Shown here in pieces: positions 1 to 64,000 of a stretch of DNA of 64,000 bases; positions within the stretch are counted from its first letter, which is position 1; the number at the start of each line of letters is the position of its first letter. A program made the position numbers and the translations under genes. The stretch lies in the NCBI GenBank assembly GCA_963695675.1, contig CAVOGY010000002.1, positions 159,491-223,490 on the forward strand, in the 5' to 3' direction. This DNA is from an uncultured Solirubrobacterales bacterium (GTDB lineage: Bacteria; Actinomycetota; Thermoleophilia; Solirubrobacterales; 70-9). The notes below the pieces were generated by a model that was not told the DNA's origin, did not search any database, and was given only the letters and a program-made list of their open reading frames with translations.

Positions 1-132
1 GAAGTTCACCTCCTCGCCCCGGCTCAGTGCGCCCCCGATCGCATTCAGCGTTACGTCGAGGGCCTCTCTCGTCTGCCTCTTGCTGAGCCCGGTCTTGGTG
101 CTGACGCGGTCAACTAACTCGGCCTTGGTCAT
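1..132 (-). CDS. hup: HU/IHF-family histone-like DNA-binding protein, N-terminal 44 codons (rest lies beyond window start)
   Basis: Minus-strand ATG at 130-132 preceded by AGGAGG. Translation is MTKAELVDRVSTKTGLSKRQTREALDVTLNAIGGALSRGEEVNF, a typical HU N-terminus. Absent from the ORF track because it is truncated. Confidence 0.8.
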   Translation of the reverse strand, partial: MTKAELVDRVSTKTGLSKRQTREALDVTLNAIGGALSRGEEVNF

Positions 133-150
133 TCTCCGACCTCCTGTTGA

Positions 151-375
151 TCAGTCCGACTCGTCCTCGTCATCGCCATTCAACTCAGCGACGCGCTCCT
201 CAAGGGAGGTCAGCGCGTCGTTGCGCGTGATGTAGAAGGAGATTCCGTCCCTGGTCACAGACGCGCCTGTCGGGCGGTGAGTCGCGGTCACCTGGTGCTT
301 GCGTCGGACGCGCTCCTCGGTGATGTCGATGTCCTCCATGCGGATTCTGTCGATATCAGCCACGTTCTTCTTCAC
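151..375 (-). CDS. small acidic hypothetical protein, directly upstream of hup in the same orientation
   Basis: 74-aa track ORF with AGGAGG at its 5' end. The true start may be GTG at 363 rather than 375. No family recognised. Confidence 0.45.
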   Translation of the reverse strand: MKKNVADIDRIRMEDIDITEERVRRKHQVTATHRPTGASVTRDGISFYITRNDALTSLEERVAELNGDDEDESD

Positions 376-593
376 CTCCTTTCATGGCTCCGCCTCGTTT
401 GCTCGGTGTTCGGGCCTGAAGACGCCGGGGCCATTCGTTCCCTGATGGCTTAATAACCCGTACTTCCCGAGTTCCCAATGTCTGTCCAGGGGCAAACAGG
501 GCGAAGATCCCCAAAGCTCGCTACTAGCGAGTTTTCCCTGACGTGATATGCGCTCGCCCGCTTCCCCGCCCATGCGGGCCTGCTCAGGGTTTC

Positions 594-690
594 GCTGCGA
601 CTTCGCCCACGCAGTATCTCGCGGCTACTCGCGAACCGCAGCTTTCCATCCAGACCGCCGCTTCTCGTCCAAAGCGGCTATCTGACGGCT
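594..690 (-). repeat. copy A of intergenic module: hairpin H1 (657-678) + degenerate H2 + GAGATACTGCGTGGGCG
   Basis: Minus strand reads GCCGCTTTGGACGAGAAGCGGC...GGATGGAAAGCTGC...GCGAGATACTGCGTGGGCGAAGTCGCAG. It matches the copies at 1290-1340, 3155-3230, 8415-8490 and 9141-9180. Confidence 0.7.
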
Positions 691-769
691 AAGTCTCCGA
701 GCGACTCAGTCTGCTGCATTCACGCGAAAGCGGAAGAGAGGTGGGACTGACTGACGGGACGTTGCTGAT

Positions 770-916
770 TCAGCTAGTCGTCGAGTCGCCCCGGGCGTCT
801 GCGGCCGCCTGCTTCCGCGCAGCCCTCTTGGCCTGCTTCTCAAGCCGACGCTCGCGGAGCTTGCGTTCACGGTTGAGCTTCGCCATCGTGGTCTTCCGCT
901 TGCTGCCTGAGGCCAT
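770..916 (-). CDS. 48-aa lysine/arginine-rich small protein immediately downstream of cspA
   Basis: ATG at 914-916 with AAGGAG 7 nt upstream; the RBS overlaps the cspA stop. Translation is MASGSKRKTTMAKLNRERKLRERRLEKQAKRAARKQAAADARGDSTTS. Below the track size cut-off. Confidence 0.45.
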   Translation of the reverse strand: MASGSKRKTTMAKLNRERKLRERRLEKQAKRAARKQAAADARGDSTTS

Positions 917-927
917 GCCTCTTCTCC

Positions 928-1131
928 TTAAAGCGCCTGGACGTTCGCGGCCGCCGGACCCTTGTCGCCCTGCTCGACGTCGTAGCTCACCTTGGCGCCC
1001 TCGGCCAGCGACTTGAAGCCGTCGCCCTGGATCGCGCTGTGGTGCACGAACACGTCCTTGCCGGAGTCATCCGGCGTGATGAATCCGAAGCCCTTGTCAT
1101 CGCTGAACCACTTCACTGTTCCTGTCGCCAT
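928..1131 (-). CDS. cspA: cold-shock protein (CSD, CspA family)
   Basis: [67 protein letters not shown] carries the RNP1/RNP2 motifs KGFGFI and VFVHH. The track ORF is over-extended upstream; ATG is at 1129-1131. Confidence 0.95.
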
Positions 1132-1289
1132 CTCGGTCCCTCCGTGTGGGTGCACTGCGAACGCGGAGGGTGCCCGGAGGCAACGACTGCGAAAACGCGG
1201 GGCACTACTTTGATCGAACGGATGCTCGACCCGAGGAGCCAGTCTAGCCGCTGCTTCGCGCGAGAAGCGAGCGCCAGGGTCGAAGAGCA

Positions 1290-1340
1290 GCTCCTGTCCG
1301 TGCAAAGCGGATAGCCGCTTCTCGTCCAAAGCGGCTATTC
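1290..1340 (-). repeat. copy B of intergenic module (H1 hairpin 1314-1335 + H2-like arm) between the RTX-like gene and cspA
   Basis: 25-nt identity (GCCGCTTCTCGTCCAAAGCGGCTAT on the plus strand) with 657-681. It lies about 107 nt downstream of the stop at 1442. Confidence 0.7.
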
Positions 1341-1441
1341 GGGAGTGATTCCCTCCGAGCCCGGGCGTCTGCGAGCACCGATCCCTCTCGGGGGGTGAAG
1401 GGCCCAGCGGCGCCCGGTACGCCGCTGGGCCTACGCGCGGG

Positions 1442-2242
1442 TCAGGGACCTGGGGGTGGAGACGGCTCGCAGGGGACCGGAGCGTCGACGGTCTGCGAGC
1501 CGAGGGTGACCCGCAGGAAGCCGGCGGCGGTGCAGGAATAGATGCCAACCGCGTCCCAATTCGGAGGGCTGAGCGAGCCGGCGCCGCCCACCGCGTTGGT
1601 GACGCCGCCACCAGCTTCGACGCTTCCCGGGCCCGCCGCAGCAGCCCCGTCGCCGGTGATGTGGAAGCTGCATCCCACCTCTCCGGTCAGCGGGTTGGGT
1701 GGGCCGCACATCGCATCGACGGTGAGGACCCGCAGGCCCTGGTTGGAACCACCGCCGCCGCCACCGCCGCCGCCGCCACCGCCGCCGGGCCCCTGTCCCG
1801 GAGTGGTGGTGCCCTGAACCGAGCCGCAGTTCCTGACGATCGAGATCTCCATCAGGTCGACGATGCACCTGTTGGTGCCGGAACCGCCGTCGATGACGCT
1901 GTCAGTGCGGCCGTCGGCGGCCTTCAGGACATCGTTGCCCGGACCGCCGAGGTGACGGTCGACTCCCTTGCCGCCAACTACAAGATCGTCTCCCTTGCCG
2001 CCCCTGAGTGTGTCGTTGCCGCCCTTGCCTTTGATCAGGTCGTTGCCGCCCTTGCCGTTGATCCTGTCGGACTTTTTGGTGCCGACGATCTTCTCGCTGC
2101 GCTTGCCGCCGGTGATCTTCTTCGCCACGGCGGGTCCCGCGGCCACGGCGAGGGCAAGGCAGAGAACGGCGACTGCAGAGATCAGCGGTGCCTTACCGAA
2201 ACTGCCCTTGCGCGGATGGCCTCCTCCGGGCACGCGTCCCAT
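1442..2242 (-). CDS. secreted protein with RTX-like Ca-binding GGxGxD repeats, a poly-Gly linker and a Cys-containing C-terminal domain
   Basis: AGGAGG sits 5 nt before the ATG. There is an N-terminal signal/TM segment ([23 protein letters not shown]). Repeats read [31 protein letters not shown], followed by a run of 13 Gly. Confidence 0.75.
1748..1786 (-). repeat. GGY trinucleotide tract encoding Gly13
   Basis: Plus strand is (ACC/GCC)x13, uninterrupted, inside the CDS 1442-2242. Confidence 0.9.
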
Positions 2243-2482
2243 TCGGTCCTCCTGTTCAGTCTCATTTGGAGCCCCCCCGGGCCCCCGATGGCCGTTGAAG
2301 CTAGCGAAGTACCCGCCGAGCTACAACAGGGAACCGATGCGGGAACCCTTCGCCCAGGCAAGACCGCCGCAAGCTGGCTGTTACCCGGGGTGACTCGTTT
2401 CCAGAGGCTTGCGGCGGGTTATCGCCAGCGCTGCGATGGGTAGGAAGGTGCCGACTGATTACCCGACTCTCGGAGGTACACC

Positions 2483-2638
2483 TTGATCATCCTTGGCATT
2501 GTCTGTCTCATCCTCGGGGCGATATTCAACGCCGGCATCCTTTGGGTAATCGGCGTCATCTTGGTCGTGGTGGGTGTGATCTTCTGGATACTGGGCGCGC
2601 TGGGTCGCGCAGTAGGAGGGCGACGCCACTACTACTAG
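2483..2638 (+). CDS. 51-aa two-TM small membrane protein
   Basis: TTG start with GGAGG 6 nt upstream. Translation is (M)IILGIVCLILGAIFNAGILWVIGVILVVVGVIFWILGALGRAVGGRRHYY. It resembles the small ORF at 50035-50202. The opposite-strand track ORF 2459-2719 looks spurious. Confidence 0.5.
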   Translation: MIILGIVCLILGAIFNAGILWVIGVILVVVGVIFWILGALGRAVGGRRHYY

Positions 2639-2875
2639 TTGGATCGGAAGGGAATTTCGTGTTAGGCCCGAGCGGCCAGGTCCGGATCGGGCAACGCGGT
2701 CCTGCAGGGTGCAAATCACCGCAAATGGGCCAAAGCCCGAGTCTCTGCTAGTGCTGACGTTGAATTGAGGGGGTTAGGGAGCCGTCCTCGCCTACGGTGC
2801 CGGAAGTGTCGGGTTCCCCCGGTTGGTTTGCTTCCTTCCCCAGCCCCCTCAACTGAGCCCGGACGAAAGGAGCTC

Positions 2876-3034
2876 ATGTCAACTCGACTCACTCCGACTT
2901 GCGACCGGTGCGGAGGCCCACCAGGAACCGGCTTCATCATCGACCCGGAATCCCTAGGGGTGCTTTGTCTGGCTTGCGCGATCCCAACGAATCGGAGCGC
3001 GAGCGGATCACGACCGATGCGGTTCGGGAGCTGA
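2876..3034 (+). CDS. 52-aa CxxC...CxxC zinc-ribbon-like small protein (possibly the 5' part of a frameshifted gene ending at 3120)
   Basis: AAGGAG precedes the ATG at 2876. Translation is MSTRLTPTCDRCGGPPGTGFIIDPESLGVLCLACA... From about 2975 the more protein-like frame is the one ending at 3120 (DPNESERERITTDAVRELMLRFEGEKGRRPESIAEFSAWVEEQGDA). Confidence 0.3.
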   Translation: MSTRLTPTCDRCGGPPGTGFIIDPESLGVLCLACAIPTNRSASGSRPMRFGS

Positions 3035-3154
3035 TGCTTCGGTTCGAGGGGGAGAAAGGGCGACGGCCCGAATCCATCGCTGAGTTCTCAGCGTGGGTTG
3101 AGGAGCAGGGAGACGCCTAAGCCGTAGCCCTTTCCTCGCTTATCAGTGCTTTTA

Positions 3155-3230
3155 GAAACCGCTGCTTTGCATGGAAAGCAGCACTTTTGCTCGGGAGCGA
3201 GATACTGCGTGGGCGATGTCGGAGGAGAGT
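3155..3230 (+). repeat. copy C of intergenic module: H2 hairpin 3161-3182, GATACT 3201-3206, ATGTCGGAGGAGA 3216-3228
   Basis: GCTGCTTTGCATGGAAAGCAGC (8-bp stem), then GCGAGATACTGCGTGGGCGATGTCGGAGGAG. Similarity to the NTF2 gene starts ends after MSEE. Confidence 0.75.
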
Positions 3231-3282
3231 CAATTGCCATGCCGACCGCATTCGGATGACAGCTCAACGAAGGAGGACCGAG

Positions 3283-3555
3283 TTGGTTTTGTCGACTGCG
3301 AAGATCGAGGATTTCGACCGCTGGTGGAACGCGTTCTCTACCAAGGGCGCTGAAAAGCGAAGGCAGCACGGCAGTAAGGGTTCGCAGGTTTTTCGCGATC
3401 CGGACGACGATCGCCGGGTGTTGGTGGTTTTCGACTGGGACGAGGAAGGCTTTCGGAACTTCGTGTCCGACCCCGATATGGCCGCGGTCTTTGAAGAAGG
3501 TGGGATTCAAGGGAAGCCCCAGGCGGCCGAGTTCGTCCGGGAGCACGACGCCTAG
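3283..3555 (+). CDS. small conserved hypothetical protein (possibly dimeric alpha/beta-barrel type)
   Basis: TTG at 3283 with AAGGAGG 6 nt upstream; the alternative start is ATG 3256. Translation is VLSTAKIEDFDRWWNAFSTKGAEKRRQHGSKGSQVFRDPDDDRRVLVVFDWDEEGFRNFVSDPDMAAVFEEGG. The fold assignment is only a guess. Confidence 0.55.
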   Translation: MVLSTAKIEDFDRWWNAFSTKGAEKRRQHGSKGSQVFRDPDDDRRVLVVFDWDEEGFRNFVSDPDMAAVFEEGGIQGKPQAAEFVREHDA

Positions 3556-3622
3556 TCCAAGCGGAATCGACCGAAGGAGTCCGAGGACGGCCCTCGAAGC
3601 CGCCGGGCTGCGGGAGTAGGCG

Positions 3623-4024
3623 ATGTCGCGGGAGAATGTCGAGATCGTCCGCCGCTCGTTCGACGCCTGGAACGAGTGGGACGTCGAGGCAATCCGAAGC
3701 CTCTACGCCAACGACGTCGTGGTCGAGACAGGGATCACGGAGTTCGGCAGGACCTTCGAGGGCGACGACCCAATCCGGCGCTGGGTTGTGGAGATACGGG
3801 AGACATGGGGCGAGCTGCACTGGGATTACGAACGCATTTTCGAAGGCGAAGCCGATGACGTGGTGGTGAGCTTCTACCGAGCGATCGGCATTGGTCGCGA
3901 GAGCGGCGTCGAGGTCGTGCGTGACCTGACGGGCGTCTACCGTCTTCGCGACGGCCTGATCGTGAGCGAGCACGTCTACCTCGACCGCGAGGTGGCCCTC
4001 GAAGCCGCCGGGCTGTCGGAGTAG
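3623..4024 (+). CDS. NTF2/SnoaL-like superfamily protein
   Basis: 133 aa: [33 protein letters not shown]...[13 protein letters not shown]. It shares its N- and C-terminal signatures with 8474-8878 and with the fragments at 4028 and 9160. Confidence 0.85.
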
Positions 4025-4027
4025 GCG

Positions 4028-4180
4028 ATGTCGCAGGAGAACGTGGAGCTTGTTCTTACCTTCATCGACGCGTACCACCGTGGCGACCGCGAAGCCAGCC
4101 GATATTGCAGATCCGAACAACTCCGGCCTGGCGCCTACAGCCCGCGACGCGTGGGTTCGGATGAAGAACTTCAGCCATAA
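4028..4180 (+). pseudogene. truncated NTF2/SnoaL-like gene fragment (only about 23 family-like codons)
   Basis: It starts 3 nt after the stop of the previous gene (TAG GCG ATG). [23 protein letters not shown] is followed by unrelated sequence and a TAA at 4178, overlapping the protease start. Confidence 0.5.
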
Positions 4181-5525
4181 AGCTTTGGGATGTCGAAAGT
4201 GGCGACTCCTGCTCGCGGCAGGGGCGGCGCTCGCAGCGCCACTGCTGATCCCGCCGGGCGGCTTCGCTCTCGCGGCCGGGCAATACGAGCTTGGACCCAA
4301 GCTCGCACCAGGCGTCTTCCTGGCTGAGGCGCCGGGCCGGCAGTCAGCCGACCGCCAGGCACCTCGCTCAAACGATCTACAGCAGCGGATCGTCGGCGGC
4401 AATCCGACGACGATCGCGGAATGGCCGTGGCAGGCGGCGGTCACCCTCAATCCTGCCTCCTCCTCGGGAAATGGCCTTGACCGACAATTTTGCGGCGGAA
4501 CGCTGGTGGCTCCGACAATCATCGTCACCGCGGCGCACTGCGTCTACAACAACATCTTCGGCACGTTCTATCCAGCCAGCCGTCAGGCGTCGATCACCGG
4601 GCGCACCACGCTCTCTAATTCGAGCCAAGGACAGGAAATCGCCTGGAGCCGACTCTTATTCTTCGCCGACAGCTCGGGCAAGCCGCTTTTCAACCCAAAC
4701 ACAATGGATTGGGACGTTGTCTTCGCCGAGCTCAGCTCACCGTCGCCCTCCTCGAACTCCACCCCGATCCAGATCGCCGGCGCCGACGAGGCCTCCTTCT
4801 GGGCGCCCGGCAACGAGAACGCCTGGGCCACCGGCTGGGGGGCGATCTCGTCCGGCGGCCCCAAAAGCGACAGCTTGCGCGAGGTGAACATCGACAGGAT
4901 CGCCGATTCAAGCTGCGGCGCACAGACCTCCTACGGCAGCGATTTCCATCCCGAGACGATGGTCTGCGCCGGGGAGCTAGCGGGCGGCCAGGACACCTGC
5001 CAGGGCGACAGCGGCGGTCCCCTCGTGACCCCGATCGGCGGCGGGGCGTTCCGGCTGATCGGCGATACGAGCTTTGGCGTTGACTGTGCCACGCCGAACT
5101 TCCCCGGCGTCTACGGCCGGGTGGCGGAACACCCGATGTGCACCGCCCTTCAGGAAGGCATCCAGAATGTCGCCGGCGTGAACGTGGTGGGGGCCGGGGG
5201 TTGTCTGGGCGCACCTGCGCCGCCGCCGCCAGGTGCGGCGCCGCCGACCTGCAAGGGCGTCCCGGCGACCATCGTCGGCACGTCGGGCAACGACGTGCTC
5301 AGCGGCACGCCCGGTCGGGATGTGATCGTCGGCCTGACGGGCAATGACAAGCTGAGTGGCCTCGCCGGCAACGACCTGATCTGCGGCGGCAAGGGCAACG
5401 ACACGCTCAAGGGCGGCAAGGGCAAGGACACGCTCAAGGGCGGCAAGGGCAAGGACAAGCTCGTCGGCGGCGCCGGCAAGGACAAGCTCATCGGTGGCGC
5501 CGGCAAAGACAAGCAGATCCAATAG
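4161..5525 (+). CDS. secreted trypsin-like (S1) serine protease with C-terminal RTX-like GGxGxD repeats
   Basis: Signal-like N-terminus ([19 protein letters not shown]). S1 motifs are IVGG, TAAHC and GDSGGPL. The C-terminus reads [57 protein letters not shown]. The start was chosen at ATG 4161; the track start 4050 lies inside the NTF2 fragment. Confidence 0.85.
5385..5519 (+). repeat. five tandem 27-nt repeats encoding the nonapeptide GGxGxDxLx
   Basis: Unit boundaries are 5385, 5412, 5439, 5466 and 5493. Units 1-2 are GGCGGCAAGGGCAA(C/G)GACACGCTCAAG. The repeats are coding, inside the protease gene. Confidence 0.9.
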
Positions 5526-5646
5526 GGAGGCTCACTACCCCGTCGTTCCCCCTGGGGGACATACGTAGTCCGCACTGAGGGCGGACCGTTGCAGACGGGA
5601 CCGAGCCGGAACAGAATGGGGCGTCAACCCACATGGGGAGGATTCA

Positions 5647-6084
5647 ATGAAGAAGCTAATCGTTCTCGCACTGTCAACGGGGTTGCTGGTATGGGTCCTC
5701 GGGGTTGGCGCGAATAGCGCTGACGCTGCCTGTTCGACCAAATGTCTCACCAAGAAGATCAACAAACTGCAGAGCCAGGTTGGGGCCCTCAATGCGCAGG
5801 TCCAGAGCCTCAACACGCAGGTCCAGACACTCAACACGGACAACGCCTGCATCCAAAGAGCGTCGGTGACTCAGTACTTCGGCTACAACTACACCACCCC
5901 GTCCAGCTCGTTCAATACGACTGCGCTGGACTTCACCGAGCCAGGAGACCCGATTGATGCTTGGCTGCTGGCAATACCGCCAGGAACCTGCGGGACGGCC
6001 ACGTCTAGGACCGCTGGTGCCAGCCACGCGACGGGTGCTTTCCAGCCCTGGCAGCCAGCCGGCTCACCCCAAACGAAGCACTAG
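5647..6084 (+). CDS. secreted hypothetical protein with a Q/N-rich coiled-coil-like segment
   Basis: GGGGAGG RBS and a signal peptide (MKKLIVLALSTGLLVWVLGVGANSADA). A heptad-like stretch reads KINKLQSQVGALNAQVQSLNTQVQTLNTDN. Confidence 0.6.
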   Translation: MKKLIVLALSTGLLVWVLGVGANSADAACSTKCLTKKINKLQSQVGALNAQVQSLNTQVQTLNTDNACIQRASVTQYFGYNYTTPSSSFNTTALDFTEPGDPIDAWLLAIPPGTCGTATSRTAGASHATGAFQPWQPAGSPQTKH

Positions 6085-6213
6085 GTTGAAGACACATTAG
6101 GCCCGCATGCCTCGGGAGGCCCGCTTCGGCGGGCCTCCCCGACGCCCACGGCGATGGTTCGCGGCTGTGCGAAGCTCGGTCTCGGATCGCGCAGATCGAG
6201 CCGACGCTAGCGG

Positions 6214-6253
6214 GGGATACTGCCTGGCGATGTCGGAGGAGAACCTGGAGCTC
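6214..6253 (+). repeat. copy F of the GATACT + ATGTCGGAGGAGAAC start module, grafted onto a VOC-family gene
   Basis: GGGGATACTGCCTGGCGATGTCGGAGGAGAACCTGGAGCTC aligns with GAGATACTGCGTGGGCGATGTCGGAGGAGAACGTGGAGATC at 9143-9183. Confidence 0.7.
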
Positions 6254-6874
6254 GACCACGTACTGCTCGCGGTGGCCGACCTGGATGCGGCCGCGCGCGA
6301 GATAGAAGCGCGGTACGGCCTGACTTCGGTCGAGGGTGGCCGTCACCCCGGGTGGGGCACGGCCAACCGAATCGTGCCGCTCGGCGAGACCTATCTCGAG
6401 TTGATCACCGTCATCGACGAGGCCGAGGCGGCGCAGAGCCGGTTTGGGAGCTGGGTCGCCGCTGCGCAGCCCGCCCTCGCCCGACCGCTCGGCTGGGCTG
6501 TCCGCACCAATGCGCTCGACGATGTCGCCGGCCGACTCGGCCTTGCGGTGAGCGCCAACTCGAGGGCCACCCAAAGCGGCCAACTCCTACGCTGGCGGGT
6601 TGCCGGTATCGAGCAGGCCGTCGCCGAGCCGTTGGTCCCCATCATCATCGAGTGGGGGCCGGGGACGCCCCTACCAGGCCGCTCCCCGACCGCCCACCCG
6701 GCGGGCCGCGTGAAGATCGCAAAGCTGCAGCTGACCGGAGACGAGGATCGCGTCGCGGCCTGGCTCGGCACTCACCATCTGCCGATCGAGGTGCGACCGG
6801 GTACTCCCGGCCTCGTGAGCATCACCCTCACCGGACCGGCAGACGAGATCGTGATCGACGCCCGGCATCTGTAG
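6230..6874 (+). CDS. VOC/glyoxalase-like domain protein
   Basis: MSEENLELDHVLLAVADLDAAAREIEARYGLTSVEGGRHPGWGTANRIVPLGETYLELI is a typical glyoxalase-like N-terminus. The start was set at ATG 6230, 8 nt after GATACT; the track ORF begins at 6107. Confidence 0.7.
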   Translation: MSEENLELDHVLLAVADLDAAAREIEARYGLTSVEGGRHPGWGTANRIVPLGETYLELITVIDEAEAAQSRFGSWVAAAQPALARPLGWAVRTNALDDVAGRLGLAVSANSRATQSGQLLRWRVAGIEQAVAEPLVPIIIEWGPGTPLPGRSPTAHPAGRVKIAKLQLTGDEDRVAAWLGTHHLPIEVRPGTPGLVSITLTGPADEIVIDARHL

Positions 6875-6905
6875 CCGACGCGAGGGCCGCGTTAGCATCG
6901 CCGCG

Positions 6906-7802
6906 ATGCACCACATGCGCGTGCTTCGTCCCGCCGCAGGCATTTTCGCCTTCTACGACGGGCGCGTCGATGGCTATCGCTTCGCGCAGGGCTCGAACTG
7001 GGTGGACGATGGAGCGCTCTCGCTCGGGATCGCGAACTACGCCGTGGTGGCTGATGGCGAGGCGCTCGTGTACGACACGCACGTCTCGGTCGAGCATGCG
7101 CGCTACGTCCGCGAGGTCCTCGAGGAGGAGGGCGTGAGTAAGTTCACCGTGGTTCTCAGCCACTGGCACCTCGATCACGTCGCCGGCACCGCGGCCTTCC
7201 GTGACTGCGAGGTCATCGCCTCCGAGCGCACCAACGAACTGCTGACGCGCTTTAAGCCCACGATCGAGGCGGGAGAACACGAGGGACCGCCCGGGATCGA
7301 CCCGCTGGTCTTGCCCACCCGGGTCTTCCGCGACCGGCTGCAACTCACAGTCGGGCGGACTCGGGTCGAGCTGATCCACACCGACATCCACAGTGACGAT
7401 GCGGCGGTTGCCTGGCTGCCAGAGCAGAGGCTGCTCCTCTGCGGGGACACGATGGAGGACACGATCACCTACGTGGATGAGCCGGAAAGCCTCGAGGTAC
7501 ACCTCGAGAATCTCGACCGGCTCCGGCAGCTCGGTCCGGATCGCATCCTGCCCAACCATGGTGATCCCTCGGTGATCGCGAGAGGTGGCTACTCACAGGA
7601 CCTGATTGCCGCGACAGAGCACTACATCCGTGCCCTGCGGCGTTGCCGAAGGGACCCGGATCAGAGGAACATCGGCCTCAGGGATCTGATCGCAGATTCG
7701 CTCGAGGCCGGATCCGTCCACTACTTCGCCCCCTATGAGGCTGTCCATCAGGAGAACCTCGCAACCATGCTTCGGCTGCCCGTCCGGCATTCTCCAAGGT
7801 AG
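6906..7802 (+). CDS. MBL-fold metallo-hydrolase
   Basis: HxHxDH motif (VLSHWHLDHVAG) plus downstream His/Asp ligands (HTDIHSDD, CGDT, PNHG). Confidence 0.8.
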   Translation: MHHMRVLRPAAGIFAFYDGRVDGYRFAQGSNWVDDGALSLGIANYAVVADGEALVYDTHVSVEHARYVREVLEEEGVSKFTVVLSHWHLDHVAGTAAFRDCEVIASERTNELLTRFKPTIEAGEHEGPPGIDPLVLPTRVFRDRLQLTVGRTRVELIHTDIHSDDAAVAWLPEQRLLLCGDTMEDTITYVDEPESLEVHLENLDRLRQLGPDRILPNHGDPSVIARGGYSQDLIAATEHYIRALRRCRRDPDQRNIGLRDLIADSLEAGSVHYFAPYEAVHQENLATMLRLPVRHSPR

Positions 7803-7804
7803 GA

Positions 7805-8326
7805 ATGAAACGGCTCTATCTCCTGCGCCACGCTAAGTCGAGCTGGGACGATCCGACGCTTGCCGACCACGACCGGCCACTTGCGCCTCGCGGTCGCCGC
7901 GCCGCCAATGTCATGGCGGAGCACCTACGGCGGAAGGGGATCATGCCCGAGCTGGTGCTGTGCTCGCCATCCAGGCGCACCCGCCAGACGCTGAAACGGC
8001 TCGCGCCGGGGCTGGGGAAGGACGCCGATGTGCAGATCGAGCCCGAGCTCTACGCGGCCACGGCACGCGACCTCCTCGAGGTGCTGCAGGGGGTGCCGGA
8101 CGAGGTCGAGTCCGTGATGCTGATCGGCCACAACCCCGGGATCCAGGATCTCGCCCTGAGCCTCGCCAGCGCCGGCTCTGAGATCCCGCGATTGAGGAGC
8201 AAGTTTCCGACCGCGGCGCTGGCAACGCTGGAGCTCAACGGAACCTGGCGCGAGCTGGCGCCCGGAAGCGCCGAGCTGGTGTCCTTCGTGAAGCCGAAGG
8301 AGCTCTCGCGCGGCGCGGCGGGATAG
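7805..8326 (+). CDS. histidine phosphatase superfamily protein (SixA-like)
   Basis: N-terminal RHA motif in MKRLYLLRHAKSSWDDPTLADHDRPLAPRGRR, plus LIGHNPG. It starts 2 nt after the previous stop. Confidence 0.8.
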   Translation: MKRLYLLRHAKSSWDDPTLADHDRPLAPRGRRAANVMAEHLRRKGIMPELVLCSPSRRTRQTLKRLAPGLGKDADVQIEPELYAATARDLLEVLQGVPDEVESVMLIGHNPGIQDLALSLASAGSEIPRLRSKFPTAALATLELNGTWRELAPGSAELVSFVKPKELSRGAAG

Positions 8327-8414
8327 AAGTCAGCGGGTACGTCAAGGTGACCGGAGGTGCGGGGCGCGGTGTGCTGCTTTTACGCGAACGTAGTCGCGAG
8401 GCTTCTGCGGGAGA

Positions 8415-8490
8415 AAAGCCGCTTTGCATGGAAAGCGACACTTTCGCTCTGTCGCGAGATACTGCATAGGGCGGTGTCGAAGGAGAACGT
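8415..8490 (+). repeat. copy D of intergenic module: H2 hairpin 8418-8439, GATACT 8458-8463, GTGTCGAAGGAGAAC 8474-8488
   Basis: GCCGCTTTGCATGGAAAGCGAC...GCGAGATACTGCATAGGGCGGTGTCGAAGGAGAAC. The stem carries a compensatory T:A to C:G change relative to copy C. Confidence 0.75.
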
Positions 8491-8878
8491 CGAGGCGACT
8501 AAGCGCGCTGTTGCGGCTCTCAACCGGGGAGACGTTGAGGGCGTGGGGGAGCTCTACGCGCCAGATGCCGTGCTGCAAGACCTGCAGAACGCTCCTGATC
8601 AGCCGATGACGGTTGAGGGCGTTCAGGCGATTCGACAGAACCTCAACCTGTGGGCCGCCGCCTTCGACGAGCTGCGCGTTGACATCGAGGAATACATCGA
8701 CGGCCCGAACGCCGTGATCTGCGCGGCGCATTGGCAGGGGCAAGGTAAGACGAGTGGCATCTCGATTGATGTCCACCAGTTCGACCTCTACGAGTTCCGC
8801 GAGGGAAGGGTCGTCCGAGCGGTCCTCGGCTTCAGATCCAAGAACGAGGCCCTCGAAGCCGCCGGGCTGCGGGAGTAG
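8474..8878 (+). CDS. NTF2/SnoaL-like superfamily protein
   Basis: (V)SKENVEATKRAVAALNRGDVEGVGELYAPDAVL...RSKNEALEAAGLRE. The GTG start lies 10 nt after GATACT; the track ORF start at 8357 runs through the upstream hairpin. Confidence 0.8.
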   Translation: MSKENVEATKRAVAALNRGDVEGVGELYAPDAVLQDLQNAPDQPMTVEGVQAIRQNLNLWAAAFDELRVDIEEYIDGPNAVICAAHWQGQGKTSGISIDVHQFDLYEFREGRVVRAVLGFRSKNEALEAAGLRE

Positions 8879-9140
8879 GCGGTAGAGCTACCAACTGGCC
8901 GCGAGCCATGCACCGCTCGGTGAGGCGGACTTAGCGGAGTAAGCTGCTTGTAGCTGGCCCTGCGGCCAACAGGTTCTAGCCCAAGAGCGGTACCGAGCCA
9001 ACACGCGAACAACGCGGCGAGGTAACCCCCCTCTTTGGCGACAGGACCGACTGCGGGGCCAGTCGCTTTGGGGAGCCAACCAGAGGGGCGGTCAGGGGCG
9101 GCCTCGACCGTGGGCCAGGTTTAGCCGGACGCTTCCCTCC

Positions 9141-9180
9141 GCGAGATACTGCGTGGGCGATGTCGGAGGAGAACGTGGAG
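9141..9180 (+). repeat. copy E of the GATACT + ATGTCGGAGGAGAAC start module
   Basis: GCGAGATACTGCGTGGGCGATGTCGGAGGAGAACGTGGAG, with GATACT at 9145-9150 and ATG at 9160. Confidence 0.75.
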
Positions 9181-9258
9181 ATCGTGCGGCGCGCCATCGA
9201 AGCGTGGAACCAGCGAGACCTGCCGACGATGAAGGCCTTGATTCGTTTCTCGCTATGA
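9160..9258 (+). pseudogene. truncated NTF2/SnoaL-like gene fragment (32 codons)
   Basis: [32 protein letters not shown] then stop. The first 22 or so residues match the family N-terminus; intact family members are about 130 aa. Confidence 0.55.
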
Positions 9259-9309
9259 CCCTCCCAGGATCCGCGAGATCAGTCCGGGGACCGTCGAAGG
9301 GGCGCGCCC

Positions 9310-9687
9310 TCAGCCCCCCAGCTCGAGCAGCTCGATCCTGTAGCCGTCGGGGTCCCTGACGAAGCAGAGCCGCGAGCCGCCCTCGCGGATTCGATAAGGG
9401 GGCTTCTCCGGCTCGATCCCCATCTCCTTGAGATGCTCGAGCGTTGCGTCCAGGTCGTCGACCGTGAGCGCTACGTGACCGTAGGCCGTGCCCAGCTCGT
9501 AGCCGTCGACGCCGTAGTTATGGGTCAGCTCGAGCTCGGGGAGATCCTCACCCGGCACGCCCATGAAGATGTTGGTCGCCTCGTCGCGGATCGGCACCTC
9601 GCGGCGTTTCTCGAGCCCCAGGGCCTCGTAGAAGGCGACCGAGCGCTTGGGATCGGTGATTCGGTAGCAGGTGTGGATCAGCCGCAC
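9310..9687 (-). CDS. gloA: lactoylglutathione lyase / glyoxalase I (VOC family)
   Basis: (V)RLIHTCYRITDPKRSVAFYEALGLEKRREVPIRDEATNIFMG...GYRIELLE. The start was set at GTG 9687, because the longer track ORF translates through a tRNA-like fragment. Confidence 0.75.
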   Translation of the reverse strand: MRLIHTCYRITDPKRSVAFYEALGLEKRREVPIRDEATNIFMGVPGEDLPELELTHNYGVDGYELGTAYGHVALTVDDLDATLEHLKEMGIEPEKPPYRIREGGSRLCFVRDPDGYRIELLELGG

Positions 9688-9701
9688 GGCGCGAACTCTA
9701 T

Positions 9702-9730
9702 TAGCGCGGGCGGGATTCGAACCCGCGACC
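9702..9730 (-). other. orphan tRNA 3'-end fragment (T-arm + acceptor 3' strand), not an intact tRNA
   Basis: Minus strand reads GGTCGCGGGTTCGAATCCCGCCCGCGCTA, with T-stem GCGGG/CCCGC and T-loop TTCGAAT. The 45 nt upstream show no D-arm, no pairing anticodon stem and no matching 5' acceptor strand. Confidence 0.6.
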
Positions 9731-9757
9731 TTCGGCTTATGCGGCAACTGGGGGTTT

Positions 9758-11032
9758 TTAGCGGGAGTCGCGGGCCGCGGCGGTGAAGATGGATTTCGCC
9801 ATCAACGAGGACTCAGCGGCGGAGCGCGTCTCGTTCACCTCGGCTCGCACGGCGCGCACCTCGGCGTCGCCGGGAGCGGCGGCCGCGGCGAACTCGGCGA
9901 GATGTCCGGCGAGACGAAGCTCGCCTTTCGATGCCAGCTCCCTGGCCCGGCGGGCCAATTCGGATGCACCGCCCGCGAGCGCGGCGATCTCTTGGGCCAG
10001 CTCGCTCGTGCGCGCGGGCTTCAGGTCGGCGGGGTCAAGGTCATACCAGCCGCCGTAGGCGCGCCAGACGCTGCGTACGATGAACTCCGGATCGTCGTAG
10101 ATCGGCCGCAGATAGGGCTTCTCGAGCAGTTCCGCAGGTGCCCGAACCTCATGCAGGATCTCGTTGAGAGGGGCGTCCTCGTTCATCAGCCGCACGGTCT
10201 CGTCGTGCAGATGCTCGAGCAGCGCGGCAGTGTCGTCAAGGATTGCTCGCACTCGATCGGCGCCTACCACCGGGAGGCCGTGCCCGGGCAGCAGGGCCTC
10301 GGCGCCGAGGGCGGACATCTCACGCAGCGCTGCCGCCCATTCCCGCGGATAACGTTGGACCTTCTGCGGGTTGCCCGCGTTGGGCACACACCAGATGATC
10401 AGATCGCCCGAGCAGAGTACCCGCCGGCCGGGGACCCACGTCCAGGTGTGGTCGTCCGTCTCGCCCTTCGCATGATGGAGCTCGAAGCGCTCGCCCCCCA
10501 CCTCGAGTTCGACCTGGTCGCGGTAGGTCTCGTCCGGGTACCTGTACTCGGTCGGCCAGGGAACGGGGACGCCGAACTGGCGCGAGTTGATTGCGCTGTT
10601 GTATCCCGCGGTGAGCTTGTAGCGGTCGAAGCGAGCCGGGACGTTCTCATGAGCCACCACCCTCGGCGGCGTCCAGCCTTTGTCCCTCGCGTCCTGTTCG
10701 AACGGACCTACCCCGAGGACGTGGTCGATGTGGCCGTGGGAGAAGATCGTGGTGTCGAGCCGCGCCGGTGACCATGCCCGGATCATCCGGTGGATGTCTG
10801 CTGCCGAGTAGGACGCGCCGCTGTCGACGCAGACCAGTCCTTCGGTGGTTTCGAAGGCGCTGACGTTGGCGAACGAGTTGACGAACGCGGTGCCCGAGCC
10901 GATCTCGACCAGCTCGCCACGAGGGACAAACGGATTGACGGCCTTCTCATTGCCCGGATGCTCGGACGAGGGAGGCCCGGCGACGTCGAGGTCGCCGCTC
11001 CATAGCCTGTCAGCGAGTTCCAAGAGGTCCAC
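9758..11032 (-). CDS. MBL-fold alkyl/aryl-sulfatase-like protein (no SCP2 tail)
   Basis: HxHxDH motif (IFSHGHIDHVLG). A dimerisation-domain-like motif reads RSVWRAYGGWYDLDPADLKP. Length is 424 aa. Confidence 0.7.
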   Translation of the reverse strand: MDLLELADRLWSGDLDVAGPPSSEHPGNEKAVNPFVPRGELVEIGSGTAFVNSFANVSAFETTEGLVCVDSGASYSAADIHRMIRAWSPARLDTTIFSHGHIDHVLGVGPFEQDARDKGWTPPRVVAHENVPARFDRYKLTAGYNSAINSRQFGVPVPWPTEYRYPDETYRDQVELEVGGERFELHHAKGETDDHTWTWVPGRRVLCSGDLIIWCVPNAGNPQKVQRYPREWAAALREMSALGAEALLPGHGLPVVGADRVRAILDDTAALLEHLHDETVRLMNEDAPLNEILHEVRAPAELLEKPYLRPIYDDPEFIVRSVWRAYGGWYDLDPADLKPARTSELAQEIAALAGGASELARRARELASKGELRLAGHLAEFAAAAAPGDAEVRAVRAEVNETRSAAESSLMAKSIFTAAARDSR

Positions 11033-11130
11033 GGAGGCAACCTACAGACGCTGCGTTCCCATTCCGACCGCGTCCGGGATACGGTTGCACGCAAGGGAGA
11101 TCACTTGGGAAACACACAGGAGGTACTCGC

Positions 11131-11760
11131 ATGAAATCCCAGCGCCTGGCGCCGCTCAGCGGAATCGCCTTCGTCGTACTGGTCGCCGTCGGCTTCATCG
11201 CCGTCGGCGGCAATACGCCGGACGTCAACGACACACCGACCAAGATCACCAGCTACTGGGCCGATCACCACGACAAGCAGGTCGTTGCCGCGATCCTGGT
11301 GGCCCTCGGCGCGGTCTTCCTGGCGATCTTTACCGCCTCCCTCCGCGATCGCATGCGAGGTGCCCGCGGCGAAGGAGGGCTATGGCAGAACCTCATCCTG
11401 ATTGGCGGCGGTGCCAGCGTTGCGGGATTCCTGGTCGCCGTCGGGTTTCATGTCGCTCTCGCCGACGGTGGCGACCACCACTTCAGCGCCGACGCGATGG
11501 TGGCGCTGAACGCGCTGGACAACGACAGCTTCTTCGCCTTCGCCATACCGCTCGCCATCATGCTGCTCGGCGCCGCCGGGGCGACGCTCAAAGTAGGAGT
11601 GCTGCCCAGGTGGCTCGGGTGGACGGCGCTGGTGCTCGCGATTGCCGGCTTCACCCCCCTTGGCTTCATATCCTTCGGTTTGACCGGCATCTGGATCATC
11701 ATCGCGGGGATCCTGCTCTCCCAGCGCGCCGCTCCGGCCAGCACCACAACAACCGCCTAG
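11131..11760 (+). CDS. hypothetical polytopic membrane protein
   Basis: AGGAGG RBS; 209 aa with about 6 hydrophobic segments. No family recognised. Confidence 0.6.
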   Translation: MKSQRLAPLSGIAFVVLVAVGFIAVGGNTPDVNDTPTKITSYWADHHDKQVVAAILVALGAVFLAIFTASLRDRMRGARGEGGLWQNLILIGGGASVAGFLVAVGFHVALADGGDHHFSADAMVALNALDNDSFFAFAIPLAIMLLGAAGATLKVGVLPRWLGWTALVLAIAGFTPLGFISFGLTGIWIIIAGILLSQRAAPASTTTTA

Positions 11761-11921
11761 ACGTCAACACATAGCGGCTGGAACTCCTGCGGTCGGGGGG
11801 CGGCGCGCCAAACCTGAGGAAGAATCTCAGGCTACGCGGCGGGACCCCGGCCCGTGCCCGGCGGTAAATCGCTGTAGGTCGCGGGGAAGTCCTGGTTCAA
11901 TCTACGGGGGTGCTTGGCCAC

Positions 11922-13170
11922 TTAGGGCGGGGACGGTTCAGGCTCTGGGGAAACGGGGCTCGGGCCGTCCAGCAGCCCCAGCCTCTCAGCAAGCCAACCG
12001 GCCGGGAGCGCCTGCAGGATCAGCGTCATGATGATCGCCAGCGCGACGACGCTCGCGTAGGTATCGATGTTCGGGACGCCAAGCCCCGCCAGGACTCCCA
12101 CAAGAGCCGCCGGCACGACCCCGGTCTCGCGCGTCCAGCAAAGAAACGCGATCTCGCGCGATGTCCAGGCTCCGCGCCGGTCCGGTCTGGTACAGGCGAG
12201 CACCGCCAGTGGCCGAGCGACGAGGAGTAACGCCCCGATCACAGCAAGCGCCGGGAGCAGATTGTCCCCGAGCACTACCGAAGGGGATGTTCGCACCCAA
12301 GACCAAGAAGACGAAGAACGTGACCAGGTCGGCTGAATTGGCGGCAAAACGCCGCATCTCCCGCTCGTGCTCCTGTCGCATCCCCAGTCCCAAATGCTCC
12401 ATGTTCGCCGCAATCAGCCCGGCGAGAAAGGCGCCCAGGTAACCGCTGCCTCCCGCCGAGTCGAGCGAGAAGTAGCTGATCGTGACGACCATCAGCGCCG
12501 CCGCCCCGGATGACTCGCGCCAGATCCCGGCGCGACGGCTCGAGACCGTGGCGGAGAGGAGCACACCGGCCACGACGCCGATGACGGTGCTGATCGCGAG
12601 GTTGCCCAGAAAGTCCAGGACGGGCGTCCCCACGGAGCTGTCGCCACTCAACAGAACGCCCGCGAGCGCCAGCGCGAGCACCGCCCCGGTGGGATCGTTG
12701 AAGGCGGACTCCGCCACCACCGTCTCGGCCACCTTCGGCCTGAGGCGGGAGCGGATGAACAGCGGTATCAGGATGGCGGGATCGGTGGGCGATAGCACTG
12801 CCCCCATCAGCAGCGCAGCGGTCCAGGACAGTCCGAAGGCGAGATGGGCAGCCGCGCCGGTGACGGCCGCCGTCAGGATCACTCCCGGGAGGATGAGCAG
12901 CCCGAGCCCGACCCATACCTGGCGGAGGACGCTGAACGACAGGTTGAGCCCTCCGTAGAAGAGGATCATCGAGACGCCGAGGGTGAAGATGAGCTGCGCG
13001 CCGAGCGAGTCGAGCGGCACCTCGATCACGTCGAGTATCGAGGGGCCGAGAAGGGCGCCGAAGAGGACGAGCAACAGGATCTCGGGAATCCGAGCCAGGC
13101 TGGCAAGGAAGCGCGCCGCCAGTGCCGCGCTCAGCATCAGGCTGAGCGTCAGAAGCACGTCGCGGGTCAC
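11922..13170 (-). pseudogene. Na+/H+ (CPA1/NhaP-type) antiporter interrupted by a +1 frameshift near 12275-12285
   Basis: Track ORF 11986-13170 is antiporter-like up to ...FFVFLVLGANIPF. The sequence then continues sensibly only in the frame of 11922-12413 (VVLGDNLLPALAVIGALLLVARPLAVLAC...). Total length is 1249 nt, which is 3n+1. Confidence 0.7.
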
Positions 13171-13850
13171 AACTCCTCGCCGCCCTCCGGTTCGCGAGCC
13201 GTGGTTGGGCGCGTCCGGCGCTCCTCCTCGAGCGCCATACGTGCGACATCGTTCGCCGTGAACAGCAGCAGGACGATCACCAGTGCCGCACCCAGCGCCA
13301 CCGCGATCATCCGGCGGCGGGCCGTGTCACGTGCGTCGTTGAACGCGCGGTTTGCGTCCTCAGCGAGCTGGGCCTCGTACGAGGCAAGGCGTTCGGCGGC
13401 GGCCGCCATCGCCTCGAAGCGCACCAGCTCGGGCCCGAGGAGGATTGCCTTCGTCCGCTGGACGTCGCCCGCCTGGAGAGCGCGCCAAGCCACCACATCG
13501 AGGGCCATGAAACGGTCGAACCCGGACTGAAGACTGCCGAGCAGCGAGCGTTCGCGCGGCTGCGTGAAGGTGTGTGCGGCCTGCTCGAGATTCCGCCGTA
13601 GCTCGGCCGCCGAGCGGACGAATCGCGGCCGCGAGCGCCCGTCGTCGTAACCGTAGGCCGTCTGCCAGCCGTTCATGTCGGTCACCCCGAACTTGAGCTC
13701 CCGCGCCAGCGCCTCGTCCTTGGCACGGGCATCGACGGCATCGAAGCTGTCGCCCATCTCACCCATGCCGTGAAGTGCAACCGCCGTGGTGGCGAGTGGG
13801 CCGAGGATCGTGAGCAGGATGGCCGTGTAGAGCTTTGCGCGGATCGTCAT
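13167..13850 (-). CDS. membrane protein with a periplasmic four-helix-bundle (4HB_MCP-like) sensor domain and no output domain
   Basis: Layout is TM - about 165 aa helical segment - TM - short acidic tail. It has the N-terminal architecture of methyl-accepting proteins but no HAMP or signalling domain. Its stop overlaps the antiporter start (ATGA). Confidence 0.5.
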   Translation of the reverse strand: MTIRAKLYTAILLTILGPLATTAVALHGMGEMGDSFDAVDARAKDEALARELKFGVTDMNGWQTAYGYDDGRSRPRFVRSAAELRRNLEQAAHTFTQPRERSLLGSLQSGFDRFMALDVVAWRALQAGDVQRTKAILLGPELVRFEAMAAAAERLASYEAQLAEDANRAFNDARDTARRRMIAVALGAALVIVLLLFTANDVARMALEEERRTRPTTAREPEGGEEL

Positions 13851-13917
13851 CGGGCTGGTCCGGTCATGTACGCCCCACCCGGTCTCCTAACGCGATCCAT
13901 AGAATGCGCGCGCGAAA

Positions 13918-14136
13918 GTGATCCTGTTCCTGCTCACCGGGCACGCGCCCCCATTCCTCCTAGTCTGCCTCCTGATCATGTGCTACCTGACCGGGTACGA
14001 GCTGTGGAAGGAGCGGGACCTGCAGTTCCTCTGGAAAGCGTGGTGGGTGCTGTTGGTGTTCATCCTGAACGTGCTTGGCTTTGCGCTCTTCTGGATCTGG
14101 CTGCTGATCAGGCGAACTCGCGCACGCGCCGCTTAG
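13918..14136 (+). CDS. 72-aa hypothetical small membrane protein
   Basis: GTG start, two hydrophobic segments, and G/C-rich third codon positions consistent with coding. Confidence 0.4.
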   Translation: MILFLLTGHAPPFLLVCLLIMCYLTGYELWKERDLQFLWKAWWVLLVFILNVLGFALFWIWLLIRRTRARAA

Positions 14137-14145
14137 AGCCACCGC

Positions 14146-16044
14146 CTAGTCCTGCTCCGCTCGCACCCGGTGCAATCGGACCAGCTTCAGGGCGAGCTCG
14201 AGCGACAGCAAGTCCTCACTCGATAGATCCAGATCGGCGACGCGCTCGATGCGATCGAGCCGCTGGCGCACGGTGTTTGGATGCACGAACAGGGCTCGGG
14301 CCGTGGAGGTGATTCGGCCGCGGTCGGCGAGGAACCGCTCGAGCGTGTCGACGAGACAGGCGTTGCCCCGGTGGTCGTACTCGAGCAGCTTCTCCACCGA
14401 CTGGCGGTAGCGGTCGCGCGGCGCCTCGTCGAGCTCCAGGTGCACCAGGTAGCGGTAGGCGCCAAGCTGCTCATAGGAGACGGCGCCTCCCTCGGCTACG
14501 AGCGATCTGCCGATGCGAGCGGCGTCGGCGGCCTCGCGAATTCTCCTCCGGGCGCTCGATGCGCCTTGATCGACCTCGCTCAATCCCACTACCAGCCCCG
14601 CCTCCTGCCCCAGCGGCTCGCACGCCGCCCGGAGCTTCTCCACCGAATTGCCCCTTCCCGCGGGCAGCGGAGTCAGCGCGCGCACCCGGTCGGGGCGAGA
14701 GTCGAGGAACGCCCCAGTGCCGAGCCGCCGCAGCTGCTCCTGCAACCGGCCCGCCAGTTCCGACCAGATTCGGCCGCCCGCGGGCGCCTGTGCGGCGCGC
14801 TCCACGTGCACGAAGAGGTGCGGCTGGCTCAGGTCGCAGCCCGCCTCACCCGCCTTGGCCTCGGCCGCCTCCACCGAGCCGGCAGCGAGCGCGTCGAACA
14901 TGTCCTTGACGAGATTCTCGGCCGTCAGGCGCTCGATCAGCTCGGTCTTCTTCAGGCCTACCGCAGTCTGGTTGGCGACGGCCCCGAGCAGCTCCGCGTC
15001 TTCCTCGGCGAACTGCCCGTCGTGCGCGAGGCAGCAGATGATCCCGAGCTGCTCGTCGCCCGCCACCAGGGGCGCCACCAGCAGCGCCTTATCGTCCACG
15101 TCCGGCCACAAGGTCCGAGCAGCGCGGCCACCCCCGCCACGGCCCCGGCCATTCGCCCGGCGCATCAGGTCGAGCACCAGGCTCGTCCCGCCGGGCCCTG
15201 GACTCGGCGCTGGCGCGTGCTCCGGATCGGTCCCTACGAGCACCAGCTGGTCAGCTTGCCGGTCGAGGCGGTAGATCTGGCAAGCGCCCGCGCCCAGCAG
15301 CTCCCTGGCGCCCCGCGTGACCGTCTCGACCAGGTCCTCCCTCAATGTGACCTCGGCGAGTCTCTGGCTCAGCTGATTGAGCGTGGTCAGCACCTGTACC
15401 CGCCTACGGGTCTCCTCATAGAGCTGCGCGTTCTCGATCGCGCCGGCGACCAGCGACGCCGTGTGGAGGAGGAAGTTGAGCACGTCGTCGTCGAATTCGC
15501 GAGGTGCTGCGGTGTGCAGAACGGCGACCCCGATAACGTCACCGGACTTCGCCAGGAGCGGCACTGCGACCATCGACTGGAAGCGCTCCTCCTCCAGCTC
15601 GGGCACGTACTTCATCCGGGGATCCGCCAATGCATTCTCTGGAATGAACTCGGGCGTCTTCGTGCGGGCGACCCAGCCGGCGAGGCCCTCGTTCACACCT
15701 AGGTCGAGCTTGCCGACGAACGGCGCGTAGCGCGGTGAGGCAGCCCGCAACACCAACCGCTCGCCCTCGAGAAAGTAGATGAAGCAGGCGTGGCAGCTGG
15801 TTGCGTCGGTTGCGATTTCCACGATCCCGCTCAGGACTCGGTCGAGATCGAGCGAGGACGAGACGGTCTGGATGACCGCGTAGAGCGTCTCGGTTTCGCG
15901 CTGGGCGCTCCCCAGGGAACTCTGCGGCTCAGGCCCCGGCACCGACTGCACGGTCAAGCAAGCCCTCCCTCCGTTCTCTCCTCCATCCGCGCCCATCCTA
16001 AACCCCGCGCGCATGGTCACCCTATGTGCGAACCCTACGCCCAT
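14146..16044 (-). CDS. PucR-family transcriptional regulator with N-terminal GAF domains
   Basis: C-terminal PucR HTH reads ITSTARALFVHPNTVRQRLDRIERVADLDL. The N-terminal half is GAF-like. The start is uncertain (M at 16044, 16014 or 15996). It is divergent from amt. Confidence 0.8.
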   Translation of the reverse strand: MGVGFAHRVTMRAGFRMGADGGENGGRACLTVQSVPGPEPQSSLGSAQRETETLYAVIQTVSSSLDLDRVLSGIVEIATDATSCHACFIYFLEGERLVLRAASPRYAPFVGKLDLGVNEGLAGWVARTKTPEFIPENALADPRMKYVPELEEERFQSMVAVPLLAKSGDVIGVAVLHTAAPREFDDDVLNFLLHTASLVAGAIENAQLYEETRRRVQVLTTLNQLSQRLAEVTLREDLVETVTRGARELLGAGACQIYRLDRQADQLVLVGTDPEHAPAPSPGPGGTSLVLDLMRRANGRGRGGGGRAARTLWPDVDDKALLVAPLVAGDEQLGIICCLAHDGQFAEEDAELLGAVANQTAVGLKKTELIERLTAENLVKDMFDALAAGSVEAAEAKAGEAGCDLSQPHLFVHVERAAQAPAGGRIWSELAGRLQEQLRRLGTGAFLDSRPDRVRALTPLPAGRGNSVEKLRAACEPLGQEAGLVVGLSEVDQGASSARRRIREAADAARIGRSLVAEGGAVSYEQLGAYRYLVHLELDEAPRDRYRQSVEKLLEYDHRGNACLVDTLERFLADRGRITSTARALFVHPNTVRQRLDRIERVADLDLSSEDLLSLELALKLVRLHRVRAEQD

Positions 16045-16176
16045 GGCGCAGCAAATGTGTGGGGTTTGCCTATTGTGCGACAGCGGCCGGGGAGGATAGG
16101 TTGCCGCTGCTCGAAGCTTGTGACCTCGGTGGCGTGAGAATCAGCACGTCTACGAGGAGATAGAGATAGACCGCCA

Positions 16177-17622
16177 ATGATGCACTTTCTCATCGCTCAG
16201 GCTTCACCTTTGCAAGGCCCGATAACGGACTTGCAGGACGCTCAGACGCTGGACAGCGCGATCCTGGGCGAGCAGTTCTACTTCTTCACGGTCGTGCTCA
16301 TGTGGCTCATCCACGTGGGCTTCATGACGTACGAGACGGGCGTCGCGCGCCGCAAGAACGCGCTGGCCACCGCGATGAAGAACATCCTGACGATCGCGGT
16401 GGTCACCCCGACCATGTACTACATCGGCTGGTGGATCTACAGCTGCAACCAGCCCGGGATCCCGCCGATTGGACCGAACAGCTCAGACTTCACCAGCATC
16501 ACCTGTCAGAGCGGGATCCCTTGGTCGGACACCTTCGGGCCCAACCTGACCAACAACATCAATCTGGTCTTCTTCCTGGCCTTCACCCTGTTCTCCTGGA
16601 CGACCGCCTCGATCATGTCCGGGTCGCTGCTCGAGCGGGTTCGGCTCTCGGCCTATCTGGTCCTGGCCTGCCTGCTCGGCTCGGTCGTCTGGATGCTGGA
16701 CGCCGCCTGGGGCTGGAGCGCGGGCGGCTGGATGACCCTGCGCTTCGGCTTCCACGACTCGATCGCCTCGGCCGTGGTGCACGGCGTTTCGGGAGCGTTC
16801 ACGCTCGGCGTGTTATTCAATCTCGGGCCACGAATAGGCAAGTACACGAAGGACGGGCTCGCAAGGACCTTCAGACCCCACAACATCCACATGACCTTGA
16901 TGGGGCTGATGCTGATCTTCACGGGCTTCTACGGCTTCTACGCCGCCTGCCTGGTGATCGCGTCGACCGCATTCCCAGGCTGGGCGAACATCTACCTCAG
17001 CCCGACGACGCTCGGCTCGATCGCGATGATCATCACCTTCGGCTTCGCCGGAGGCTTCACCGGCGCCTACTTCACCAGCCGCGGCGACCCGTTCTGGACC
17101 GTCTCCGGCGGGCTCGCCGGCGTGATCGGCGTCTCGGCCGGAGCCGATGTCTACGCCCCGACGCTCGGCTATCTGCTGGCGATGATCACTGGAGGCACGG
17201 TCGTCTACGTCGGAACCTGGATCGAGGAGAAGATGCGGGTCGACGACGTGGTCGGGGCGGTCGCCGTGCACGGCTACTCCGGCTTCATGGGCATCATCTG
17301 GGTCGGTGTGTTCGCCGCCGGCTATCCAACCGGGCTCAACAATGTGGACAGCTCATTCGCAGGCCAGATGCTGGGCGTGGCGACGTTCCTGCCTCTGGGC
17401 TTCCTCTCGGGCTGGGTGGCAGCCAAGATCCTGAAGATGCTCAACCTCCTGCGCGTGCCGCCCGAGGTGGAGCTCGACGGGCTCGACGCGGCCGAGTACC
17501 GCTATGACATCCACGTGCCCGAGTTCGCCATCGGCGAGGACCACATGATCGAGCCCGACGGAGTGACCCGAACCCCAGCCGAAGACGTCCAACGCGAGGC
17601 TGCCAAGGAGCTGGTGAGATGA
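16177..17622 (+). CDS. amt: ammonium (possibly methylammonium) transporter, Amt family
   Basis: 481 aa, about 11 TM segments, with Amt signatures AVVHGVSGAFTLGVLF and DDVVGAVAVHGYSGFMGIIWVGVFA. Confidence 0.9.
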   Translation: MMHFLIAQASPLQGPITDLQDAQTLDSAILGEQFYFFTVVLMWLIHVGFMTYETGVARRKNALATAMKNILTIAVVTPTMYYIGWWIYSCNQPGIPPIGPNSSDFTSITCQSGIPWSDTFGPNLTNNINLVFFLAFTLFSWTTASIMSGSLLERVRLSAYLVLACLLGSVVWMLDAAWGWSAGGWMTLRFGFHDSIASAVVHGVSGAFTLGVLFNLGPRIGKYTKDGLARTFRPHNIHMTLMGLMLIFTGFYGFYAACLVIASTAFPGWANIYLSPTTLGSIAMIITFGFAGGFTGAYFTSRGDPFWTVSGGLAGVIGVSAGADVYAPTLGYLLAMITGGTVVYVGTWIEEKMRVDDVVGAVAVHGYSGFMGIIWVGVFAAGYPTGLNNVDSSFAGQMLGVATFLPLGFLSGWVAAKILKMLNLLRVPPEVELDGLDAAEYRYDIHVPEFAIGEDHMIEPDGVTRTPAEDVQREAAKELVR

Positions 17623-17674
17623 CTACGCGCGAAGCCGGAGGGAGTAGAGTCGATCCGTTTGGCGAGGAGGTTGC

Positions 17675-18025
17675 ATGCCGGCGATAATCGACAGCTCACC
17701 TTCGTGCATCACGCACAACTCAGGCGCAATACCGGCCGATGACTCCGCGGACTTCATCCTTCAGGCGAATTACCAGAATTGCGCGGGGATCATGACCTTC
17801 GGTCCCGGCACGGTCTACGGGCCCGACGGCAGCTCGGCGGCCGGCGCGTACTACGCACTGACCTGGATCGGAATATTCGTCACGATCGCCGTGCTGGTCG
17901 GGTGGGTCGTCTACGAGAACAGGCGCCTGCTCAGATACGCCGCCGAGAGGGCCCGGGGTGAGATCCCCGGTCCGCCTCGCGAAAAAGCTGTAGTTGAGAG
18001 CTTCATACGGGGGAGGGAGCGCTGA
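17675..18025 (+). CDS. hypothetical single-TM protein downstream of amt
   Basis: GAGGAGG RBS; one TM segment (LTWIGIFVTIAVLVGWVVY). No family recognised. Confidence 0.5.
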   Translation: MPAIIDSSPSCITHNSGAIPADDSADFILQANYQNCAGIMTFGPGTVYGPDGSSAAGAYYALTWIGIFVTIAVLVGWVVYENRRLLRYAAERARGEIPGPPREKAVVESFIRGRER

Positions 18026-18026
18026 G

Positions 18027-18179
18027 ATGGCCGGAAAGCAAATCGAGTTCCCACCCAAGCAGACTCACGTCAAAGGGTTCGAGTACGGGATGCTGGCGCT
18101 CTGCATCCTCTGCGTGATCATCGTGCTGATCATCGTGCTCGCAACCAGCATCGGGATCGAAACTCGCCCGACCGTCTGA
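18027..18179 (+). CDS. 50-aa small membrane protein
   Basis: ATG lies 1 nt after the previous stop, with GGGAGGGAG upstream. Translation is MAGKQIEFPPKQTHVKGFEYGMLALCILCVIIVLIIVLATSIGIETRPTV. Confidence 0.45.
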   Translation: MAGKQIEFPPKQTHVKGFEYGMLALCILCVIIVLIIVLATSIGIETRPTV

Positions 18180-18182
18180 CGA

Positions 18183-18683
18183 GTGGGCGAAAGCGGGGTC
18201 CGTCCCGGTGGGGGTAGTCTCGGCCGGGTGGCGGATCCCCCGAACGGAGCGAGCTGGTCGGACCCGAGCACATGGGTGCAGGGACGCCGCGCGCGGGTTC
18301 GCCCGACCCGGGGGCGCATCCTCGTCCTGATCGCCCTGGTCGCGCTGGCGGCAATCGTCGCCAGAAGCTGCCAGCAGGCCCAGATCCGTGTGAGCCAGGC
18401 AGAGGCGATCGCCATCGCCAAGCGACAGATCAACTTCGAGCCGAAGTCGACGCAGATTCGACTGCTCCGTCAGGGCCTCAATCGAAAGCCCTTCTGGTTC
18501 GTCTCCATGTCCGATCCAGTCGGGAGCGTCATACACCCCCAGGGCTACACGCGGATCGTCGTGGTCGAGGTAGACGCGAACACCGGCAAGGTCGAGGACG
18601 TGAACAACGAGAGCGTGGGCCCGCCAAGCGCGCCGAAGGGGAAGAAGAGCCGGGAGTCGGCCGCCGCCCGAAACGGCGGATAG
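18183..18683 (+). CDS. membrane-anchored hypothetical protein (PepSY-like C-terminal region suspected)
   Basis: Basic N-terminus plus a TM segment (ILVLIALVALAAIVA), then a soluble domain. The start is uncertain, with in-frame GTGs downstream of 18183. Confidence 0.45.
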   Translation: MGESGVRPGGGSLGRVADPPNGASWSDPSTWVQGRRARVRPTRGRILVLIALVALAAIVARSCQQAQIRVSQAEAIAIAKRQINFEPKSTQIRLLRQGLNRKPFWFVSMSDPVGSVIHPQGYTRIVVVEVDANTGKVEDVNNESVGPPSAPKGKKSRESAAARNGG

Positions 18684-18692
18684 GCTGAGCTC

Positions 18693-19406
18693 GTGCGGCT
18701 ACTCGTCCTCCAGCACATCTCCTGCGAGCCTCCGGGCGTCTTCTCCGAGGTGATGCGCGAGCAGGGGGTGGAGCCGGTCGCGGTCGAGCTCGACGAGAAC
18801 GAGCGGCTTCCCGATTGGCGCGAGTTCGACGGCGTGCTGGCGATGGGGGGGCCGATGGGCGCCGACGACGACGCCCAGCACCCCTGGTTGAGCGCCGAGA
18901 AGCAGCTCGTCCGCGAGGCCGTCGAAGCGGGCCGCCCGTTCCTCGGCGTCTGCCTCGGCGTGCAGCTGCTGGCCTCGGCGCTGGGCGCACCGGTCCGCAG
19001 CATGGACAGCCCGGAGCTCGGCCTGCTCCCCGTGGAGCTGACCGCGGAGGGGCGCGAGCATCCACTGTTCGAGGGTGTGGACGACCCCTTCCCCTCGCTG
19101 CAGTGGCACGGGGACACCTTCGACCTGCCGGCCGGCGCCGTCGCGCTGGCGAGCTCCCCCGTCGCCACGCAGGCCTTCCAGGCGGGCGAGCGCGCCTTCG
19201 GGATCCAGTTCCACCTCGAGGTGACGCCCGAGATGGCCCGCGAGTGGGCCGACGTTCCCGAATACCGGGCCTACCTCGCCGAGGCGCTCGACCCCGAGCG
19301 GGCCGACGCCTTCCTCGCCGAGCTCGAGCAACGCGCGGAGGAGCTTCACCCCACAGGGCGCCGGCTGTTCGGCAACTGGCTGAAGCTCGCCGGCGACGCG
19401 GCCTGA
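18693..19406 (+). CDS. class I glutamine amidotransferase-like protein
   Basis: GATase1 nucleophile elbow (FLGVCLGVQLLA) and the HxE region (GIQFHLE). Confidence 0.8.
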   Translation: MRLLVLQHISCEPPGVFSEVMREQGVEPVAVELDENERLPDWREFDGVLAMGGPMGADDDAQHPWLSAEKQLVREAVEAGRPFLGVCLGVQLLASALGAPVRSMDSPELGLLPVELTAEGREHPLFEGVDDPFPSLQWHGDTFDLPAGAVALASSPVATQAFQAGERAFGIQFHLEVTPEMAREWADVPEYRAYLAEALDPERADAFLAELEQRAEELHPTGRRLFGNWLKLAGDAA

Positions 19407-19441
19407 GCGTGGTGGCACCACCTGTGAAGGAGGTCTCCCGG

Positions 19442-19624
19442 ATGCCCCGTCAATACAAGTGCCTGGACGCCGGCTGCGGGGCGACCATCGTCGCCCCCGA
19501 CGAGCAGGCGCTGGTGGAGGCGGTGCAGCGGCACATGGCGGAGGAGCACGACAGCTTCGAGCTCGAGGACGTGATCATCGACATGTCCACCGAGCTCGAG
19601 GGGGACGGCGAGGAGGAGGGGTGA
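19442..19624 (+). CDS. 60-aa small protein (DUF1059-like)
   Basis: GAAGGAGG RBS. Translation is MPRQYKCLDAGCGATIVAPDEQALVEAVQRHMAEEHDSFELEDVIIDMS... Its stop overlaps the next start (GTGATGG). Confidence 0.6.
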   Translation: MPRQYKCLDAGCGATIVAPDEQALVEAVQRHMAEEHDSFELEDVIIDMSTELEGDGEEEG

Positions 19625-20598
19625 TGGGCGAGGCGACCCGCGGCGAGCTCGACCCCGACGTCGTCCGGCGCTTCCACTTCACCCGGGCGATGGTCAAGGG
19701 GCCCGTGTACCGAAAGTACAAGTTCGCGATCCAGAGGATCTGGGAAGTCGACGACCTCGACTTCTCCCGGGATGGCGCCGACTGGGAGCGAATCTCAGAG
19801 GATCAGCGCGAGGGCCTTCTCGGTGTGACGATTCGCTTCCTCGCCGGCGAGCAGGCGGTCACTGACCAGTTGGTGCCGATGATCGCGGCGTCCCAGGCGC
19901 TGGGGCGCTTCGACTGGGTCACCTACCTCTCCACCTTCCTGATGGAGGAGGCCAAGCACGCGGAGTTCTTCATGCGCTGGCACGACGAGGTCGCCGGCAT
20001 CCTCGAGCCCGAGGAGGTCGCCCGCCATTTCCTGGTCCGCGGCGTCACGGTGGATCCGAGCGGGCGCTTCGAGGTTCGCGACGTGCTTCATGAGGCGCTG
20101 CCCAGCTACGGCGGGGAGCTCCTACGAGCCTCCATGGAGGGTGACGAGGCGGAGATCGAGCGTGCCTTCGTGCGCTTCTCGGCCGCCTACAACGGCTTCG
20201 TCGAAGGCGTGCTGACGATGCCCTCGTACGAGATCGTCATCGACACAACCGATCTCTGGGCCGCCTTTCCCGGGCTCAAGCAGGGCTTCAGGCTGATCCT
20301 CCGGGACGAGGGCCGGCACATCACCTTCGGCACGCAGGCCTGCCGGACGCTGATCGAGAAGAACCCCGAATACGAGGCGCTGGTGCACGAGGTCTTCGAC
20401 GCCTACCGGGGCAACCTGGTCGGCCTGGTCGAGTACCAGAAAGCCGTGCCCGGCCTCGATCTCGACAAGTACCAGCGCCAGAAGGTGAGGCACTACCGCA
20501 ACCGCTGCCGGGAGATGGGAATCACGCCCGATGACGAGCTGATCGAGCAGATCCTCGATCCGGAGATCGACTTCGTGGTCGGCGTGCAGGCGGGATAG
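19624..20598 (+). CDS. ferritin-like di-metal protein of the RNR-R2 / R2-like ligand-binding oxidase type
   Basis: Two ExxH metal motifs (LMEEAKHAEFF and LRDEGRHITFG). Length of 324 aa is typical of R2lox/R2. Confidence 0.75.
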   Translation: MGEATRGELDPDVVRRFHFTRAMVKGPVYRKYKFAIQRIWEVDDLDFSRDGADWERISEDQREGLLGVTIRFLAGEQAVTDQLVPMIAASQALGRFDWVTYLSTFLMEEAKHAEFFMRWHDEVAGILEPEEVARHFLVRGVTVDPSGRFEVRDVLHEALPSYGGELLRASMEGDEAEIERAFVRFSAAYNGFVEGVLTMPSYEIVIDTTDLWAAFPGLKQGFRLILRDEGRHITFGTQACRTLIEKNPEYEALVHEVFDAYRGNLVGLVEYQKAVPGLDLDKYQRQKVRHYRNRCREMGITPDDELIEQILDPEIDFVVGVQAG

Positions 20599-20634
20599 GC
20601 CGCCCGGGGCGACCGCGGCGAACGGCGACGCCTA

Positions 20635-20898
20635 CTACTTCTGCGCGAAGTGCTGGGCGTTGATCTCGGTGAACTTCTCTTGCCCGTCCGGGACCTGGTC
20701 CTCCGGGAAGATTGCGTCCACGGGACAAACCTCGACGCAGGCGTCGCAGTCGATGCACTCGGCCGGGTCGATGTACAGCTGCCGGTGATCCTCGAAGTCC
20801 GGCTCCTCCTCAGTCGGGTGGATGCAATCCACCGGACAGACCTCGACGCAGGTGAGGTCCTTCAGGTCGATACAGGGCTCGGTGATGACGTATGTCAC
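20635..20898 (-). CDS. fdxA: ferredoxin with two Cys-cluster motifs (7Fe FdxA-like)
   Basis: (V)[27 protein letters not shown]...[19 protein letters not shown] start with GAGGAG 8 nt upstream. Confidence 0.9.
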
Positions 20899-20996
20899 CT
20901 CGGCTACTCCTCTTCGCGAACTGAGCGCGCCAATCGGCGCGGGGGACTTGCGGGTGCCGCACGAATGATAGGTGCGGCGGGGGTTCGAGCGGGTCG

Positions 20997-22136
20997 CTAT
21001 CCGGCGACTGCCACGGCCTGGCTCTCGACCGCGGCCGCGAGGGCGTCGAAGACCAGATCGGCGGTCTGGGTGCTGGCATTGGGCCCCATCAGGCCGACCC
21101 GCCAGATCGCCGGCGCGTCCGGGCCGAGGCCGCCGCCGACCTCGATGCCATTGGCGAGGAGCTGGCGTTGCACGGCCTTGCCGTCGATTCCGTCGGGGAC
21201 GCGGACCGCCGTCAAGGGAGCGAGCTGGTGTGCGGGCTCCGCCAGGAGCTCGAACCCCGCGTGGCACGCCAGCTGCTGGAAGTAGGTTCCCGCCTCGGTG
21301 TGCCTGGCCCAGCGGCGCTCGAGACCCTCGTCGAGGGTCTGCCGGAGGACTTCGTGGAGCGCGTAGATGTGGAGGATCGGTGCGGTGTGATGGTAGGTCG
21401 CCGGGCGTTCCACCCAATAGGCATGCAGGAGCAGCAGGTCCATCGAGAACGGAACCGGCAGCCGCCTGGCGCGGATCCGCTCCAGCGCTCGATCCGAGAC
21501 TGCTATCGGGGACATGCCGGGCGGAGCGGCCAGGCACTTCTGGGTGCACGAGTAGGCGTAGTCGAGCCCCCAGCCGTCGAAGTCCAGCTCGACCCCGCCC
21601 AGGGTGGTGACGCAGTCCGCCATCAGCAGAGTGTCGCGTCCGCGCATCGCGGCGCCGAGCCCCTCAAGCGGATGCTCGCAGCCGGTCGAGGTTTCCCCAT
21701 GGATGACGGCGAGCAGGCGCGCCTCGGGGTGATCGTCCAGGGCGGCGAGCAGCCGCTCGTTGGGGACGTGCTCACCCCAGTCCGCAGTGACCTCGATCAC
21801 CTCGGCGCCGGAGCGCCGGGCTATCTCCGCCATCCGCGCACCGAAGTAGCCGCTGGCGCCGACGATCACCGTCTCGCCCGGCTCGACCAGGTTGGCCAGG
21901 CCGGCCTCCATCCCCGACGTCCCGGTCGCCTGCAGGGGCAGGACCAACCCGCCCTCGGCGCGGAAGACCCTGCGAAGCCCCTCGACCACGTCGAGCAGGA
22001 TCTCGTGCATCTCCGGATCGAGGTGCCCGAGCATCGGCTTGCCCATCGCTTCGAGCGCGGCGGGATCGACGTTGGTCGGCCCGGGACCGCACAACAGCCT
22101 CTCTGATGGGGAGATCGGGGGCAGCTCGTAGCTCAC
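20997..22136 (-). CDS. class-V aminotransferase (alanine/serine--glyoxylate aminotransferase type)
   Basis: The AGXT-family layout includes the PLP-lysine context YSCTQKCL. The start was taken at GTG 22136 (VSYELPP...); the track start is TTG 22172. Confidence 0.8.
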
Positions 22137-22193
22137 CCCGGCAACCTTCTCATGAGGCGTACACCAGTTCAAACTAAGAAAAAACTGGAATAG

Positions 22194-22209
22194 ATAGGTA
22201 AATGCCTAT
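22194..22209. promoter_or_regulatory. ATAGG-N6-CCTAT palindrome in the aminotransferase/LysR divergent intergenic region (candidate LysR box)
   Basis: ATAGGTAAATGCCTAT is a perfect 5-bp inverted repeat in an AT-rich 85-nt gap. A second inverted repeat, CCAGTT-N13-AACTGG, lies at 22164-22188. Confidence 0.4.
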
Positions 22210-22221
22210 AGGTTTCCGGAC

Positions 22222-23175
22222 GTGGCCGTCACGGTGACCCAGCTCTCGGCCTTTCTCGCGGTCGTTCGCCACGGCTCGGTGACGGGGGCGGCGGAGGAGC
22301 TCGTGGTGACCCAGCCGTCGGTCTCGGCCGCCGTCGCGGCGCTCGAGCGCGAGCTGGGGGTGGATCTGACAGAGCGGGCCGGCCGCAGCATCAGGCCGAC
22401 TCCCGCGGGCGAGGCTTACGCGCGGTACGCCGCCGACGTCCTCGCCCTGCTCAAGGAGGGCTCTGAGGTGGTGGGCGAGGTCGCCAAGGGCACTGGTGCC
22501 CCGCTGCGAGTCACCGCGGTGACCACCGCGGGCGAATACCTGCTACCGCCGCTCCTGCATGCATTCCGGGAGCGCGAGCCAGAGCTCGAGGTGAGCGTCC
22601 ACGTCGGCAACCGCGAGGAGGTCTTCCGGCGTCTCGAGGCCCATGAAGCCGACGTGGCAATCTCCGGGCAGGCTCCCGGCGAGCGTGGCTTCGACGGGGC
22701 GGCTTTCCTCGACAACGAGTTCGTTCTGATCACCTCCCCCGACGACCCGCTGGCGAAGCGAGCCTGGGTCGCTGTGGACGAGCTGGCGGGCACTCCGTGG
22801 CTGATGCGCGAGCAGGGCTCAGGGACGCGCCGGTTGTGCGAGACCTACCTCAACTCCCACCAGCTCCAGCCGTCGATGCTGACGCTGGGGTCGAACGGCG
22901 CCATCAAGAACGCCGCCCGCATGGGGCTCGGCGTCGCCCTGCAGTCCCGCGAGGCCGTCGCGCTGGAGCTGGAGCTCGGCTTGCTGAAGACCATCCGCCC
23001 ACGCGGTGGGCTGCCGAAGCGCTCCTGGTACGTGGTCCGCTCAACCATCGGCCCCGGCTCGGAGCTCGCCGCGGCCTTCATGGAGTTCGTTCGGTCACCC
23101 GCCGCCGGCCAGGCGCTCGCGCGCTCACACGGCGATGAGGTCAAGCGAACGCGCGGTCGCCTGGCGGGCAGGTGA
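22222..23175 (+). CDS. LysR-family transcriptional regulator
   Basis: N-terminal wHTH reads LSAFLAVVRHGSVTGAAEELVVTQPSVSAAVAALERELG. Length of 317 aa. Confidence 0.85.
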   Translation: MAVTVTQLSAFLAVVRHGSVTGAAEELVVTQPSVSAAVAALERELGVDLTERAGRSIRPTPAGEAYARYAADVLALLKEGSEVVGEVAKGTGAPLRVTAVTTAGEYLLPPLLHAFREREPELEVSVHVGNREEVFRRLEAHEADVAISGQAPGERGFDGAAFLDNEFVLITSPDDPLAKRAWVAVDELAGTPWLMREQGSGTRRLCETYLNSHQLQPSMLTLGSNGAIKNAARMGLGVALQSREAVALELELGLLKTIRPRGGLPKRSWYVVRSTIGPGSELAAAFMEFVRSPAAGQALARSHGDEVKRTRGRLAGR

Positions 23176-23177
23176 GA

Positions 23178-24137
23178 TCAGGCGTGGAGCGCGGAATCCG
23201 CGCCGGTCACGTTCGGCGGATGCCGGTCGTGCGGATCGATGCCGGCACCGATCTCGGCTCGAGTCGCGACCATGTGGTAGAGCAGCAGGGTCTGGGCGAG
23301 GGCGAGCGACTCCGAGCGGTGCAGGTCGGTCCCGATCGTGAACTCCCCGAGCCGGTGGGCGCGGAGGTGGCTCGCGTGCTGCATCCGCGTCCAGACGGCG
23401 TCCTCGAGCTCGGCGGCGAGCTTGGGGTCCGTGTCGCCCGGGATCCTGAGGAGCGACTCGTGTTCGCGGCGGACCAGGGTCGGGCCGTCCCCGTCGGGTA
23501 GGAGAAAGGGGGAGAGGTCGGGATGCCTGAGCGTGTCCCGCAGGATCAGGTCCGCATCGAGCTGCTCCGGGTCGCTGCTCCTGGTCGGGGCGAACGAGAC
23601 GATGATGTCGGCGAGTCGCCGCTGGGGGCGGATGTACTGCTCGACATCCCCCTCCCGGCGATCGAGCTCGGCGATCACCTCGTGGGTGGTGTAGCCCCGA
23701 CGCGTGCAGTCGCGGGTCAGCTTCCAGGTCCGGCGCAGCTCCTCGGGCGGGGCCAGGAAGACCCTGATGTCATGGTCGGCGCAGAGCTCCTCCGAGTGGA
23801 AGTTGAGCAGTCCCTCGACCACGACGAAGGGGTTGGGGCGGACGTACTCCGGTGGGCCGAGGGTCCCGCTGCGATGGTCGTAGGTGGGCTTCAGCACCGG
23901 CTCTCGGTTGCGGAGGTGCGCGAGGTGCTGACCGAGGATCTCGAGATGGTTTGCGGCCGGATTCAGAGGGGTGATGCCGAGCTCGGCTCGCTGCTGGCGC
24001 CCGTACCGGTGATAGTCGTCGCCGCTGATGTACGAAACGCGCTCACGCCCGCCGAGGACGCGGACCACGCCTCGGGTAAACGTCGTCTTCCCGGCGGCGG
24101 AATCTCCGACGACTCCGAGGACGACCGGACGAGTCAT
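23178..24137 (-). CDS. prk: phosphoribulokinase (PRK/uridine-kinase family)
   Basis: P-loop GDSAAGKTT. PRK-like blocks are ISGDDYHRY, LKPTYDHRSGTLGPPEYV, VVVEGLL and YIRPQRRLADII. The start was set at MTRPVVLG to avoid overlapping the next gene. Confidence 0.8.
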   Translation of the reverse strand: MTRPVVLGVVGDSAAGKTTFTRGVVRVLGGRERVSYISGDDYHRYGRQQRAELGITPLNPAANHLEILGQHLAHLRNREPVLKPTYDHRSGTLGPPEYVRPNPFVVVEGLLNFHSEELCADHDIRVFLAPPEELRRTWKLTRDCTRRGYTTHEVIAELDRREGDVEQYIRPQRRLADIIVSFAPTRSSDPEQLDADLILRDTLRHPDLSPFLLPDGDGPTLVRREHESLLRIPGDTDPKLAAELEDAVWTRMQHASHLRAHRLGEFTIGTDLHRSESLALAQTLLLYHMVATRAEIGAGIDPHDRHPPNVTGADSALHA

Positions 24138-24183
24138 CCGGGGAAGGATGCCAGACCGGCGGCCACCCGCCGCCGGCGGGCTC

Positions 24184-25203
24184 TCAGGCGCTGGTTGCGC
24201 TCCGTGGCTCGACGACGGGCGCTCGTGAGCCGTTCTCACGCTCCTCGATCAGGTCGATCTTGGCCAACAGGTGCTCGGCCATTCGCAGCGACGCCTGGTC
24301 GATCAGGCGGCCATCGAGCGAGACTGCGCCACTACCCGCCCTGCCCGCCTCCTCCATCGCGGCCATGATCCGGCGGGTCCGCGAGACCAGGCGGTCTGAC
24401 GGGGAGAAGACCTGGTTGGCGAGCTCAACCTGGCTTGGATGGATGCACCACTTGCCCTCGAAGCCGAGGATGGATGCTCGGCGCGCGGCGACCAGATAGC
24501 CCTCGGCATCCCCGAAGTCCCCGAACGGGCCGTCGATCGGCCTCAGTCCGTGTGCGCGGCAGGTGACCGCGATTCGAGCCAGCGGGTAATGCCATTGATC
24601 GCCCCAATGGAGCTCTCTGCTCACCTCCCCATCCTCGTTCGGATCGGTGAGCACGGCGTAGCCGGCGTCCGAGCCACCGATCGAGGCCGTGTGGCTCTCG
24701 ATCGAGGCCGCGTAGTCCGCGACGCCGAAGATCAGCGCCTCTAGCCGCTCCGGGGAGCTGGCGGCGATCTCGTCGAGGTTGACCATTCCGGACGCGGTCT
24801 CGATCAGCGCCGAGATCCCGATTGGCTTCTCGATCCCGACGGCTTCCTCGATCTGGGTCAGGAGGGTCGCCACCAGATGGATGTCGCCCGCCGATCCGGC
24901 CTTCGGGATCAGGACCGTGTCGAGCCATTCTCCGCTCTGCTCGACGACGTCGACGATGTCGCGGTAGCAATAGTGGGTGTCGAGCCCGTTGATTCTCACC
25001 GTCACCGCGCAGCCGGTCCAGTCGAGTTCGTTGAGGGCCGCGATCACATTCCGCCTCGCCTCGGGCTTGTCGTCGGGGGCCACCGCGTCCTCGAGATCGA
25101 GCATGACCACGTCGGCGCCTAGTCCAGGCGCCTTCTCGAGCATTCGCATGTTGGTGCCGGGGACGCAGAGCTCGCTGCGATGCAACCGCACTGGAATCGT
25201 CAT
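24184..25203 (-). CDS. mcl: HpcH/HpaI-CitE family lyase, malyl-CoA lyase-like
   Basis: 339 aa. CitE/Mcl-type N-terminus (RSELCVPGTNMRMLEKAPGLGADVVMLDLEDAV) and the block GFEGKWCIHPSQV. Substrate specificity is inferred from family and context only. Confidence 0.7.
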   Translation of the reverse strand: MTIPVRLHRSELCVPGTNMRMLEKAPGLGADVVMLDLEDAVAPDDKPEARRNVIAALNELDWTGCAVTVRINGLDTHYCYRDIVDVVEQSGEWLDTVLIPKAGSAGDIHLVATLLTQIEEAVGIEKPIGISALIETASGMVNLDEIAASSPERLEALIFGVADYAASIESHTASIGGSDAGYAVLTDPNEDGEVSRELHWGDQWHYPLARIAVTCRAHGLRPIDGPFGDFGDAEGYLVAARRASILGFEGKWCIHPSQVELANQVFSPSDRLVSRTRRIMAAMEEAGRAGSGAVSLDGRLIDQASLRMAEHLLAKIDLIEERENGSRAPVVEPRSATSA

Positions 25204-25437
25204 CTCTCCCTCACTCGGCCGACGGTGGTCACCGCAGTGAAGCGGCTCGGCGCTCGCCGATCAAGCAAAGTGACCAGGGGATATATAGAGAAAACCTTTT
25301 GAATGGTCCAAAGTCATTAGCCAAAGGGCTTCACTCCCTTGGCCTACCCAGCCGAATGTACCCTTTTGTTCAGTGGGGCGTTTATAGTAGGCGCGACAGA
25401 CGTCCTCGCGCCCGCTGAGCGCTATCCGGAAGGAGCC

Positions 25438-26892
25438 ATGATGGCCGCCAAGAACGAGCCCGAGGTGCCCAGCGAGGTCGAGGCCGCACTCTCCTCGCCG
25501 AAGATCGAGCCCGCTCCGCAGACCCTCGAGGAGGCGCGCGCGGCTCCTGGACGCGCGGAGAAGATCGCCGAGATCGAGAAGCGGATCGAAAGCGAGGGGA
25601 TCGAGTACGTCTTCTTCCAGCAGATCTCGATCAGTGGCCACATCAACGGCAAGGGGGTGGTGGCGAGCTGGTTCCCGAAAGTGGCCGCGCGCGGCTACCA
25701 GCTTGTCTACGGGGCGACCGCCGACCTGTTCACTGACCGTGAGGGCAACTACATCGGCTTCGGGCCACAGGAGTCGGAACTCGCTGCGATGGCCGACCTC
25801 GACACCTTCGAGCGGCTGCCGTGGGACCCGCGTGTGGCGCGGGTCTACTGCGACTGCTACGACACCGAGACGGGCGAGTTGCTCGACGCGGACCCGCGCC
25901 AGAACCTGAAGCGGGTTGCCCACGACATCGAGGAGGAGCTCGGCTACGCCTTCCTCTGCGGGATCGAGCCGGAGATGATGTGGATGAAGATCCCGGAGCC
26001 GGGCGAAGAGCCCGAGGGCGTCACCAAGCCCTGGTGCTACCACATCAACCAGTTCGAGCAGCTGCAGCCCGTGATCCTCGACGTGATCGCCTACGGCAAG
26101 GCGATGGGCCTCGACATGAGCTACGGCGACCATGAGGACGCCCCCGGGCAGCTGGAGCTCAACTTCCGCTTCGACCGCGCCGTGCGGACCGCGGACAACA
26201 TCAGCACCTACCGCCAGATCTGCAGCGCGGTGGGGCGCAAGCACGGCCTCCACGCTTCATTCATGCCGAAGCCGTTCACGGGTGTGTCCGCGAACGGACA
26301 CCACCATCACTTCACGCTGCTCGATGAGAGTGGCAACAACGTCTTCCACGACCCGGACGGACCGGCGCAGCTGTCCGAGATCGGCCGGCGGTTCATGGGT
26401 GGGATCCTCGACCACTTCCGGGCCCTGGTCTGCATCGGCTCGCCTACCGTGAACTCCTACAAGCGGATGTGGGACTTCGGCTTCTGGGCGCCGGTCTACA
26501 AGAACTACGGCTGGCAGAACCGCACCTGCACGGTTCGTGTCGCCAGCGGAGGCCGCTTCGAATTCCGTGGGGTGGACTCCTCCTGCAACCCGTACCTGAC
26601 CCAGGCCGCGCTGTTGAGCGCAGGACTGGACGGGGTGCGCCGCGAGCTCGACCCAGGTCCGCCCCAGCAGCGGAACACCTACGACCTGCTTGCCGAGGGC
26701 GCCGAGTTCGAGCGCGTGCCCGATCATCTCGGCGAGGCGCTGGGTGCCCTCGAGGCCGACGAGGTCGTGCGCGGGGCGATGCCGGGCCGACTCTACGATG
26801 TGTTCATGCACTACAAGCGCGACGAGTGGGAGCGCTACATGGCTGCGGTGACCGACTGGGAGCGCCAGCAGTACCTGGACGTCATGCCATGA
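25438..26892 (+). CDS. divergent glutamine-synthetase-family protein (module 1)
   Basis: GS catalytic-domain blocks are HEDAPGQLELNF, FMPKPF, NSYKR and NRTCTVRV. The ATP/metal loop reads ANGHHHHFTLLD rather than GNGCHMHMSLWD as in the paralog at 41674. GGAAGGAG RBS; ATG at 25438 or 25441. Confidence 0.85.
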   Translation: MMAAKNEPEVPSEVEAALSSPKIEPAPQTLEEARAAPGRAEKIAEIEKRIESEGIEYVFFQQISISGHINGKGVVASWFPKVAARGYQLVYGATADLFTDREGNYIGFGPQESELAAMADLDTFERLPWDPRVARVYCDCYDTETGELLDADPRQNLKRVAHDIEEELGYAFLCGIEPEMMWMKIPEPGEEPEGVTKPWCYHINQFEQLQPVILDVIAYGKAMGLDMSYGDHEDAPGQLELNFRFDRAVRTADNISTYRQICSAVGRKHGLHASFMPKPFTGVSANGHHHHFTLLDESGNNVFHDPDGPAQLSEIGRRFMGGILDHFRALVCIGSPTVNSYKRMWDFGFWAPVYKNYGWQNRTCTVRVASGGRFEFRGVDSSCNPYLTQAALLSAGLDGVRRELDPGPPQQRNTYDLLAEGAEFERVPDHLGEALGALEADEVVRGAMPGRLYDVFMHYKRDEWERYMAAVTDWERQQYLDVMP

Positions 26893-26911
26893 CCTCGGTG
26901 GGTGGTCGACC

Positions 26912-27841
26912 GTGTGCGGCATAGCGGGGATCATTTACCGGAACGGCAACGGGCAGGAGAAGGTGGGGCGCGACATGACCCGGATGCTCCAGGCGATGAA
27001 GCACCGGGGCCCCGACTCCACCGGCTTTGCGCTGTACCGCGGGGGCGGCGACACCTACGTGATGCACGTGAAGCTGAGCGAGCCGACCGAGCACGACCCC
27101 GAGCTCGAGCGGCGCATGCAGCGGCAGCGGGGCGAGGTCGAGACGCGCATGCGCGCGGCGGGCGCCCGGATCGAGGAGATCAAGGAGGCGCCTCGCACGA
27201 TGACGATCATCTTCGGCTTCGAGGGCGATCTCAAGCTGATCGCCGACGCCACCGAGCGTGTCCGCCACACCGAGGTGCTGTCGCTGGGGCGCTCGCTGGA
27301 GATCGTCAAGGACCTCGGCGACGCCGAGACCGTATCCGGCGGATACCACCTCGGTGAGTACACGGGCACCCACGCGATCGGCCACGCGCGCATGGCGACC
27401 GAATCGGACGTCGACATCGCCAACGCACACCCGTACTGGGCCTACCCGTTCCCCGATGTCGCCGTGGTCCACAATGGCCAGCTGACCAACTTCCACGACT
27501 GGCGCCGGCGGTTGACGCGGGCCGGCCACCGCTTCCAGTCCGAGTGTGACTCGGAGATCATCGCCGTCTACCTCGCCGCGCAGATGAGCCAGGGCCGGAC
27601 GCTCGAGGAGGCGATGCACCAGAGTCTCGAGGACCTCGACGGGGTCTTCACCTACATCTGCGTCACCGAGGACTCGCTCGGGGTGGCCAAGGACGAGCTC
27701 GGCGCCAAGCCGCTGGTGCTCTACGAGGACGACGACCTGGTGGCCCTCGCTTCCGAGGAGATCGCGATCCGCCAGGTGCTCGACCGCGAGATCGAGACCC
27801 ACGACCCCTATGAGGGCGAGGTGCGCGTATGGACCAGGTGA
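26912..27841 (+). CDS. class-II (Ntn) glutamine amidotransferase, GlxB/MgsA-like (module 1)
   Basis: The mature N-terminus would be Cys (MCGIAGII). It has the HARMATES block and is a paralog of 43060-43968. Confidence 0.85.
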   Translation: MCGIAGIIYRNGNGQEKVGRDMTRMLQAMKHRGPDSTGFALYRGGGDTYVMHVKLSEPTEHDPELERRMQRQRGEVETRMRAAGARIEEIKEAPRTMTIIFGFEGDLKLIADATERVRHTEVLSLGRSLEIVKDLGDAETVSGGYHLGEYTGTHAIGHARMATESDVDIANAHPYWAYPFPDVAVVHNGQLTNFHDWRRRLTRAGHRFQSECDSEIIAVYLAAQMSQGRTLEEAMHQSLEDLDGVFTYICVTEDSLGVAKDELGAKPLVLYEDDDLVALASEEIAIRQVLDREIETHDPYEGEVRVWTR

Positions 27842-28614
27842 GCGAGCAGCCTCGCATGGATGAACGCGGCCTCGTCGAGCTCGACGACTCGATTCCGAAG
27901 GCGGCGAAGATCGATGGACAAAGCGCGGTGATCGAGGCACGCGAGATGACCACGCGCAAGATCAACGCGGAGCTGCGCTGGCTGATCTATGAGCAGGGCG
28001 TCGCCGAGGTGACCGTGCGCGATCCGAGCGCAAGGCACTCGCTCGGCGTCGCGATACTGGCCCGCTGCAGGATCCGGTTCGAGGGCAGCCTCGGCTACTT
28101 CGGCTGCGGGCTGATCGACGGTCCGGAAGTCGAGATCACCGGGCGGGTGGGCTGGTCGGTCGCCGAGAACATGATGTCCGGCGTGGTGGTGGTCGAGGAG
28201 AACGCCGGATCTCTGGCAGGCGCCGCGATTCGGGGGGGCGACCTCGTCATCAAGGGCGACGTCGGAGCCCGCACGGGAATCGACCAGAAGGGCGGCACGA
28301 TCATCGTGCTCGGAAACGCGGCCTCGATGACCGGCTTCATGATGCAGCGCGGACGCCAGATCATCCTCGGCGACGTCGGGCCCGGGCTCGGGGACTCCAT
28401 GTACGACGGCACGATCTACGTCGGGGGCAAGATCGCCTCGCTCGGAATCGACTGCGTCGAGGGAGAGTGGACCGATGCCGACACCGAGCTGGTCGAGCGC
28501 AAGTTCTCGATCTACGGGCTCGGAGCCCCGCCGAAGCTGCGCAAGCTCGTCTCCGGAAAGAAGCTCTACAACTATGACAACCTCGAACCCAGCGAGCGAA
28601 AGCTCGTTCTCTAG
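27829..28614 (+). CDS. GXGXG-motif (glutamate synthase alpha C-terminal domain-like) protein, MgsB-like (module 1)
   Basis: Beta-helix repeats read GYFGCG, NMMSGVVVVEENAG, GGDLVIKGDVGARTG and GGTIIVLGNA. It overlaps the previous gene by 13 nt. Confidence 0.85.
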   Translation: MDQVSEQPRMDERGLVELDDSIPKAAKIDGQSAVIEAREMTTRKINAELRWLIYEQGVAEVTVRDPSARHSLGVAILARCRIRFEGSLGYFGCGLIDGPEVEITGRVGWSVAENMMSGVVVVEENAGSLAGAAIRGGDLVIKGDVGARTGIDQKGGTIIVLGNAASMTGFMMQRGRQIILGDVGPGLGDSMYDGTIYVGGKIASLGIDCVEGEWTDADTELVERKFSIYGLGAPPKLRKLVSGKKLYNYDNLEPSERKLVL

Positions 28615-28624
28615 GAGGACCGCG

Positions 28625-30085
28625 ATGGCGGATCAGAAACAGCAGGCATCCGGGGAGGCTCCTGCCAGGCGCGAGGTGCTCGGCCGAAGTCAGATCTTCA
28701 CGCCGGAGGTGATCAACGACATCCACATGAAGGCGGAGCTCGGGCGCTACCGGATGCGCGGCTTCTCGATGTTCAAGAAGCTTCCCAGCTGGGACGAGCT
28801 GATCTTTCTTCCCGGGACGCTGACGCGCTTCGTGATCGAGGGCTACCGCGAGAAGTGCGACACCAGGACGGTGCTGGGCAGCCGCTTCGCCAAGAATCCC
28901 CTCGAGCTCGACATCCCGGTCTACATCACCGGAATGAGCTTCGGCGCGCTGTCCATCGAGGCGAAGATGGCGCTCGCCAAGGGGGCCTCGATGGCCGGGT
29001 CGGCGACCTGCTCGGGAGAGGGGGGAATGATCCCTCCGGAGCGCGACCTCTCGACCAAGTGGTACTACCAGGTGATCCAGAGCCGCTACGGCTTCAATCC
29101 CCACCACCTGATGCTGGCCGACGGCGTCGAGTTCTTCATCGGGCAGGGCTGCAAGGTCGGCGTGGGCGGCCACCTGATGGGTCAGAAGGTGACGGAGCAG
29201 GTCGCCGAGATGCGCAGCCTGCCCGCCGGGATCGACCAGCGGTCGCCGGCGCGTCACCCGGACTGGCTCGGGCCCGATGACCTCTCGCTGAAGGTGCAGG
29301 AGACCCGGGAGGCGACCAACTACGAGGTCCCCATCCAGCTCAAGCTCGGCGCGGCACGCGTCTACGACGACGTTCGAATGGCCGCCAAGTGCGGCCCGGA
29401 CATCATCTATCTGGACGGAGCCGAGGGCGGCACCGGCGCCGGTCCCCACATCGCGGCTGAGGAGACCGGAATCCCGTTGCTCGCCGCCATTCCCGAGGCG
29501 CGTCGGGCGCTCGAGGACGTCGGCCTCCCCGACGAGGTCGACCTCGTGGTCGCGGGCGGGATCCGCAACGGCGGCGATATCGCCAAGTGCCTTGCGCTCG
29601 GCGCGGACGCGGTCGCGATCGGCCACTCCGCCCTGATGGCGCTCAACTGCAACAAGGAGATCCCGGGCGTGACCGACTATGAGGGCACGGTCGGCGTGCC
29701 GGCGGGGCAGTGCTACCACTGCCACACGGGCCGGTGCCCGGTTGGGATCACTACCCAGGACCCCGAGCTCCGGAAGCGGCTCGACGTCGACGCGGCGGCC
29801 CAGCGGGTGTTCAACTTCCTGCACACCCTGACGCTCGAGGTGCAGATGCTCGCCCGGGCCTGTGGCAAGACCAACGTCCACAGCCTCGAGCCCGAGGACC
29901 TTGCGGCGCTCACGGTCGAGGCCTCGGCCATGGCGCGGGTGCCGCTGGCGGGCACGGACTACGTCCCCGGCGTCAGCGAGGAGCGCGCGCTGGACGAGAT
30001 CCGCACCCTGCTCGACCAGTATCTGGAGAACCCGGTGGACTACATCCCGGATTCGGCCCCAACCGCTGCGGAGCGAGGCGAGTGA
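28625..30085 (+). CDS. FMN-dependent glutamate-synthase-domain protein, GlxD/MgsC-like, retaining a Cys-rich Fe-S-type motif (module 1)
   Basis: GltS FMN-domain blocks are [23 protein letters not shown] and DGAEGGTGA. The motif CYHCHTGRCPVGITTQDPELR is present. TAGGAGG RBS before ATG 28625. Confidence 0.9.
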   Translation: MADQKQQASGEAPARREVLGRSQIFTPEVINDIHMKAELGRYRMRGFSMFKKLPSWDELIFLPGTLTRFVIEGYREKCDTRTVLGSRFAKNPLELDIPVYITGMSFGALSIEAKMALAKGASMAGSATCSGEGGMIPPERDLSTKWYYQVIQSRYGFNPHHLMLADGVEFFIGQGCKVGVGGHLMGQKVTEQVAEMRSLPAGIDQRSPARHPDWLGPDDLSLKVQETREATNYEVPIQLKLGAARVYDDVRMAAKCGPDIIYLDGAEGGTGAGPHIAAEETGIPLLAAIPEARRALEDVGLPDEVDLVVAGGIRNGGDIAKCLALGADAVAIGHSALMALNCNKEIPGVTDYEGTVGVPAGQCYHCHTGRCPVGITTQDPELRKRLDVDAAAQRVFNFLHTLTLEVQMLARACGKTNVHSLEPEDLAALTVEASAMARVPLAGTDYVPGVSEERALDEIRTLLDQYLENPVDYIPDSAPTAAERGE

Positions 30086-30525
30086 CCCGCGGCGACCACG
30101 TGCGTGAGCCCGAGAAGGTCGTCTCGATCGACGCCGAGTACCTCTCGGGCAAGCGCTTCCCGTATCAGGAGGACATCTCGCTGGTCGAGGACATCGACCT
30201 CCAGGCGGCGACCCCCGGCAATGATCTGAACTGGCTCGAGGACGTCGAGCTGCTCGAGGAGGAGGGCACGCCGGCCGTCTTCGACCGCTACTCGAACTCG
30301 TTCCTGAGGATCTACTTCCCGATCCCGGAAGGTCGCGAGGACGAGATCGCCCGCAAGGTGCTGATCGCCCACCTGACCTCCGGCAACTCCTATGGCATCC
30401 GGCTCAAGCGACCGCACGCCAAGTTCCCCCAGCCCGAGCTGGGTCCCTGGGTCGACGGGTCCCAGACCGTCGGCGAGGACTGGAGGCCCCAGGTGCTCGA
30501 GGGCTGGGAGCCCCCGGAGCACTGA
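30082..30525 (+). CDS. orphan acidic 147-aa protein, no family recognised (module 1)
   Basis: The GTG start overlaps the previous stop (GTGA). Third codon positions are G/C-rich. Translation is VTRGDHVREPEKVVSIDAEYLSGKRFPYQEDISLVEDIDLQ...VLEGWEPPEH. The next gene starts 5 nt downstream. Confidence 0.55.
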   Translation: MTRGDHVREPEKVVSIDAEYLSGKRFPYQEDISLVEDIDLQAATPGNDLNWLEDVELLEEEGTPAVFDRYSNSFLRIYFPIPEGREDEIARKVLIAHLTSGNSYGIRLKRPHAKFPQPELGPWVDGSQTVGEDWRPQVLEGWEPPEH

Positions 30526-30530
30526 CGCCG

Positions 30531-31820
30531 ATGCCGGCCGTGCCCGAGTCGGCGCGCCACCTGGTGATTGGCGCGGGCGTTCACGGGCTGTCCACCGCCT
30601 GGCACCTTGCCGCGGCGGGGGAGGAGGCTCTGGTCGTCGACAAATCGATGGTCGCGGCCGGGGCGTCGGGAATCGCCTGCGGGGTGATCCGGAACAACTA
30701 CTTCCAGCCCGCGATGTCGGATCTGATCGCCGCCTGCGTCGAGATCTGGGAATCCGACCCCGACGCGTTCCACTATCACGGGTCCGGCTACGTCGCCCTG
30801 GGCCCGCCGGCCCAGGAGGAGGAGCTGGCCCAGGTCGCCGATCGTCACCGTGGGATCGGCTATCCGTCGGAGCTCTACACCGGCGAGGACGAGGTCGCCG
30901 CCCACATGCGCGGCATGTTCGGCGACTGGCGTGCGGAGGGCCTGACGGTATGCCTCCATGAGCACGCCGGCGGTTTCGCCTTCAACCGCGAGTCCATGCT
31001 CGGGCTCGCCGACAAGGCCCGCGGCGCCGGCGCGACGATCCTGGAAGGAATCGAGGTCACCGGGTTCTCCTTCGACGGCTCTGGCGCCGTCAGCGGCGTG
31101 CAGACGGCCGCCGGGGAGGTGCAGGTCGATCAGGTCGTGGTCGCCGTCGGCCCGTGGATCGCGTCGCTCTGGGAGATGCTGGGTCAGCCCGGCCGCATCG
31201 ACGTTCGCAGTCCGGACGGCTCGCTGGAGCGCGATCTACCGATGTGGACCTACTGGTACTTGCAGGAGGGAGAGGTGGCGCTGCCGCCCTCGACGCTGAC
31301 GACGGACGACGGCCTCGAGTCGCCGGTGCTGCACGTCGACTCCCACCGTCCGCTGCTCGATGACGACGGCGGGCTGATCACCGATCAGCCCTGGGGCATC
31401 TACGTGAAGCCGGACCGCCGGACGATCCAGGGCGGCGCCCAGCCCCTGACCGTCGGCCAGAGCTTCGAAGTGGACCCCTATCCGACCGGCAGCGTGGAGC
31501 CGGGTTTCCCGGACCTCTGGTGCGCGGCGCTCTCTCACTGCCTGGAGCGCTTCCGAGGCTGCCGCGGCAGCTACGTGCAGGCGCGGTCCGGGGGAGTCGG
31601 GGCCTTCAGCCCCGACAATTTCCCGATCTTCGATCGGATGCTCCCCAACGTGTACGTCGCGGCCGACTCGAACCACGGCTACAAGATGATCGCGGTCGGG
31701 CGTGAGATCGCCCGGGAGCTTCGGGGCGAGCACTCCTCGCTCCTCCATCCGTTCCGCTTCGAGCGCTTCGAGACCGGCGAGCTGCACCCGGTTTCGAGCA
31801 GCCCCTACCCGTGGAGCTAG
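30531..31820 (+). CDS. FAD-dependent oxidoreductase, DAO family (sarcosine-oxidase-beta-like), copy 1 (module 1)
   Basis: Dinucleotide fold (LVIGAGVHGLSTAWHLA). 429 aa, ending SSPYPWS. Clear paralog of 31915-33186. Confidence 0.85.
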   Translation: MPAVPESARHLVIGAGVHGLSTAWHLAAAGEEALVVDKSMVAAGASGIACGVIRNNYFQPAMSDLIAACVEIWESDPDAFHYHGSGYVALGPPAQEEELAQVADRHRGIGYPSELYTGEDEVAAHMRGMFGDWRAEGLTVCLHEHAGGFAFNRESMLGLADKARGAGATILEGIEVTGFSFDGSGAVSGVQTAAGEVQVDQVVVAVGPWIASLWEMLGQPGRIDVRSPDGSLERDLPMWTYWYLQEGEVALPPSTLTTDDGLESPVLHVDSHRPLLDDDGGLITDQPWGIYVKPDRRTIQGGAQPLTVGQSFEVDPYPTGSVEPGFPDLWCAALSHCLERFRGCRGSYVQARSGGVGAFSPDNFPIFDRMLPNVYVAADSNHGYKMIAVGREIARELRGEHSSLLHPFRFERFETGELHPVSSSPYPWS

Positions 31821-31914
31821 CCGTGAGCTCCGACCGGCTTCGCCATCAGACCGCGCCCGTAGCGGCCGCCATCATCAGTCGCGACCGCTTCGCGGTCGCT
31901 CGAAGGAGAGCGGC

Positions 31915-33186
31915 CTGACGGGCGCTAGCCATGTCGTCATCGGCGGCGGCGTCCACGGCCTCTCCGCCGCCTGGCGCCTGGCAGAGCGCGGCGCCGACGT
32001 GCTGGTGCTGGAGAAGGACCGGATCGGCGCCGGAGCCTCCGGCATCGCTGGAGGGATCGTGCGCAACTACTACCGCTCCCCCGCGGTCACCGACCTGATC
32101 CGGCAATCGGTTGAGATGTTCGAGGCGGACACGAGCGGATACGGCTTCCGGCAGGTCGGCTACCTCGCTGCCGTGCCCGAGGCACAGGTCGAGGACCTGG
32201 TCGCGATCCGCAAGCAACACGAGGACGCGGGGTATGAGTCTGAGCTGGTCGTCGGGGCGCAGGCCTGTCGCGAGTACCTGACCTGGACCTGGCCGGACTG
32301 GGAGGCACCCGTGGAGGCTGTGCTCTACGAGAGCAGGGGAGGCTGGGCGGACGCGATGCAGACGGTGCGCTACCTGGCCGAGCGGGCTCGAGCCTGCGGT
32401 GCGCGAATCGTGGAGGGCATCGAGGTGACGGGGTTCGAGCTTGGCCCCGGTGGCGTTGAGGCCGTGGTCACCTCCGGCGGAGGAATCGTCTGCGAAGCCG
32501 TGGTCGCGGCGCCCGGTCCATGGGCGGCCCGCGTCTGGGAGATGCTCGGCCAGCCCCCGGAGGTCGAGATCGGCGGAGGGAATGCGCGAGACCTGATCTC
32601 CTACTGGAAGGCGCAGGAGGGCCAGTTCGCGCTTCCGGGCACCGGGCTCGGGGGCCGCGCCGGCCGGGAGGCTCCCGTCGTTCACCTCGACCAGACGGGC
32701 GGGCTGCGCTCCGATCGCGACGGGCGAGATTTGCTGCCGGGCGCCTGGGGCATCTACTTCCACATGGGCCGGACCGGGACCGGTGTGACCGGCGGCGGGC
32801 TCCCCGTCCTGATCTCCGAGCCGGAGCTCGATCCGTACGGCCCCGCGAATCCGGCGCACGCGGCCGAGCCGGCGTTCGCCGAGTTCTTCGAGTCCGGGCT
32901 GGCGGTCGCCTTCGGGCGCTTCCGCGGACGCAGCGGCGAGTGGCAGGTCACGCCGGCGGGCGGGATCGTGGCCCACACCCCGGACAACTATCCGGTGTGC
33001 GACTGGGTGCTGCCGAACGCCTACGCGATCGTGGACTCGGGCCACGGCTTCAAGATGCTCGCGCTGGGGCGCCTGGCCGCGGACGACGTCCTCGACGGCG
33101 CACCGGCCCTCGACGCCTACAGGCTGTCCCGCTTCGCCCGGGGCGAGACCCACCTCGCCTCCTCGGGCCCATACCCATGGACCTGA
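31915..33186 (+). CDS. FAD-dependent oxidoreductase, DAO family, copy 2 (module 1); apparent CTG start
   Basis: VVIGGGVHGLSAAWRLA, ending SSGPYPWT. The only in-frame ATG/GTG/TTG is at 31702, 119 nt inside the previous gene. CTG 31915 sits 6 nt after GAAGGAGAG and gives an N-terminus collinear with the paralog. Confidence 0.7.
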   Translation: MTGASHVVIGGGVHGLSAAWRLAERGADVLVLEKDRIGAGASGIAGGIVRNYYRSPAVTDLIRQSVEMFEADTSGYGFRQVGYLAAVPEAQVEDLVAIRKQHEDAGYESELVVGAQACREYLTWTWPDWEAPVEAVLYESRGGWADAMQTVRYLAERARACGARIVEGIEVTGFELGPGGVEAVVTSGGGIVCEAVVAAPGPWAARVWEMLGQPPEVEIGGGNARDLISYWKAQEGQFALPGTGLGGRAGREAPVVHLDQTGGLRSDRDGRDLLPGAWGIYFHMGRTGTGVTGGGLPVLISEPELDPYGPANPAHAAEPAFAEFFESGLAVAFGRFRGRSGEWQVTPAGGIVAHTPDNYPVCDWVLPNAYAIVDSGHGFKMLALGRLAADDVLDGAPALDAYRLSRFARGETHLASSGPYPWT

Positions 33187-33199
33187 GTTCCCGTCCGAT

Positions 33200-33213
33200 C
33201 CCGGGCAACCGGG
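33200..33213. terminator. short GC hairpin between the convergent module-1 operon and the GntR gene
   Basis: CCCGG-GCAA-CCGGG within the 27-nt convergent gap. There is no U tract, so it is weak. Confidence 0.3.
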
Positions 33214-34008
33214 TCAGCCGCCGGCCCTGTCGTCCTCGTCCGGTGAGACCTGGAGGCTCCGCATCACGTGCAGATCGATGGAACCGGGCGCGAATACCTC
33301 GGTGGAGTACTGCACCGCCTGACCCTCGGCCAGGTGCATGACCTCGATCAGCTCCAGCGTGGCGGTGACCCGCGTCGCATCCAACGCCAGCCCCAGTCGG
33401 CTGTCGGGCTCCACCAGCCGCGGACGCACATGCGTTCTCGCGAACGCGATCGGGACCTCGTGGTCGACCAGGACGTCGAGCACCATCTTGCCCGACTCGA
33501 GCGCCGAGCGGAGCTCGTCGGGCGGAGGCAGGGCGATGTCTGGATGGACGGTGTCGCGCATGTGGGCGGCCACCGTGCCGTCGGCGACCAGGGCCCGCTG
33601 GATCAGCGGCGCCCGGACCCCCCTGCCGATTCCCAGCGCCTCGGCCACGTAGCCCGGTGTTCGCACCTGCTCGACGGACACGTTGCACGCGGTCAGCCGC
33701 TTGCCCTGGCGGCGTGCCAGCGAGGTGTACGACTCGAGTACCTCGAGGCCCTCGCTGAAGGCTGCGGGAAGCGCCACCCTGCCCACGAAGGTGCCGCTGC
33801 CCTGTCTGCGGTTCACCTCGCCATTGCTCTCCAGCCGCTCCAGGGCCAGGCGCAGGGTTCCCCTTGAGACGCCGAGAGCGTAGGCCAGCTCCTTCTCGGG
33901 TGGCAGACGATCCCCGGGGCGAGCGCGGCCAGGCGCCAGCCGCTGGCGCAGCGCGGTCTCGGTCACATCCACCATCGAGGGTCGAGACACAGGCGCGAGC
34001 GTAGCCAT
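33214..34008 (-). CDS. GntR-family transcriptional regulator (HutC-like, UTRA-type effector domain suspected)
   Basis: wHTH reads LPPEKELAYALGVSRGTLRLALERLESNGEVNRRQGSGTFV. It is the last gene of the minus-strand sox-fhs-fch operon, 12 nt after fch. Confidence 0.85.
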   Translation of the reverse strand: MATLAPVSRPSMVDVTETALRQRLAPGRARPGDRLPPEKELAYALGVSRGTLRLALERLESNGEVNRRQGSGTFVGRVALPAAFSEGLEVLESYTSLARRQGKRLTACNVSVEQVRTPGYVAEALGIGRGVRAPLIQRALVADGTVAAHMRDTVHPDIALPPPDELRSALESGKMVLDVLVDHEVPIAFARTHVRPRLVEPDSRLGLALDATRVTATLELIEVMHLAEGQAVQYSTEVFAPGSIDLHVMRSLQVSPDEDDRAGG

Positions 34009-34020
34009 GTCCGCGGGCGC

Positions 34021-34647
34021 TCAGTCTTCCCTGGAATCCGCCGCGGTGTGGCTCGCGGGCGGGGTGCGATCAGCCGCCGTGCGGCTGGCCCGCGCTGCGA
34101 GATCCGCCGCCGCGCGCGCGCGTGCCGGGCGGGGATCCTCAGGGTCCCCGGCGAGGTTCGCCTCGACCAGCTGCGCGCAACCCAGTGCCGCCGCCGCGGC
34201 CAGCTCTCCGGCCACGACCGCGTCCGCCGTGAACGCCCAGTCTCCGGCGCCGGCGACCTCAGCGGCTCGCTCGGCGACCGCAGCGGCACCCTCGGCGATC
34301 GCCAGTGGCGGGTCGCTGGCTCGATCCAACGCCCTGGCATGTTCTCGCCCCTCGCTGGCCGTGGCCACCCGCGCATACGCCCGGGCATCCTCGTTGCCGG
34401 CCGCGAGCAGGCGCCCTCGCAGCTTGCCGGCTTGCTGGGCCAGCACGCGCATGCGGTCCGCGGCCTCGGCTCCGGTGCCACGGTTCTGCGCAGCAATCCG
34501 CTTTGCGGCCAGCGCGGCCGCGAGCTCGACGACGCCGGCGGCGGCCGCGGCGGTCAGCGCCGAGGCGACACCTGCAGCGGGGGGTTCCCCGGGCGAGGCC
34601 AGGTCTGCCAGGGCCTCCCCAACGCGTTGGCTGCCGAACTCGGCCAT
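34021..34647 (-). CDS. fch: cyclodeaminase/cyclohydrolase family protein (FTCD C-terminal type; methenyl-THF cyclohydrolase-like)
   Basis: 208-aa Ala-rich helical protein with PAAGVASALTAAAAAGVVELAA, characteristic of the family. It lies 9 nt downstream of fhs. Confidence 0.7.
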   Translation of the reverse strand: MAEFGSQRVGEALADLASPGEPPAAGVASALTAAAAAGVVELAAALAAKRIAAQNRGTGAEAADRMRVLAQQAGKLRGRLLAAGNEDARAYARVATASEGREHARALDRASDPPLAIAEGAAAVAERAAEVAGAGDWAFTADAVVAGELAAAAALGCAQLVEANLAGDPEDPRPARARAAADLAARASRTAADRTPPASHTAADSRED

Positions 34648-34656
34648 CGCTCAGGG

Positions 34657-36333
34657 CTAGAACAGCCCGACCGTCCGGCCCTCGGCGTCGACGTCCACGT
34701 TGTGGGCGGCGGGTGTCTTGCCCAAGCCCGGCATCTGCTGGATGGCGCCGCACAGGGGCACGAGCCAGCCGGCGCCGGTATAGGCGCGAACGTCCCGGAC
34801 CGGGAGCTGGAAACCGGTGGGGGCACCGAGCAGCTCGGGGTCTGCCGAGAGGGAGAGCGGGGTCTTGGCCATGCAGATCGGCAGATGGGCAAGGCCCTGG
34901 TCCGTGAACTGCCGGATCTTGCGCTCTGCCTCGAGGTAGTAGACGATTTCCGCGGCGCCGTAGATGCGCTCGCCGATCGCCTCGATCTTCGACTTGACGT
35001 CGTCGTCATCGTCGTAGAGAAGGCGGAGATCGTTTGGCCCGTCGCAAGCGTCGGCGACGGCCTCGGCCAGCTCGGCGGTTCCCTTGCCGCCCTCAGCGAA
35101 GCCGGTGCTGATCGCGGCCCCCGCCGCGCCCCCCTCTTCGGCGAGATGCCTGACCAGCTCAACCTCCTCGTCCGTGTCCTCCGGCCTGCGGTTGACGGCC
35201 ACTACGGCGGGCAATCCGAATTCCTCCACGATGCCCAGATGGCGATAGAGGTTGGCGATCCCGGCCTCGATCGCCTTCCGAGCCCGCGTCTTGCTCGCCC
35301 CTTCGGCCTCGTCGAGACCCCCATGGTGCTTCAGCGCCCGCACCGTCGCGACCAGGACCACTGCGCTGGGGCGGATCCCGCCCGCCCGGCAGACGATGTC
35401 GATGAACTTCTCCATCCCCATGTCCGAACCGAACCCGGATTCGGTGACGACGTAATCCCCGAGCTTCAGCCCAAGCAGGTCGGCGATCAGGGATGAGTTG
35501 CCGTGGGCGATGTTCGCGAACGGCCCGGCGTGCATCAGGCAGGGCTGCCCCTCGAGAGTCTGGATCAGGTTCGGCTTGATCGCATCCTTCAACAGGACGG
35601 TCATCGCTCCGGCTGCCCCCAGGTCGTCGGCGGTCACCGGCTCGCCCTCGTGGGAGTAGGCGGCGGTGACCTTTCCAAGCCGCTCGCGCAGGTCCTGGAC
35701 GTCGCGGGCGACGGCGAGGATCGCCATCACCTCGGAGGCGGCCGTGATATCGAACCCGCTCTCGCGGGGGTAGCCGTTGGCGGGGCCGCCGAGGCCGAGT
35801 GCCACCGCGCGCAGGGCCCGGTCGTTCATGTCGACTGCTCGCTTCCAGGTCACCCGGAGAGCGTCGATCTTGTGAGGGTTGCCGTGAAGGATCGACGCGT
35901 CGAGCAGGGCCGCGAGCAGATTGTTGGCTGCGCCGATCGCGTGAATGTCGCCGGTGAAGTGGAGGTTGAGGTCCTCCATGGGCACCACCTGGGCGAGCCC
36001 GCCGCCGGCGGCGCCGCCCTTGATTCCGAACACGGGACCGAGGGAGGGCTCCCTCAGGCAGAGGACCGGACTCTTGCCTATGTGGCCCAAGCCCTCCGTC
36101 AGCGCCACCGAGGTGGTGGTCTTTCCCTCGCCGGCCCTCGTCGGCGTCATACCGGCGACGCAGACGAGCTTGGCGTCCGGCCTGCCGGCGAGCCGGTCGA
36201 TCGCAGCGAGCGAGATCTTCGCCTTGTTTCGTCCGTAGGGCTCGATCTCGTCGGGCTCGAGTCCGACTCGCTCGCCGATCACGTCAATCGGTTCGAGCTG
36301 CGCTTCCTGGGCGATCTCGAGGCTGGTCTTCAT
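34657..36333 (-). CDS. fhs: formate--tetrahydrofolate ligase
   Basis: 558 aa. MKTSLEIAQEAQLEPI..., with the block PTRAGEGKTTTSVAL and collinearity over the full length. Confidence 0.95.
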   Translation of the reverse strand: MKTSLEIAQEAQLEPIDVIGERVGLEPDEIEPYGRNKAKISLAAIDRLAGRPDAKLVCVAGMTPTRAGEGKTTTSVALTEGLGHIGKSPVLCLREPSLGPVFGIKGGAAGGGLAQVVPMEDLNLHFTGDIHAIGAANNLLAALLDASILHGNPHKIDALRVTWKRAVDMNDRALRAVALGLGGPANGYPRESGFDITAASEVMAILAVARDVQDLRERLGKVTAAYSHEGEPVTADDLGAAGAMTVLLKDAIKPNLIQTLEGQPCLMHAGPFANIAHGNSSLIADLLGLKLGDYVVTESGFGSDMGMEKFIDIVCRAGGIRPSAVVLVATVRALKHHGGLDEAEGASKTRARKAIEAGIANLYRHLGIVEEFGLPAVVAVNRRPEDTDEEVELVRHLAEEGGAAGAAISTGFAEGGKGTAELAEAVADACDGPNDLRLLYDDDDDVKSKIEAIGERIYGAAEIVYYLEAERKIRQFTDQGLAHLPICMAKTPLSLSADPELLGAPTGFQLPVRDVRAYTGAGWLVPLCGAIQQMPGLGKTPAAHNVDVDAEGRTVGLF

Positions 36334-36355
36334 CTCTTCCTTCTCTCCTTATCGA

Positions 36356-37573
36356 TCAATGCGAGACTGCCGCCGCGCCCACCTCGGAGACCAGCCGGTC
36401 TTCATAGAAGCGCTCGAGCGCGAACGACTCGATCAGCTCGGGGACCTCGTCAGTGGCGATCAGCTCGGCCATCGTCTTGCCGACGATCGGCGCGGCCTTG
36501 AAGCCGTAGGTGCCCCAGCCGGCGCTGAGCAGGAAGCCGTCGACCTCCGTCCGGCCGAGGATCGGGCTGTAGTCGGGGGTGATGTCGCAGAGTCCCGCCC
36601 AGCTGCGGAGCATGCGGGCGCGCTCCAGTTGGGGGAAGAGCTCGAGGGTGTGGCGGGAGCACTCCTGCAGGAAGGTGAGTGTCCCCTGCTGGCGGTAGGT
36701 GGTCCAGGGCTCGATCTCGGCACCGATCAGGAACTCCCCGCGGTCGGTCTGAGAGATGTAGACGTGCATCTGCGAGGAGACGACGACGATGTCGAGCAGG
36801 GGCTTCAGCGCCTCGGTTACGAAGGCCTGCAGGATGTGAGTGGTGATCGGAAGCTGGATACCGGCCAGCGCGGCGACGGTCGAGCTCCAGCCGGCGGTGG
36901 CGCTGACGACCGTCCCGGCGTCGATCCTTCTGCCATCGGCGAGGGCGACTCCGGTGGCACGACCGTTGGAGCGCTCGATCCCGGTGACCTGCCGGTACGG
37001 GTGGACCTCAGCGCCCGCCGCGTCGGCGGCGCTCGCCAGTCCCCACACGACCGCGTCGTGACGGATGATGCCGCCGGGCGGGTGGTAGAGCGCGCCCATC
37101 ACCGGATAGACGGCGTCTGGACTCAGCGCCATCGCCGGCGCCAGGCGTGCGATCTCCTTCGGGCCTATCACCCGGGAGTCGATCCCGGCCAGCCGGTTGA
37201 CCTCGGCTCGCTCGTTCATCACGAACATCGCCCGATCGGTGTGCGCCAGGGTCAGATGGCCCTGCTGCGAGAAGAGAAGGTTGAAGTGCAGCTCTGACGA
37301 GAGCCCCTCGTAGAGCCGTACCGAGGCGTCGTAGAACCGCGCCCCCTCCGGCGTCTTGTAGTTGGCACGCAGGATGGTCGTGTTGCGCCCGGCGGCGCCG
37401 GAGCCGATGTAGCCCTGCTCGAGCACGCAGACGTCCGTGATCCCGTGGTCGCGGGCCAGGTAGTAGGCGATCGCCAGCCCGTGCGAGCCGCCGCCGACGA
37501 TGACGACGTCGTAGCGGTCCTTGAGGTCCGGCGTCCGGCGCCACATGCGGCGCTTGCGGAAGAGGTCACGCAT
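36356..37573 (-). CDS. soxB: heterotetrameric sarcosine oxidase beta-subunit family (N-methylglutamate dehydrogenase subunit by context)
   Basis: YDVVIVGGGSHGLAIAYYLARDHG. 405 aa from MRDLFRKRRMW. The start overlaps the soxG stop. Confidence 0.9.
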   Translation of the reverse strand: MRDLFRKRRMWRRTPDLKDRYDVVIVGGGSHGLAIAYYLARDHGITDVCVLEQGYIGSGAAGRNTTILRANYKTPEGARFYDASVRLYEGLSSELHFNLLFSQQGHLTLAHTDRAMFVMNERAEVNRLAGIDSRVIGPKEIARLAPAMALSPDAVYPVMGALYHPPGGIIRHDAVVWGLASAADAAGAEVHPYRQVTGIERSNGRATGVALADGRRIDAGTVVSATAGWSSTVAALAGIQLPITTHILQAFVTEALKPLLDIVVVSSQMHVYISQTDRGEFLIGAEIEPWTTYRQQGTLTFLQECSRHTLELFPQLERARMLRSWAGLCDITPDYSPILGRTEVDGFLLSAGWGTYGFKAAPIVGKTMAELIATDEVPELIESFALERFYEDRLVSEVGAAAVSH

Positions 37574-38312
37574 GAACGCCCTCCGCGGTCCGTGCCTGGG
37601 CCTCCAGGGCCTTGACCCCGATTGCCCTGCCGCCCAGATGTCGCGCCGCGTCGACGAAGACAGTCCAGACGTAGTGCGCAAACCCGGATCCGAAGAGATG
37701 CAGGTACAGGTCGGCTCCCTGTCGCAGCATCATCCCGGGCGTCCGGGCTACCGAGACGGGGGCGAACTCTCCCTCGCCGAACCGATCCGGCCTGAGGTCG
37801 AGCGCCATCGTCCTGGCGAAGGTCTCACGGGCGAGGGGCCCGGTCACCGCGTTGGACCCGTAGGCCGCCGTCAGCTCGACCACCGAGGCGAACGGGGCGT
37901 CAGCGGCGGCTGCCTCGAGCCGGTCGCGCATCTGCCCCGTTCTCTCCGGCGGGGTCAGGGCCAGCACGCGCCCCATCGTGATCGGGCACCACCAAACCCC
38001 TTCGTGCAGCGTCGCCCGCCCCGGCGCCAGTGCGCCCCCGCCGGTGAGCTCCGCCACGATCGACGAGGCGATCCCGGGCTCCGCCTGGAGCTCCAACTTG
38101 CCTAGGAATGAGAGATCGGCGACCCCGACCGAGTCCCGGCGGGCGACCAGCTCGGCGCCCGGGTTCCCATAGTCGGTCACCACCCGCCAGCCGGCGCGCT
38201 CGGTGAAGTTCGCCCCCTGACTGCGATGGGTCCACTCGATCGGGCTGCGAAGCTCGGGCCGGGTCCCGTCCAGGGACTGGGCGGCGTCGGGGGCGAGGAA
38301 CTCGAAGCTCAT
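37566..38312 (-). CDS. soxG: sarcosine oxidase gamma-subunit family protein
   Basis: 248 aa; position and size fit SoxG. It is translationally coupled on both sides. The family call rests mainly on synteny. Confidence 0.7.
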   Translation of the reverse strand: MSFEFLAPDAAQSLDGTRPELRSPIEWTHRSQGANFTERAGWRVVTDYGNPGAELVARRDSVGVADLSFLGKLELQAEPGIASSIVAELTGGGALAPGRATLHEGVWWCPITMGRVLALTPPERTGQMRDRLEAAAADAPFASVVELTAAYGSNAVTGPLARETFARTMALDLRPDRFGEGEFAPVSVARTPGMMLRQGADLYLHLFGSGFAHYVWTVFVDAARHLGGRAIGVKALEAQARTAEGVHA

Positions 38313-41197
38313 CCCCGGAGCCGTTCCTGGTCGGGGTCATAGAAGGGCGCTGTCTGCACCTGTGCCCGCAGGCGCCGACCGTTGTCGGCCAGCGTGATCT
38401 CGGTGCCGTCCTCGGCCAGCGAGGCCGGGACCCAGGCCATTCCGATGGTCTTCTCGAGCTTGGGGGAGAAGCGGGAGGAGGTGACCCGGCCCACCGGCTG
38501 CTCACCATTGCCGACCACAGCTGCGCCCTCGGTGGGCACTGCCCCGTTGCTCATCGTGAAGCCGACCAGCTTGTTCTCGTCACCCCGCTCCTGAACGGAC
38601 TCCAGCGCCCAGCGGCCGATGAAGTCCTCCTCCTTGTCGAGCTTGACGATCCACGGCATCGCCGCCTCCAGCGGGTTGGACTCCGCGTCGGTGTCCTGGC
38701 CGACGAGGATGTGCATCTTCTGCAGGCGCAGCACCCGCTGAGGCTCGAGGCCGAACGGCCTGATGCCGAATGGCTCGCCGGCCTCGATCAGGGCGTCCCA
38801 GAGATGCTCGGCCAGCGAGCCGGGACAGTGAAGCTCGTATCCGAGCTCGCCGACGAACCCGATCCGCAGCAGCAGGCAGGGGACTCCGGCCACGTGGGCA
38901 CGCTTGCCGTCGAGGTAGCTGAACGAGTCGTTGGAGCAGTCGAGATCGGTGAGCCCGGAGAGGATCTCCCGCGAGTCTGGCCCGGCGAGGTTGAACGCCG
39001 CGAGGCCCTGGCTGACGTCCGTGAGGTGGACGTTCAGCTTCCACTCTGCGAGCCACCAGGCGAACCAGCCCTCGACCGCGTCGGCCCCGCTGGAGGTGGT
39101 GGTGACGTAGTAGGAAAGGTCATCCAGCCGGCAGATCGTGCCGTCGTCGGTGATCCGGCCCGCGTCGTCGCCGAGCACGCCGTAGCGGATCCGGCCCGGC
39201 TTCAGATTGTCGAACCGGTTGGGGTAGAGGAGGTTGAGGAACAGCGGCGCCTCCGGCCCACGCACCACGAGCTTTCCCAGGGTGGAGACGTCGATCAGAC
39301 CGGCCCCGTCGTGCACGGCCATCGTCTCTTCCCTTGGATCGCCGTAGTCGTAAGGACGGCGCCAGTCACCCGCCCAGAGCACGTCGCCACCGAGCTCGCG
39401 ATGGCGCCCGTGGACCGCGGAGCGCTTCGCCGGCTCGAAGGGCCGGCCCGCCAGCACTCCCATCGGCACGCTCGACCAGGGTGGCCTGGCGGTGGTCAGC
39501 CCAACCTCTTCGACGGGGACGCCGGTGTGCTCCGACATCTTGCGGATCGAGGCGAGCTGGCACATCCGCCCCTGGCAAGGGCCCATGGTCACCGTCGTGT
39601 AGCGCTTCAAGAGCTCCAGCGAGTCGAATCCCTCGTCGATCGAAAAGTCGATGTCATCCGTGGTGACGTCCTCACAGAGGCAGGCGAAGCACTTCCCGTG
39701 ACCGCGGCTGGCGCCGGCGGCGGCCGGCGGCTCGGCCCGAATCCCGGCGTCGGCCTCGCCCTCCAGGGCCTCGCGGGCGGCGGCGAGCCCGTCGCGGTCG
39801 CGCTCGTTCCCGTAGCCAAGTGAGAGCGCCGCCTCGGTGCCGGCGATCGCGCCCGACGCCTCGGCTCGTGCTGCTGACTCGTGACCGGCGACCGCCCCCG
39901 CCGCGTAGATGCCCGGCGGGGTCTCCCCCGGGATGTACGCACCGCTCTCCTGATCCCACTTCGCCTTGGCGCCGGCCTGGAGGAGCAAGGAGCCCGATGG
40001 GACGCTGCCGCCGGAGACTGCGACGAGGTCGCAGTCGAGTCCGCGCTCAGTCTCGGGATCGGGGCGCCCATCATCGCCGAGCTGGGCGACCACCACGCCC
40101 TTGACCCGCTTGCGGCCGAAGGCCCTGACCAGGACGGTGCCTCGCAACAGCGGGATCCCCTCCCTTTCGATCTGCGCTGACAGCCCGTCAGCGGCCCCGC
40201 TGGGACGCGCGTCGGCGACCCCGGCAAGGGCCACGCCCGCCGCAGCCAGGGCGACGGCGGATTCGAGACCGCGATCGGTCGTGGTCGCGACCACCCCCCT
40301 CTTCCCGGGCCGCACCCCGTAGAGGGCGGCGAGGCGCTCCGCGCCGGAGCACAGCATCACCCCGGGCAGGTCGTTGCCCTCGAACATCAGCGGCTGCTCG
40401 ATCGAGCCGGTGGCTGTGATGTGGGCCGCGGCCCGAACCTGATGCAGCGTGCTCCCACACCAGACCGGCACGAGCCCGTCGAAGTAGCCGATCGCCGCCG
40501 CCGGCGCCAGCACCTCGATTCCTGCGTCGCGCACCCTCCCGGCCAACTCGCTCGCCGCGCCGGCCGAATCGCCGGCGAGCAGCGACCCGCCGAGCTCCGG
40601 GCCATCGTCCACCAGCACGACGTCCGCACCGAGCTCTGCGGCCCGGAGCGCGGCCGACATGCCGGCGACGCCGCCGCCGATCACCAGGACGTCCGCATGG
40701 CGCCGTCGGTACTCGGTGCGCCACTCACGCTCGGCCTGCCGCCGTGGCAGCCGGCCGAGGCCGGCGGCATGGCGCAAGAGCTTCTCGTAGAGCGGCCACA
40801 GACGGCGGGGCCGGATGAATGTCTTGTAGTAGAAGCCGGGCGGTGTCAGCCGGCTGCCGACGAGATCGGTCCCCCTCATCAGGTCGAAGCGCAGCGAGGG
40901 CGTCGCGTTCATGTGCCTCACGTCCATGCCCTCGCGAACGGGCTCGGTGCAGGCGCGGACGCCCGGCCAGCCGTCGACCTCGACCAGGCAGTTCGGGCAG
41001 TGGCCCGCGCAGCAGAGCAGCCCCCGGGGCCGGTGGTACTTGAAGCTGCGGGAGATCACCCGTCGGCCGGACGCATGAAGCGCGGAGCCGATCGTGTCTC
41101 CCTCGTATGCGTCCACGCGCTTGCCGTCGAACTTGAAGCCGACCGGACGGCGGCGGTCGATTCGCTGGCTGGTTCCGGGCGGCAGGCGGTCGCTCAT
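38309..41197 (-). CDS. soxA: sarcosine oxidase alpha-subunit family protein (2Fe-2S-like N-terminus, FAD/NAD fold, GcvT-like folate-binding C-terminus)
   Basis: Blocks are CCAGHCPNCLVEVDG, DVLVIGGGVAGMSAA and a C-terminal aminomethyltransferase-type RIGFVGELGYELH. 962 aa from MSDRLPPG. Confidence 0.9.
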   Translation of the reverse strand: MSDRLPPGTSQRIDRRRPVGFKFDGKRVDAYEGDTIGSALHASGRRVISRSFKYHRPRGLLCCAGHCPNCLVEVDGWPGVRACTEPVREGMDVRHMNATPSLRFDLMRGTDLVGSRLTPPGFYYKTFIRPRRLWPLYEKLLRHAAGLGRLPRRQAEREWRTEYRRRHADVLVIGGGVAGMSAALRAAELGADVVLVDDGPELGGSLLAGDSAGAASELAGRVRDAGIEVLAPAAAIGYFDGLVPVWCGSTLHQVRAAAHITATGSIEQPLMFEGNDLPGVMLCSGAERLAALYGVRPGKRGVVATTTDRGLESAVALAAAGVALAGVADARPSGAADGLSAQIEREGIPLLRGTVLVRAFGRKRVKGVVVAQLGDDGRPDPETERGLDCDLVAVSGGSVPSGSLLLQAGAKAKWDQESGAYIPGETPPGIYAAGAVAGHESAARAEASGAIAGTEAALSLGYGNERDRDGLAAAREALEGEADAGIRAEPPAAAGASRGHGKCFACLCEDVTTDDIDFSIDEGFDSLELLKRYTTVTMGPCQGRMCQLASIRKMSEHTGVPVEEVGLTTARPPWSSVPMGVLAGRPFEPAKRSAVHGRHRELGGDVLWAGDWRRPYDYGDPREETMAVHDGAGLIDVSTLGKLVVRGPEAPLFLNLLYPNRFDNLKPGRIRYGVLGDDAGRITDDGTICRLDDLSYYVTTTSSGADAVEGWFAWWLAEWKLNVHLTDVSQGLAAFNLAGPDSREILSGLTDLDCSNDSFSYLDGKRAHVAGVPCLLLRIGFVGELGYELHCPGSLAEHLWDALIEAGEPFGIRPFGLEPQRVLRLQKMHILVGQDTDAESNPLEAAMPWIVKLDKEEDFIGRWALESVQERGDENKLVGFTMSNGAVPTEGAAVVGNGEQPVGRVTSSRFSPKLEKTIGMAWVPASLAEDGTEITLADNGRRLRAQVQTAPFYDPDQERLRG

Positions 41198-41445
41198 TCG
41201 GGCAACCCGACCCAGCTCACCTGGTTGGTGATGGTGTCCCGATCCGCCACGAACCAGGCACGGCAGCCCGACCGGTGGTACCACCACTCGCGCTGGACCC
41301 CTGCCAGGTTGCGGCGGAAATAGTTGTAGGCGTTGAGCTCCCGCTGGGAGGGCTTGCTGGACGGCCGCGGAACCACCTCGCCGCCGAAGACGAAGTCGGT
41401 GACCTCCCGCGGGCCACAGTTGGGACAGGTGAGTAGGAAAGACAT
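41194..41445 (-). CDS. soxD: sarcosine oxidase delta-subunit family protein
   Basis: 83 aa: MSFLLTCPNCGPREVTDFVFGGEVV...EWWYHRSGCRAWF. The stop overlaps the soxA start (ATGA). Confidence 0.85.
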   Translation of the reverse strand: MSFLLTCPNCGPREVTDFVFGGEVVPRPSSKPSQRELNAYNYFRRNLAGVQREWWYHRSGCRAWFVADRDTITNQVSWVGLPE

Positions 41446-41489
41446 GGCGCTACCGCTTGTTGGCCTGTCAACGGACCTCTCTTTGCGCC

Positions 41490-41518
41490 ATACTAGACAA
41501 ATTGGTCCAAACGTGCAA
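41490..41518 (-). promoter_or_regulatory. sigma-70-like promoter for soxD operon (-35 TTGCAC, 17-nt spacer, -10 TAGTAT) with the palindrome TTTGGACCAA inside the spacer
   Basis: Minus strand reads TTGCACgtttggaccaatttgtcTAGTAT, about 45 nt upstream of the soxD ATG. The core TGGTCCAAA recurs at 25304-25312. Confidence 0.5.
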
Positions 41519-41673
41519 AAGCAATCGGAGCTTGGGTTGACTGGCCCCCAGGCCGCTGGCCCGTGGGCAGAGCGGATCAACCGAGACTATGTTGTCGGTC
41601 CACATAGGGTGGCGGGCAATCCTGGCGGGGGCGACCATTGCCGGGACGCCTCCTATGTGAGATACATCCAGCT

Positions 41674-43044
41674 ATGAGTAAGAATGCTCGCCCGACAGCT
41701 GACGATGTCCGCAAGGCCGTCAAGGACGACGGCATCGAGTTCCTGTTCGCGAACTTCGTGGACATGCACGCGAGACCGAGCGCCAAGCTGGTCCCGGCCG
41801 AGGAGCTCGAGGCGCTGTTCACCGACGGCGCCGGCTTCGCGGGGTTCGCCGCCGGCGACATCGGCCAGGCGCCGAGCGACCCCGACATGATCGCGATGCC
41901 CGACGTCGGCTCCTTCACGAAGCTGCCCTGGAAGCCCAACGTCGGCTGGTTCGCCTCCGACGTGACCGTCGAGGGAGAGGAGTGGCCGTACGACCCGCGC
42001 ACGATCCTGCGTCACCAGATGAAGCGCTGCGAGGACGCCGGCTACCAGTTCTTGATCGGCTACGAGCACGAGTACTTCCTGCTGCGCAGGACCGAGGACG
42101 GCGGCATCGAGATCGCGGACGACCTCGACACCCTCGAGCTCCCCTGCTACGACATTCGTGCCCTGACCCGGAGCTTCGACTTCGTCTCAGACGTGATCAA
42201 GAACGTCAACTCGCTGGGGTGGGAGCTGTACGCGACCGACCATGAGGACGCCAACGGGCAGTTCGAGCAGAACTTCGGCCCCGCCGACCCATTGACGAGC
42301 GGCGATCGCGCGATCTTCTACCGATACATGGTGGAGGCGATGGCACAGGAGCGCGGGCTGATCGCCACCTTCATGCCGAAGCCCTTCGGCAACCTGACCG
42401 GCAACGGCTGCCACATGCACATGAGCCTCTGGGACGGGGATACCAACGTGTTCCTAGAGGACCGCGAGAAAGACGAGCGGGGGATGGGTTTGAGCGAGAC
42501 GGGCTACCAGTTCCTCGCCGGGCTCAAGAAGCACGCCAAGGCCTACATCGCGTTGACCGCACCAATCGTCAGCTCGTACAAGCGGCTTGTGATCGGAGCA
42601 CCCACCAGCGGCGCCACCTGGGCTCCCGCCTATGTCACCTATGGGTGGAACAACCGGACGATGATGCTTCGCATCCCCGCGGAGGGGCGGATCGAGGACA
42701 GGACGGTCGACGGCGCCTGCAACCCCTACCTGGCGGCCACCGCCGTGCTCGCCGCCGGCCTCGACGGGATCGAGAACGGCCTCGACCCGGGAGAGCCGAC
42801 CAACATCAACATGTATGAGACCAGCGAGGAGGACCGCAAGAAGCTGGGCATCGAGACGCTCCCGGCCAATCTGCTCGACGCCACGCGCGAGCTGGAGGGC
42901 GACGAGGTGCTTCGCAAGGCCTTCGGCTCGGTCGGAGACGAGGACTACATCGACTACTTCATCCGCTGCAAGCGTCGCGAGTGGCAGCAGGCTCACGAGC
43001 AGATCACCAAATGGGAGATCGACCGTTACCTGCAGCTCGCCTGA
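41674..43044 (+). CDS. gmaS: glutamine-synthetase-family protein, gamma-glutamylmethylamide-synthetase-like by context (module 2)
   Basis: 456 aa with GS blocks HEDANGQFEQNF, FMPKPF, GNGCHMHMSLWD, SSYKR and NRTMMLRIP. It lies beside the mgs-like and sox-like genes. The symbol is assigned from synteny, not proven. Confidence 0.75.
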   Translation: MSKNARPTADDVRKAVKDDGIEFLFANFVDMHARPSAKLVPAEELEALFTDGAGFAGFAAGDIGQAPSDPDMIAMPDVGSFTKLPWKPNVGWFASDVTVEGEEWPYDPRTILRHQMKRCEDAGYQFLIGYEHEYFLLRRTEDGGIEIADDLDTLELPCYDIRALTRSFDFVSDVIKNVNSLGWELYATDHEDANGQFEQNFGPADPLTSGDRAIFYRYMVEAMAQERGLIATFMPKPFGNLTGNGCHMHMSLWDGDTNVFLEDREKDERGMGLSETGYQFLAGLKKHAKAYIALTAPIVSSYKRLVIGAPTSGATWAPAYVTYGWNNRTMMLRIPAEGRIEDRTVDGACNPYLAATAVLAAGLDGIENGLDPGEPTNINMYETSEEDRKKLGIETLPANLLDATRELEGDEVLRKAFGSVGDEDYIDYFIRCKRREWQQAHEQITKWEIDRYLQLA

Positions 43045-43059
43045 GAACGAGGTTCACAG

Positions 43060-43968
43060 ATGTGCGGCATCGCTGGGCTGTTCAGCAAGTCAAGCACCGT
43101 TGAGGAGACCCTCGGCACGCATTTGAGCGCGATGCTGGGCCAGCTCGCAGAGCGCGGGCCCGACAGCGCCGGGGTGGCGCTCTACCGTGATCCCGCCCCG
43201 GCCGGGTCGTGCAAGGTGTCGCTCTTCTCGCCCGAGGAGGACTATCCCTGGCATGAGCTCGGCAGGGAGCTGTCCGAGAGCTTCGGCGAAGTCGGCGACC
43301 CCGAGGTCCGCGCCACCCACGCACTGTTCGTGGTCGATGACGACGGCGAGCAGCTGCAGCGCTGGCTCGGCGCGCGCCACCCCGAGCTGCGGGTGATGAG
43401 CGTGGGCGAGCGCATCGAGATCTACAAGGAGGCCGGGGACCCGCGCGACTTCATCAAGCGCTTCGGTCTGGAGCAGGTCTCGGCCACCCACGCGCTCGGC
43501 CACACCCGGATGGCGACCGAGAGCCGCGTCACCACCGAGCACTCCCACCCGTTCTCGACGGGACTCGATCTCTGCCTGGTCCACAACGGCTCGCTCTCCA
43601 ACCACAACCGGCTGCGCGTCTTCCTGCGCGGCCAGGGAATCGAATTCCAGACCGACAATGACTCCGAGGTCGCGGCCGGCTTCCTCACCTGGCGGCTCTC
43701 GGAGGGCGACGATCTGGAGACCGCGCTGGAGCGGTGCCTGACCGATCTCGACGGCTTCTACACCTTCGCGGTCGGCACCGCTGACGGCTTCGCGGTGCTC
43801 CGCGACCCGATTGCATGCAAGCCGGCGGTGATGGCCGAGACCGACGACTGGGTGGCGATGGCCTCGGAGTACCGGGCGATCGCCACGCTGCCCGGCGCCG
43901 AGGACGCGCGCCAGTGGGAGCCCGAGCCCGCGCGTGTCTATTCCTGGCAGCGGGCGAAGGTGGCGTGA
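43060..43968 (+). CDS. mgsA: class-II (Ntn) glutamine amidotransferase, MgsA/GlxB-like (module 2)
   Basis: MCGIAGLF N-terminus and the HTRMATES block. 302 aa. Confidence 0.8.
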   Translation: MCGIAGLFSKSSTVEETLGTHLSAMLGQLAERGPDSAGVALYRDPAPAGSCKVSLFSPEEDYPWHELGRELSESFGEVGDPEVRATHALFVVDDDGEQLQRWLGARHPELRVMSVGERIEIYKEAGDPRDFIKRFGLEQVSATHALGHTRMATESRVTTEHSHPFSTGLDLCLVHNGSLSNHNRLRVFLRGQGIEFQTDNDSEVAAGFLTWRLSEGDDLETALERCLTDLDGFYTFAVGTADGFAVLRDPIACKPAVMAETDDWVAMASEYRAIATLPGAEDARQWEPEPARVYSWQRAKVA

Positions 43969-44666
43969 GCACCGCACCCGCCGCACTCGAGTCCGTCGAC
44001 CTCGCAAGCACCACGGTGAGGGAGCTGAACCAGCGGCTCCACGATGCGGGCGCCGCAGGCCGCAGCCACTGGCGGATCGAGAATCCCGAGGGCGCCCATG
44101 CGCTCGCCGCGGGGCTGGATGGCGAGCTCGAGGTCGAGATCGACGGGCACGTCGGCTACTACTGCGCCGGGATGAACAAGCTCGCGACGGTCAGGGTGGC
44201 GGGCAATTGCGGTGTTGGCGTGGCCGAGAACATGATGTCGGGACTGGTCGTCGTGGATGGCGACGCCAGTCAGTCCGCGGGGGCGACCGGGCGCGGCGGC
44301 TTGCTCGTGATCAAGGGGAGCGCCTCCGCCCGCTGCGGGATCTCGATGAAGGGGATCCAAATCGTCGTCCACGGCTCGATCGGGCACGTCGGCGCCTTCA
44401 TGGCGCAGAAGGGCGCGCTCGTCGTCTGCGGTGACGCGGGCGAGGGCCTCGGCGACTCGATCTATGAGGCCCACCTCTACGTGCGCGGCGAGGTTGGAGC
44501 ACTCGGCGCCGACTGCGTGGAGAAGGAGATGCGCGGCGAGCACCTCGCGGAGCTGACCCGCCTGCTCGAGCTGGGGGAGGCGGACGCGAAGCCCGCAGAG
44601 TTCCGGCGCTACGGCTCGGCGCGCCAGCTCTACAACTTTCAGGTCGACAGCGCGGGCGATTACTGA
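43965..44666 (+). CDS. mgsB: GXGXG-motif protein, MgsB/GlxC-like (module 2)
   Basis: The GTG overlaps the previous stop (GTGA). Repeats read GYYCAG, NMMSGLVVVDGDAS, GGLLVIKGSASARCG and GALVVCGDAG. Confidence 0.8.
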   Translation: MSTAPAALESVDLASTTVRELNQRLHDAGAAGRSHWRIENPEGAHALAAGLDGELEVEIDGHVGYYCAGMNKLATVRVAGNCGVGVAENMMSGLVVVDGDASQSAGATGRGGLLVIKGSASARCGISMKGIQIVVHGSIGHVGAFMAQKGALVVCGDAGEGLGDSIYEAHLYVRGEVGALGADCVEKEMRGEHLAELTRLLELGEADAKPAEFRRYGSARQLYNFQVDSAGDY

Positions 44667-46048
44667 TGGCCGAGTTCGATGCCCTGCGCAAGGAGGAGGA
44701 GTACGACCCGGAGCTGGTCGATCGCTGGCAGCCGGGCCTGCGCGAGTCGGCCCTGTTCGACCGCAACGCGATCCACGAGATCCACAGGATGGCGCGGGAG
44801 GGGATCTACGACATCCGCGGCTTCGGCGCCAAGCGCCGCGTGCCGCACTTCGACGACCTGCTCTTCCTCGGGGCCAGCGTCTCGCGCTACCCGCTGGAGG
44901 GCTACCGGGAGCGCTGCGCCACCGACGTCACGCTCGGGACCCGGTTCGCGAAGGAGCCCATTCACCTCGAGATCCCGATCACGATCGCAGGCATGAGCTT
45001 CGGCGCCCTCTCAGCGCCAGCCAAGGAGGCGCTCGGCCGCGGTGCCAGCGCGATGGGGACGAGCACGACCACCGGCGACGGCGGCATGCTCCCGGAGGAG
45101 CGCGAGCACTCGAGCCAGCTCGTCTACCAGATCCTCCCCTCGCGCTACGGGGTGAACCCGGACGACCTGCGCCGAGCCGACGCGGTCGAGGTCGTTGTCG
45201 GCCAGGGGGCGAAGCCGGGCGGCGGCGGCATCCTGATGGGTCAGAAGATCTCGGACCGGGTTGCCGAGATGCGCGACCTGCCGAAGGGGGTCGACCAGCG
45301 CAGCGCCTGCCGCCACCCGGATTGGACCGGTCCAGACGACCTCGAGATCAAGATCGGTGAGCTCCGTGAGATCACCGATTGGCGTAAGCCGATCTACGTC
45401 AAGATCGGCGCCACCCGCACCTACTTCGACGTCGCCCTCGCGGTCAAGGCCGGGGCCGACGTCATCGTGCTCGATGGCATGGAGGGCGGCACCGCTGCCA
45501 GCCAGGAGGTCTTCATCGAGCACGTCGGCATCCCGATCCTGGCAGCGATCCCGGAGGCGGTCCGCTCGCTGCAGGACCTCGGCATGCACCGGGAGGTGCA
45601 GCTGATCGTCTCGGGAGGAATTCGCTCGGGCGCGGACGTCGCCAAGGCATTGGCGCTGGGCGCGGACGCGGCCTCGATCGGGGTGGCGGCCGTGGTCGCG
45701 CTCGGCGACAACTCCCACCGCTTCGAGCGGGAGTACGAGAAGATCGGCACCGCGGCCGGCTTCTATGACGACTGGCACGAGGGCCGCGACCCCGTCGGGA
45801 TCTCGACCCAGGACGACGAGCTCGCCAGCCGCTTCGACCCCGAGCTCGGCGGCCGCCGGATAGCGAACTATCTGCGCGCGATGGTGCTCGAAGCGCAGAC
45901 GATCGCCCGCGCCTGCGGCAAGACCCACGTCCACAACCTCGAGCCCGAGGACATGGTCGCCCTGACCGTCGAGGCGGCGGCGATGGCCAAGATTCCCGTT
46001 GCCGGCACCGACTGGGTGCCCGGACAGTCAACTCAGGATGGAGGCTGA
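44666..46048 (+). CDS. mgsC: FMN-dependent glutamate-synthase-domain protein, MgsC/GlxD-like, lacking the Cys motif (module 2)
   Basis: Blocks are [23 protein letters not shown] and DGMEGGTAA. The position equivalent to the Cys motif reads [19 protein letters not shown]. Confidence 0.85.
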
Positions 46049-46053
46049 TCAAG

Positions 46054-47254
46054 ATGGCGAAGATCGTTTGTGTTCTCTACGACGACCCGGTGGACGGCTA
46101 TCCGCCCGCCTATCCGCGCGACGACATCCCCAAGATCGAGCGCTACCCCGACGGGCAGACGACCCCCACCCCGAGCGCGATCGACTTCTCGCCCGGCGAG
46201 CTGCTCGGCTGCGTCTCGGGCGAGCTTGGCCTGCGCAAGTTCCTCGAGGACGCCGGCCATGAGCTGGTGGTCACCGCCCACAAGGACGGCGAGGACTCCG
46301 AGTTCGACCAGAATCTCCCCGACGCCGAGGTGGTGATCTCACAGCCCTTCTGGCCGGCCTATCTGACCGCGGAGCGGATCGCAGAAGGCGCCGAACCTGA
46401 AGATGTCGATCACCGCGGGGATCGGCTCGGACCACGTCGACCTGCAGGCGGCGATCGACCACGGGATCACGGTTGCCGAGGTCACGTATTGCAACTCGAT
46501 CAGCGTCTCCGAGCACGTGGTGATGATGATCCTGGGGTTGGTCCGCAACTACATCCCCTCCTACAAGACGGTGGTGGACGGCGGCTGGAACATCGCGGAC
46601 TGCGTCTCACGTGAGTACGACGTCGAGGGGATGCAGGTCGGCACCGTCGGGGCCGGCCGCATCGGTTCGGCGGTGCTCCGCCGGATGAAGCCGTTCGAGG
46701 TCGGGCTTCACTACACCGACCGCCACCGGCTGCCGGACGAGGTCGAGGAGGAGCTCGGCGTCACCTACCACGAGACCCCCGAGGAGATGGTGGGGGAGTG
46801 CGACGTGGTCACGATCAACGCCCCGCTCCACCCCGAGACCGAGAATCTCTTCGACGACCGGATGCTCGCCCGGATGAAGCGGGGCGCCTATATCGTCAAT
46901 ACCGCGCGCGGCAAGATCTGCGACCGCGACGCGATCGCCCGAGCGCTCGAGTCGGGACAGCTCGCCGGGTATGCGGGCGACGTCTGGTTCCCTCAGCCGG
47001 CGCCCAAGGACCACCCCTGGCGGACGATGCCCTGGCACGGCATGACCCCGCACACGTCGGGCTCCAGCCTCTCGGCCCAGGCTCGCTACGCCGCCGGCAC
47101 GAGGGAGATCCTCGAGTGCCACTTCGAGGGCAAGCCGATTCGCGAGGAGTACCTGATCGTCGAGGGCGGCAAGCTCGCCGGAGCCGGCGCCCATGCCTAC
47201 AGCGAGGGCTCCGCCACGGCCGGCCACGAGGAGGCGGCGCGGTTCAAGCGTTGA
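46054..47254 (+). pseudogene. fdh: NAD-dependent formate dehydrogenase interrupted by a +1 frameshift near 46390-46396
   Basis: [45 protein letters not shown]...[21 protein letters not shown] is in frame 1. It continues as [47 protein letters not shown]...GDVWFPQPAPKDHPWRTMP in frame +1 (track ORF 46403-47254). Confidence 0.85.
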
Positions 47255-47327
47255 GTGGGTTCCATACGGCCCGGAGGCAGCATGAGTCAGGTCCCTGACG
47301 CCGGATTTCGGTAGTTGAATAGGCGAC

Positions 47328-47705
47328 ATGGATGCGGCGACGGTCAGGGCGATGCTCCAGCAGCAGTTCGAGCACGCCGGCAGCGATCCCGAGCTCTCCC
47401 ACGCGATGTACCGCGAGGACGCGGTGCTCGAGTTCCCGCAGTCGGGAGAGCGCTTCGAGGGAGTGGAGAACTTCCGCGAGTGGAGGAGCAACTATCCCGC
47501 CGAGACGGCCTTCGAATTGCGGGAGGTCAGGGGGCGGGACGATTTTTGGGTGGCTGAGCTCCTGGTGAGCTACGACGGGGGTGACCCGCACTTCGGGGTC
47601 AGCATCCTCGAGCTACGCGACGACAAGATCGCCCGCGAGTCGATCTACGTCGCCGAGGGCTGGGAGCCGCCGGAGTGGAGGGCTAGGTGGAGGGCGGCGC
47701 CCTGA
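47328..47705 (+). CDS. SnoaL/NTF2-like superfamily protein (different subfamily from the MSEEN genes)
   Basis: 125 aa: ...YREDAVLEFPQSGERFEGVENFREWRSNYP...IARESIYVAEGWEPPEWRARW. Confidence 0.65.
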   Translation: MDAATVRAMLQQQFEHAGSDPELSHAMYREDAVLEFPQSGERFEGVENFREWRSNYPAETAFELREVRGRDDFWVAELLVSYDGGDPHFGVSILELRDDKIARESIYVAEGWEPPEWRARWRAAP

Positions 47706-47725
47706 GCGCTGGCGGTTAGGCGCCG

Positions 47726-49108
47726 ATGCCGCCGGCGACTGAAAGCCCGCTCGACCGCGACCGGCTCGCCGTCCTCCTCGAGGAGGAGAAGCGGCGCTTC
47801 GTCGAGGGGCACCCCGGCTCGCGAGAGCTCTTCGAGCGCGGCCGGAGAGCGCTGCTCGCGGGCGTGCCGATGCCGTGGATGACGGAGTGGGCGAGTCCCT
47901 TTCCCGTGTTCGCCGCAAGCGCTGCGGGGGCCCGCTTCACCGACGTGGACGGCAACGACTACGTCGACCTCTGCCTCGGCGACACCGGGGCGATGACGGG
48001 CCACTCACCGCCGGCCACCGCAGCCGTGGTGGCGGAACGGGCGGCTCGCGGGATCACGCTGATGCTTCCGACCGAGGACGCAAGCTGGGTGGGGGAGGAA
48101 CTTGGGCGGCGCTTCGGCCTGCCGCGCTGGCAATTCGCCCTGACGGCGACCGACGCCAATCGCTTCGCTCTGCGCCTCGCGAGGGCAATCACCGACCGGC
48201 CGAGGGTCCTGGTCTATGCCCGGTGCTACCACGGCACCGTCGACGAGAGCTTCGCGATCGAGGTCGAGGGCGAGACTCGCTCACGGCCCGACAACATCGG
48301 TCCGCCCGTTGACCTGGCGTTGACGACGCGGGCAATCGAGTGGAACGACATTGCCGCCCTCGAGCGCGCCCTCGAGCCCGGCGACGTTGCCTGCGTGTTG
48401 GCGGAGCCCGCGATGACCAACGCCGGCATCGTGCTTCCCGATCCCGGTTACCACGAGGCGCTTCGCCAGCTCACGAGGGAGTACGGAACCCTGCTGGTGA
48501 TCGACGAGACGCACACCTTCTGCGCCGGGCCTGGTGGCTACACGGCGGCCGCGGGGCTGGAACCCGACCTGCTCACGATCGGCAAGGCGATCGCCGCCGG
48601 CATTCCCGCCGCCGCCTATGGGATGACCGAGGAGGTGGCCGAGCGGGTCAGCGCCCACCACAGGATGCTGGAGACGTCCGATGTCGGCGGCATCGGCGGC
48701 ACGCTGGCGGGTAACGCGCTGTCGCTGGCTGCAACGCGTGCGACCCTCCAGGAGGTGCTCACCGACGCGGCGTTCAGCCACATGATCGAGATGGCGAAGC
48801 GCTTCGAAGCCGGCGTGAACGACGTGATCGCCGCGCACGGCATGCCCTGGAATTCCGTCCGGCTTGGCTGCCGAGTCGAGTACCACTTCCAGCCGACGCC
48901 GCCGCGCAACGGATCCGAGGCGGTGGCGGCCGACGACGCGATGCTGGGGCGCTACATGCATCTGCATGCGCTCAACCGCGGCATCCTGCTGACTCCGTTC
49001 CACAACATGGCTCTGATGTGCCCGGCGACGAGCAGCGACGACGTCGACCGGCACACGGCGGCGTTCCACGAGGCGGTGGAAGCGCTGGCCGACTCGCGAT
49101 CTAGCTGA
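47726..49108 (+). CDS. class-III (GSA-aminomutase-like) PLP-dependent aminotransferase
   Basis: LVIDETHTF and the PLP-lysine context LLTIGKAIAAGIP. 460 aa. Confidence 0.8.
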   Translation: MPPATESPLDRDRLAVLLEEEKRRFVEGHPGSRELFERGRRALLAGVPMPWMTEWASPFPVFAASAAGARFTDVDGNDYVDLCLGDTGAMTGHSPPATAAVVAERAARGITLMLPTEDASWVGEELGRRFGLPRWQFALTATDANRFALRLARAITDRPRVLVYARCYHGTVDESFAIEVEGETRSRPDNIGPPVDLALTTRAIEWNDIAALERALEPGDVACVLAEPAMTNAGIVLPDPGYHEALRQLTREYGTLLVIDETHTFCAGPGGYTAAAGLEPDLLTIGKAIAAGIPAAAYGMTEEVAERVSAHHRMLETSDVGGIGGTLAGNALSLAATRATLQEVLTDAAFSHMIEMAKRFEAGVNDVIAAHGMPWNSVRLGCRVEYHFQPTPPRNGSEAVAADDAMLGRYMHLHALNRGILLTPFHNMALMCPATSSDDVDRHTAAFHEAVEALADSRSS

Positions 49109-49133
49109 ACATCCTCCGCCGGGTGAAGGACAA

Positions 49134-49919
49134 TTGGAGTTCGATATGGCACCGCAGGTGGGCCAGATACTGCGCGAGGCCCGCACCGAACGCGGGATCG
49201 AGCTGAGCGAGGTTGAGCGGGTCACCAAGATCCGCGTCAAGTTCCTCCAGGCAATGGAGGAGGATCGGTGGGAGGCGCTGCCGGCGCCTGCCTATGCCCG
49301 GGGTTTCCTCTCGATCTATGCCCGGTTCCTCGGTCTCGATGAGAAGGCCCTGCTGGATCAGTACGGGAAGACCGTCGAGGGGGCGGACCGCCACGAGCCG
49401 ATCCCGCAAACCGTCATCCACCCAGGTGTCCTCCGGCAGAGTCGCCCGAGCAGGCCCTCGATCAACCTCAGGCACGCCGCGACGGTGCTGGCCGGAGTCG
49501 TCGTGGTGGGGGTCCTGGCGCTGGTGATCGTCGGATCCATTGGCGGATCGAGCAACGGCGGTGGCGGTGGCCACAAGGACCGTGGAGGAAAGTCGACCGG
49601 CGCCACGGCAGCGACCACCACGACTCAGCCGACGTCAGGCGAGGTCTCTCTCGAGCTTCGCTCGACCGCGGACGTCTGGGTCTGCCTCGTCGACGACAGG
49701 GGCCGGGCCTTGGTGAACGGCGAGACCCTGACCGCCGACCAGGGGCGCGGGCCTTTCAGTGGCTCAGCGTTCGAGGTGACGTTCGGAAACGGCTCCGTCG
49801 AGATGACAGTCGATGGCCAGCCGGCGCAGATCCCGCCAGTCGCACAGCCGCTTGGCTATCGGATCACCGCGGAGGGCGTGAGCAAGCTCAGCCCCTCCTC
49901 TCAGCCGACCTGCCTGTGA
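49134..49919 (+). CDS. RodZ-like protein (N-terminal HTH, TM segment, low-complexity linker, DUF4115-like C-terminus)
   Basis: VGQILREARTERGIELSEVERVTKIRVKFLQAMEEDRWEALPAPAYARGFL, then a TM segment (AATVLAGVVVVGVLALVIV). The start is TTG 49134 or ATG 49146. Confidence 0.65.
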   Translation: MEFDMAPQVGQILREARTERGIELSEVERVTKIRVKFLQAMEEDRWEALPAPAYARGFLSIYARFLGLDEKALLDQYGKTVEGADRHEPIPQTVIHPGVLRQSRPSRPSINLRHAATVLAGVVVVGVLALVIVGSIGGSSNGGGGGHKDRGGKSTGATAATTTTQPTSGEVSLELRSTADVWVCLVDDRGRALVNGETLTADQGRGPFSGSAFEVTFGNGSVEMTVDGQPAQIPPVAQPLGYRITAEGVSKLSPSSQPTCL

Positions 49920-50034
49920 GCGAAGGGCGGCCTTTCCCATTCGGGCTGGTGGGGCTGAACACGGTGCGGCCGATAGCCCACAGAGGTAAGGGCGGAGGCG
50001 CGTCCTCGTGCCCCCTCCCCGAGTACCACTTGCC

Positions 50035-50202
50035 TCAGTACCACCTGCCGCGGGCGAATCCGCCGAACGCTATGAGCCCGATCAGCAGCACGATCAGACC
50101 GACCCAGAAGCTCCAGACGATCATCAGGACGATCCCGAGGATGACGAGGATCCCACCAAGGGAGATCCCGCCGAATCCACCGCGACGCTCTCGAGTGGCC
50201 AT
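50035..50202 (-). CDS. 55-aa two-TM small membrane protein
   Basis: AAGGAGGAG lies 3 nt before the ATG at 50200-50202. Translation is MATRERRGGFGGISLGGILVILGIVLMIVWSFWVGLIVLLIGLIAFGGFARGRWY. Not in the track. It resembles 2483-2638. Confidence 0.5.
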   Translation of the reverse strand: MATRERRGGFGGISLGGILVILGIVLMIVWSFWVGLIVLLIGLIAFGGFARGRWY

Positions 50203-50275
50203 CACTCCTCCTTGCAGGTGGTACGAGACGACAGATGGCTACCCGGCGCCGGCCTCTTCCTAACGACTCGGGCCC

Positions 50276-51250
50276 TTGACGACGATACGCCACGATTATG
50301 GTGTGGCAACCGAGCGTGTAGGTCAGCCGAAACAGGCCAAACGAACGATTCGCGGTCCCGAGATCGCCGAACTGCGAGCCTTCTGCGCCGCGGTCGATCT
50401 GGGGACCCTGGGCCGCGCCGCGGTCTCCCTGAGGATCAGCCAGCCGGCGCTCTCGAAGCGATTGCGGTCGCTCGAGGCCGCGGCTGGCACGAAGCTGCTC
50501 GAGCGCTCGCGGCGGGGCGTGGTGCCGACGGCCGCGGGCCGCCGCCTCTACCCGGAGGCCCGCCGCCTGCTTCAGCAGGCGGACGTCGTGGAATCGCTGC
50601 TCGAATCGGCCCCGAGTGAGAAGGCGCCGATCGAGCTCGCCGTGAGCCACACAATCGCTGAGTTCTTCCTCCCGCCCGAGCTCGTCGCCTACCAGGCCGA
50701 CGGCCGGCGCCCATCGGTCCAGCTCACGATCGCCAACTCCAATGCGGTGCGCCGGATGGTGGCGGAAGGCCGGGCATCGATCGGCATCGCCGCGGCCGGG
50801 CCGCACGGTCGACAGGACGGAGTCGATGAGTTGGAGGAGCTCGAGTTGCTCGAGGACGAGGTGGTGCTGGCGGTCCCGCAGGATCACGACTGGTACCGGC
50901 GTAGGCAGGTGCCCCAGGAGCGCTTTCTCGCCACCCCGATGGTCATGCGGGACCGCGATGCCCACGTCCGCCTCTGCGTCGAGGCTGAGCTGGCTGAGCG
51001 TGGCCTCTCACTCGCCGAGCCGCTGATCGAGGCCGCGAGCACGGCGGTGGCGAAGCGCGAGGCGCTCCAGCGCTCGGCCCCGGTCCTGCTCTCGGCGCTC
51101 TCACTGGACGAGGCTCGGGATCGCCTCTACCGCCGGCCCATTACGGGGTTGAGTTTTCCGCGGGGGTTCGTCGTCATCTGCCGCTCGCTCGCTTCGCTCG
51201 CACGCCAGGATCGCGACTTCGTGGACTTCATCCGGCGCCGCAGGTCCTGA
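50276..51250 (+). CDS. LysR-family transcriptional regulator
   Basis: wHTH reads LRAFCAAVDLGTLGRAAVSLRISQPALSKRLRSLEAAAG. The start is uncertain; the track uses TTG 50276. Confidence 0.8.
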   Translation: MTTIRHDYGVATERVGQPKQAKRTIRGPEIAELRAFCAAVDLGTLGRAAVSLRISQPALSKRLRSLEAAAGTKLLERSRRGVVPTAAGRRLYPEARRLLQQADVVESLLESAPSEKAPIELAVSHTIAEFFLPPELVAYQADGRRPSVQLTIANSNAVRRMVAEGRASIGIAAAGPHGRQDGVDELEELELLEDEVVLAVPQDHDWYRRRQVPQERFLATPMVMRDRDAHVRLCVEAELAERGLSLAEPLIEAASTAVAKREALQRSAPVLLSALSLDEARDRLYRRPITGLSFPRGFVVICRSLASLARQDRDFVDFIRRRRS

Positions 51251-51252
51251 GT

Positions 51253-51277
51253 CACTCATAACCAGCGGTTATGAGTG
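51253..51277. other. perfect 11-bp stem / 3-nt loop hairpin immediately after the LysR stop
   Basis: CACTCATAACC-AGC-GGTTATGAGTG. A third CATAACC half-site follows at 51279-51285. There is no U tract on either strand. Confidence 0.6.
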
Positions 51278-51444
51278 CCATAACCGAGTGCTGCCCACAA
51301 ATCCCGGCGATTCCCTTGCCGTTTGCGGGCCGCGACCTACTCTCGAATCAGGTCGGCGCAGTATCGGCCGCGTTCTAGGTGATACCCAGCGGCCCCTCAG
51401 TCCGACCCAAACATATAAGTACCTCTCCTCCCTGCAGCACCTGT

Positions 51445-51468
51445 AGCGCCCCGCTCCGGCGGGGCGCT
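51445..51468 (-). terminator. GC-rich hairpin directly downstream of the 5'-3' exonuclease gene
   Basis: AGCGCCCCG-CTCCGG-CGGGGCGCT (9-bp stem) sits 9 nt beyond the stop at 51477. On the plus strand it is followed by TCTCGT, so it could act in either direction. Confidence 0.55.
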
Positions 51469-51476
51469 TCTCGTAT

Positions 51477-52343
51477 CTAGGACCGCGCCTTATCCAGCAG
51501 CCGCTCGGCGAGCCGGTTCATGCCGCGCTCGCGAGCCGCTTTGGCAGCGCCTCGGTAATCGGTGCGCTTGTCCCGGGGGCGGCTGACCTTCGCGGTTCGC
51601 AGTGTGGCGACGTCCTTGAAGGCGCGCAGCTGGTCCCGGTCGCCGACAAGCGCCATGCGGAGCGCCGGCCGTGTCTCCCTGATGGCGGTGTCGAGAACCT
51701 TCTCGAGGGATCCGTGCTTGCGGAGCAGCTCCACGGCCGTCTTCTCGCCGACGCCCTTGGCTCCGGGAATGCCGTCCGAAGGATCGCCGCGGAGCGCGAT
51801 CAGGTCGGGGACGAGCTTGGGTGGGATCCCGTAGCGCTCCTTCACCTCCGCCGGGCCCATCGGCTGCCCGCCCTGCGTGCCGGTGCTGACGTAGAGGACC
51901 TTGGTGGAGCCGCTCGCGCACTGGAACATGTCGCGATCGCCGGTCATCAGCAGGCTCCGGCCGCCTGCCTTCCGCTCCTTCTCGGCCAGGGAACCGAGCA
52001 GGTCGTCTGCCTCGAGGGTCTCGCTCGTCGCGATCTTCCAGCCGAAGGCCCCGAAGAAGTCGGCGGAGTCCTCCCACTGCGGGCGCAGCTCGTCCGGGAA
52101 GGCCGCCTCACGGTCGGCGTGGTAGGCCGGGAAGAGCTCCAGTCGGTACGCGGCGGCATCGGGGCCGAAGCAGAGCACCACGGCCCGCGGGTCGTGTGTC
52201 TCGACCTCGCGGAGGATCAGGTTGGCGGTGCCGAGCAGCGCGTTGACCGGATTGCCGGCCGGTCCCTTGATCGACTTTGGCAGGGCGTAGAACGCCCGAA
52301 AGAGCATCGAGGGGGCATCGACCGCGAGCAGGGGGCGTGGCAC
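51477..52343 (-). CDS. 5'-3' exonuclease (FEN / Pol I N-terminal domain-like)
   Basis: LLAVDAPSMLFRAFYALP, LEADDLLGSLA, GDRDMFQ and the H3TH block DGIPGAKGVGEKTA. Confidence 0.85.
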   Translation of the reverse strand: MPRPLLAVDAPSMLFRAFYALPKSIKGPAGNPVNALLGTANLILREVETHDPRAVVLCFGPDAAAYRLELFPAYHADREAAFPDELRPQWEDSADFFGAFGWKIATSETLEADDLLGSLAEKERKAGGRSLLMTGDRDMFQCASGSTKVLYVSTGTQGGQPMGPAEVKERYGIPPKLVPDLIALRGDPSDGIPGAKGVGEKTAVELLRKHGSLEKVLDTAIRETRPALRMALVGDRDQLRAFKDVATLRTAKVSRPRDKRTDYRGAAKAARERGMNRLAERLLDKARS

Positions 52344-52440
52344 GCCGCGGACGCTAACGCGAGACGCGCATCGGAGGATGTCGGGCAGCGCGACCGCGCC
52401 GAGTCGTCCCTTGTCGCCGAGTCGTTAAGGTCGCCCGGCG

Positions 52441-53001
52441 ATGAGCCCGGACCCGCGGATTCCGCCGCTACCTCCCTCGGAGTGGAAGGGCGACCTCGAG
52501 CGGATCCTGGAGGCGACCCCGCCAGGAACCGACCAGCGGCTGGGCGAGAACAACATCTTCCCGACCTTCGCGAAGCATCCCGACCTCTTCCGCGCCTGGC
52601 TGCCGTTCGGCGGCTTTCTGCTGACGGCGGGTAGGCTCCCCGGCCGCGACCGCGAGCTGCTCATCCTGCGCACGGCCGTCCTCTGCGACTCCTCGTACGA
52701 ATGGGGCCAGCACGTGCGGATCTCGCTCGACGGCGGCATCGACCGCCAGACGATCGGTCGCGTCCTCGAGGGGCCGGACGCCGACGGCTGGAGCACGCAC
52801 GACGCGGCTCTGGTGCGCGCCGCCGACGAGCTTCATCAGGATTCGCGAATCTCCGACCCCACATGGGGGGCGCTCGCCGAGGCCTATGACGCCGAGCAAC
52901 TGATCGAGGCGACCATGGTCGTGGGCCATTACCACATGCTCGCGTTCGCGCTGAACAGCTTCGGGGTCGAGCTCGACGAGGGCCTCGAGCCGCTGCCCTA
53001 G
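52441..53001 (+). CDS. carboxymuconolactone decarboxylase (AhpD-like) family protein
   Basis: LPGRDRELLILRTAVLCDSSYEWGQHV is typical of the CMD domain. 186 aa. Confidence 0.75.
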   Translation: MSPDPRIPPLPPSEWKGDLERILEATPPGTDQRLGENNIFPTFAKHPDLFRAWLPFGGFLLTAGRLPGRDRELLILRTAVLCDSSYEWGQHVRISLDGGIDRQTIGRVLEGPDADGWSTHDAALVRAADELHQDSRISDPTWGALAEAYDAEQLIEATMVVGHYHMLAFALNSFGVELDEGLEPLP

Positions 53002-53003
53002 CC

Positions 53004-53453
53004 GTGAAGCCGGTCACCGTTTCGGTCGAGGTGCCCAATCCGCCCCAGCATGTCTACGACTTCCTCGAGGTGCTCGGCAACCACGAGCGCTTCATGGACC
53101 ATTTCATGGTCGACTGGGAACTCTCGGGGCCGAGACGGGGCGTGGGAGCGAAGGCCAACGTCCGGGTGAAGGCCACGGCTGAGAAGGACTGGACCGACGT
53201 CGAGATCGTCGAGGCCGACGCCGGCCGCAGGCTGGTTGAGGAGACCGTCGGCGGTCCGAGCGCCAAGCGCCGCACACGGGGGACCTACCACCTGGAGGGC
53301 CTGCAAGGCGGCGGAACCCGGATAACCTTCGAGCTCGAGTTCGTCGAGCTTCCGACCGGCGAGCGGCTGATGGGGCCCGTGCAGCGCGCCTATGTGCGCC
53401 GCGTGAATGGCAAGGGCATGAAGCGCCTTTCTGAGCAGCTGTCGGCGATCTAG
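53004..53453 (+). CDS. SRPBCC (polyketide cyclase/dehydrase-like) family protein
   Basis: 149 aa starting at a GTG 2 nt after the previous stop. The V.V.A....V..F pattern and length fit SRPBCC. Confidence 0.65.
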   Translation: MKPVTVSVEVPNPPQHVYDFLEVLGNHERFMDHFMVDWELSGPRRGVGAKANVRVKATAEKDWTDVEIVEADAGRRLVEETVGGPSAKRRTRGTYHLEGLQGGGTRITFELEFVELPTGERLMGPVQRAYVRRVNGKGMKRLSEQLSAI

Positions 53454-53469
53454 CTACATTCCCGGGCCG

Positions 53470-53976
53470 ATGGGGGTAGGGCGATCCCTTCTCTTGATGC
53501 TGGGCGCGGCGGCGCTGCTCGCCGTTCTCGGCGGTTGCGGTTCGGACTCGAGCGGGGAGAGCAGCGGCACTGCCGTCCAGAGCAGCACTGCCGCCCAGGC
53601 GTCGATCCCGCCGATCACCTCGCCGATCGCGACAACCACGACGAAGGCCACCACGACGACCAGCGGCAAGAAGAAAGCACCGCCGACGACGACCAGCACC
53701 GGCGGCTCGGCCCCGTGCACGATCCCGGACGCCTACCAGGACTTCAAGTTCACGGGGCTCGACTGTTCGGCGGCGGTCGCAGTGGCGACGGCCTGGGATC
53801 AGAACGGCAAGGACTGCAACACCGTCGACAACCCGAACGTCGACGCGGGGTACCACCGCACCTGCTCGGTCGAGGGCTTCAGCTGCACGGCGAAGCGCGA
53901 CGTCCACTCCGACGCGCGCTTCGTCAGCTGCACCCAGGGCGGCCAGAGCATCCGCTTCACCTGGCTTCCTGCCTAG
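53470..53976 (+). CDS. lipoprotein (Thr/Ser-rich linker, Cys-containing C-terminal domain)
   Basis: Lipobox LLAVLGGCGS follows a hydrophobic signal. The linker is a TTTTKATTTTSGKK type. Confidence 0.65.
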   Translation: MGVGRSLLLMLGAAALLAVLGGCGSDSSGESSGTAVQSSTAAQASIPPITSPIATTTTKATTTTSGKKKAPPTTTSTGGSAPCTIPDAYQDFKFTGLDCSAAVAVATAWDQNGKDCNTVDNPNVDAGYHRTCSVEGFSCTAKRDVHSDARFVSCTQGGQSIRFTWLPA

Positions 53977-54057
53977 GTGTAGGTCCTCGGCCGACTCGAC
54001 TGGGTGCGCCTTCCCTCCGCATCAGCGCGCCCCGGCTAGGCTCTTCCAGGAGGACGA

Positions 54058-54996
54058 GTGGACGAGGAACCCTCTCCGATAAGTAGCTCCGAGCCGGAGC
54101 GAGCGCAGCCAGAAGCCTCAGCCCGATCCAGCCGCAACGGCACCCTCGGCTCCCTGTTGGAATCGACCGGGCGCGCCTTCGCGCCGGTGGCGCGCGCCGG
54201 ATGGCACGGCGCCCGAGGGGTCGCGAGGCGGCTTGGTTTCGATCGGGCGATCGAGCGGGGTGTCGACAGCGCCCTGGACAGCGAGACGGCCGCCCGGGCG
54301 ACCGAGAGGCTGCTTGACAACGAGACCAGCAAGCGCGTCTGGGACACGGTTCTGGAGAGCGACGAGGCGCAGAAGCTCGTCGAGCGCGTCGCCGATGCGC
54401 CCGAGATCCGTGAGGCGATCGCCAAACAGGGGATTGGCGTGGTCGAAGATCTCCGGCGAGGGGTGAGGAGCGCGGCCAGACGAATCGACACCGTCCTCGA
54501 GCGGGTGGCCCGACGCGTGCTCCGCCGGCCGGTGCGGGAGCGCCGCCCGATCTACGCCGGCGCCTTCAGCAGGCTGCTCGCGCTCGGCATCGATGCCGGC
54601 GTCGTCTATGGCTCCCTCCTAGTGATCACGGCGGCGATCGCGTTCCTGATCTCGATCTTCCGGTCGGGGGATCAGCACGCCGGGACCTTCGTGCTCGCGC
54701 TCGGCTTCGTCGCCTGGTCGCTGATCGCCGTCACCTATCTCGTGATCTTCTGGTCCGGCGCCGGGCGGACGCCCGGGATGTCATTCGTCGCCATCCGGAT
54801 GCTCTCCGAGGACGGGCAGCCCGTCAGGCCGGGCCAGGCATTGCGGCGCGTGATCTGGCTGCCGATCTCGGCTCTCCCCGTGCTGCTCGGCTTCTGGGGC
54901 ATCCTCTTCGACCGCGAGCGCCGCGGCTGGCCCGACCGCCGGGCACACACGGTCGTCTGCTACGCCGACCCGGAGCTCGACAAGGACCTCGTTTAG
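54058..54996 (+). CDS. RDD-family membrane protein with a long helical N-terminal extension
   Basis: The C-terminal half reads YAGAFSRLLALGIDAGVVY...RTPGMSFVAIRM...RRGWPDRRAHTVV, an RDD-type pattern. Confidence 0.65.
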   Translation: MDEEPSPISSSEPERAQPEASARSSRNGTLGSLLESTGRAFAPVARAGWHGARGVARRLGFDRAIERGVDSALDSETAARATERLLDNETSKRVWDTVLESDEAQKLVERVADAPEIREAIAKQGIGVVEDLRRGVRSAARRIDTVLERVARRVLRRPVRERRPIYAGAFSRLLALGIDAGVVYGSLLVITAAIAFLISIFRSGDQHAGTFVLALGFVAWSLIAVTYLVIFWSGAGRTPGMSFVAIRMLSEDGQPVRPGQALRRVIWLPISALPVLLGFWGILFDRERRGWPDRRAHTVVCYADPELDKDLV

Positions 54997-55023
54997 CGGG
55001 CGAGCGCTACTTCCGGCGTTCCC

Positions 55024-55320
55024 CTAGACCGGCTCGTCGAGCAGCTCGTTCGCTTCGCTCCAGCGGCCCGGCGGTACGCGAAGGGCGATGTCGCCGCGGC
55101 CGAATTCGTCGACCGGATGATCCGAGGTGATCACCGCATCGAGGCCCGCGTCGGTGAGCTGCTGGCGCCAGGCGCGGGCCGTCTCCAGGTCCTCGAAATC
55201 TCGCACGACGTCCCAGTCGTCGTAGCTCGTGTCGCCGACGTGGAGCTCCGCCAGGCCGTCGGGATGGAGTGGGCCCGTGCCCATGCCGATCAGCCCGCGC
55301 AGCTTGTCGCCCAGACCCAT
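55024..55320 (-). CDS. 98-aa acidic hypothetical protein
   Basis: Track ORF with G/C-rich third positions, ending 9 nt before the SDR gene. No family recognised. Confidence 0.45.
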   Translation of the reverse strand: MGLGDKLRGLIGMGTGPLHPDGLAELHVGDTSYDDWDVVRDFEDLETARAWRQQLTDAGLDAVITSDHPVDEFGRGDIALRVPPGRWSEANELLDEPV

Positions 55321-55329
55321 GTAGCCCCT

Positions 55330-56175
55330 CTAGGCCGCGGCCTGGATCCCGGTGAGCTCGGCGGAGAGCTCGCGCAGCTGCCGCCTGGCGTCCGGGTCCT
55401 CGGCCTGGGGAAGCGGCGCCGACTCGCTCGTCCCGTCGAAGTAGTGACCGTTGACCCCCTCCACCTCGGGGGAGGAGATCAGCCGCATGGTCGCTGCAAT
55501 GCCGTCCTCCAACGGGGTCACCGGCTCGATCCCGGCCCTTTGGACCATGTTGGTCGGCATGTACGTCCCAGGGTGCAGGCAGTTGGCCGTGACGCCGCTG
55601 CCCTCGAGCTCCTCGGCCAGGTCGAAGGTGAGCATCACCAGGGCGAGCTTGCTCTGGCCGTATGCCTGGACGCCGCTGTAGGTCTGCTCGAGCATCACGT
55701 CGTCGAAGTCGATCGGAGCCTGGCCGGCCGAGGTCACGTTGACGATCCGCGATGGGGCCGAGCGCTCGATCAACGGCAGCAGACGGCGGGCGAGCAGGAA
55801 GGGTGCGAGGTAGTTGACCGCGAAGGTCAGCTCGTAGCCGTCGGCGCTCTCCTCACGCCCGCCCGCGGTGCCGATCCCGGCATTGTTGACGAGCACGTCG
55901 ATGCCGTCCTCCTCGAGCAGGGAGTCAGCGAGCTGTCGGACCTCGTCCAGCGAGGAGAGATCTGCCCCCCGCCACTCCAGCTCGCCGTTGATGCGAGGGC
56001 GCGCGCCAGCGCGACCCGTTTTATGCTGGCGCAGCTCCTCTATCAGCTCCCCTCCCTTCTCCTCATTTCGTCCGTGGAGGATCAGGCGCGCGCCGCTCGG
56101 TGCCAGCTCGCTTGCGAGTCCCTTGCCGAGACCGTCAGTCGCCCCGGTGATCACGATCGTCCGCTGGTCGCCCAC
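55330..56175 (-). CDS. short-chain dehydrogenase/reductase (SDR)
   Basis: TGATDGLGKGLA cofactor motif, NNAG, and the catalytic YGQSK. Confidence 0.85.
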   Translation of the reverse strand: MGDQRTIVITGATDGLGKGLASELAPSGARLILHGRNEEKGGELIEELRQHKTGRAGARPRINGELEWRGADLSSLDEVRQLADSLLEEDGIDVLVNNAGIGTAGGREESADGYELTFAVNYLAPFLLARRLLPLIERSAPSRIVNVTSAGQAPIDFDDVMLEQTYSGVQAYGQSKLALVMLTFDLAEELEGSGVTANCLHPGTYMPTNMVQRAGIEPVTPLEDGIAATMRLISSPEVEGVNGHYFDGTSESAPLPQAEDPDARRQLRELSAELTGIQAAA

Positions 56176-56204
56176 TGTCAGCTGGCTCCCCCGGGTGCCC
56201 TCGC

Positions 56205-56663
56205 CTAATCGCCCAGCTCGACGCGCTCGATCACCTGTGGCTCGGTGGGGCGGTCGCCGGGACCGGTCTCGGTTCCCTCGATCGCGTCGACCAAATCCAT
56301 TCCGTCCGTGACCTCACCGAAGACGGTGTGCTTGCCATCGAGCCAGGGCGCGGCGTCGGTGGTGACGATGAAGAACTGTGAGCCGTTTGTGTTGGGCCCG
56401 GCGTTCGCCATCGCGAGCGCGCCGCGGACGACCTTGTGGTCGTTGATCTCGTCGTCGAACGTGTAGCCAGGGCCGCCCGTTCCGGTCCCCTCGGGATCGC
56501 CGCCCTGGATCATGAAGTCCTTGATCACGCGGTGGAAGATCAGGCCGTCGTAGAAGCCGTCGCCCGCCAGCTTGCGGAAGTTCTCGACGGTCTTCGGTGC
56601 GTCCTCGTCGAAGAAGCTGACGGTGATTGGGCCGGCGCTGGTGTGGAGGGTGGCCTCTGACAT
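56205..56663 (-). CDS. cyclophilin-type peptidyl-prolyl cis-trans isomerase
   Basis: [42 protein letters not shown] and HTVFGEV. The start may instead be upstream at 56714. Confidence 0.9.
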
Positions 56664-56757
56664 GAACGGAATGGGTCGCTCCTCGGCTCCGCCGGCGGAG
56701 CGCCCTCGCATCACCCTAGCCGACGACCGCCGTCAACCCGCGCCGACCGCCCGACTA

Positions 56758-58230
56758 TCAAGCGGGTTTCGCCTCGGCCTTGCCTCCTCGGCGCACCCTC
56801 GCATCATCCGGCAGCCAGGGCCTGCGCCAGCCCCCGTACCCATGCAGCAGGTTCGAGGCTCCCTCCGGGCCCCAGGTCCCTCGCCGGTAAAACTCGAGCT
56901 GGCAGGGGTTGTCGAGCAGTGGCTGCACAATCCTCCACGTCTGCAGCACCATGTCCTCGCGGGCGAAGCGCTGCTGGTTGCCGGCGAGCGCGTCGGCGAG
57001 AAGCCGCTCATAGGGCCCGGGCTGGTCGCCGAACTGCTCCTTGAAGAGCAGGTCGAGGTGCACCCTCCGCAGCGCGTCCTGCCCCGGCTGTTTGGCCTCG
57101 AGCAGAAAGAAGGCCCCGGGGTCGGGATCGATGCGGAGGACGATCTCGTCGGTCTTTGGGATCGGGCCCCCGCCGATCCCGATTTGCGGAGGGCTCTGGA
57201 GGACCACGCGCACCTCGGTGACCTTCTCCGCCAGCTGCTTGCCGGCGCGGATGAAGAATGGGACCCCGAACCAGCGCCAGTTCTGAATGTCCAGCCGGAG
57301 GGCCGCGAACGTCTCCGTGGTGGAGTTTGGATCCACCCCCTCGATCTCGCGGTAGCCCTCGTACTGGCCGCGCACGTAGCGACTCGGGTTCGCGTCGAGG
57401 ATCGCCCTGAACAGGTCGAGCTTCGCGTCGCGGATCGCATCGGTGTTGGCGCCCCCCGAGGGAGGCTCCATGGCGACCAGCGCGAGCGTCTGCAGGATGT
57501 GGTTTTGGACGACGTCGCGCAGGGCGCCGACGGAGTCGTAGAAGCTGCCGCGGTCGTCGACTCCGAAGTCCTCCGCCATCGTGATCTGGACCGACTCGAC
57601 GTAGCGGCGGTTCCAGATCGGCTCGAATACGGAGTTGGCGAAGCGCAGGTAGGTGATGTCCTGCACCGGCTCTTTGCCGAGGAAGTGGTCGATTCGGTAG
57701 ATCTGATCCTCGTCAAGGACCTGGTGGATCTGGTCGTTGAGTTCGATCGCAGACTGGAGGTCGTGTCCGAACGGTTTCTCGATCACCACCCGGGCGCCCT
57801 TCGTCAGACCTGCGCTGCCGAGGCCCTGGATCACTCCGGCGAAGAGCGAGGGCGGGATCTCAAGGTAAAAGACCGGGTGCTTCGCCGGGGAGAGCGCCTT
57901 CTTCAGCCGCTCGTAGGTGGCCTTGTCCATGTAGTCCCCCTGCACGTAACTCAGACAGTCGGCGAACTTCTTGAATGCGTCCTCGTCGATCCCGCCCTGC
58001 TGTCTCGCCTCGATCCGCGCCTCGATGACCTCGCGCGCGTGCTGCCGCAGGTCGTCGTCGCTCCAATCGGTGCGCCCGACGCCGATCACGGGCACCTTGA
58101 GCGTGCCGTTCTCGCACAGGTCGTACAGGGCCTTCAACGTCATCTTCTTCGCCAGGTCGCCGGTGATCCCGAAAATCACCAGGGCATCGCCGTGTGTGCC
58201 GGCCGGCGGGCCTGAATTCGTCTGGGCCAC
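56758..58230 (-). CDS. zwf: glucose-6-phosphate 1-dehydrogenase
   Basis: VIFGITGDLAKKMT, the active-site block RIDHFLGKE and EPIWNRRYV. 490 aa. Confidence 0.95.
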   Translation of the reverse strand: MAQTNSGPPAGTHGDALVIFGITGDLAKKMTLKALYDLCENGTLKVPVIGVGRTDWSDDDLRQHAREVIEARIEARQQGGIDEDAFKKFADCLSYVQGDYMDKATYERLKKALSPAKHPVFYLEIPPSLFAGVIQGLGSAGLTKGARVVIEKPFGHDLQSAIELNDQIHQVLDEDQIYRIDHFLGKEPVQDITYLRFANSVFEPIWNRRYVESVQITMAEDFGVDDRGSFYDSVGALRDVVQNHILQTLALVAMEPPSGGANTDAIRDAKLDLFRAILDANPSRYVRGQYEGYREIEGVDPNSTTETFAALRLDIQNWRWFGVPFFIRAGKQLAEKVTEVRVVLQSPPQIGIGGGPIPKTDEIVLRIDPDPGAFFLLEAKQPGQDALRRVHLDLLFKEQFGDQPGPYERLLADALAGNQQRFAREDMVLQTWRIVQPLLDNPCQLEFYRRGTWGPEGASNLLHGYGGWRRPWLPDDARVRRGGKAEAKPA

Positions 58231-58257
58231 GACCGCAACCTAGCGGACCGGCATAGG

Positions 58258-59286
58258 ATGGCCACCATGGCGCAGCTGGGAATGGTCGGCCTCGGCAGGA
58301 TGGGAGCGAACATCGTCCGGCGGCTGATGCGGGACGGCCACGACTGTGTCGTCTATAACCGCACCCCGGAGCCGACCAACCAGCTGGCCGGCGAGGGTGC
58401 GGTCCCGACCTTCTCGCTGCAGGAGCTGACGGAGAAGCTTGATGCTCCGCGGGCGGTTTGGGTGATGGTGCCGGCCGGCCAGGTCACCGAGCAGGTGGTC
58501 CACGACGTCGCCGACGTGCTCGAGTCGGGCGACGCGATCATCGACGGCGGCAACTCCTACTACCGCGACGACATCCGCCGCGCGGCCGAGCTTGCCGAGC
58601 GCGGCATCGACTACATCGACTGCGGCACCAGCGGCGGCGTCTTCGGGCTCAGGCGCGGCTACTGCCTGATGATCGGCGGGCCGGATGCCGCGGTCGAGCG
58701 CCTCGACCCGATCTTCGCCTCGGCCGCCCCGGGAGTCGACGCCGCGCAACGGACCCCGGGTCGCAGCGGCGAACTTAGCACCGCCGAGAACGGCTATTTG
58801 CACTGCGGCCCGAGCGGAGCGGGCCACTTCGTGAAGATGGTCCATAACGGGATCGAGTACGGCGTCATGGCCGCCTACGCCGAGGGGCTCAACATCCTCA
58901 AGAACGCCAACGCCGGCAAGGTGGACCGGGAAGCCGATGCGGAGACCGCCCCACTCGAGCATCCCGAGTACTACCAGTACGACCTCGACATCCCGGAGAT
59001 CGCCGAGGTCTGGCGGCGCGGCAGCGTGATCGGCTCATGGCTACTCGACCTGACCGCCGCGTCGCTACAGAAGTCCGGCGACCTCTCCGATTTCGAGGGC
59101 CGGGTCTCCGACTCCGGCGAGGGACGCTGGACCTCGATCGCGGCGATCGAGGAGGGCGTACCGGCCGGAGTGCTCACCACCGCCCTTTACGAGCGCTTCG
59201 CCTCCCGCGACCTCGACGACTTCGCAAACCGCGTGCTCTCTGCGCTGCGTTTCCAGTTCGGCGGCCACGCGGAGAAAAAGGAGTGA
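58258..59286 (+). CDS. gnd: 6-phosphogluconate dehydrogenase (decarboxylating), short Gnd/YqeC-like form
   Basis: MVGLGRMGANIVRRL, DGGNSYY, GTSGGV and HFVKMVHNGIEYG. 342 aa. Confidence 0.9.
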   Translation: MATMAQLGMVGLGRMGANIVRRLMRDGHDCVVYNRTPEPTNQLAGEGAVPTFSLQELTEKLDAPRAVWVMVPAGQVTEQVVHDVADVLESGDAIIDGGNSYYRDDIRRAAELAERGIDYIDCGTSGGVFGLRRGYCLMIGGPDAAVERLDPIFASAAPGVDAAQRTPGRSGELSTAENGYLHCGPSGAGHFVKMVHNGIEYGVMAAYAEGLNILKNANAGKVDREADAETAPLEHPEYYQYDLDIPEIAEVWRRGSVIGSWLLDLTAASLQKSGDLSDFEGRVSDSGEGRWTSIAAIEEGVPAGVLTTALYERFASRDLDDFANRVLSALRFQFGGHAEKKE

Positions 59287-59960
59287 CCGAGCACAGGCTC
59301 GAGGTCCTCGACGATCCCGAGGCCGTCCACAAGCGCGGCGCCGAGGTGATCGTCGAGGGCGCCAGGGCGGCCGTCTCCGAGCGCGGCCGCTGCGCGCTCG
59401 GGGTGAGCGGTGGCCGCGATCCGTGGCCGATGTTCTCCCAGATCGAGGACCACCAGCTCGACTGGACCAAGACCGAGATTTTCCAGGTGGACGAGCGCGT
59501 GGCGCCGGCGGGCTCCGCCGAGCGCAACCTCACGCACCTGGTGCAGAGCCTCTCGATCGGCACCCAGGGAAGCATTCGCCCGATGCCGGTCACCGACGAT
59601 GACCTTGACGCGGCCGCCGACCGCTATGCGGACTTGCTTCCCGACGCCCTCGACCTGGCGCACCTGGGGCTCGGCCCCGATGGCCACACGGCCTCCCTCG
59701 TCCCGGGGGATCCGGTGCTCGAGGTGACCGACCGGCGGGTCGCGGTGACCGCCGGGGAGTACGAGGGGTCGCGCCGGATGACGCTGACCTACCCGGAGCT
59801 GAACCGGGTCCGCCGGCTGCTCTGGGTGGTCACCGGCGAGGAGAAGCGGGACGCGCTCAGCAAGCTGCTGGCACGTGATCCCTCGATTCCGGCGGGCCGA
59901 GTGGAGCCCGGCGGGGACTCGCTGATCCTCGCCGACCGAGCCGCCGCGCCGGAGGCCTAG
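59283..59960 (+). CDS. pgl: 6-phosphogluconolactonase
   Basis: The GTG overlaps the gnd stop (GTGA). Blocks are LGVSGGRDP, FQVDERV and LGLGPDGHTASLVPGDP. Confidence 0.85.
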   Translation: MTEHRLEVLDDPEAVHKRGAEVIVEGARAAVSERGRCALGVSGGRDPWPMFSQIEDHQLDWTKTEIFQVDERVAPAGSAERNLTHLVQSLSIGTQGSIRPMPVTDDDLDAAADRYADLLPDALDLAHLGLGPDGHTASLVPGDPVLEVTDRRVAVTAGEYEGSRRMTLTYPELNRVRRLLWVVTGEEKRDALSKLLARDPSIPAGRVEPGGDSLILADRAAAPEA

Positions 59961-60697
59961 GCAGCCTCGTACTCGTCGTGCCGGCGAATCCAGATGGGCT
60001 CGTCGGCGCCCTCGTGGCGGCCTCTCGGGGTCCGGTCGAGAAGGGTGTAGTACGCCATCGCGGGCCCCTCGAGACCGCGCGCGGTCGTCACGTAGGTCCG
60101 GTAGACGGTCCCGTCGTCGAGCGCATACACGCTCATGCCGGGGCCCTCGGTGACGTATCCCTTCACATCGGTGCCGGAACGCTCTGCCATTGTCTCGACG
60201 GTCACTGGGATCTCGCCGCTTTCCAGGAACGGCTTCAGCTCCTCCTCCGTGTGAAGAAAGCCGAGCTCGCGGTTGAACTCATCACCGGTTGAGACCCAGT
60301 CCAGGTTGTCCCAGCCCATCCGCTCCTTGTAGGCCTGGAGCCGGTCGACCGGCGCGCGCGAGACGAGCAGCACGTTCACGTCGCCGGCCTTCAGGTGCGG
60401 GGCGTTTGCGTTGAAGTTGTCCGCGATCGACGAGCAGACGGTGCAGCCCGCCTCGTAGGGCGGGCCGAACATGAAGTGGTAGATCATCAGCTGCGAGCGC
60501 CCATCGAACAGCTCCGACAGTGACTTCGTTCCCTCGGTGGTCTCGAAGCTGTAGTCCTTCTCGACGGGCACCCAGGGGAGCTCCTGGCGCTTCTTGGTGA
60601 GCTCGTCGCCCTTGTGGGTGAGATCCTTCTCCTCCGCCAGCAGCTTCTCACGCTGCGCTTGCCATTCCTCCTGGGTTCCGACTGTGTGCTCGGGCAT
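59957..60697 (-). CDS. DUF899 thioredoxin-like family protein
   Basis: EWQAQREKLLAEEKDLTHKGDELTKKRQELPWV...LMIYHFMFGP...CTVCS matches the family pattern. Paralog of 61526-62254. Confidence 0.75.
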   Translation of the reverse strand: MPEHTVGTQEEWQAQREKLLAEEKDLTHKGDELTKKRQELPWVPVEKDYSFETTEGTKSLSELFDGRSQLMIYHFMFGPPYEAGCTVCSSIADNFNANAPHLKAGDVNVLLVSRAPVDRLQAYKERMGWDNLDWVSTGDEFNRELGFLHTEEELKPFLESGEIPVTVETMAERSGTDVKGYVTEGPGMSVYALDDGTVYRTYVTTARGLEGPAMAYYTLLDRTPRGRHEGADEPIWIRRHDEYEAA

Positions 60698-60751
60698 TGC
60701 GTCCCTCCTCTAGTTCAGGTCGACGTCATTGCAGAATATATAGTTAGCACA

Positions 60752-61069
60752 ATGGCTAACGATGCTTTCAAGGCACTGGCGCATCCGCTCCGGCGGGAGA
60801 TCGTCGAACGGCTCACGGGCGGGGCAACGACGGTCGGGGAGGCCGGGCGCGACCTGGGCGTCTCGAAGCCGACAATCTCACGGCACCTGAAGATGCTCGA
60901 GGAAGCCGGCGTGGTGACGCGGGTGATCGACGGGCGGACGCACCGGCTCGCCCTGCGACCCGAGACGCTTGCCGAGACCTCGGATTGGATAGAAAGTCAG
61001 CGCGAGCGCTGGGAGCGGCTCTTCGACGTCGTCGGCGAGTACCTCGATGAGCGAAAGGAGCGAGGGTGA
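60752..61069 (+). CDS. ArsR/SmtB-family transcriptional regulator
   Basis: FKALAHPLRREIVERLTGGATTVGEAGRDLGVSKPTISRHLKMLEEAGVV. TATAGT lies 7 nt before the ATG, so the transcript may be leaderless. Confidence 0.85.
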   Translation: MANDAFKALAHPLRREIVERLTGGATTVGEAGRDLGVSKPTISRHLKMLEEAGVVTRVIDGRTHRLALRPETLAETSDWIESQRERWERLFDVVGEYLDERKERG

Positions 61070-61506
61070 CGGAGGACTCGGCACAGGTGGTGCGGATCGA
61101 GAGGACCTTCGACGCTCCGGCCGATGACGTGTTCGACGCCTGGACGAGCGCAGAGGTCATCCGGCGCTGGTTCAAACCGGGCCGGGACTGGGGGGCGCCG
61201 AGCGCCGAGGTGGACCTCCGCGTTGGAGGGACGGTGAGCGTCGTGATGCGCGCTCCCGACGGCACCGAGGTCGGCGCGAGCGGCGAGTACACCTTGATCG
61301 AGCGGCCTCATCGCCTCGCCTTCACCTGGACCTTCGACGACGATCCTTCGAACCAGCAGATGATCGAGCTGGAGTTCACCGAGGAAGGCGGCGCCACCAC
61401 CGTGCGGTTCGTGAACAGCAACATCTCCCACGAGGAGCGGCGCGACCAGCAGTACAGCGGCTGGCAAGCCTGTCTCGACAACATGGAGCGCGCACTGGCG
61501 GCATGA
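61066..61506 (+). CDS. SRPBCC / AHSA1 (Aha1-like) family protein
   Basis: IERTFDAPADDVFDAWTSAEVIRRWF...GWQACLDNMERAL. It overlaps the arsR stop, which is the classic ArsR-AHSA1 pairing. Confidence 0.8.
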   Translation: MTEDSAQVVRIERTFDAPADDVFDAWTSAEVIRRWFKPGRDWGAPSAEVDLRVGGTVSVVMRAPDGTEVGASGEYTLIERPHRLAFTWTFDDDPSNQQMIELEFTEEGGATTVRFVNSNISHEERRDQQYSGWQACLDNMERALAA

Positions 61507-61525
61507 GGGCGCGTGGGCCGAGTCG

Positions 61526-62254
61526 ATGAGCGCCAAGTTCCCGGGGGAGTCGGAGGAGTACCGGACTGCTCGCGACCGGCTGCTCGCCAGCGAGATCGAG
61601 CTCCGTCGCCAGATGGAGGCGGTCGCGGCGGAGCGGCGCGAGTTGCCGCCGGGCGGTGACGTCCCCGAGGACTACATCTTCCAGGGCGAGGGACCCGATG
61701 ACGACCCGGTCGACGTCCGCCTCTCCGAGCTCTTCGCCCCGGGCAAGGACTCCCTCGCGATCTACAGCTTCATGTTTCCGCGAGACCCGGAGGACGACCG
61801 GCCCGGGCCCGTCAGGGAGACGGAGACCGCCAAGCTGCCTCTCGCCGAGGGGCCCTGCCCGTCCTGCGTCGGCCTCCTTGACCAGCTCGATGGGATGGTC
61901 GAGCACGCCAGCCAGCAGGTGAACTTCGCCGTCGTCGCCAAGGCCCCGCTGGACCGGATCCTCACCTGGGCGAGGGAGCGGGGCTGGCGACGGCTCCGGT
62001 TGCTCTCCTCGGCGGGCAATTCGTACAACCCGGACTACCGGGCCGAGACCCCCGAGGGCGCGCAGCGCCCGATGCTGAACGTCTTCCACCGCGACGGTGG
62101 GACCATCCGCCACTTCTGGGGCTCGGAGCTCTTCTACGCGCAGTGGGACCCGGGCCAGGATCCCCGCCACGTGGGGACCCTGGAGCCCCTCTGGAACCTG
62201 TTCGACCTCATACCGGAAGGACGCCCCGACTGGGACGAGCAGCTGAACTACTAG
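61526..62254 (+). CDS. DUF899 thioredoxin-like family protein
   Basis: EEYRTARDRLLASEIELRRQMEAVAAERRELPPG...LAIYSFMF...CPSCV. Confidence 0.75.
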   Translation: MSAKFPGESEEYRTARDRLLASEIELRRQMEAVAAERRELPPGGDVPEDYIFQGEGPDDDPVDVRLSELFAPGKDSLAIYSFMFPRDPEDDRPGPVRETETAKLPLAEGPCPSCVGLLDQLDGMVEHASQQVNFAVVAKAPLDRILTWARERGWRRLRLLSSAGNSYNPDYRAETPEGAQRPMLNVFHRDGGTIRHFWGSELFYAQWDPGQDPRHVGTLEPLWNLFDLIPEGRPDWDEQLNY

Positions 62255-62370
62255 CTCGGCCCTTGACTTGGAGCGCGCTCTAAGTCGTACTCTGAGTTCG
62301 TGGGGATGGCACTAGCGGTCATCGAGGCGGTGGAGTCCTCTCGCCTCTACCGCGAACGGATCGGCAAGAA

Positions 62371-63360
62371 ATGAAGCATCGAAACCTTGGATCTCTCGAC
62401 GTCTCCGCGATCGGCCTCGGCTGCATGGGTATGTCCGCGTTCTACGGCACGACCGACGAACAGGAGTCGACCGCGACGATCCAGCGCGCCCTCGAGCTCG
62501 GTATCGACTTCATCGACACCGCGCAGCTCTACGGACCGCTGACCAACGAGGAGCTGGTAGGGCGTGCCATCAAGGGCAAGCGCGCCCAATACGTGATCGC
62601 GACGAAGTTCGCTCGCCGCATGGATGACGCCAAACCCGGCGACATGACCACCGTCGGCCCCCTCGATGGCTCGGCTGAGCATGTGAAGAGCTCGATCGAT
62701 GGGTCACTCCAGCGGCTCGGCACCGACTACATCGACCTCTACTACCAGCATCGGGTCGATCCGAACGTGGAGATCGAGGAGACGGTCGGCGCGATGGCTG
62801 AGCTGGTCGAAGAGGGGAAGATCCTTCACCTCGGCCTCAGCGAGGCGGCCCCGGAGACCATCCGGCGCGCCCACGCCGTCCACCCGATCACGGCGGTGCA
62901 GACCGAGTATTCGGTGTTCGCGCGTCAGCCGGAGGCGGAGGTCATTCCCACCTGTCGGGAGCTCGGAATCGGCTTCGTCGCGTACTCGCCCCTCGGGCGT
63001 GGATTCCTCTCCGGCCGCTTCAGGTCCCCCGAGGAGCTCGCCGAGGACGACTTCCGTCGGAGGCAGCCCCGCTTCCAGGGCGACAACTTGGAGGCAAACA
63101 TGCGGATCGTCGCCAAGGTCGAGGAGATCGCCAAGGAGAAGGAGATCACCCTCGCCCAGCTGGCGCTGGCCTGGGTGCTGGCTCAGGGTGAGGACATCGT
63201 CCCGATCCCGGGCACCAAGCGGCGCAAGTACCTGGAGGAGAACGCCAAGGCCGCCGAGGTTGAGCTCACCGAAGAGGACCTGGCCCGGATAGAGGCGGAG
63301 CTGCCCGAGGTCTCGGGTGACCGCTACGACGAGGCCGGGATGGCCTCGATCAACCTCTAG
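62371..63360 (+). CDS. aldo/keto reductase
   Basis: [19 protein letters not shown] and [10 protein letters not shown]. 329 aa. Confidence 0.9.
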
Positions 63361-63366
63361 GCCGCC

Positions 63367-64000
63367 TCAAGAGTCGAGGAATTCAAGAACCGCGCGGCAC
63401 CAGGCCGCGCGGTTTTCCTGCTCCAGAAAGGTGAAGTGGTCGGCTCCCGAGAGGACCACGAGCGTCGGTCTGGGTAGGCGATCCACCGTCTCGGGAGCCG
63501 CGGCGGCGAACGGGTCGAGCTCGGCCGCGAGCACGAGTGTCGGGGCGTCGATCCTCTCGAGCAGTGCCCGCTGGTCCATCGACCCAGCGACCCGCTCGTT
63601 GAAGTGGCGGAGGGCGTCGGCGTTGTTGCCGGCCCGCCGCAGCCCTTCGCCGATCGGCGTGTAGTCCACCTCCGGGGCGACCTGCAGCCGCCAGTCTCGG
63701 ACGAACAGATCCGCCAGCTCTTCGTCGCTCGCGTAGTACCCCTGCTGATGAGCCTCCAGGGCCTCGAGGGCGTCCTCGAAATACGGCTTGCCGCGATGCG
63801 ACTCGATGCGCAGGGCCCTCGCTTGCCGGATCTCATCGGTGAAGCGCGGCGTCGTGTTTGCGAGCACCAGGCGCCTCACACGGTCGGGGTTGTTGCCGGC
63901 CCAGGCGATCGCCACGAATCCGCCGTGCGAATGGCCGACGAGGTCGAGGCGATCGATGCCGAGGTGCGACCGGATGGCATCGATGTCGGCCGCGTAGTCC
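63367..64000 (-). CDS. alpha/beta-fold hydrolase, 5' end beyond the window
   Basis: The reading frame is open to the window edge. The nucleophile elbow GHSHGG is encoded at about 63925-63945, and the C-terminal part matches the track ORF 63367-63915. Confidence 0.75.
   Translation of the reverse strand, partial: DYAADIDAIRSHLGIDRLDLVGHSHGGFVAIAWAGNNPDRVRRLVLANTTPRFTDEIRQARALRIESHRGKPYFEDALEALEAHQQGYYASDEELADLFVRDWRLQVAPEVDYTPIGEGLRRAGNNADALRHFNERVAGSMDQRALLERIDAPTLVLAAELDPFAAAAPETVDRLPRPTLVVLSGADHFTFLEQENRAAWCRAVLEFLDS

Follow-up and report, generated by a model that had tools for sequence, protein, structure and literature searches.

A four-cysteine, predicted Fe-S site in an N-methylglutamate-synthase-like flavin subunit of soil Actinomycetota and its loss in a neighbouring paralogue

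The window analysed here, a 64-kb (64,000-nucleotide) stretch of DNA from an uncultured Solirubrobacterales bacterium, encodes two N-methylglutamate-synthase-like modules whose FMN-binding subunits differ at one site. The subunit of module 1 (FMN1) carries four cysteines in a segment that, on alignment, is homologous to the 3Fe-4S ligand loop of glutamate synthase (GltS). These cysteines are conserved among its orthologues and lost from the module 2 subunit (FMN2), and the genes around module 1 are recurrently linked to amine and C1 metabolism. Judged from the alignments, the four cysteines probably ligate one Fe-S cluster beside the FMN. The explanation tentatively favoured here is that module 1 encodes an N-methylglutamate-synthase-like complex that retains an ancestral Fe-S site and whose FMN can exchange electrons with external partners.

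The cysteine site and its loss in module 2

Module 1 has the gene order GS-GATase-GXGXG-FMN, with its subunits encoded as separate genes and with no central domain. Its features, including those within FMN1 and the genes downstream, are as follows:

25339-26892, + strand: GS1, glutamine-synthetase-fold ligase (Gln-synt_C); start uncertain, a later ATG near 25438 being plausible
26912-27841, + strand: GAT1, class-II (Ntn) glutamine-amidotransferase-like subunit, MgsA-like
27829-28614, + strand: GXG1, GXGXG beta-helix subunit, MgsB/GlxC-like
28625-30085, + strand: FMN1, 486 aa, FMN-binding glutamate-synthase-domain subunit, MgsC-like, with the four-cysteine site
29648-29650, + strand: TGC codon of Cys342, the fourth cysteine of FMN1, within ...ALMALNC
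29651-29710, + strand: 20-residue stretch between Cys342 and Cys363 of FMN1, NKEIPGVTDYEGTVGVPAGQ
29711-29737, + strand: C-x2-C-x4-C (Cys363, Cys366 and Cys371 of FMN1), then PVGITTQ
30082-30525, + strand: small147, an acidic, Cys-free, unannotated protein of 147 aa; the FMN1 stop and its GTG start share bases (GTGA)
30531-31820, + strand: DAOa, FAD-dependent oxidoreductase of the sarcosine-oxidase-beta/DAO family
31702-33186, + strand: DAOb, paralogue of DAOa (41% identity); start uncertain

The FMN1 site reads CYHCHTGRCPVG, or in a longer reading of the same ORF ...VPAGQCYHCHTGRCPVGITTQDPELR (translation of 28625-30085, + strand). An earlier, sequence-only reading described a three-cysteine C-x2-C-x4-C motif; those cysteines are real (TGC codons at 29711, 29720 and 29735 for Cys363, Cys366 and Cys371), but Cys342 had been missed, and the full motif is C-x20-C-x2-C-x4-CP, with four cysteines. 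Its proposed equivalence to the 3Fe-4S loop of glutamate synthase is borne out by alignment to GltS structures (7mfm, 1ea0 and 2vdc), in which Cys342 falls opposite the first ligand (the GC of these structures) and Cys366 and Cys371 opposite ligands 2 and 3, while Cys363 aligns with an additional cysteine found in relatives with the motif C-x2-C-x2-C-x4-CP. The position of Cys342, 20 residues upstream of the remaining cysteines, is explained by an insertion common to MgsC: relative to GltS, an alignment gap marks 18 inserted residues inside the Cys342-Cys363 stretch, homologous to the insertion of canonical MgsC. The ligand spacing of GltS, C-x5-C-x4-C-P, consequently becomes C-x23-C-x4-CP at the corresponding positions of FMN1, with Cys363 in addition. 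A (D/E)Y..(L/I)G core is common to the insertions of Cys-less MgsC and to every Cys-bearing insertion type, and the Cys342-Cys363 stretch of FMN1 is nearly invariant among close homologues. Because the FMN1 cysteines match the four of the short-loop relatives, [4Fe-4S] is a better guess than [3Fe-4S] and is the rather more likely identity of the predicted cluster.

Conservation of the site extends well beyond the close relatives. FMN1 orthologues (83-95% identity) were found in 80 genomes from three classes of Actinomycetota; all four cysteines are kept in 80/80, with TGC at Cys342 in every one and synonymous TGC/TGT variation at the other three. Of the 120 nearest protein clusters, 114 likewise carry all four cysteines (the six others fall outside the search pattern), as do 23 representatives drawn from different 50%-identity clusters and, separately, proteobacterial members. 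It is scarcely credible that the cysteines arose by chance or are peculiar to one lineage and have no cofactor role, given this retention in all orthologues through synonymous codon changes, their conservation in distant clades and phyla, and their position-for-position match to known cluster ligands.

Module 2 lies downstream on the same strand:

41638-44666, + strand: remainder of module 2, comprising GS2 (GmaS; 41638-43044), GAT2 (43060-43968) and GXG2 (43815-44666)
44666-46048, + strand: FMN2, module 2 MgsC of the canonical Cys-less type

Codons and translations of both ORFs agree that the Fe-S-type cysteines of module 1 are gone from module 2. Trp and Asp do stand in place of the last two (Trp370, TGG at 45773; Asp375, GAC at 45788), as had been noticed, but the loss is wider: Tyr367 (TAT, 45764) lies opposite Cys363 and Asp348 (GAC, 45707) opposite Cys342, so that all four positions, not two, are replaced. 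FMN2 is 53% identical to FMN1 across 435 residues and shares 74-78% identity with MgsC/GlxD-type proteins of Proteobacteria, one of them that of Aminobacter aminovorans pAA01. Its ligase GS2 passes the TIGR03105 model (578.8 against a cut-off of 469.6) and scores about 400 bits to the GmaS structures 9qur and 7cql. Module 2 is a cluster-less MgsABC of the canonical kind, paired with a true GmaS, and is the true MgsABC-family match within the window. Derivation of module 1 from module 2 by recent duplication was ruled out, the subunits being only 33-53% identical.

Fold, relatives and ancestry

FMN1 and FMN2 both match the Glu_synthase family (PF01645; 310.8 and 300.5 bits, respectively; cut-off 20.4), and the Lys and Arg conserved in the GxK(V/I)...R stretch of this family are present in both modules. 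In an alignment-based AF2 model (pLDDT 90.9, pTM 0.90; about 77-79 in the Cys342-Cys363 stretch; a single-sequence AF2 prediction with pLDDT 33 was discarded), FMN1 is modelled with an FMN-binding TIM-barrel fold like that of the GltS FMN domain, and its best Foldseek matches are the GltS FMN domains 1ofd, 1ea0 and 7mfm (E about 1e-24). With the FMN domain of GltB and ferredoxin-dependent GltS (1ea0, 1ofd, 7mfm; [3Fe-4S]), FMN1 shares the TIM barrel, the FMN and substrate motifs and the three aligned cluster ligands, including the C-x4-C-P-V-G end. It differs in being a polypeptide of its own, whereas the FMN part of GltS is a domain of a roughly 1500-aa protein, in having neither a central domain nor a GltD partner, and in the insertion after the first ligand.

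The resemblance to MgsC, the corresponding subunit of MgsABC (EC 2.1.1.21; Aminobacter aminovorans, Methylobacterium extorquens, Paracoccus), is closer. MgsABC loci share the gene order of module 1, the loop insertion is seen alike in FMN1, FMN2 and the Aminobacter, Paracoccus and Methylobacterium proteins, and the sarcosine-oxidase-like and C1-THF genes to which MgsC is linked are also frequent, though not universal, near module-1-type operons. Unlike the MgsABC systems, module 1 has a ligase (GS1) that fails the GmaS equivalog model, an additional gene, translationally coupled, for a protein of 147 aa, and a DAO-family flavoprotein linked to the operon, and FMN1 keeps four cysteines where MgsC carries D/E, Y/F, W/F/Y and D. 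The motif is discriminating in this comparison: among alphaproteobacteria shown or inferred to use the N-methylglutamate pathway, none of the four cysteines occurs in MgsC from A. aminovorans pAA01 (L001), Paracoccus aminophilus pAMI6 (L084) or the Methylobacterium sp. DM1 plasmid (L085). A genetically characterised MgsC, such as that of Methyloversatilis universalis FAM5, may nevertheless carry them. The Cys-less proteins substitute all four positions together, so that loss is near all-or-none.

Two further groups of Cys-bearing proteins help to place this difference. Short-loop, 'archaeal-type' glutamate-synthase-like proteins with a Glu_synthase domain (C-x2-C-x2-C-x4-CP), whose four cysteines correspond to those of FMN1, form the nearest outgroup of the insertion-bearing clade in a quick tree. 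Fusions to GXGXG and to 4Fe-4S dicluster ferredoxin domains are frequent among them (the latter seen in P0138, P0140 and P0158), so that in the nearest outgroup the site sits in an electron wire; FMN1 differs from them in its Cys1-Cys2 insertion, its amine/C1 gene setting and the absence of a fused ferredoxin, no Fer4 domain being found in it. Proteobacterial long-loop forms carry four cysteines around an insertion longer than that of FMN1 (C-x26/27-C-x2-C-x4-CP) and are sister to the Cys-less MgsC clade, not to module 1, in the same quick tree. They were brought up by a plasmid search with FMN1, which returned no close orthologue, every match being below 60% identity. The named homologues of the Aquabacterium protein, most being unnamed, are from Burkholderiales and one gammaproteobacterial MAG.

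Unlike module 1, the proteobacterial long-loop forms lie in ordinary glnT-GATase-glxC-FMN operons with neither small147 nor DAOa, as in Acidithiobacillus caldus and Aquabacterium olei; the A. caldus operon also adjoins sarcosine-oxidase-like genes and folD. From these two operons it follows that the cluster needs no dedicated operon-encoded partner, and the predicted cluster may leave the overall reaction unchanged. In the quick tree, Cys-less MgsC is nested within Cys-bearing lineages; the Cys-bearing state thus appears ancestral for the whole MgsC-like clade and Cys-less MgsC derived. The suggestion that the cysteines imply chemistry outside the N-methylglutamate pathway is not borne out: Cys-bearing forms also occur in N-methylglutamate-type clusters of Proteobacteria and many Actinomycetota, and their state is the one that appears ancestral.

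Operon partners and gene surroundings

Genes for an amidotransferase, a GXGXG subunit and an FMN subunit stand beside a GS-like ligase in both modules and in 58-59 of 59 complete module-1-type loci. GAT1, in which an N-terminal V-C-G-I-A-G indicates that the catalytic Cys is present, and GXG1 are each kept in 59/59 complete loci, with 35% and 36% identity to GAT2 and GXG2, respectively. GS1 is atypical: only 33% identical to GS2, it falls under the TIGR03105 cut-off (346.2 against 469.6), and its scores against true GS (259 bits) and GmaS (9qur, 254 bits) hardly differ. In GS, Asp50' and the flap Glu bind and deprotonate ammonium (PMC7948447). Comparison with these residues shows a GmaS-like loss in GS1, where Tyr replaces Asp50' and Trp replaces the flap Glu; GS1 is therefore probably a gamma-glutamyl-amine ligase, though not a typical GmaS.

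Two downstream genes are conserved with the operon. The small147 gene lies directly downstream of FMN1 in 76/76 loci with enough sequence and was found neither in proteobacterial Cys-bearing loci nor in Cys-less loci. Its product gave no match by sequence to Pfam, NCBIfam or PDB; it has 7761 homologues; no Pfam domain occurs among the matches listed, and those of them with a name are all labelled 'hypothetical protein'. The protein may serve as an additional subunit or in docking. DAOa is a conserved operon neighbour, seen in 45/59 complete loci; it follows immediately downstream in 24 and lies upstream in divergent orientation in 13. The association with extra flavoproteins that had been pointed out therefore stands for DAOa but not for DAOb, which occurs in only 11/59 complete loci and is no conserved partner; the start of DAOb is uncertain because the sole start codon found gives a junk-like N-terminus of 75 residues overlapping DAOa. 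A scan of 80 loci for ferredoxin- or GltD-type Cys motifs, as signs of a dedicated electron donor, returned sporadic matches only. A large ORF with two clusters was considered as a dedicated partner and rejected, being present in 7/80 loci at variable distance.

The wider surroundings include genes for amine uptake and C1 metabolism:

16177-17622, + strand: Amt-family ammonium/methylammonium transporter
34657-41445, - strand: FTHFS and sarcosine-oxidase-like set, between the two modules
34657-36333, - strand: formate-THF ligase
within the same span, - strand: sarcosine-oxidase-like set of four subunits (beta 36356-37681, gamma 37566-38312, alpha 38309-41287, delta-like ORF inside 41194-41580)

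Amt, sarcosine-oxidase-like, FTHFS and GntR regulator genes recur beside the module-1-type operon in other genomes. The Amt gene is directly upstream of it in the relatives L004, L005, L007, L009, L010, L064 and L074; soxB-like genes (27/59 module-1-type loci) and FTHFS (20/59) are frequent, not universal. In many Actinomycetota, Cys-bearing subunits adjoin sarcosine-oxidase-like, FTHFS/FolD and Amt genes. The sarcosine-oxidase-like genes of the window could serve either module. A '2-hydroxyacid dehydrogenase' at 46403-47254, considered as a serine-cycle hydroxypyruvate reductase, proved to be the C-terminal part of an NAD-dependent formate dehydrogenase.

These surroundings bear on whether module 1 might be a genuine split glutamate synthase (GOGAT), assimilating ammonium with GS1 and Amt and drawing ferredoxin electrons through the cluster. 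Such an enzyme would account for the GltS-alpha-like subunit set (catalytic-Cys amidotransferase, GXGXG, FMN subunit with cluster cysteines), the Amt gene beside the operon in several relatives and the equally high scores of GS1 to GS and GmaS, and one NCBI source labels a proteobacterial Cys-bearing member 'ferredoxin-dependent glutamate synthase'. It is nevertheless very unlikely: GS1 lacks Asp50' and the flap Glu (PMC7948447), FMN1 carries the insertion specific to MgsC, to which it is much more similar (52-53% identity) than to GltS (roughly 25-30%), it scores 130.7 bits against a cut-off of 1047 in the GltB equivalog model NF008730, and the recurring sarcosine-oxidase-like, FTHFS and DAO neighbours play no part in GS-GOGAT.

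The same genes speak to the identity of the amine. The substrates of Amt transporters are ammonium and methylammonium rather than larger amines, and the recurrence of FTHFS and sarcosine-oxidase-like (C1-THF-forming) genes beside the operon suggests an N-methyl group; methylamine is a reasonably likely substrate of module 1. Both observations weigh against the idea that the Fe-S machinery handles an amine other than methylamine through a different gamma-glutamyl amide, with DAOa oxidizing the N-alkylglutamate. The atypical character of GS1 as a GmaS fits this idea, as does the presence of two deeply diverged modules in one island (33-53% identity per subunit), which suggests non-redundancy, but it is judged distinctly unlikely.

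Proposed role of the cluster

In the favoured explanation, FMN1 would be the flavin-carrying part of a split complex that resembles the alpha subunit of glutamate synthase in shape and belongs to the MgsABC lineage. GS1 would join an amine, most likely methylamine imported by the linked Amt, to glutamate; GAT1 would hydrolyse the gamma-glutamyl amide and channel the amine to FMN1, with GXG1 as a scaffold. At FMN1, the amine and 2-oxoglutarate would condense, and FMNH2 would reduce the imine to N-alkylglutamate. The cluster would form a one-electron port from FMN to the outside, which would make possible a reductive GOGAT-like reaction (gamma-glutamylmethylamide + 2-oxoglutarate + 2e- -> N-methylglutamate + glutamate); alternatively, electrons might be passed outward from the complex. 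The 147-aa protein, DAOa or a soluble ferredoxin are candidate electron partners. The usual electron acceptors of DAO-family flavoproteins are O2, ETF or quinone rather than Fe-S enzymes. In module 2, FMN would instead be re-reduced by glutamate within each turnover, making that reaction redox-neutral. A GOGAT-like reaction of N-methylglutamate synthase (NMGS) with gamma-glutamylmethylamide (GMA) and 2-oxoglutarate has been proposed in a paper that names no electron source (PMC6237917); on the reading made here, it is formally reductive.

Participation of the cluster in a catalytic electron relay is itself put forward tentatively. The bound cluster might instead be a remnant of the glutamate synthase ancestor that serves structure or regulation (redox or O2 sensing); module 1 would then catalyse the same redox-neutral reaction as module 2, and the modules would differ in regulation, affinity or amine range. 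In keeping with this, proteobacterial N-methylglutamate-type clusters have Cys-bearing subunits without extra partner genes, the 80 loci show no conserved ferredoxin or GltD-type donor near the operon, and the Cys-less form shows that fold and reaction are independent of the cluster (PMC8235418, PMC6237917); since Cys-less MgsC branches within Cys-bearing lineages, the reaction may also predate cluster loss. Against it, the module 1 clade has gained linked small147 and DAOa, absent from the Cys-less form, and the nearest outgroup holds the site in a ferredoxin-domain wire. The strict invariance of cysteines and loop over very deep divergence fits a working cofactor site, although a structural role is also compatible with it. 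On balance, a non-relay cluster is considered somewhat unlikely.

Significance

NMGS may be either a redox-neutral glutamate/methylamine exchanger or a GOGAT-like enzyme acting on GMA and 2-oxoglutarate (PMC6237917). Two paralogues in one genome, of which one keeps the ancestral Fe-S site and the other lacks it, offer a natural system for telling these apart. Small147 represents a new 147-aa family with about 7,700 database relatives, and its sole visible association is with the module-1-type enzyme. Literature searches returned nothing relevant on N-methylglutamate with iron-sulfur or 4Fe-4S, nor on methylamine use in Thermoleophilia or Acidimicrobiia.

The Cys-bearing operon is extremely conserved and occurs commonly in soil Actinomycetota that are abundant and for the most part uncultured (Solirubrobacterales, Gaiellales, Acidimicrobiia, Pseudonocardia). 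As GS1 fails TIGR03105, surveys of methylamine users by GmaS criteria could miss carriers of module-1-type operons. The most far-reaching possibility, considered unlikely at present, is that the operon constitutes a previously unrecognised, Fe-S-wired and ancestral N-methylglutamate pathway of soil Actinomycetota, in which a GOGAT-like synthase would receive, via the cluster, electrons that the linked flavoprotein recycles by oxidizing N-methylglutamate, and small147 would be the docking subunit. If this is true, methylamine nitrogen would reach 2-oxoglutarate in these organisms without the release of free ammonia.

Two paralogous modules in a methylated-amine island

With 67.6% GC, the window has a high GC content, and its genes make it a methylated-amine/C1 island. 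Among the genes called from ORF length, GC3 and Pfam matches are two paralogous modules of four genes each, both on the plus strand. Each contains an FMN subunit resembling MgsC of N-methylglutamate synthase (MgsABC), termed FMN1 in module 1 and FMN2 in module 2.

Genes of the island (coordinates, strand, description)
16177-17622, +, Amt transporter
18693-19406, +, class-I glutamine amidotransferase/peptidase-C26-like protein
19459-20598, +, R2-like ligand-binding oxidase
20997-22172, -, class-V aminotransferase
22222-23175, LysR regulator, adjoining the phosphoribulokinase gene
23178-24239, -, phosphoribulokinase (300 bits vs cut-off of 236)
24184-25203, -, CitE/malyl-CoA-lyase-like protein
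25339-26892, +, GS1, GS-like ligase
26912-27841, +, GAT1, class-II amidotransferase
27829-28614, +, GXG1, GXGXG protein
28625-30085, +, FMN1, Glu_synthase-domain FMN subunit
30082 (GTG) to 30525, +, small147, between FMN1 and the DAO-family flavoprotein gene DAOa; missed by the ORF filter
34657-36333, -, FTHFS
36356-41445, -, sarcosine-oxidase-like set of four subunits, order delta-alpha-gamma-beta on the minus strand
41638-43044, +, GS2, GS-like ligase
43060-43968, +, GAT2, class-II amidotransferase
43815-44666, +, GXG2, GXGXG protein
44666-46048, +, FMN2, Glu_synthase-domain FMN subunit
46054-47254, +, NAD-dependent formate dehydrogenase, frame-shifted

Read from the ATG at 28625, FMN1 comprises 486 aa, the same length as its homologues. 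FMN1 and FMN2 share 53% identity and the remaining subunits only 33-36%, a low value that identifies the modules as old paralogues and excludes a recent duplication.

The two ligases differ in how clearly they can be assigned. Judged from its sequence, GS2 is a clear GmaS, passing TIGR03105 (578.8 vs 469.6) and scoring ~400 bits to GmaS structures 9qur and 7cql. By the same measure GS1 is no clear GmaS, with a TIGR03105 score of 346.2 (cut-off 469.6) and near-equal scores to true GS (259 bits) and GmaS (254 bits). GS1 has nevertheless lost the ammonium residues of GS in a GmaS-like manner (Asp50' to Tyr, flap Glu to Trp), the corresponding GmaS residues being Ala48' and Trp300 (PMC7948447). 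This loss points to GS1 being a ligase of amines and not a glutamine synthetase, and therefore argues against a plain GS-GOGAT reading, making it very improbable that module 1 is a true split GOGAT. An amine substrate other than methylamine is also improbable. GAT1 retains its N-terminal catalytic Cys (VCGIAG).

Elsewhere in the island, the phosphoribulokinase hints that C1 units are oxidized to CO2 and then re-fixed by the Calvin cycle. The N-terminal part of the formate dehydrogenase lies in the frame of ORF 46054-46614 and the rest in that of 46403-47254, which matches PRK07574 profile positions 117-384; the frameshift is placed near 46375-46385 and could reflect a pseudogene or a sequencing error. 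Genes for the class-I amidotransferase, possibly a gamma-glutamyl-amide hydrolase, and the R2-like oxidase separate the Amt transporter from the C1 genes in the window, and lie directly upstream of GS1 in L004, L005, L007, L009 and L010, five of the loci carrying FMN1 orthologues.

A four-cysteine site homologous to the glutamate synthase cluster site

The sequence-only reading had proposed a C-x2-C-x4-C motif in FMN1 that is lost in FMN2. Its three Cys codons are indeed TGC at 29711, 29720 and 29735, within the loop ...ALMALNCNKEIPGVTDYEGTVGVPAGQCYHCHTGRCPVGITTQDPELR, and the replacements it named in FMN2, Trp at 45773 and Asp at 45788, are likewise seen. Its structural interpretation needs amending, given that a fourth Cys, Cys342 (TGC at 29648), had been overlooked. 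The C-x5-C-x4-C motif provides the 3Fe-4S ligands of glutamate synthase (GltS). Alignment of FMN1 by phmmer to the solved glutamate synthases 7mfm, 1ea0 and 2vdc sets the GltS pattern ...lgC-x5-C-x4-C-PVG against ...alnC-[18-residue insertion]-...C-yh-C-htgr-C-PVG in FMN1, and thereby pairs Cys342, Cys366 and Cys371 with the three GltS ligands. In GltS, no Cys corresponds to Cys363, the first residue of the proposed C-x2-C. The complete motif is thus C-x20-C-x2-C-x4-C-P, a four-Cys site that probably holds a 4Fe-4S cluster. FMN2 has lost this site entirely, with Asp348, Tyr367, Trp370 and Asp375 at the four positions.

A structural model of FMN1 built from a 51-sequence alignment reached a pLDDT of 90.9 and a pTM of 0.90, with values of ~77-79 in the inserted loop (a single-sequence model reached a pLDDT of just 33). 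Its best PDB matches are the GltS FMN domains 1ofd, 1ea0 and 7mfm (E ~1e-24), with glycolate oxidase and flavocytochrome b2 next in rank. The case for the predicted convergence of the four Cys rests on the alignment to the known GltS ligands.

Conservation and origin of the site

All four Cys are kept in 80/80 FMN1 orthologues of species-representative genomes, three of their codons alternating between TGC and TGT. They also occur in 114 of the 120 nearest protein clusters, the remaining 6 giving no match to the search pattern. When 1.84 billion cluster representatives were searched exhaustively, 84 sequences covering the loop were recovered, and the loop adopts four main states.

Loop states among the 84 sequences
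State A, GltS-type C-x5-C-x4-C: 24
State B, short four-Cys C-x2-C-x2-C-x4-C: 17
State C, insertion without Cys, FMN2/canonical MgsC type: 9
State D, insertion with all four Cys, FMN1 type: 23
Other, unclassified, several being frame-shifted fragments: 11

The state-B loop is as long as that of GltS and has an additional central Cys, just as 4Fe-4S ferredoxin motifs classically differ from 3Fe-4S ones, and an insertion between its Cys1 and Cys2 yields state D. Of the eight state-B proteins scanned, three (P0138, P0140 and P0158) carry fused 4Fe-4S dicluster ferredoxin domains, indicating that the Cys site is part of an electron wire in these nearest relatives. A quick neighbour-joining tree without bootstrap places state A first, then state B, then an insertion clade in which the group around FMN1 is sister to one that unites long-loop Cys-bearing proteins with Cys-less MgsC. 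This order suggests that the insertion entered a loop that already had four Cys, loss of the Cys being derived.

Second, long-loop modules accompany module-1-type operons in Tamaricihabitans (L074, 96-1406, minus strand) and an uncultured actinobacterium (L070, 18458-19789). The L074 copy reads GHCHKMHTGQCPVG and, with Met at the third Cys position, is a natural three-Cys intermediate. P0162, a short-loop four-Cys relative of 733 aa, has a LAGLIDADG-like domain at residues 293-338, inside the Glu_synthase-domain protein, and its Glu_synthase match falls in two pieces; it may contain an intein.

Gene contexts of Cys-less and Cys-bearing forms

FMN2 shares 74-78% identity with proteobacterial plasmid-borne homologues, one of which is MgsC of Aminobacter aminovorans KCTC 2477, encoded on plasmid pAA01 in mgsABC-glnT-soxBDAG. 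This organism uses methylamine without methylamine dehydrogenase and has its eight NMG-pathway genes on pAA01 (PMC8235418). Its MgsC loop, ALGDNDPRWEDEYQKLGTTAGAYDDWHEGKDPAGITTQ, contains zero Cys, and those of Paracoccus aminophilus pAMI6 and Methylobacterium sp. DM1 pLVM1 are Cys-less too. The functionally expressed MgsC of M. extorquens DM4, for which the locus is METDI2326, has 442 aa (PMC6237917), matching the Cys-less type in length, the one property compared. In Methyloversatilis universalis FAM5, whose MgsC is METUNv1_760113, deletion of mgsC abolishes growth on methylamine (PMC5023235). Because the loops of Aminobacter, Paracoccus and Methylobacterium MgsC are Cys-less, whereas FMN1 has four Cys, the motif discriminates FMN1 from these proteins; presence of the Cys in characterised MgsC, which the sequence-only reading had named as counter-evidence, is thus not seen in these organisms.

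Cys-bearing forms nevertheless occur in NMG-type contexts. Plasmid matches from Acidithiobacillus caldus (...MGCN-x26-CHHCHTGRCPVG) and Aquabacterium olei (...LGCN-x27-CHHCHTGKCPVG) have four Cys and a longer insertion, and both genes lie within glnT-GATase-glxC-FMN operons, that of A. caldus preceded by soxB-, soxD- and soxA-like genes and followed by folD. Among the named relatives, at 88-99% identity, are Leptothrix, Hydrogenophaga, Rhodoferax and Sphaerotilus. The 80 FMN1 orthologues (83-95% identity) fall into Thermoleophilia (Solirubrobacterales and Gaiellales), Acidimicrobiia and Actinomycetes, the last comprising Pseudonocardia nigra DSM 104088, Pseudonocardia sp. TRM90224, Tamaricihabitans halophyticus DSM 45765 and MAGs of Streptosporangiaceae and Geodermatophilaceae; the two Pseudonocardia strains and T. 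halophyticus are carriers available in culture. At the 59 loci with complete flanks, the neighbours are GAT1 and GXG1 (59 each), GS1 (58), DAOa (45), a GntR regulator (28), soxB-like genes (27), FTHFS (20), the second DAO-family flavoprotein gene DAOb (11) and an Amt transporter (7). Several Thermoleophilaceae (L013, L024 and L025) have soxA-soxG-soxB-FTHFS-GntR-GS1-GAT1-GXG1-FMN1-DAOa in one direction throughout, and in Pseudonocardia GS1...FMN1 diverges from soxA/soxB, the classical NMG layout. As Cys-bearing FMN subunits are found in such contexts in both Proteobacteria and Actinomycetota, the earlier suggestion of a chemistry outside the NMG pathway is unsupported.

Across the genomes with FMN1 orthologues (L002-L081), identity of the operon partners drops to ~50% (GS1), ~60% (GAT1) and ~66% (GXG1); FMN1, by contrast, keeps its high identity across three classes of Actinomycetota. 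FMN2, too, shares 77% identity with an MgsC from an alphaproteobacterium. The high FMN1 identity may stem from exceptionally tight constraint on the FMN subunit or from horizontal transfer.

Companion genes and candidate redox partners

The start of small147 overlaps the FMN1 stop codon (GTGA), and the gene encodes a 147-aa acidic protein without Cys. It lies directly downstream of FMN1 in 76/76 loci with enough sequence (64-94% identity) and is absent from the Cys-less and proteobacterial long-loop loci compared, making it the most specific companion of the FMN1-type Cys-bearing clade. Sequence searches of Pfam, NCBIfam and PDB gave zero matches; among the matches listed from its 7761 database relatives, those with names bear the label 'hypothetical protein', and Pfam domains are absent throughout. 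We take small147 to be a candidate extra subunit, which possibly docks at the inserted loop, over the predicted cluster.

The DAOb ORF has its first GTG at 31702 and zero further start codons before the FAD-binding GxGxxG (31702-31930). As called, its N-terminus comprises 75 Arg/Ser/Pro-rich residues and shares 119 bases with the end of DAOa; either a non-canonical start codon or an error in this region may account for this. A large ORF containing a pair of 4Fe-4S-type motifs (CTKCGKCHEACP ... CMQCNACVEICP) occurs at 7/80 loci, at 2-8 kb from FMN1 and without a fixed place or orientation (L022 16144-18594; L025 19813-21402; L026 12823-15552; L035 13773-16730; L047 17185-19290; L054 3863-6019; L081 3-1724), and was rejected as a dedicated FMN1 partner as too sporadic.

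Proposed role of the site

FMN1 is an FMN subunit of the MgsC lineage, and some of its homologues bear the JGI label mgsC. Its fully conserved site likely binds one Fe-S cluster, for which 4Fe-4S appears the better candidate than 3Fe-4S. By analogy with GltS, this cluster may tentatively be placed within electron-transfer distance of FMN, linking it to an external redox partner. Such a link would allow module 1 to catalyse the reaction in the reductive, GOGAT-like form that the literature has proposed, with module 2 confined to redox-neutral exchange. The main alternative, a cluster persisting as a structural or regulatory relic with the same chemistry in both modules, is rather unlikely: this reading is consistent with the finding that no ferredoxin or GltD-type donor is conserved near FMN1 across the 80 loci, and with proteobacterial Cys-bearing operons lacking extra partners, but the site is invariant and the FMN1-type clade has gained two genes. 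Searches of full-text literature returned nothing relevant on N-methylglutamate (synthase) with iron-sulfur or 4Fe-4S, on the NMG pathway in Actinobacteria, or on methylamine with Thermoleophilia or Acidimicrobiia. The module 1 system is rated as a predicted Fe-S-retaining, five-gene form of the N-methylglutamate-synthase system.
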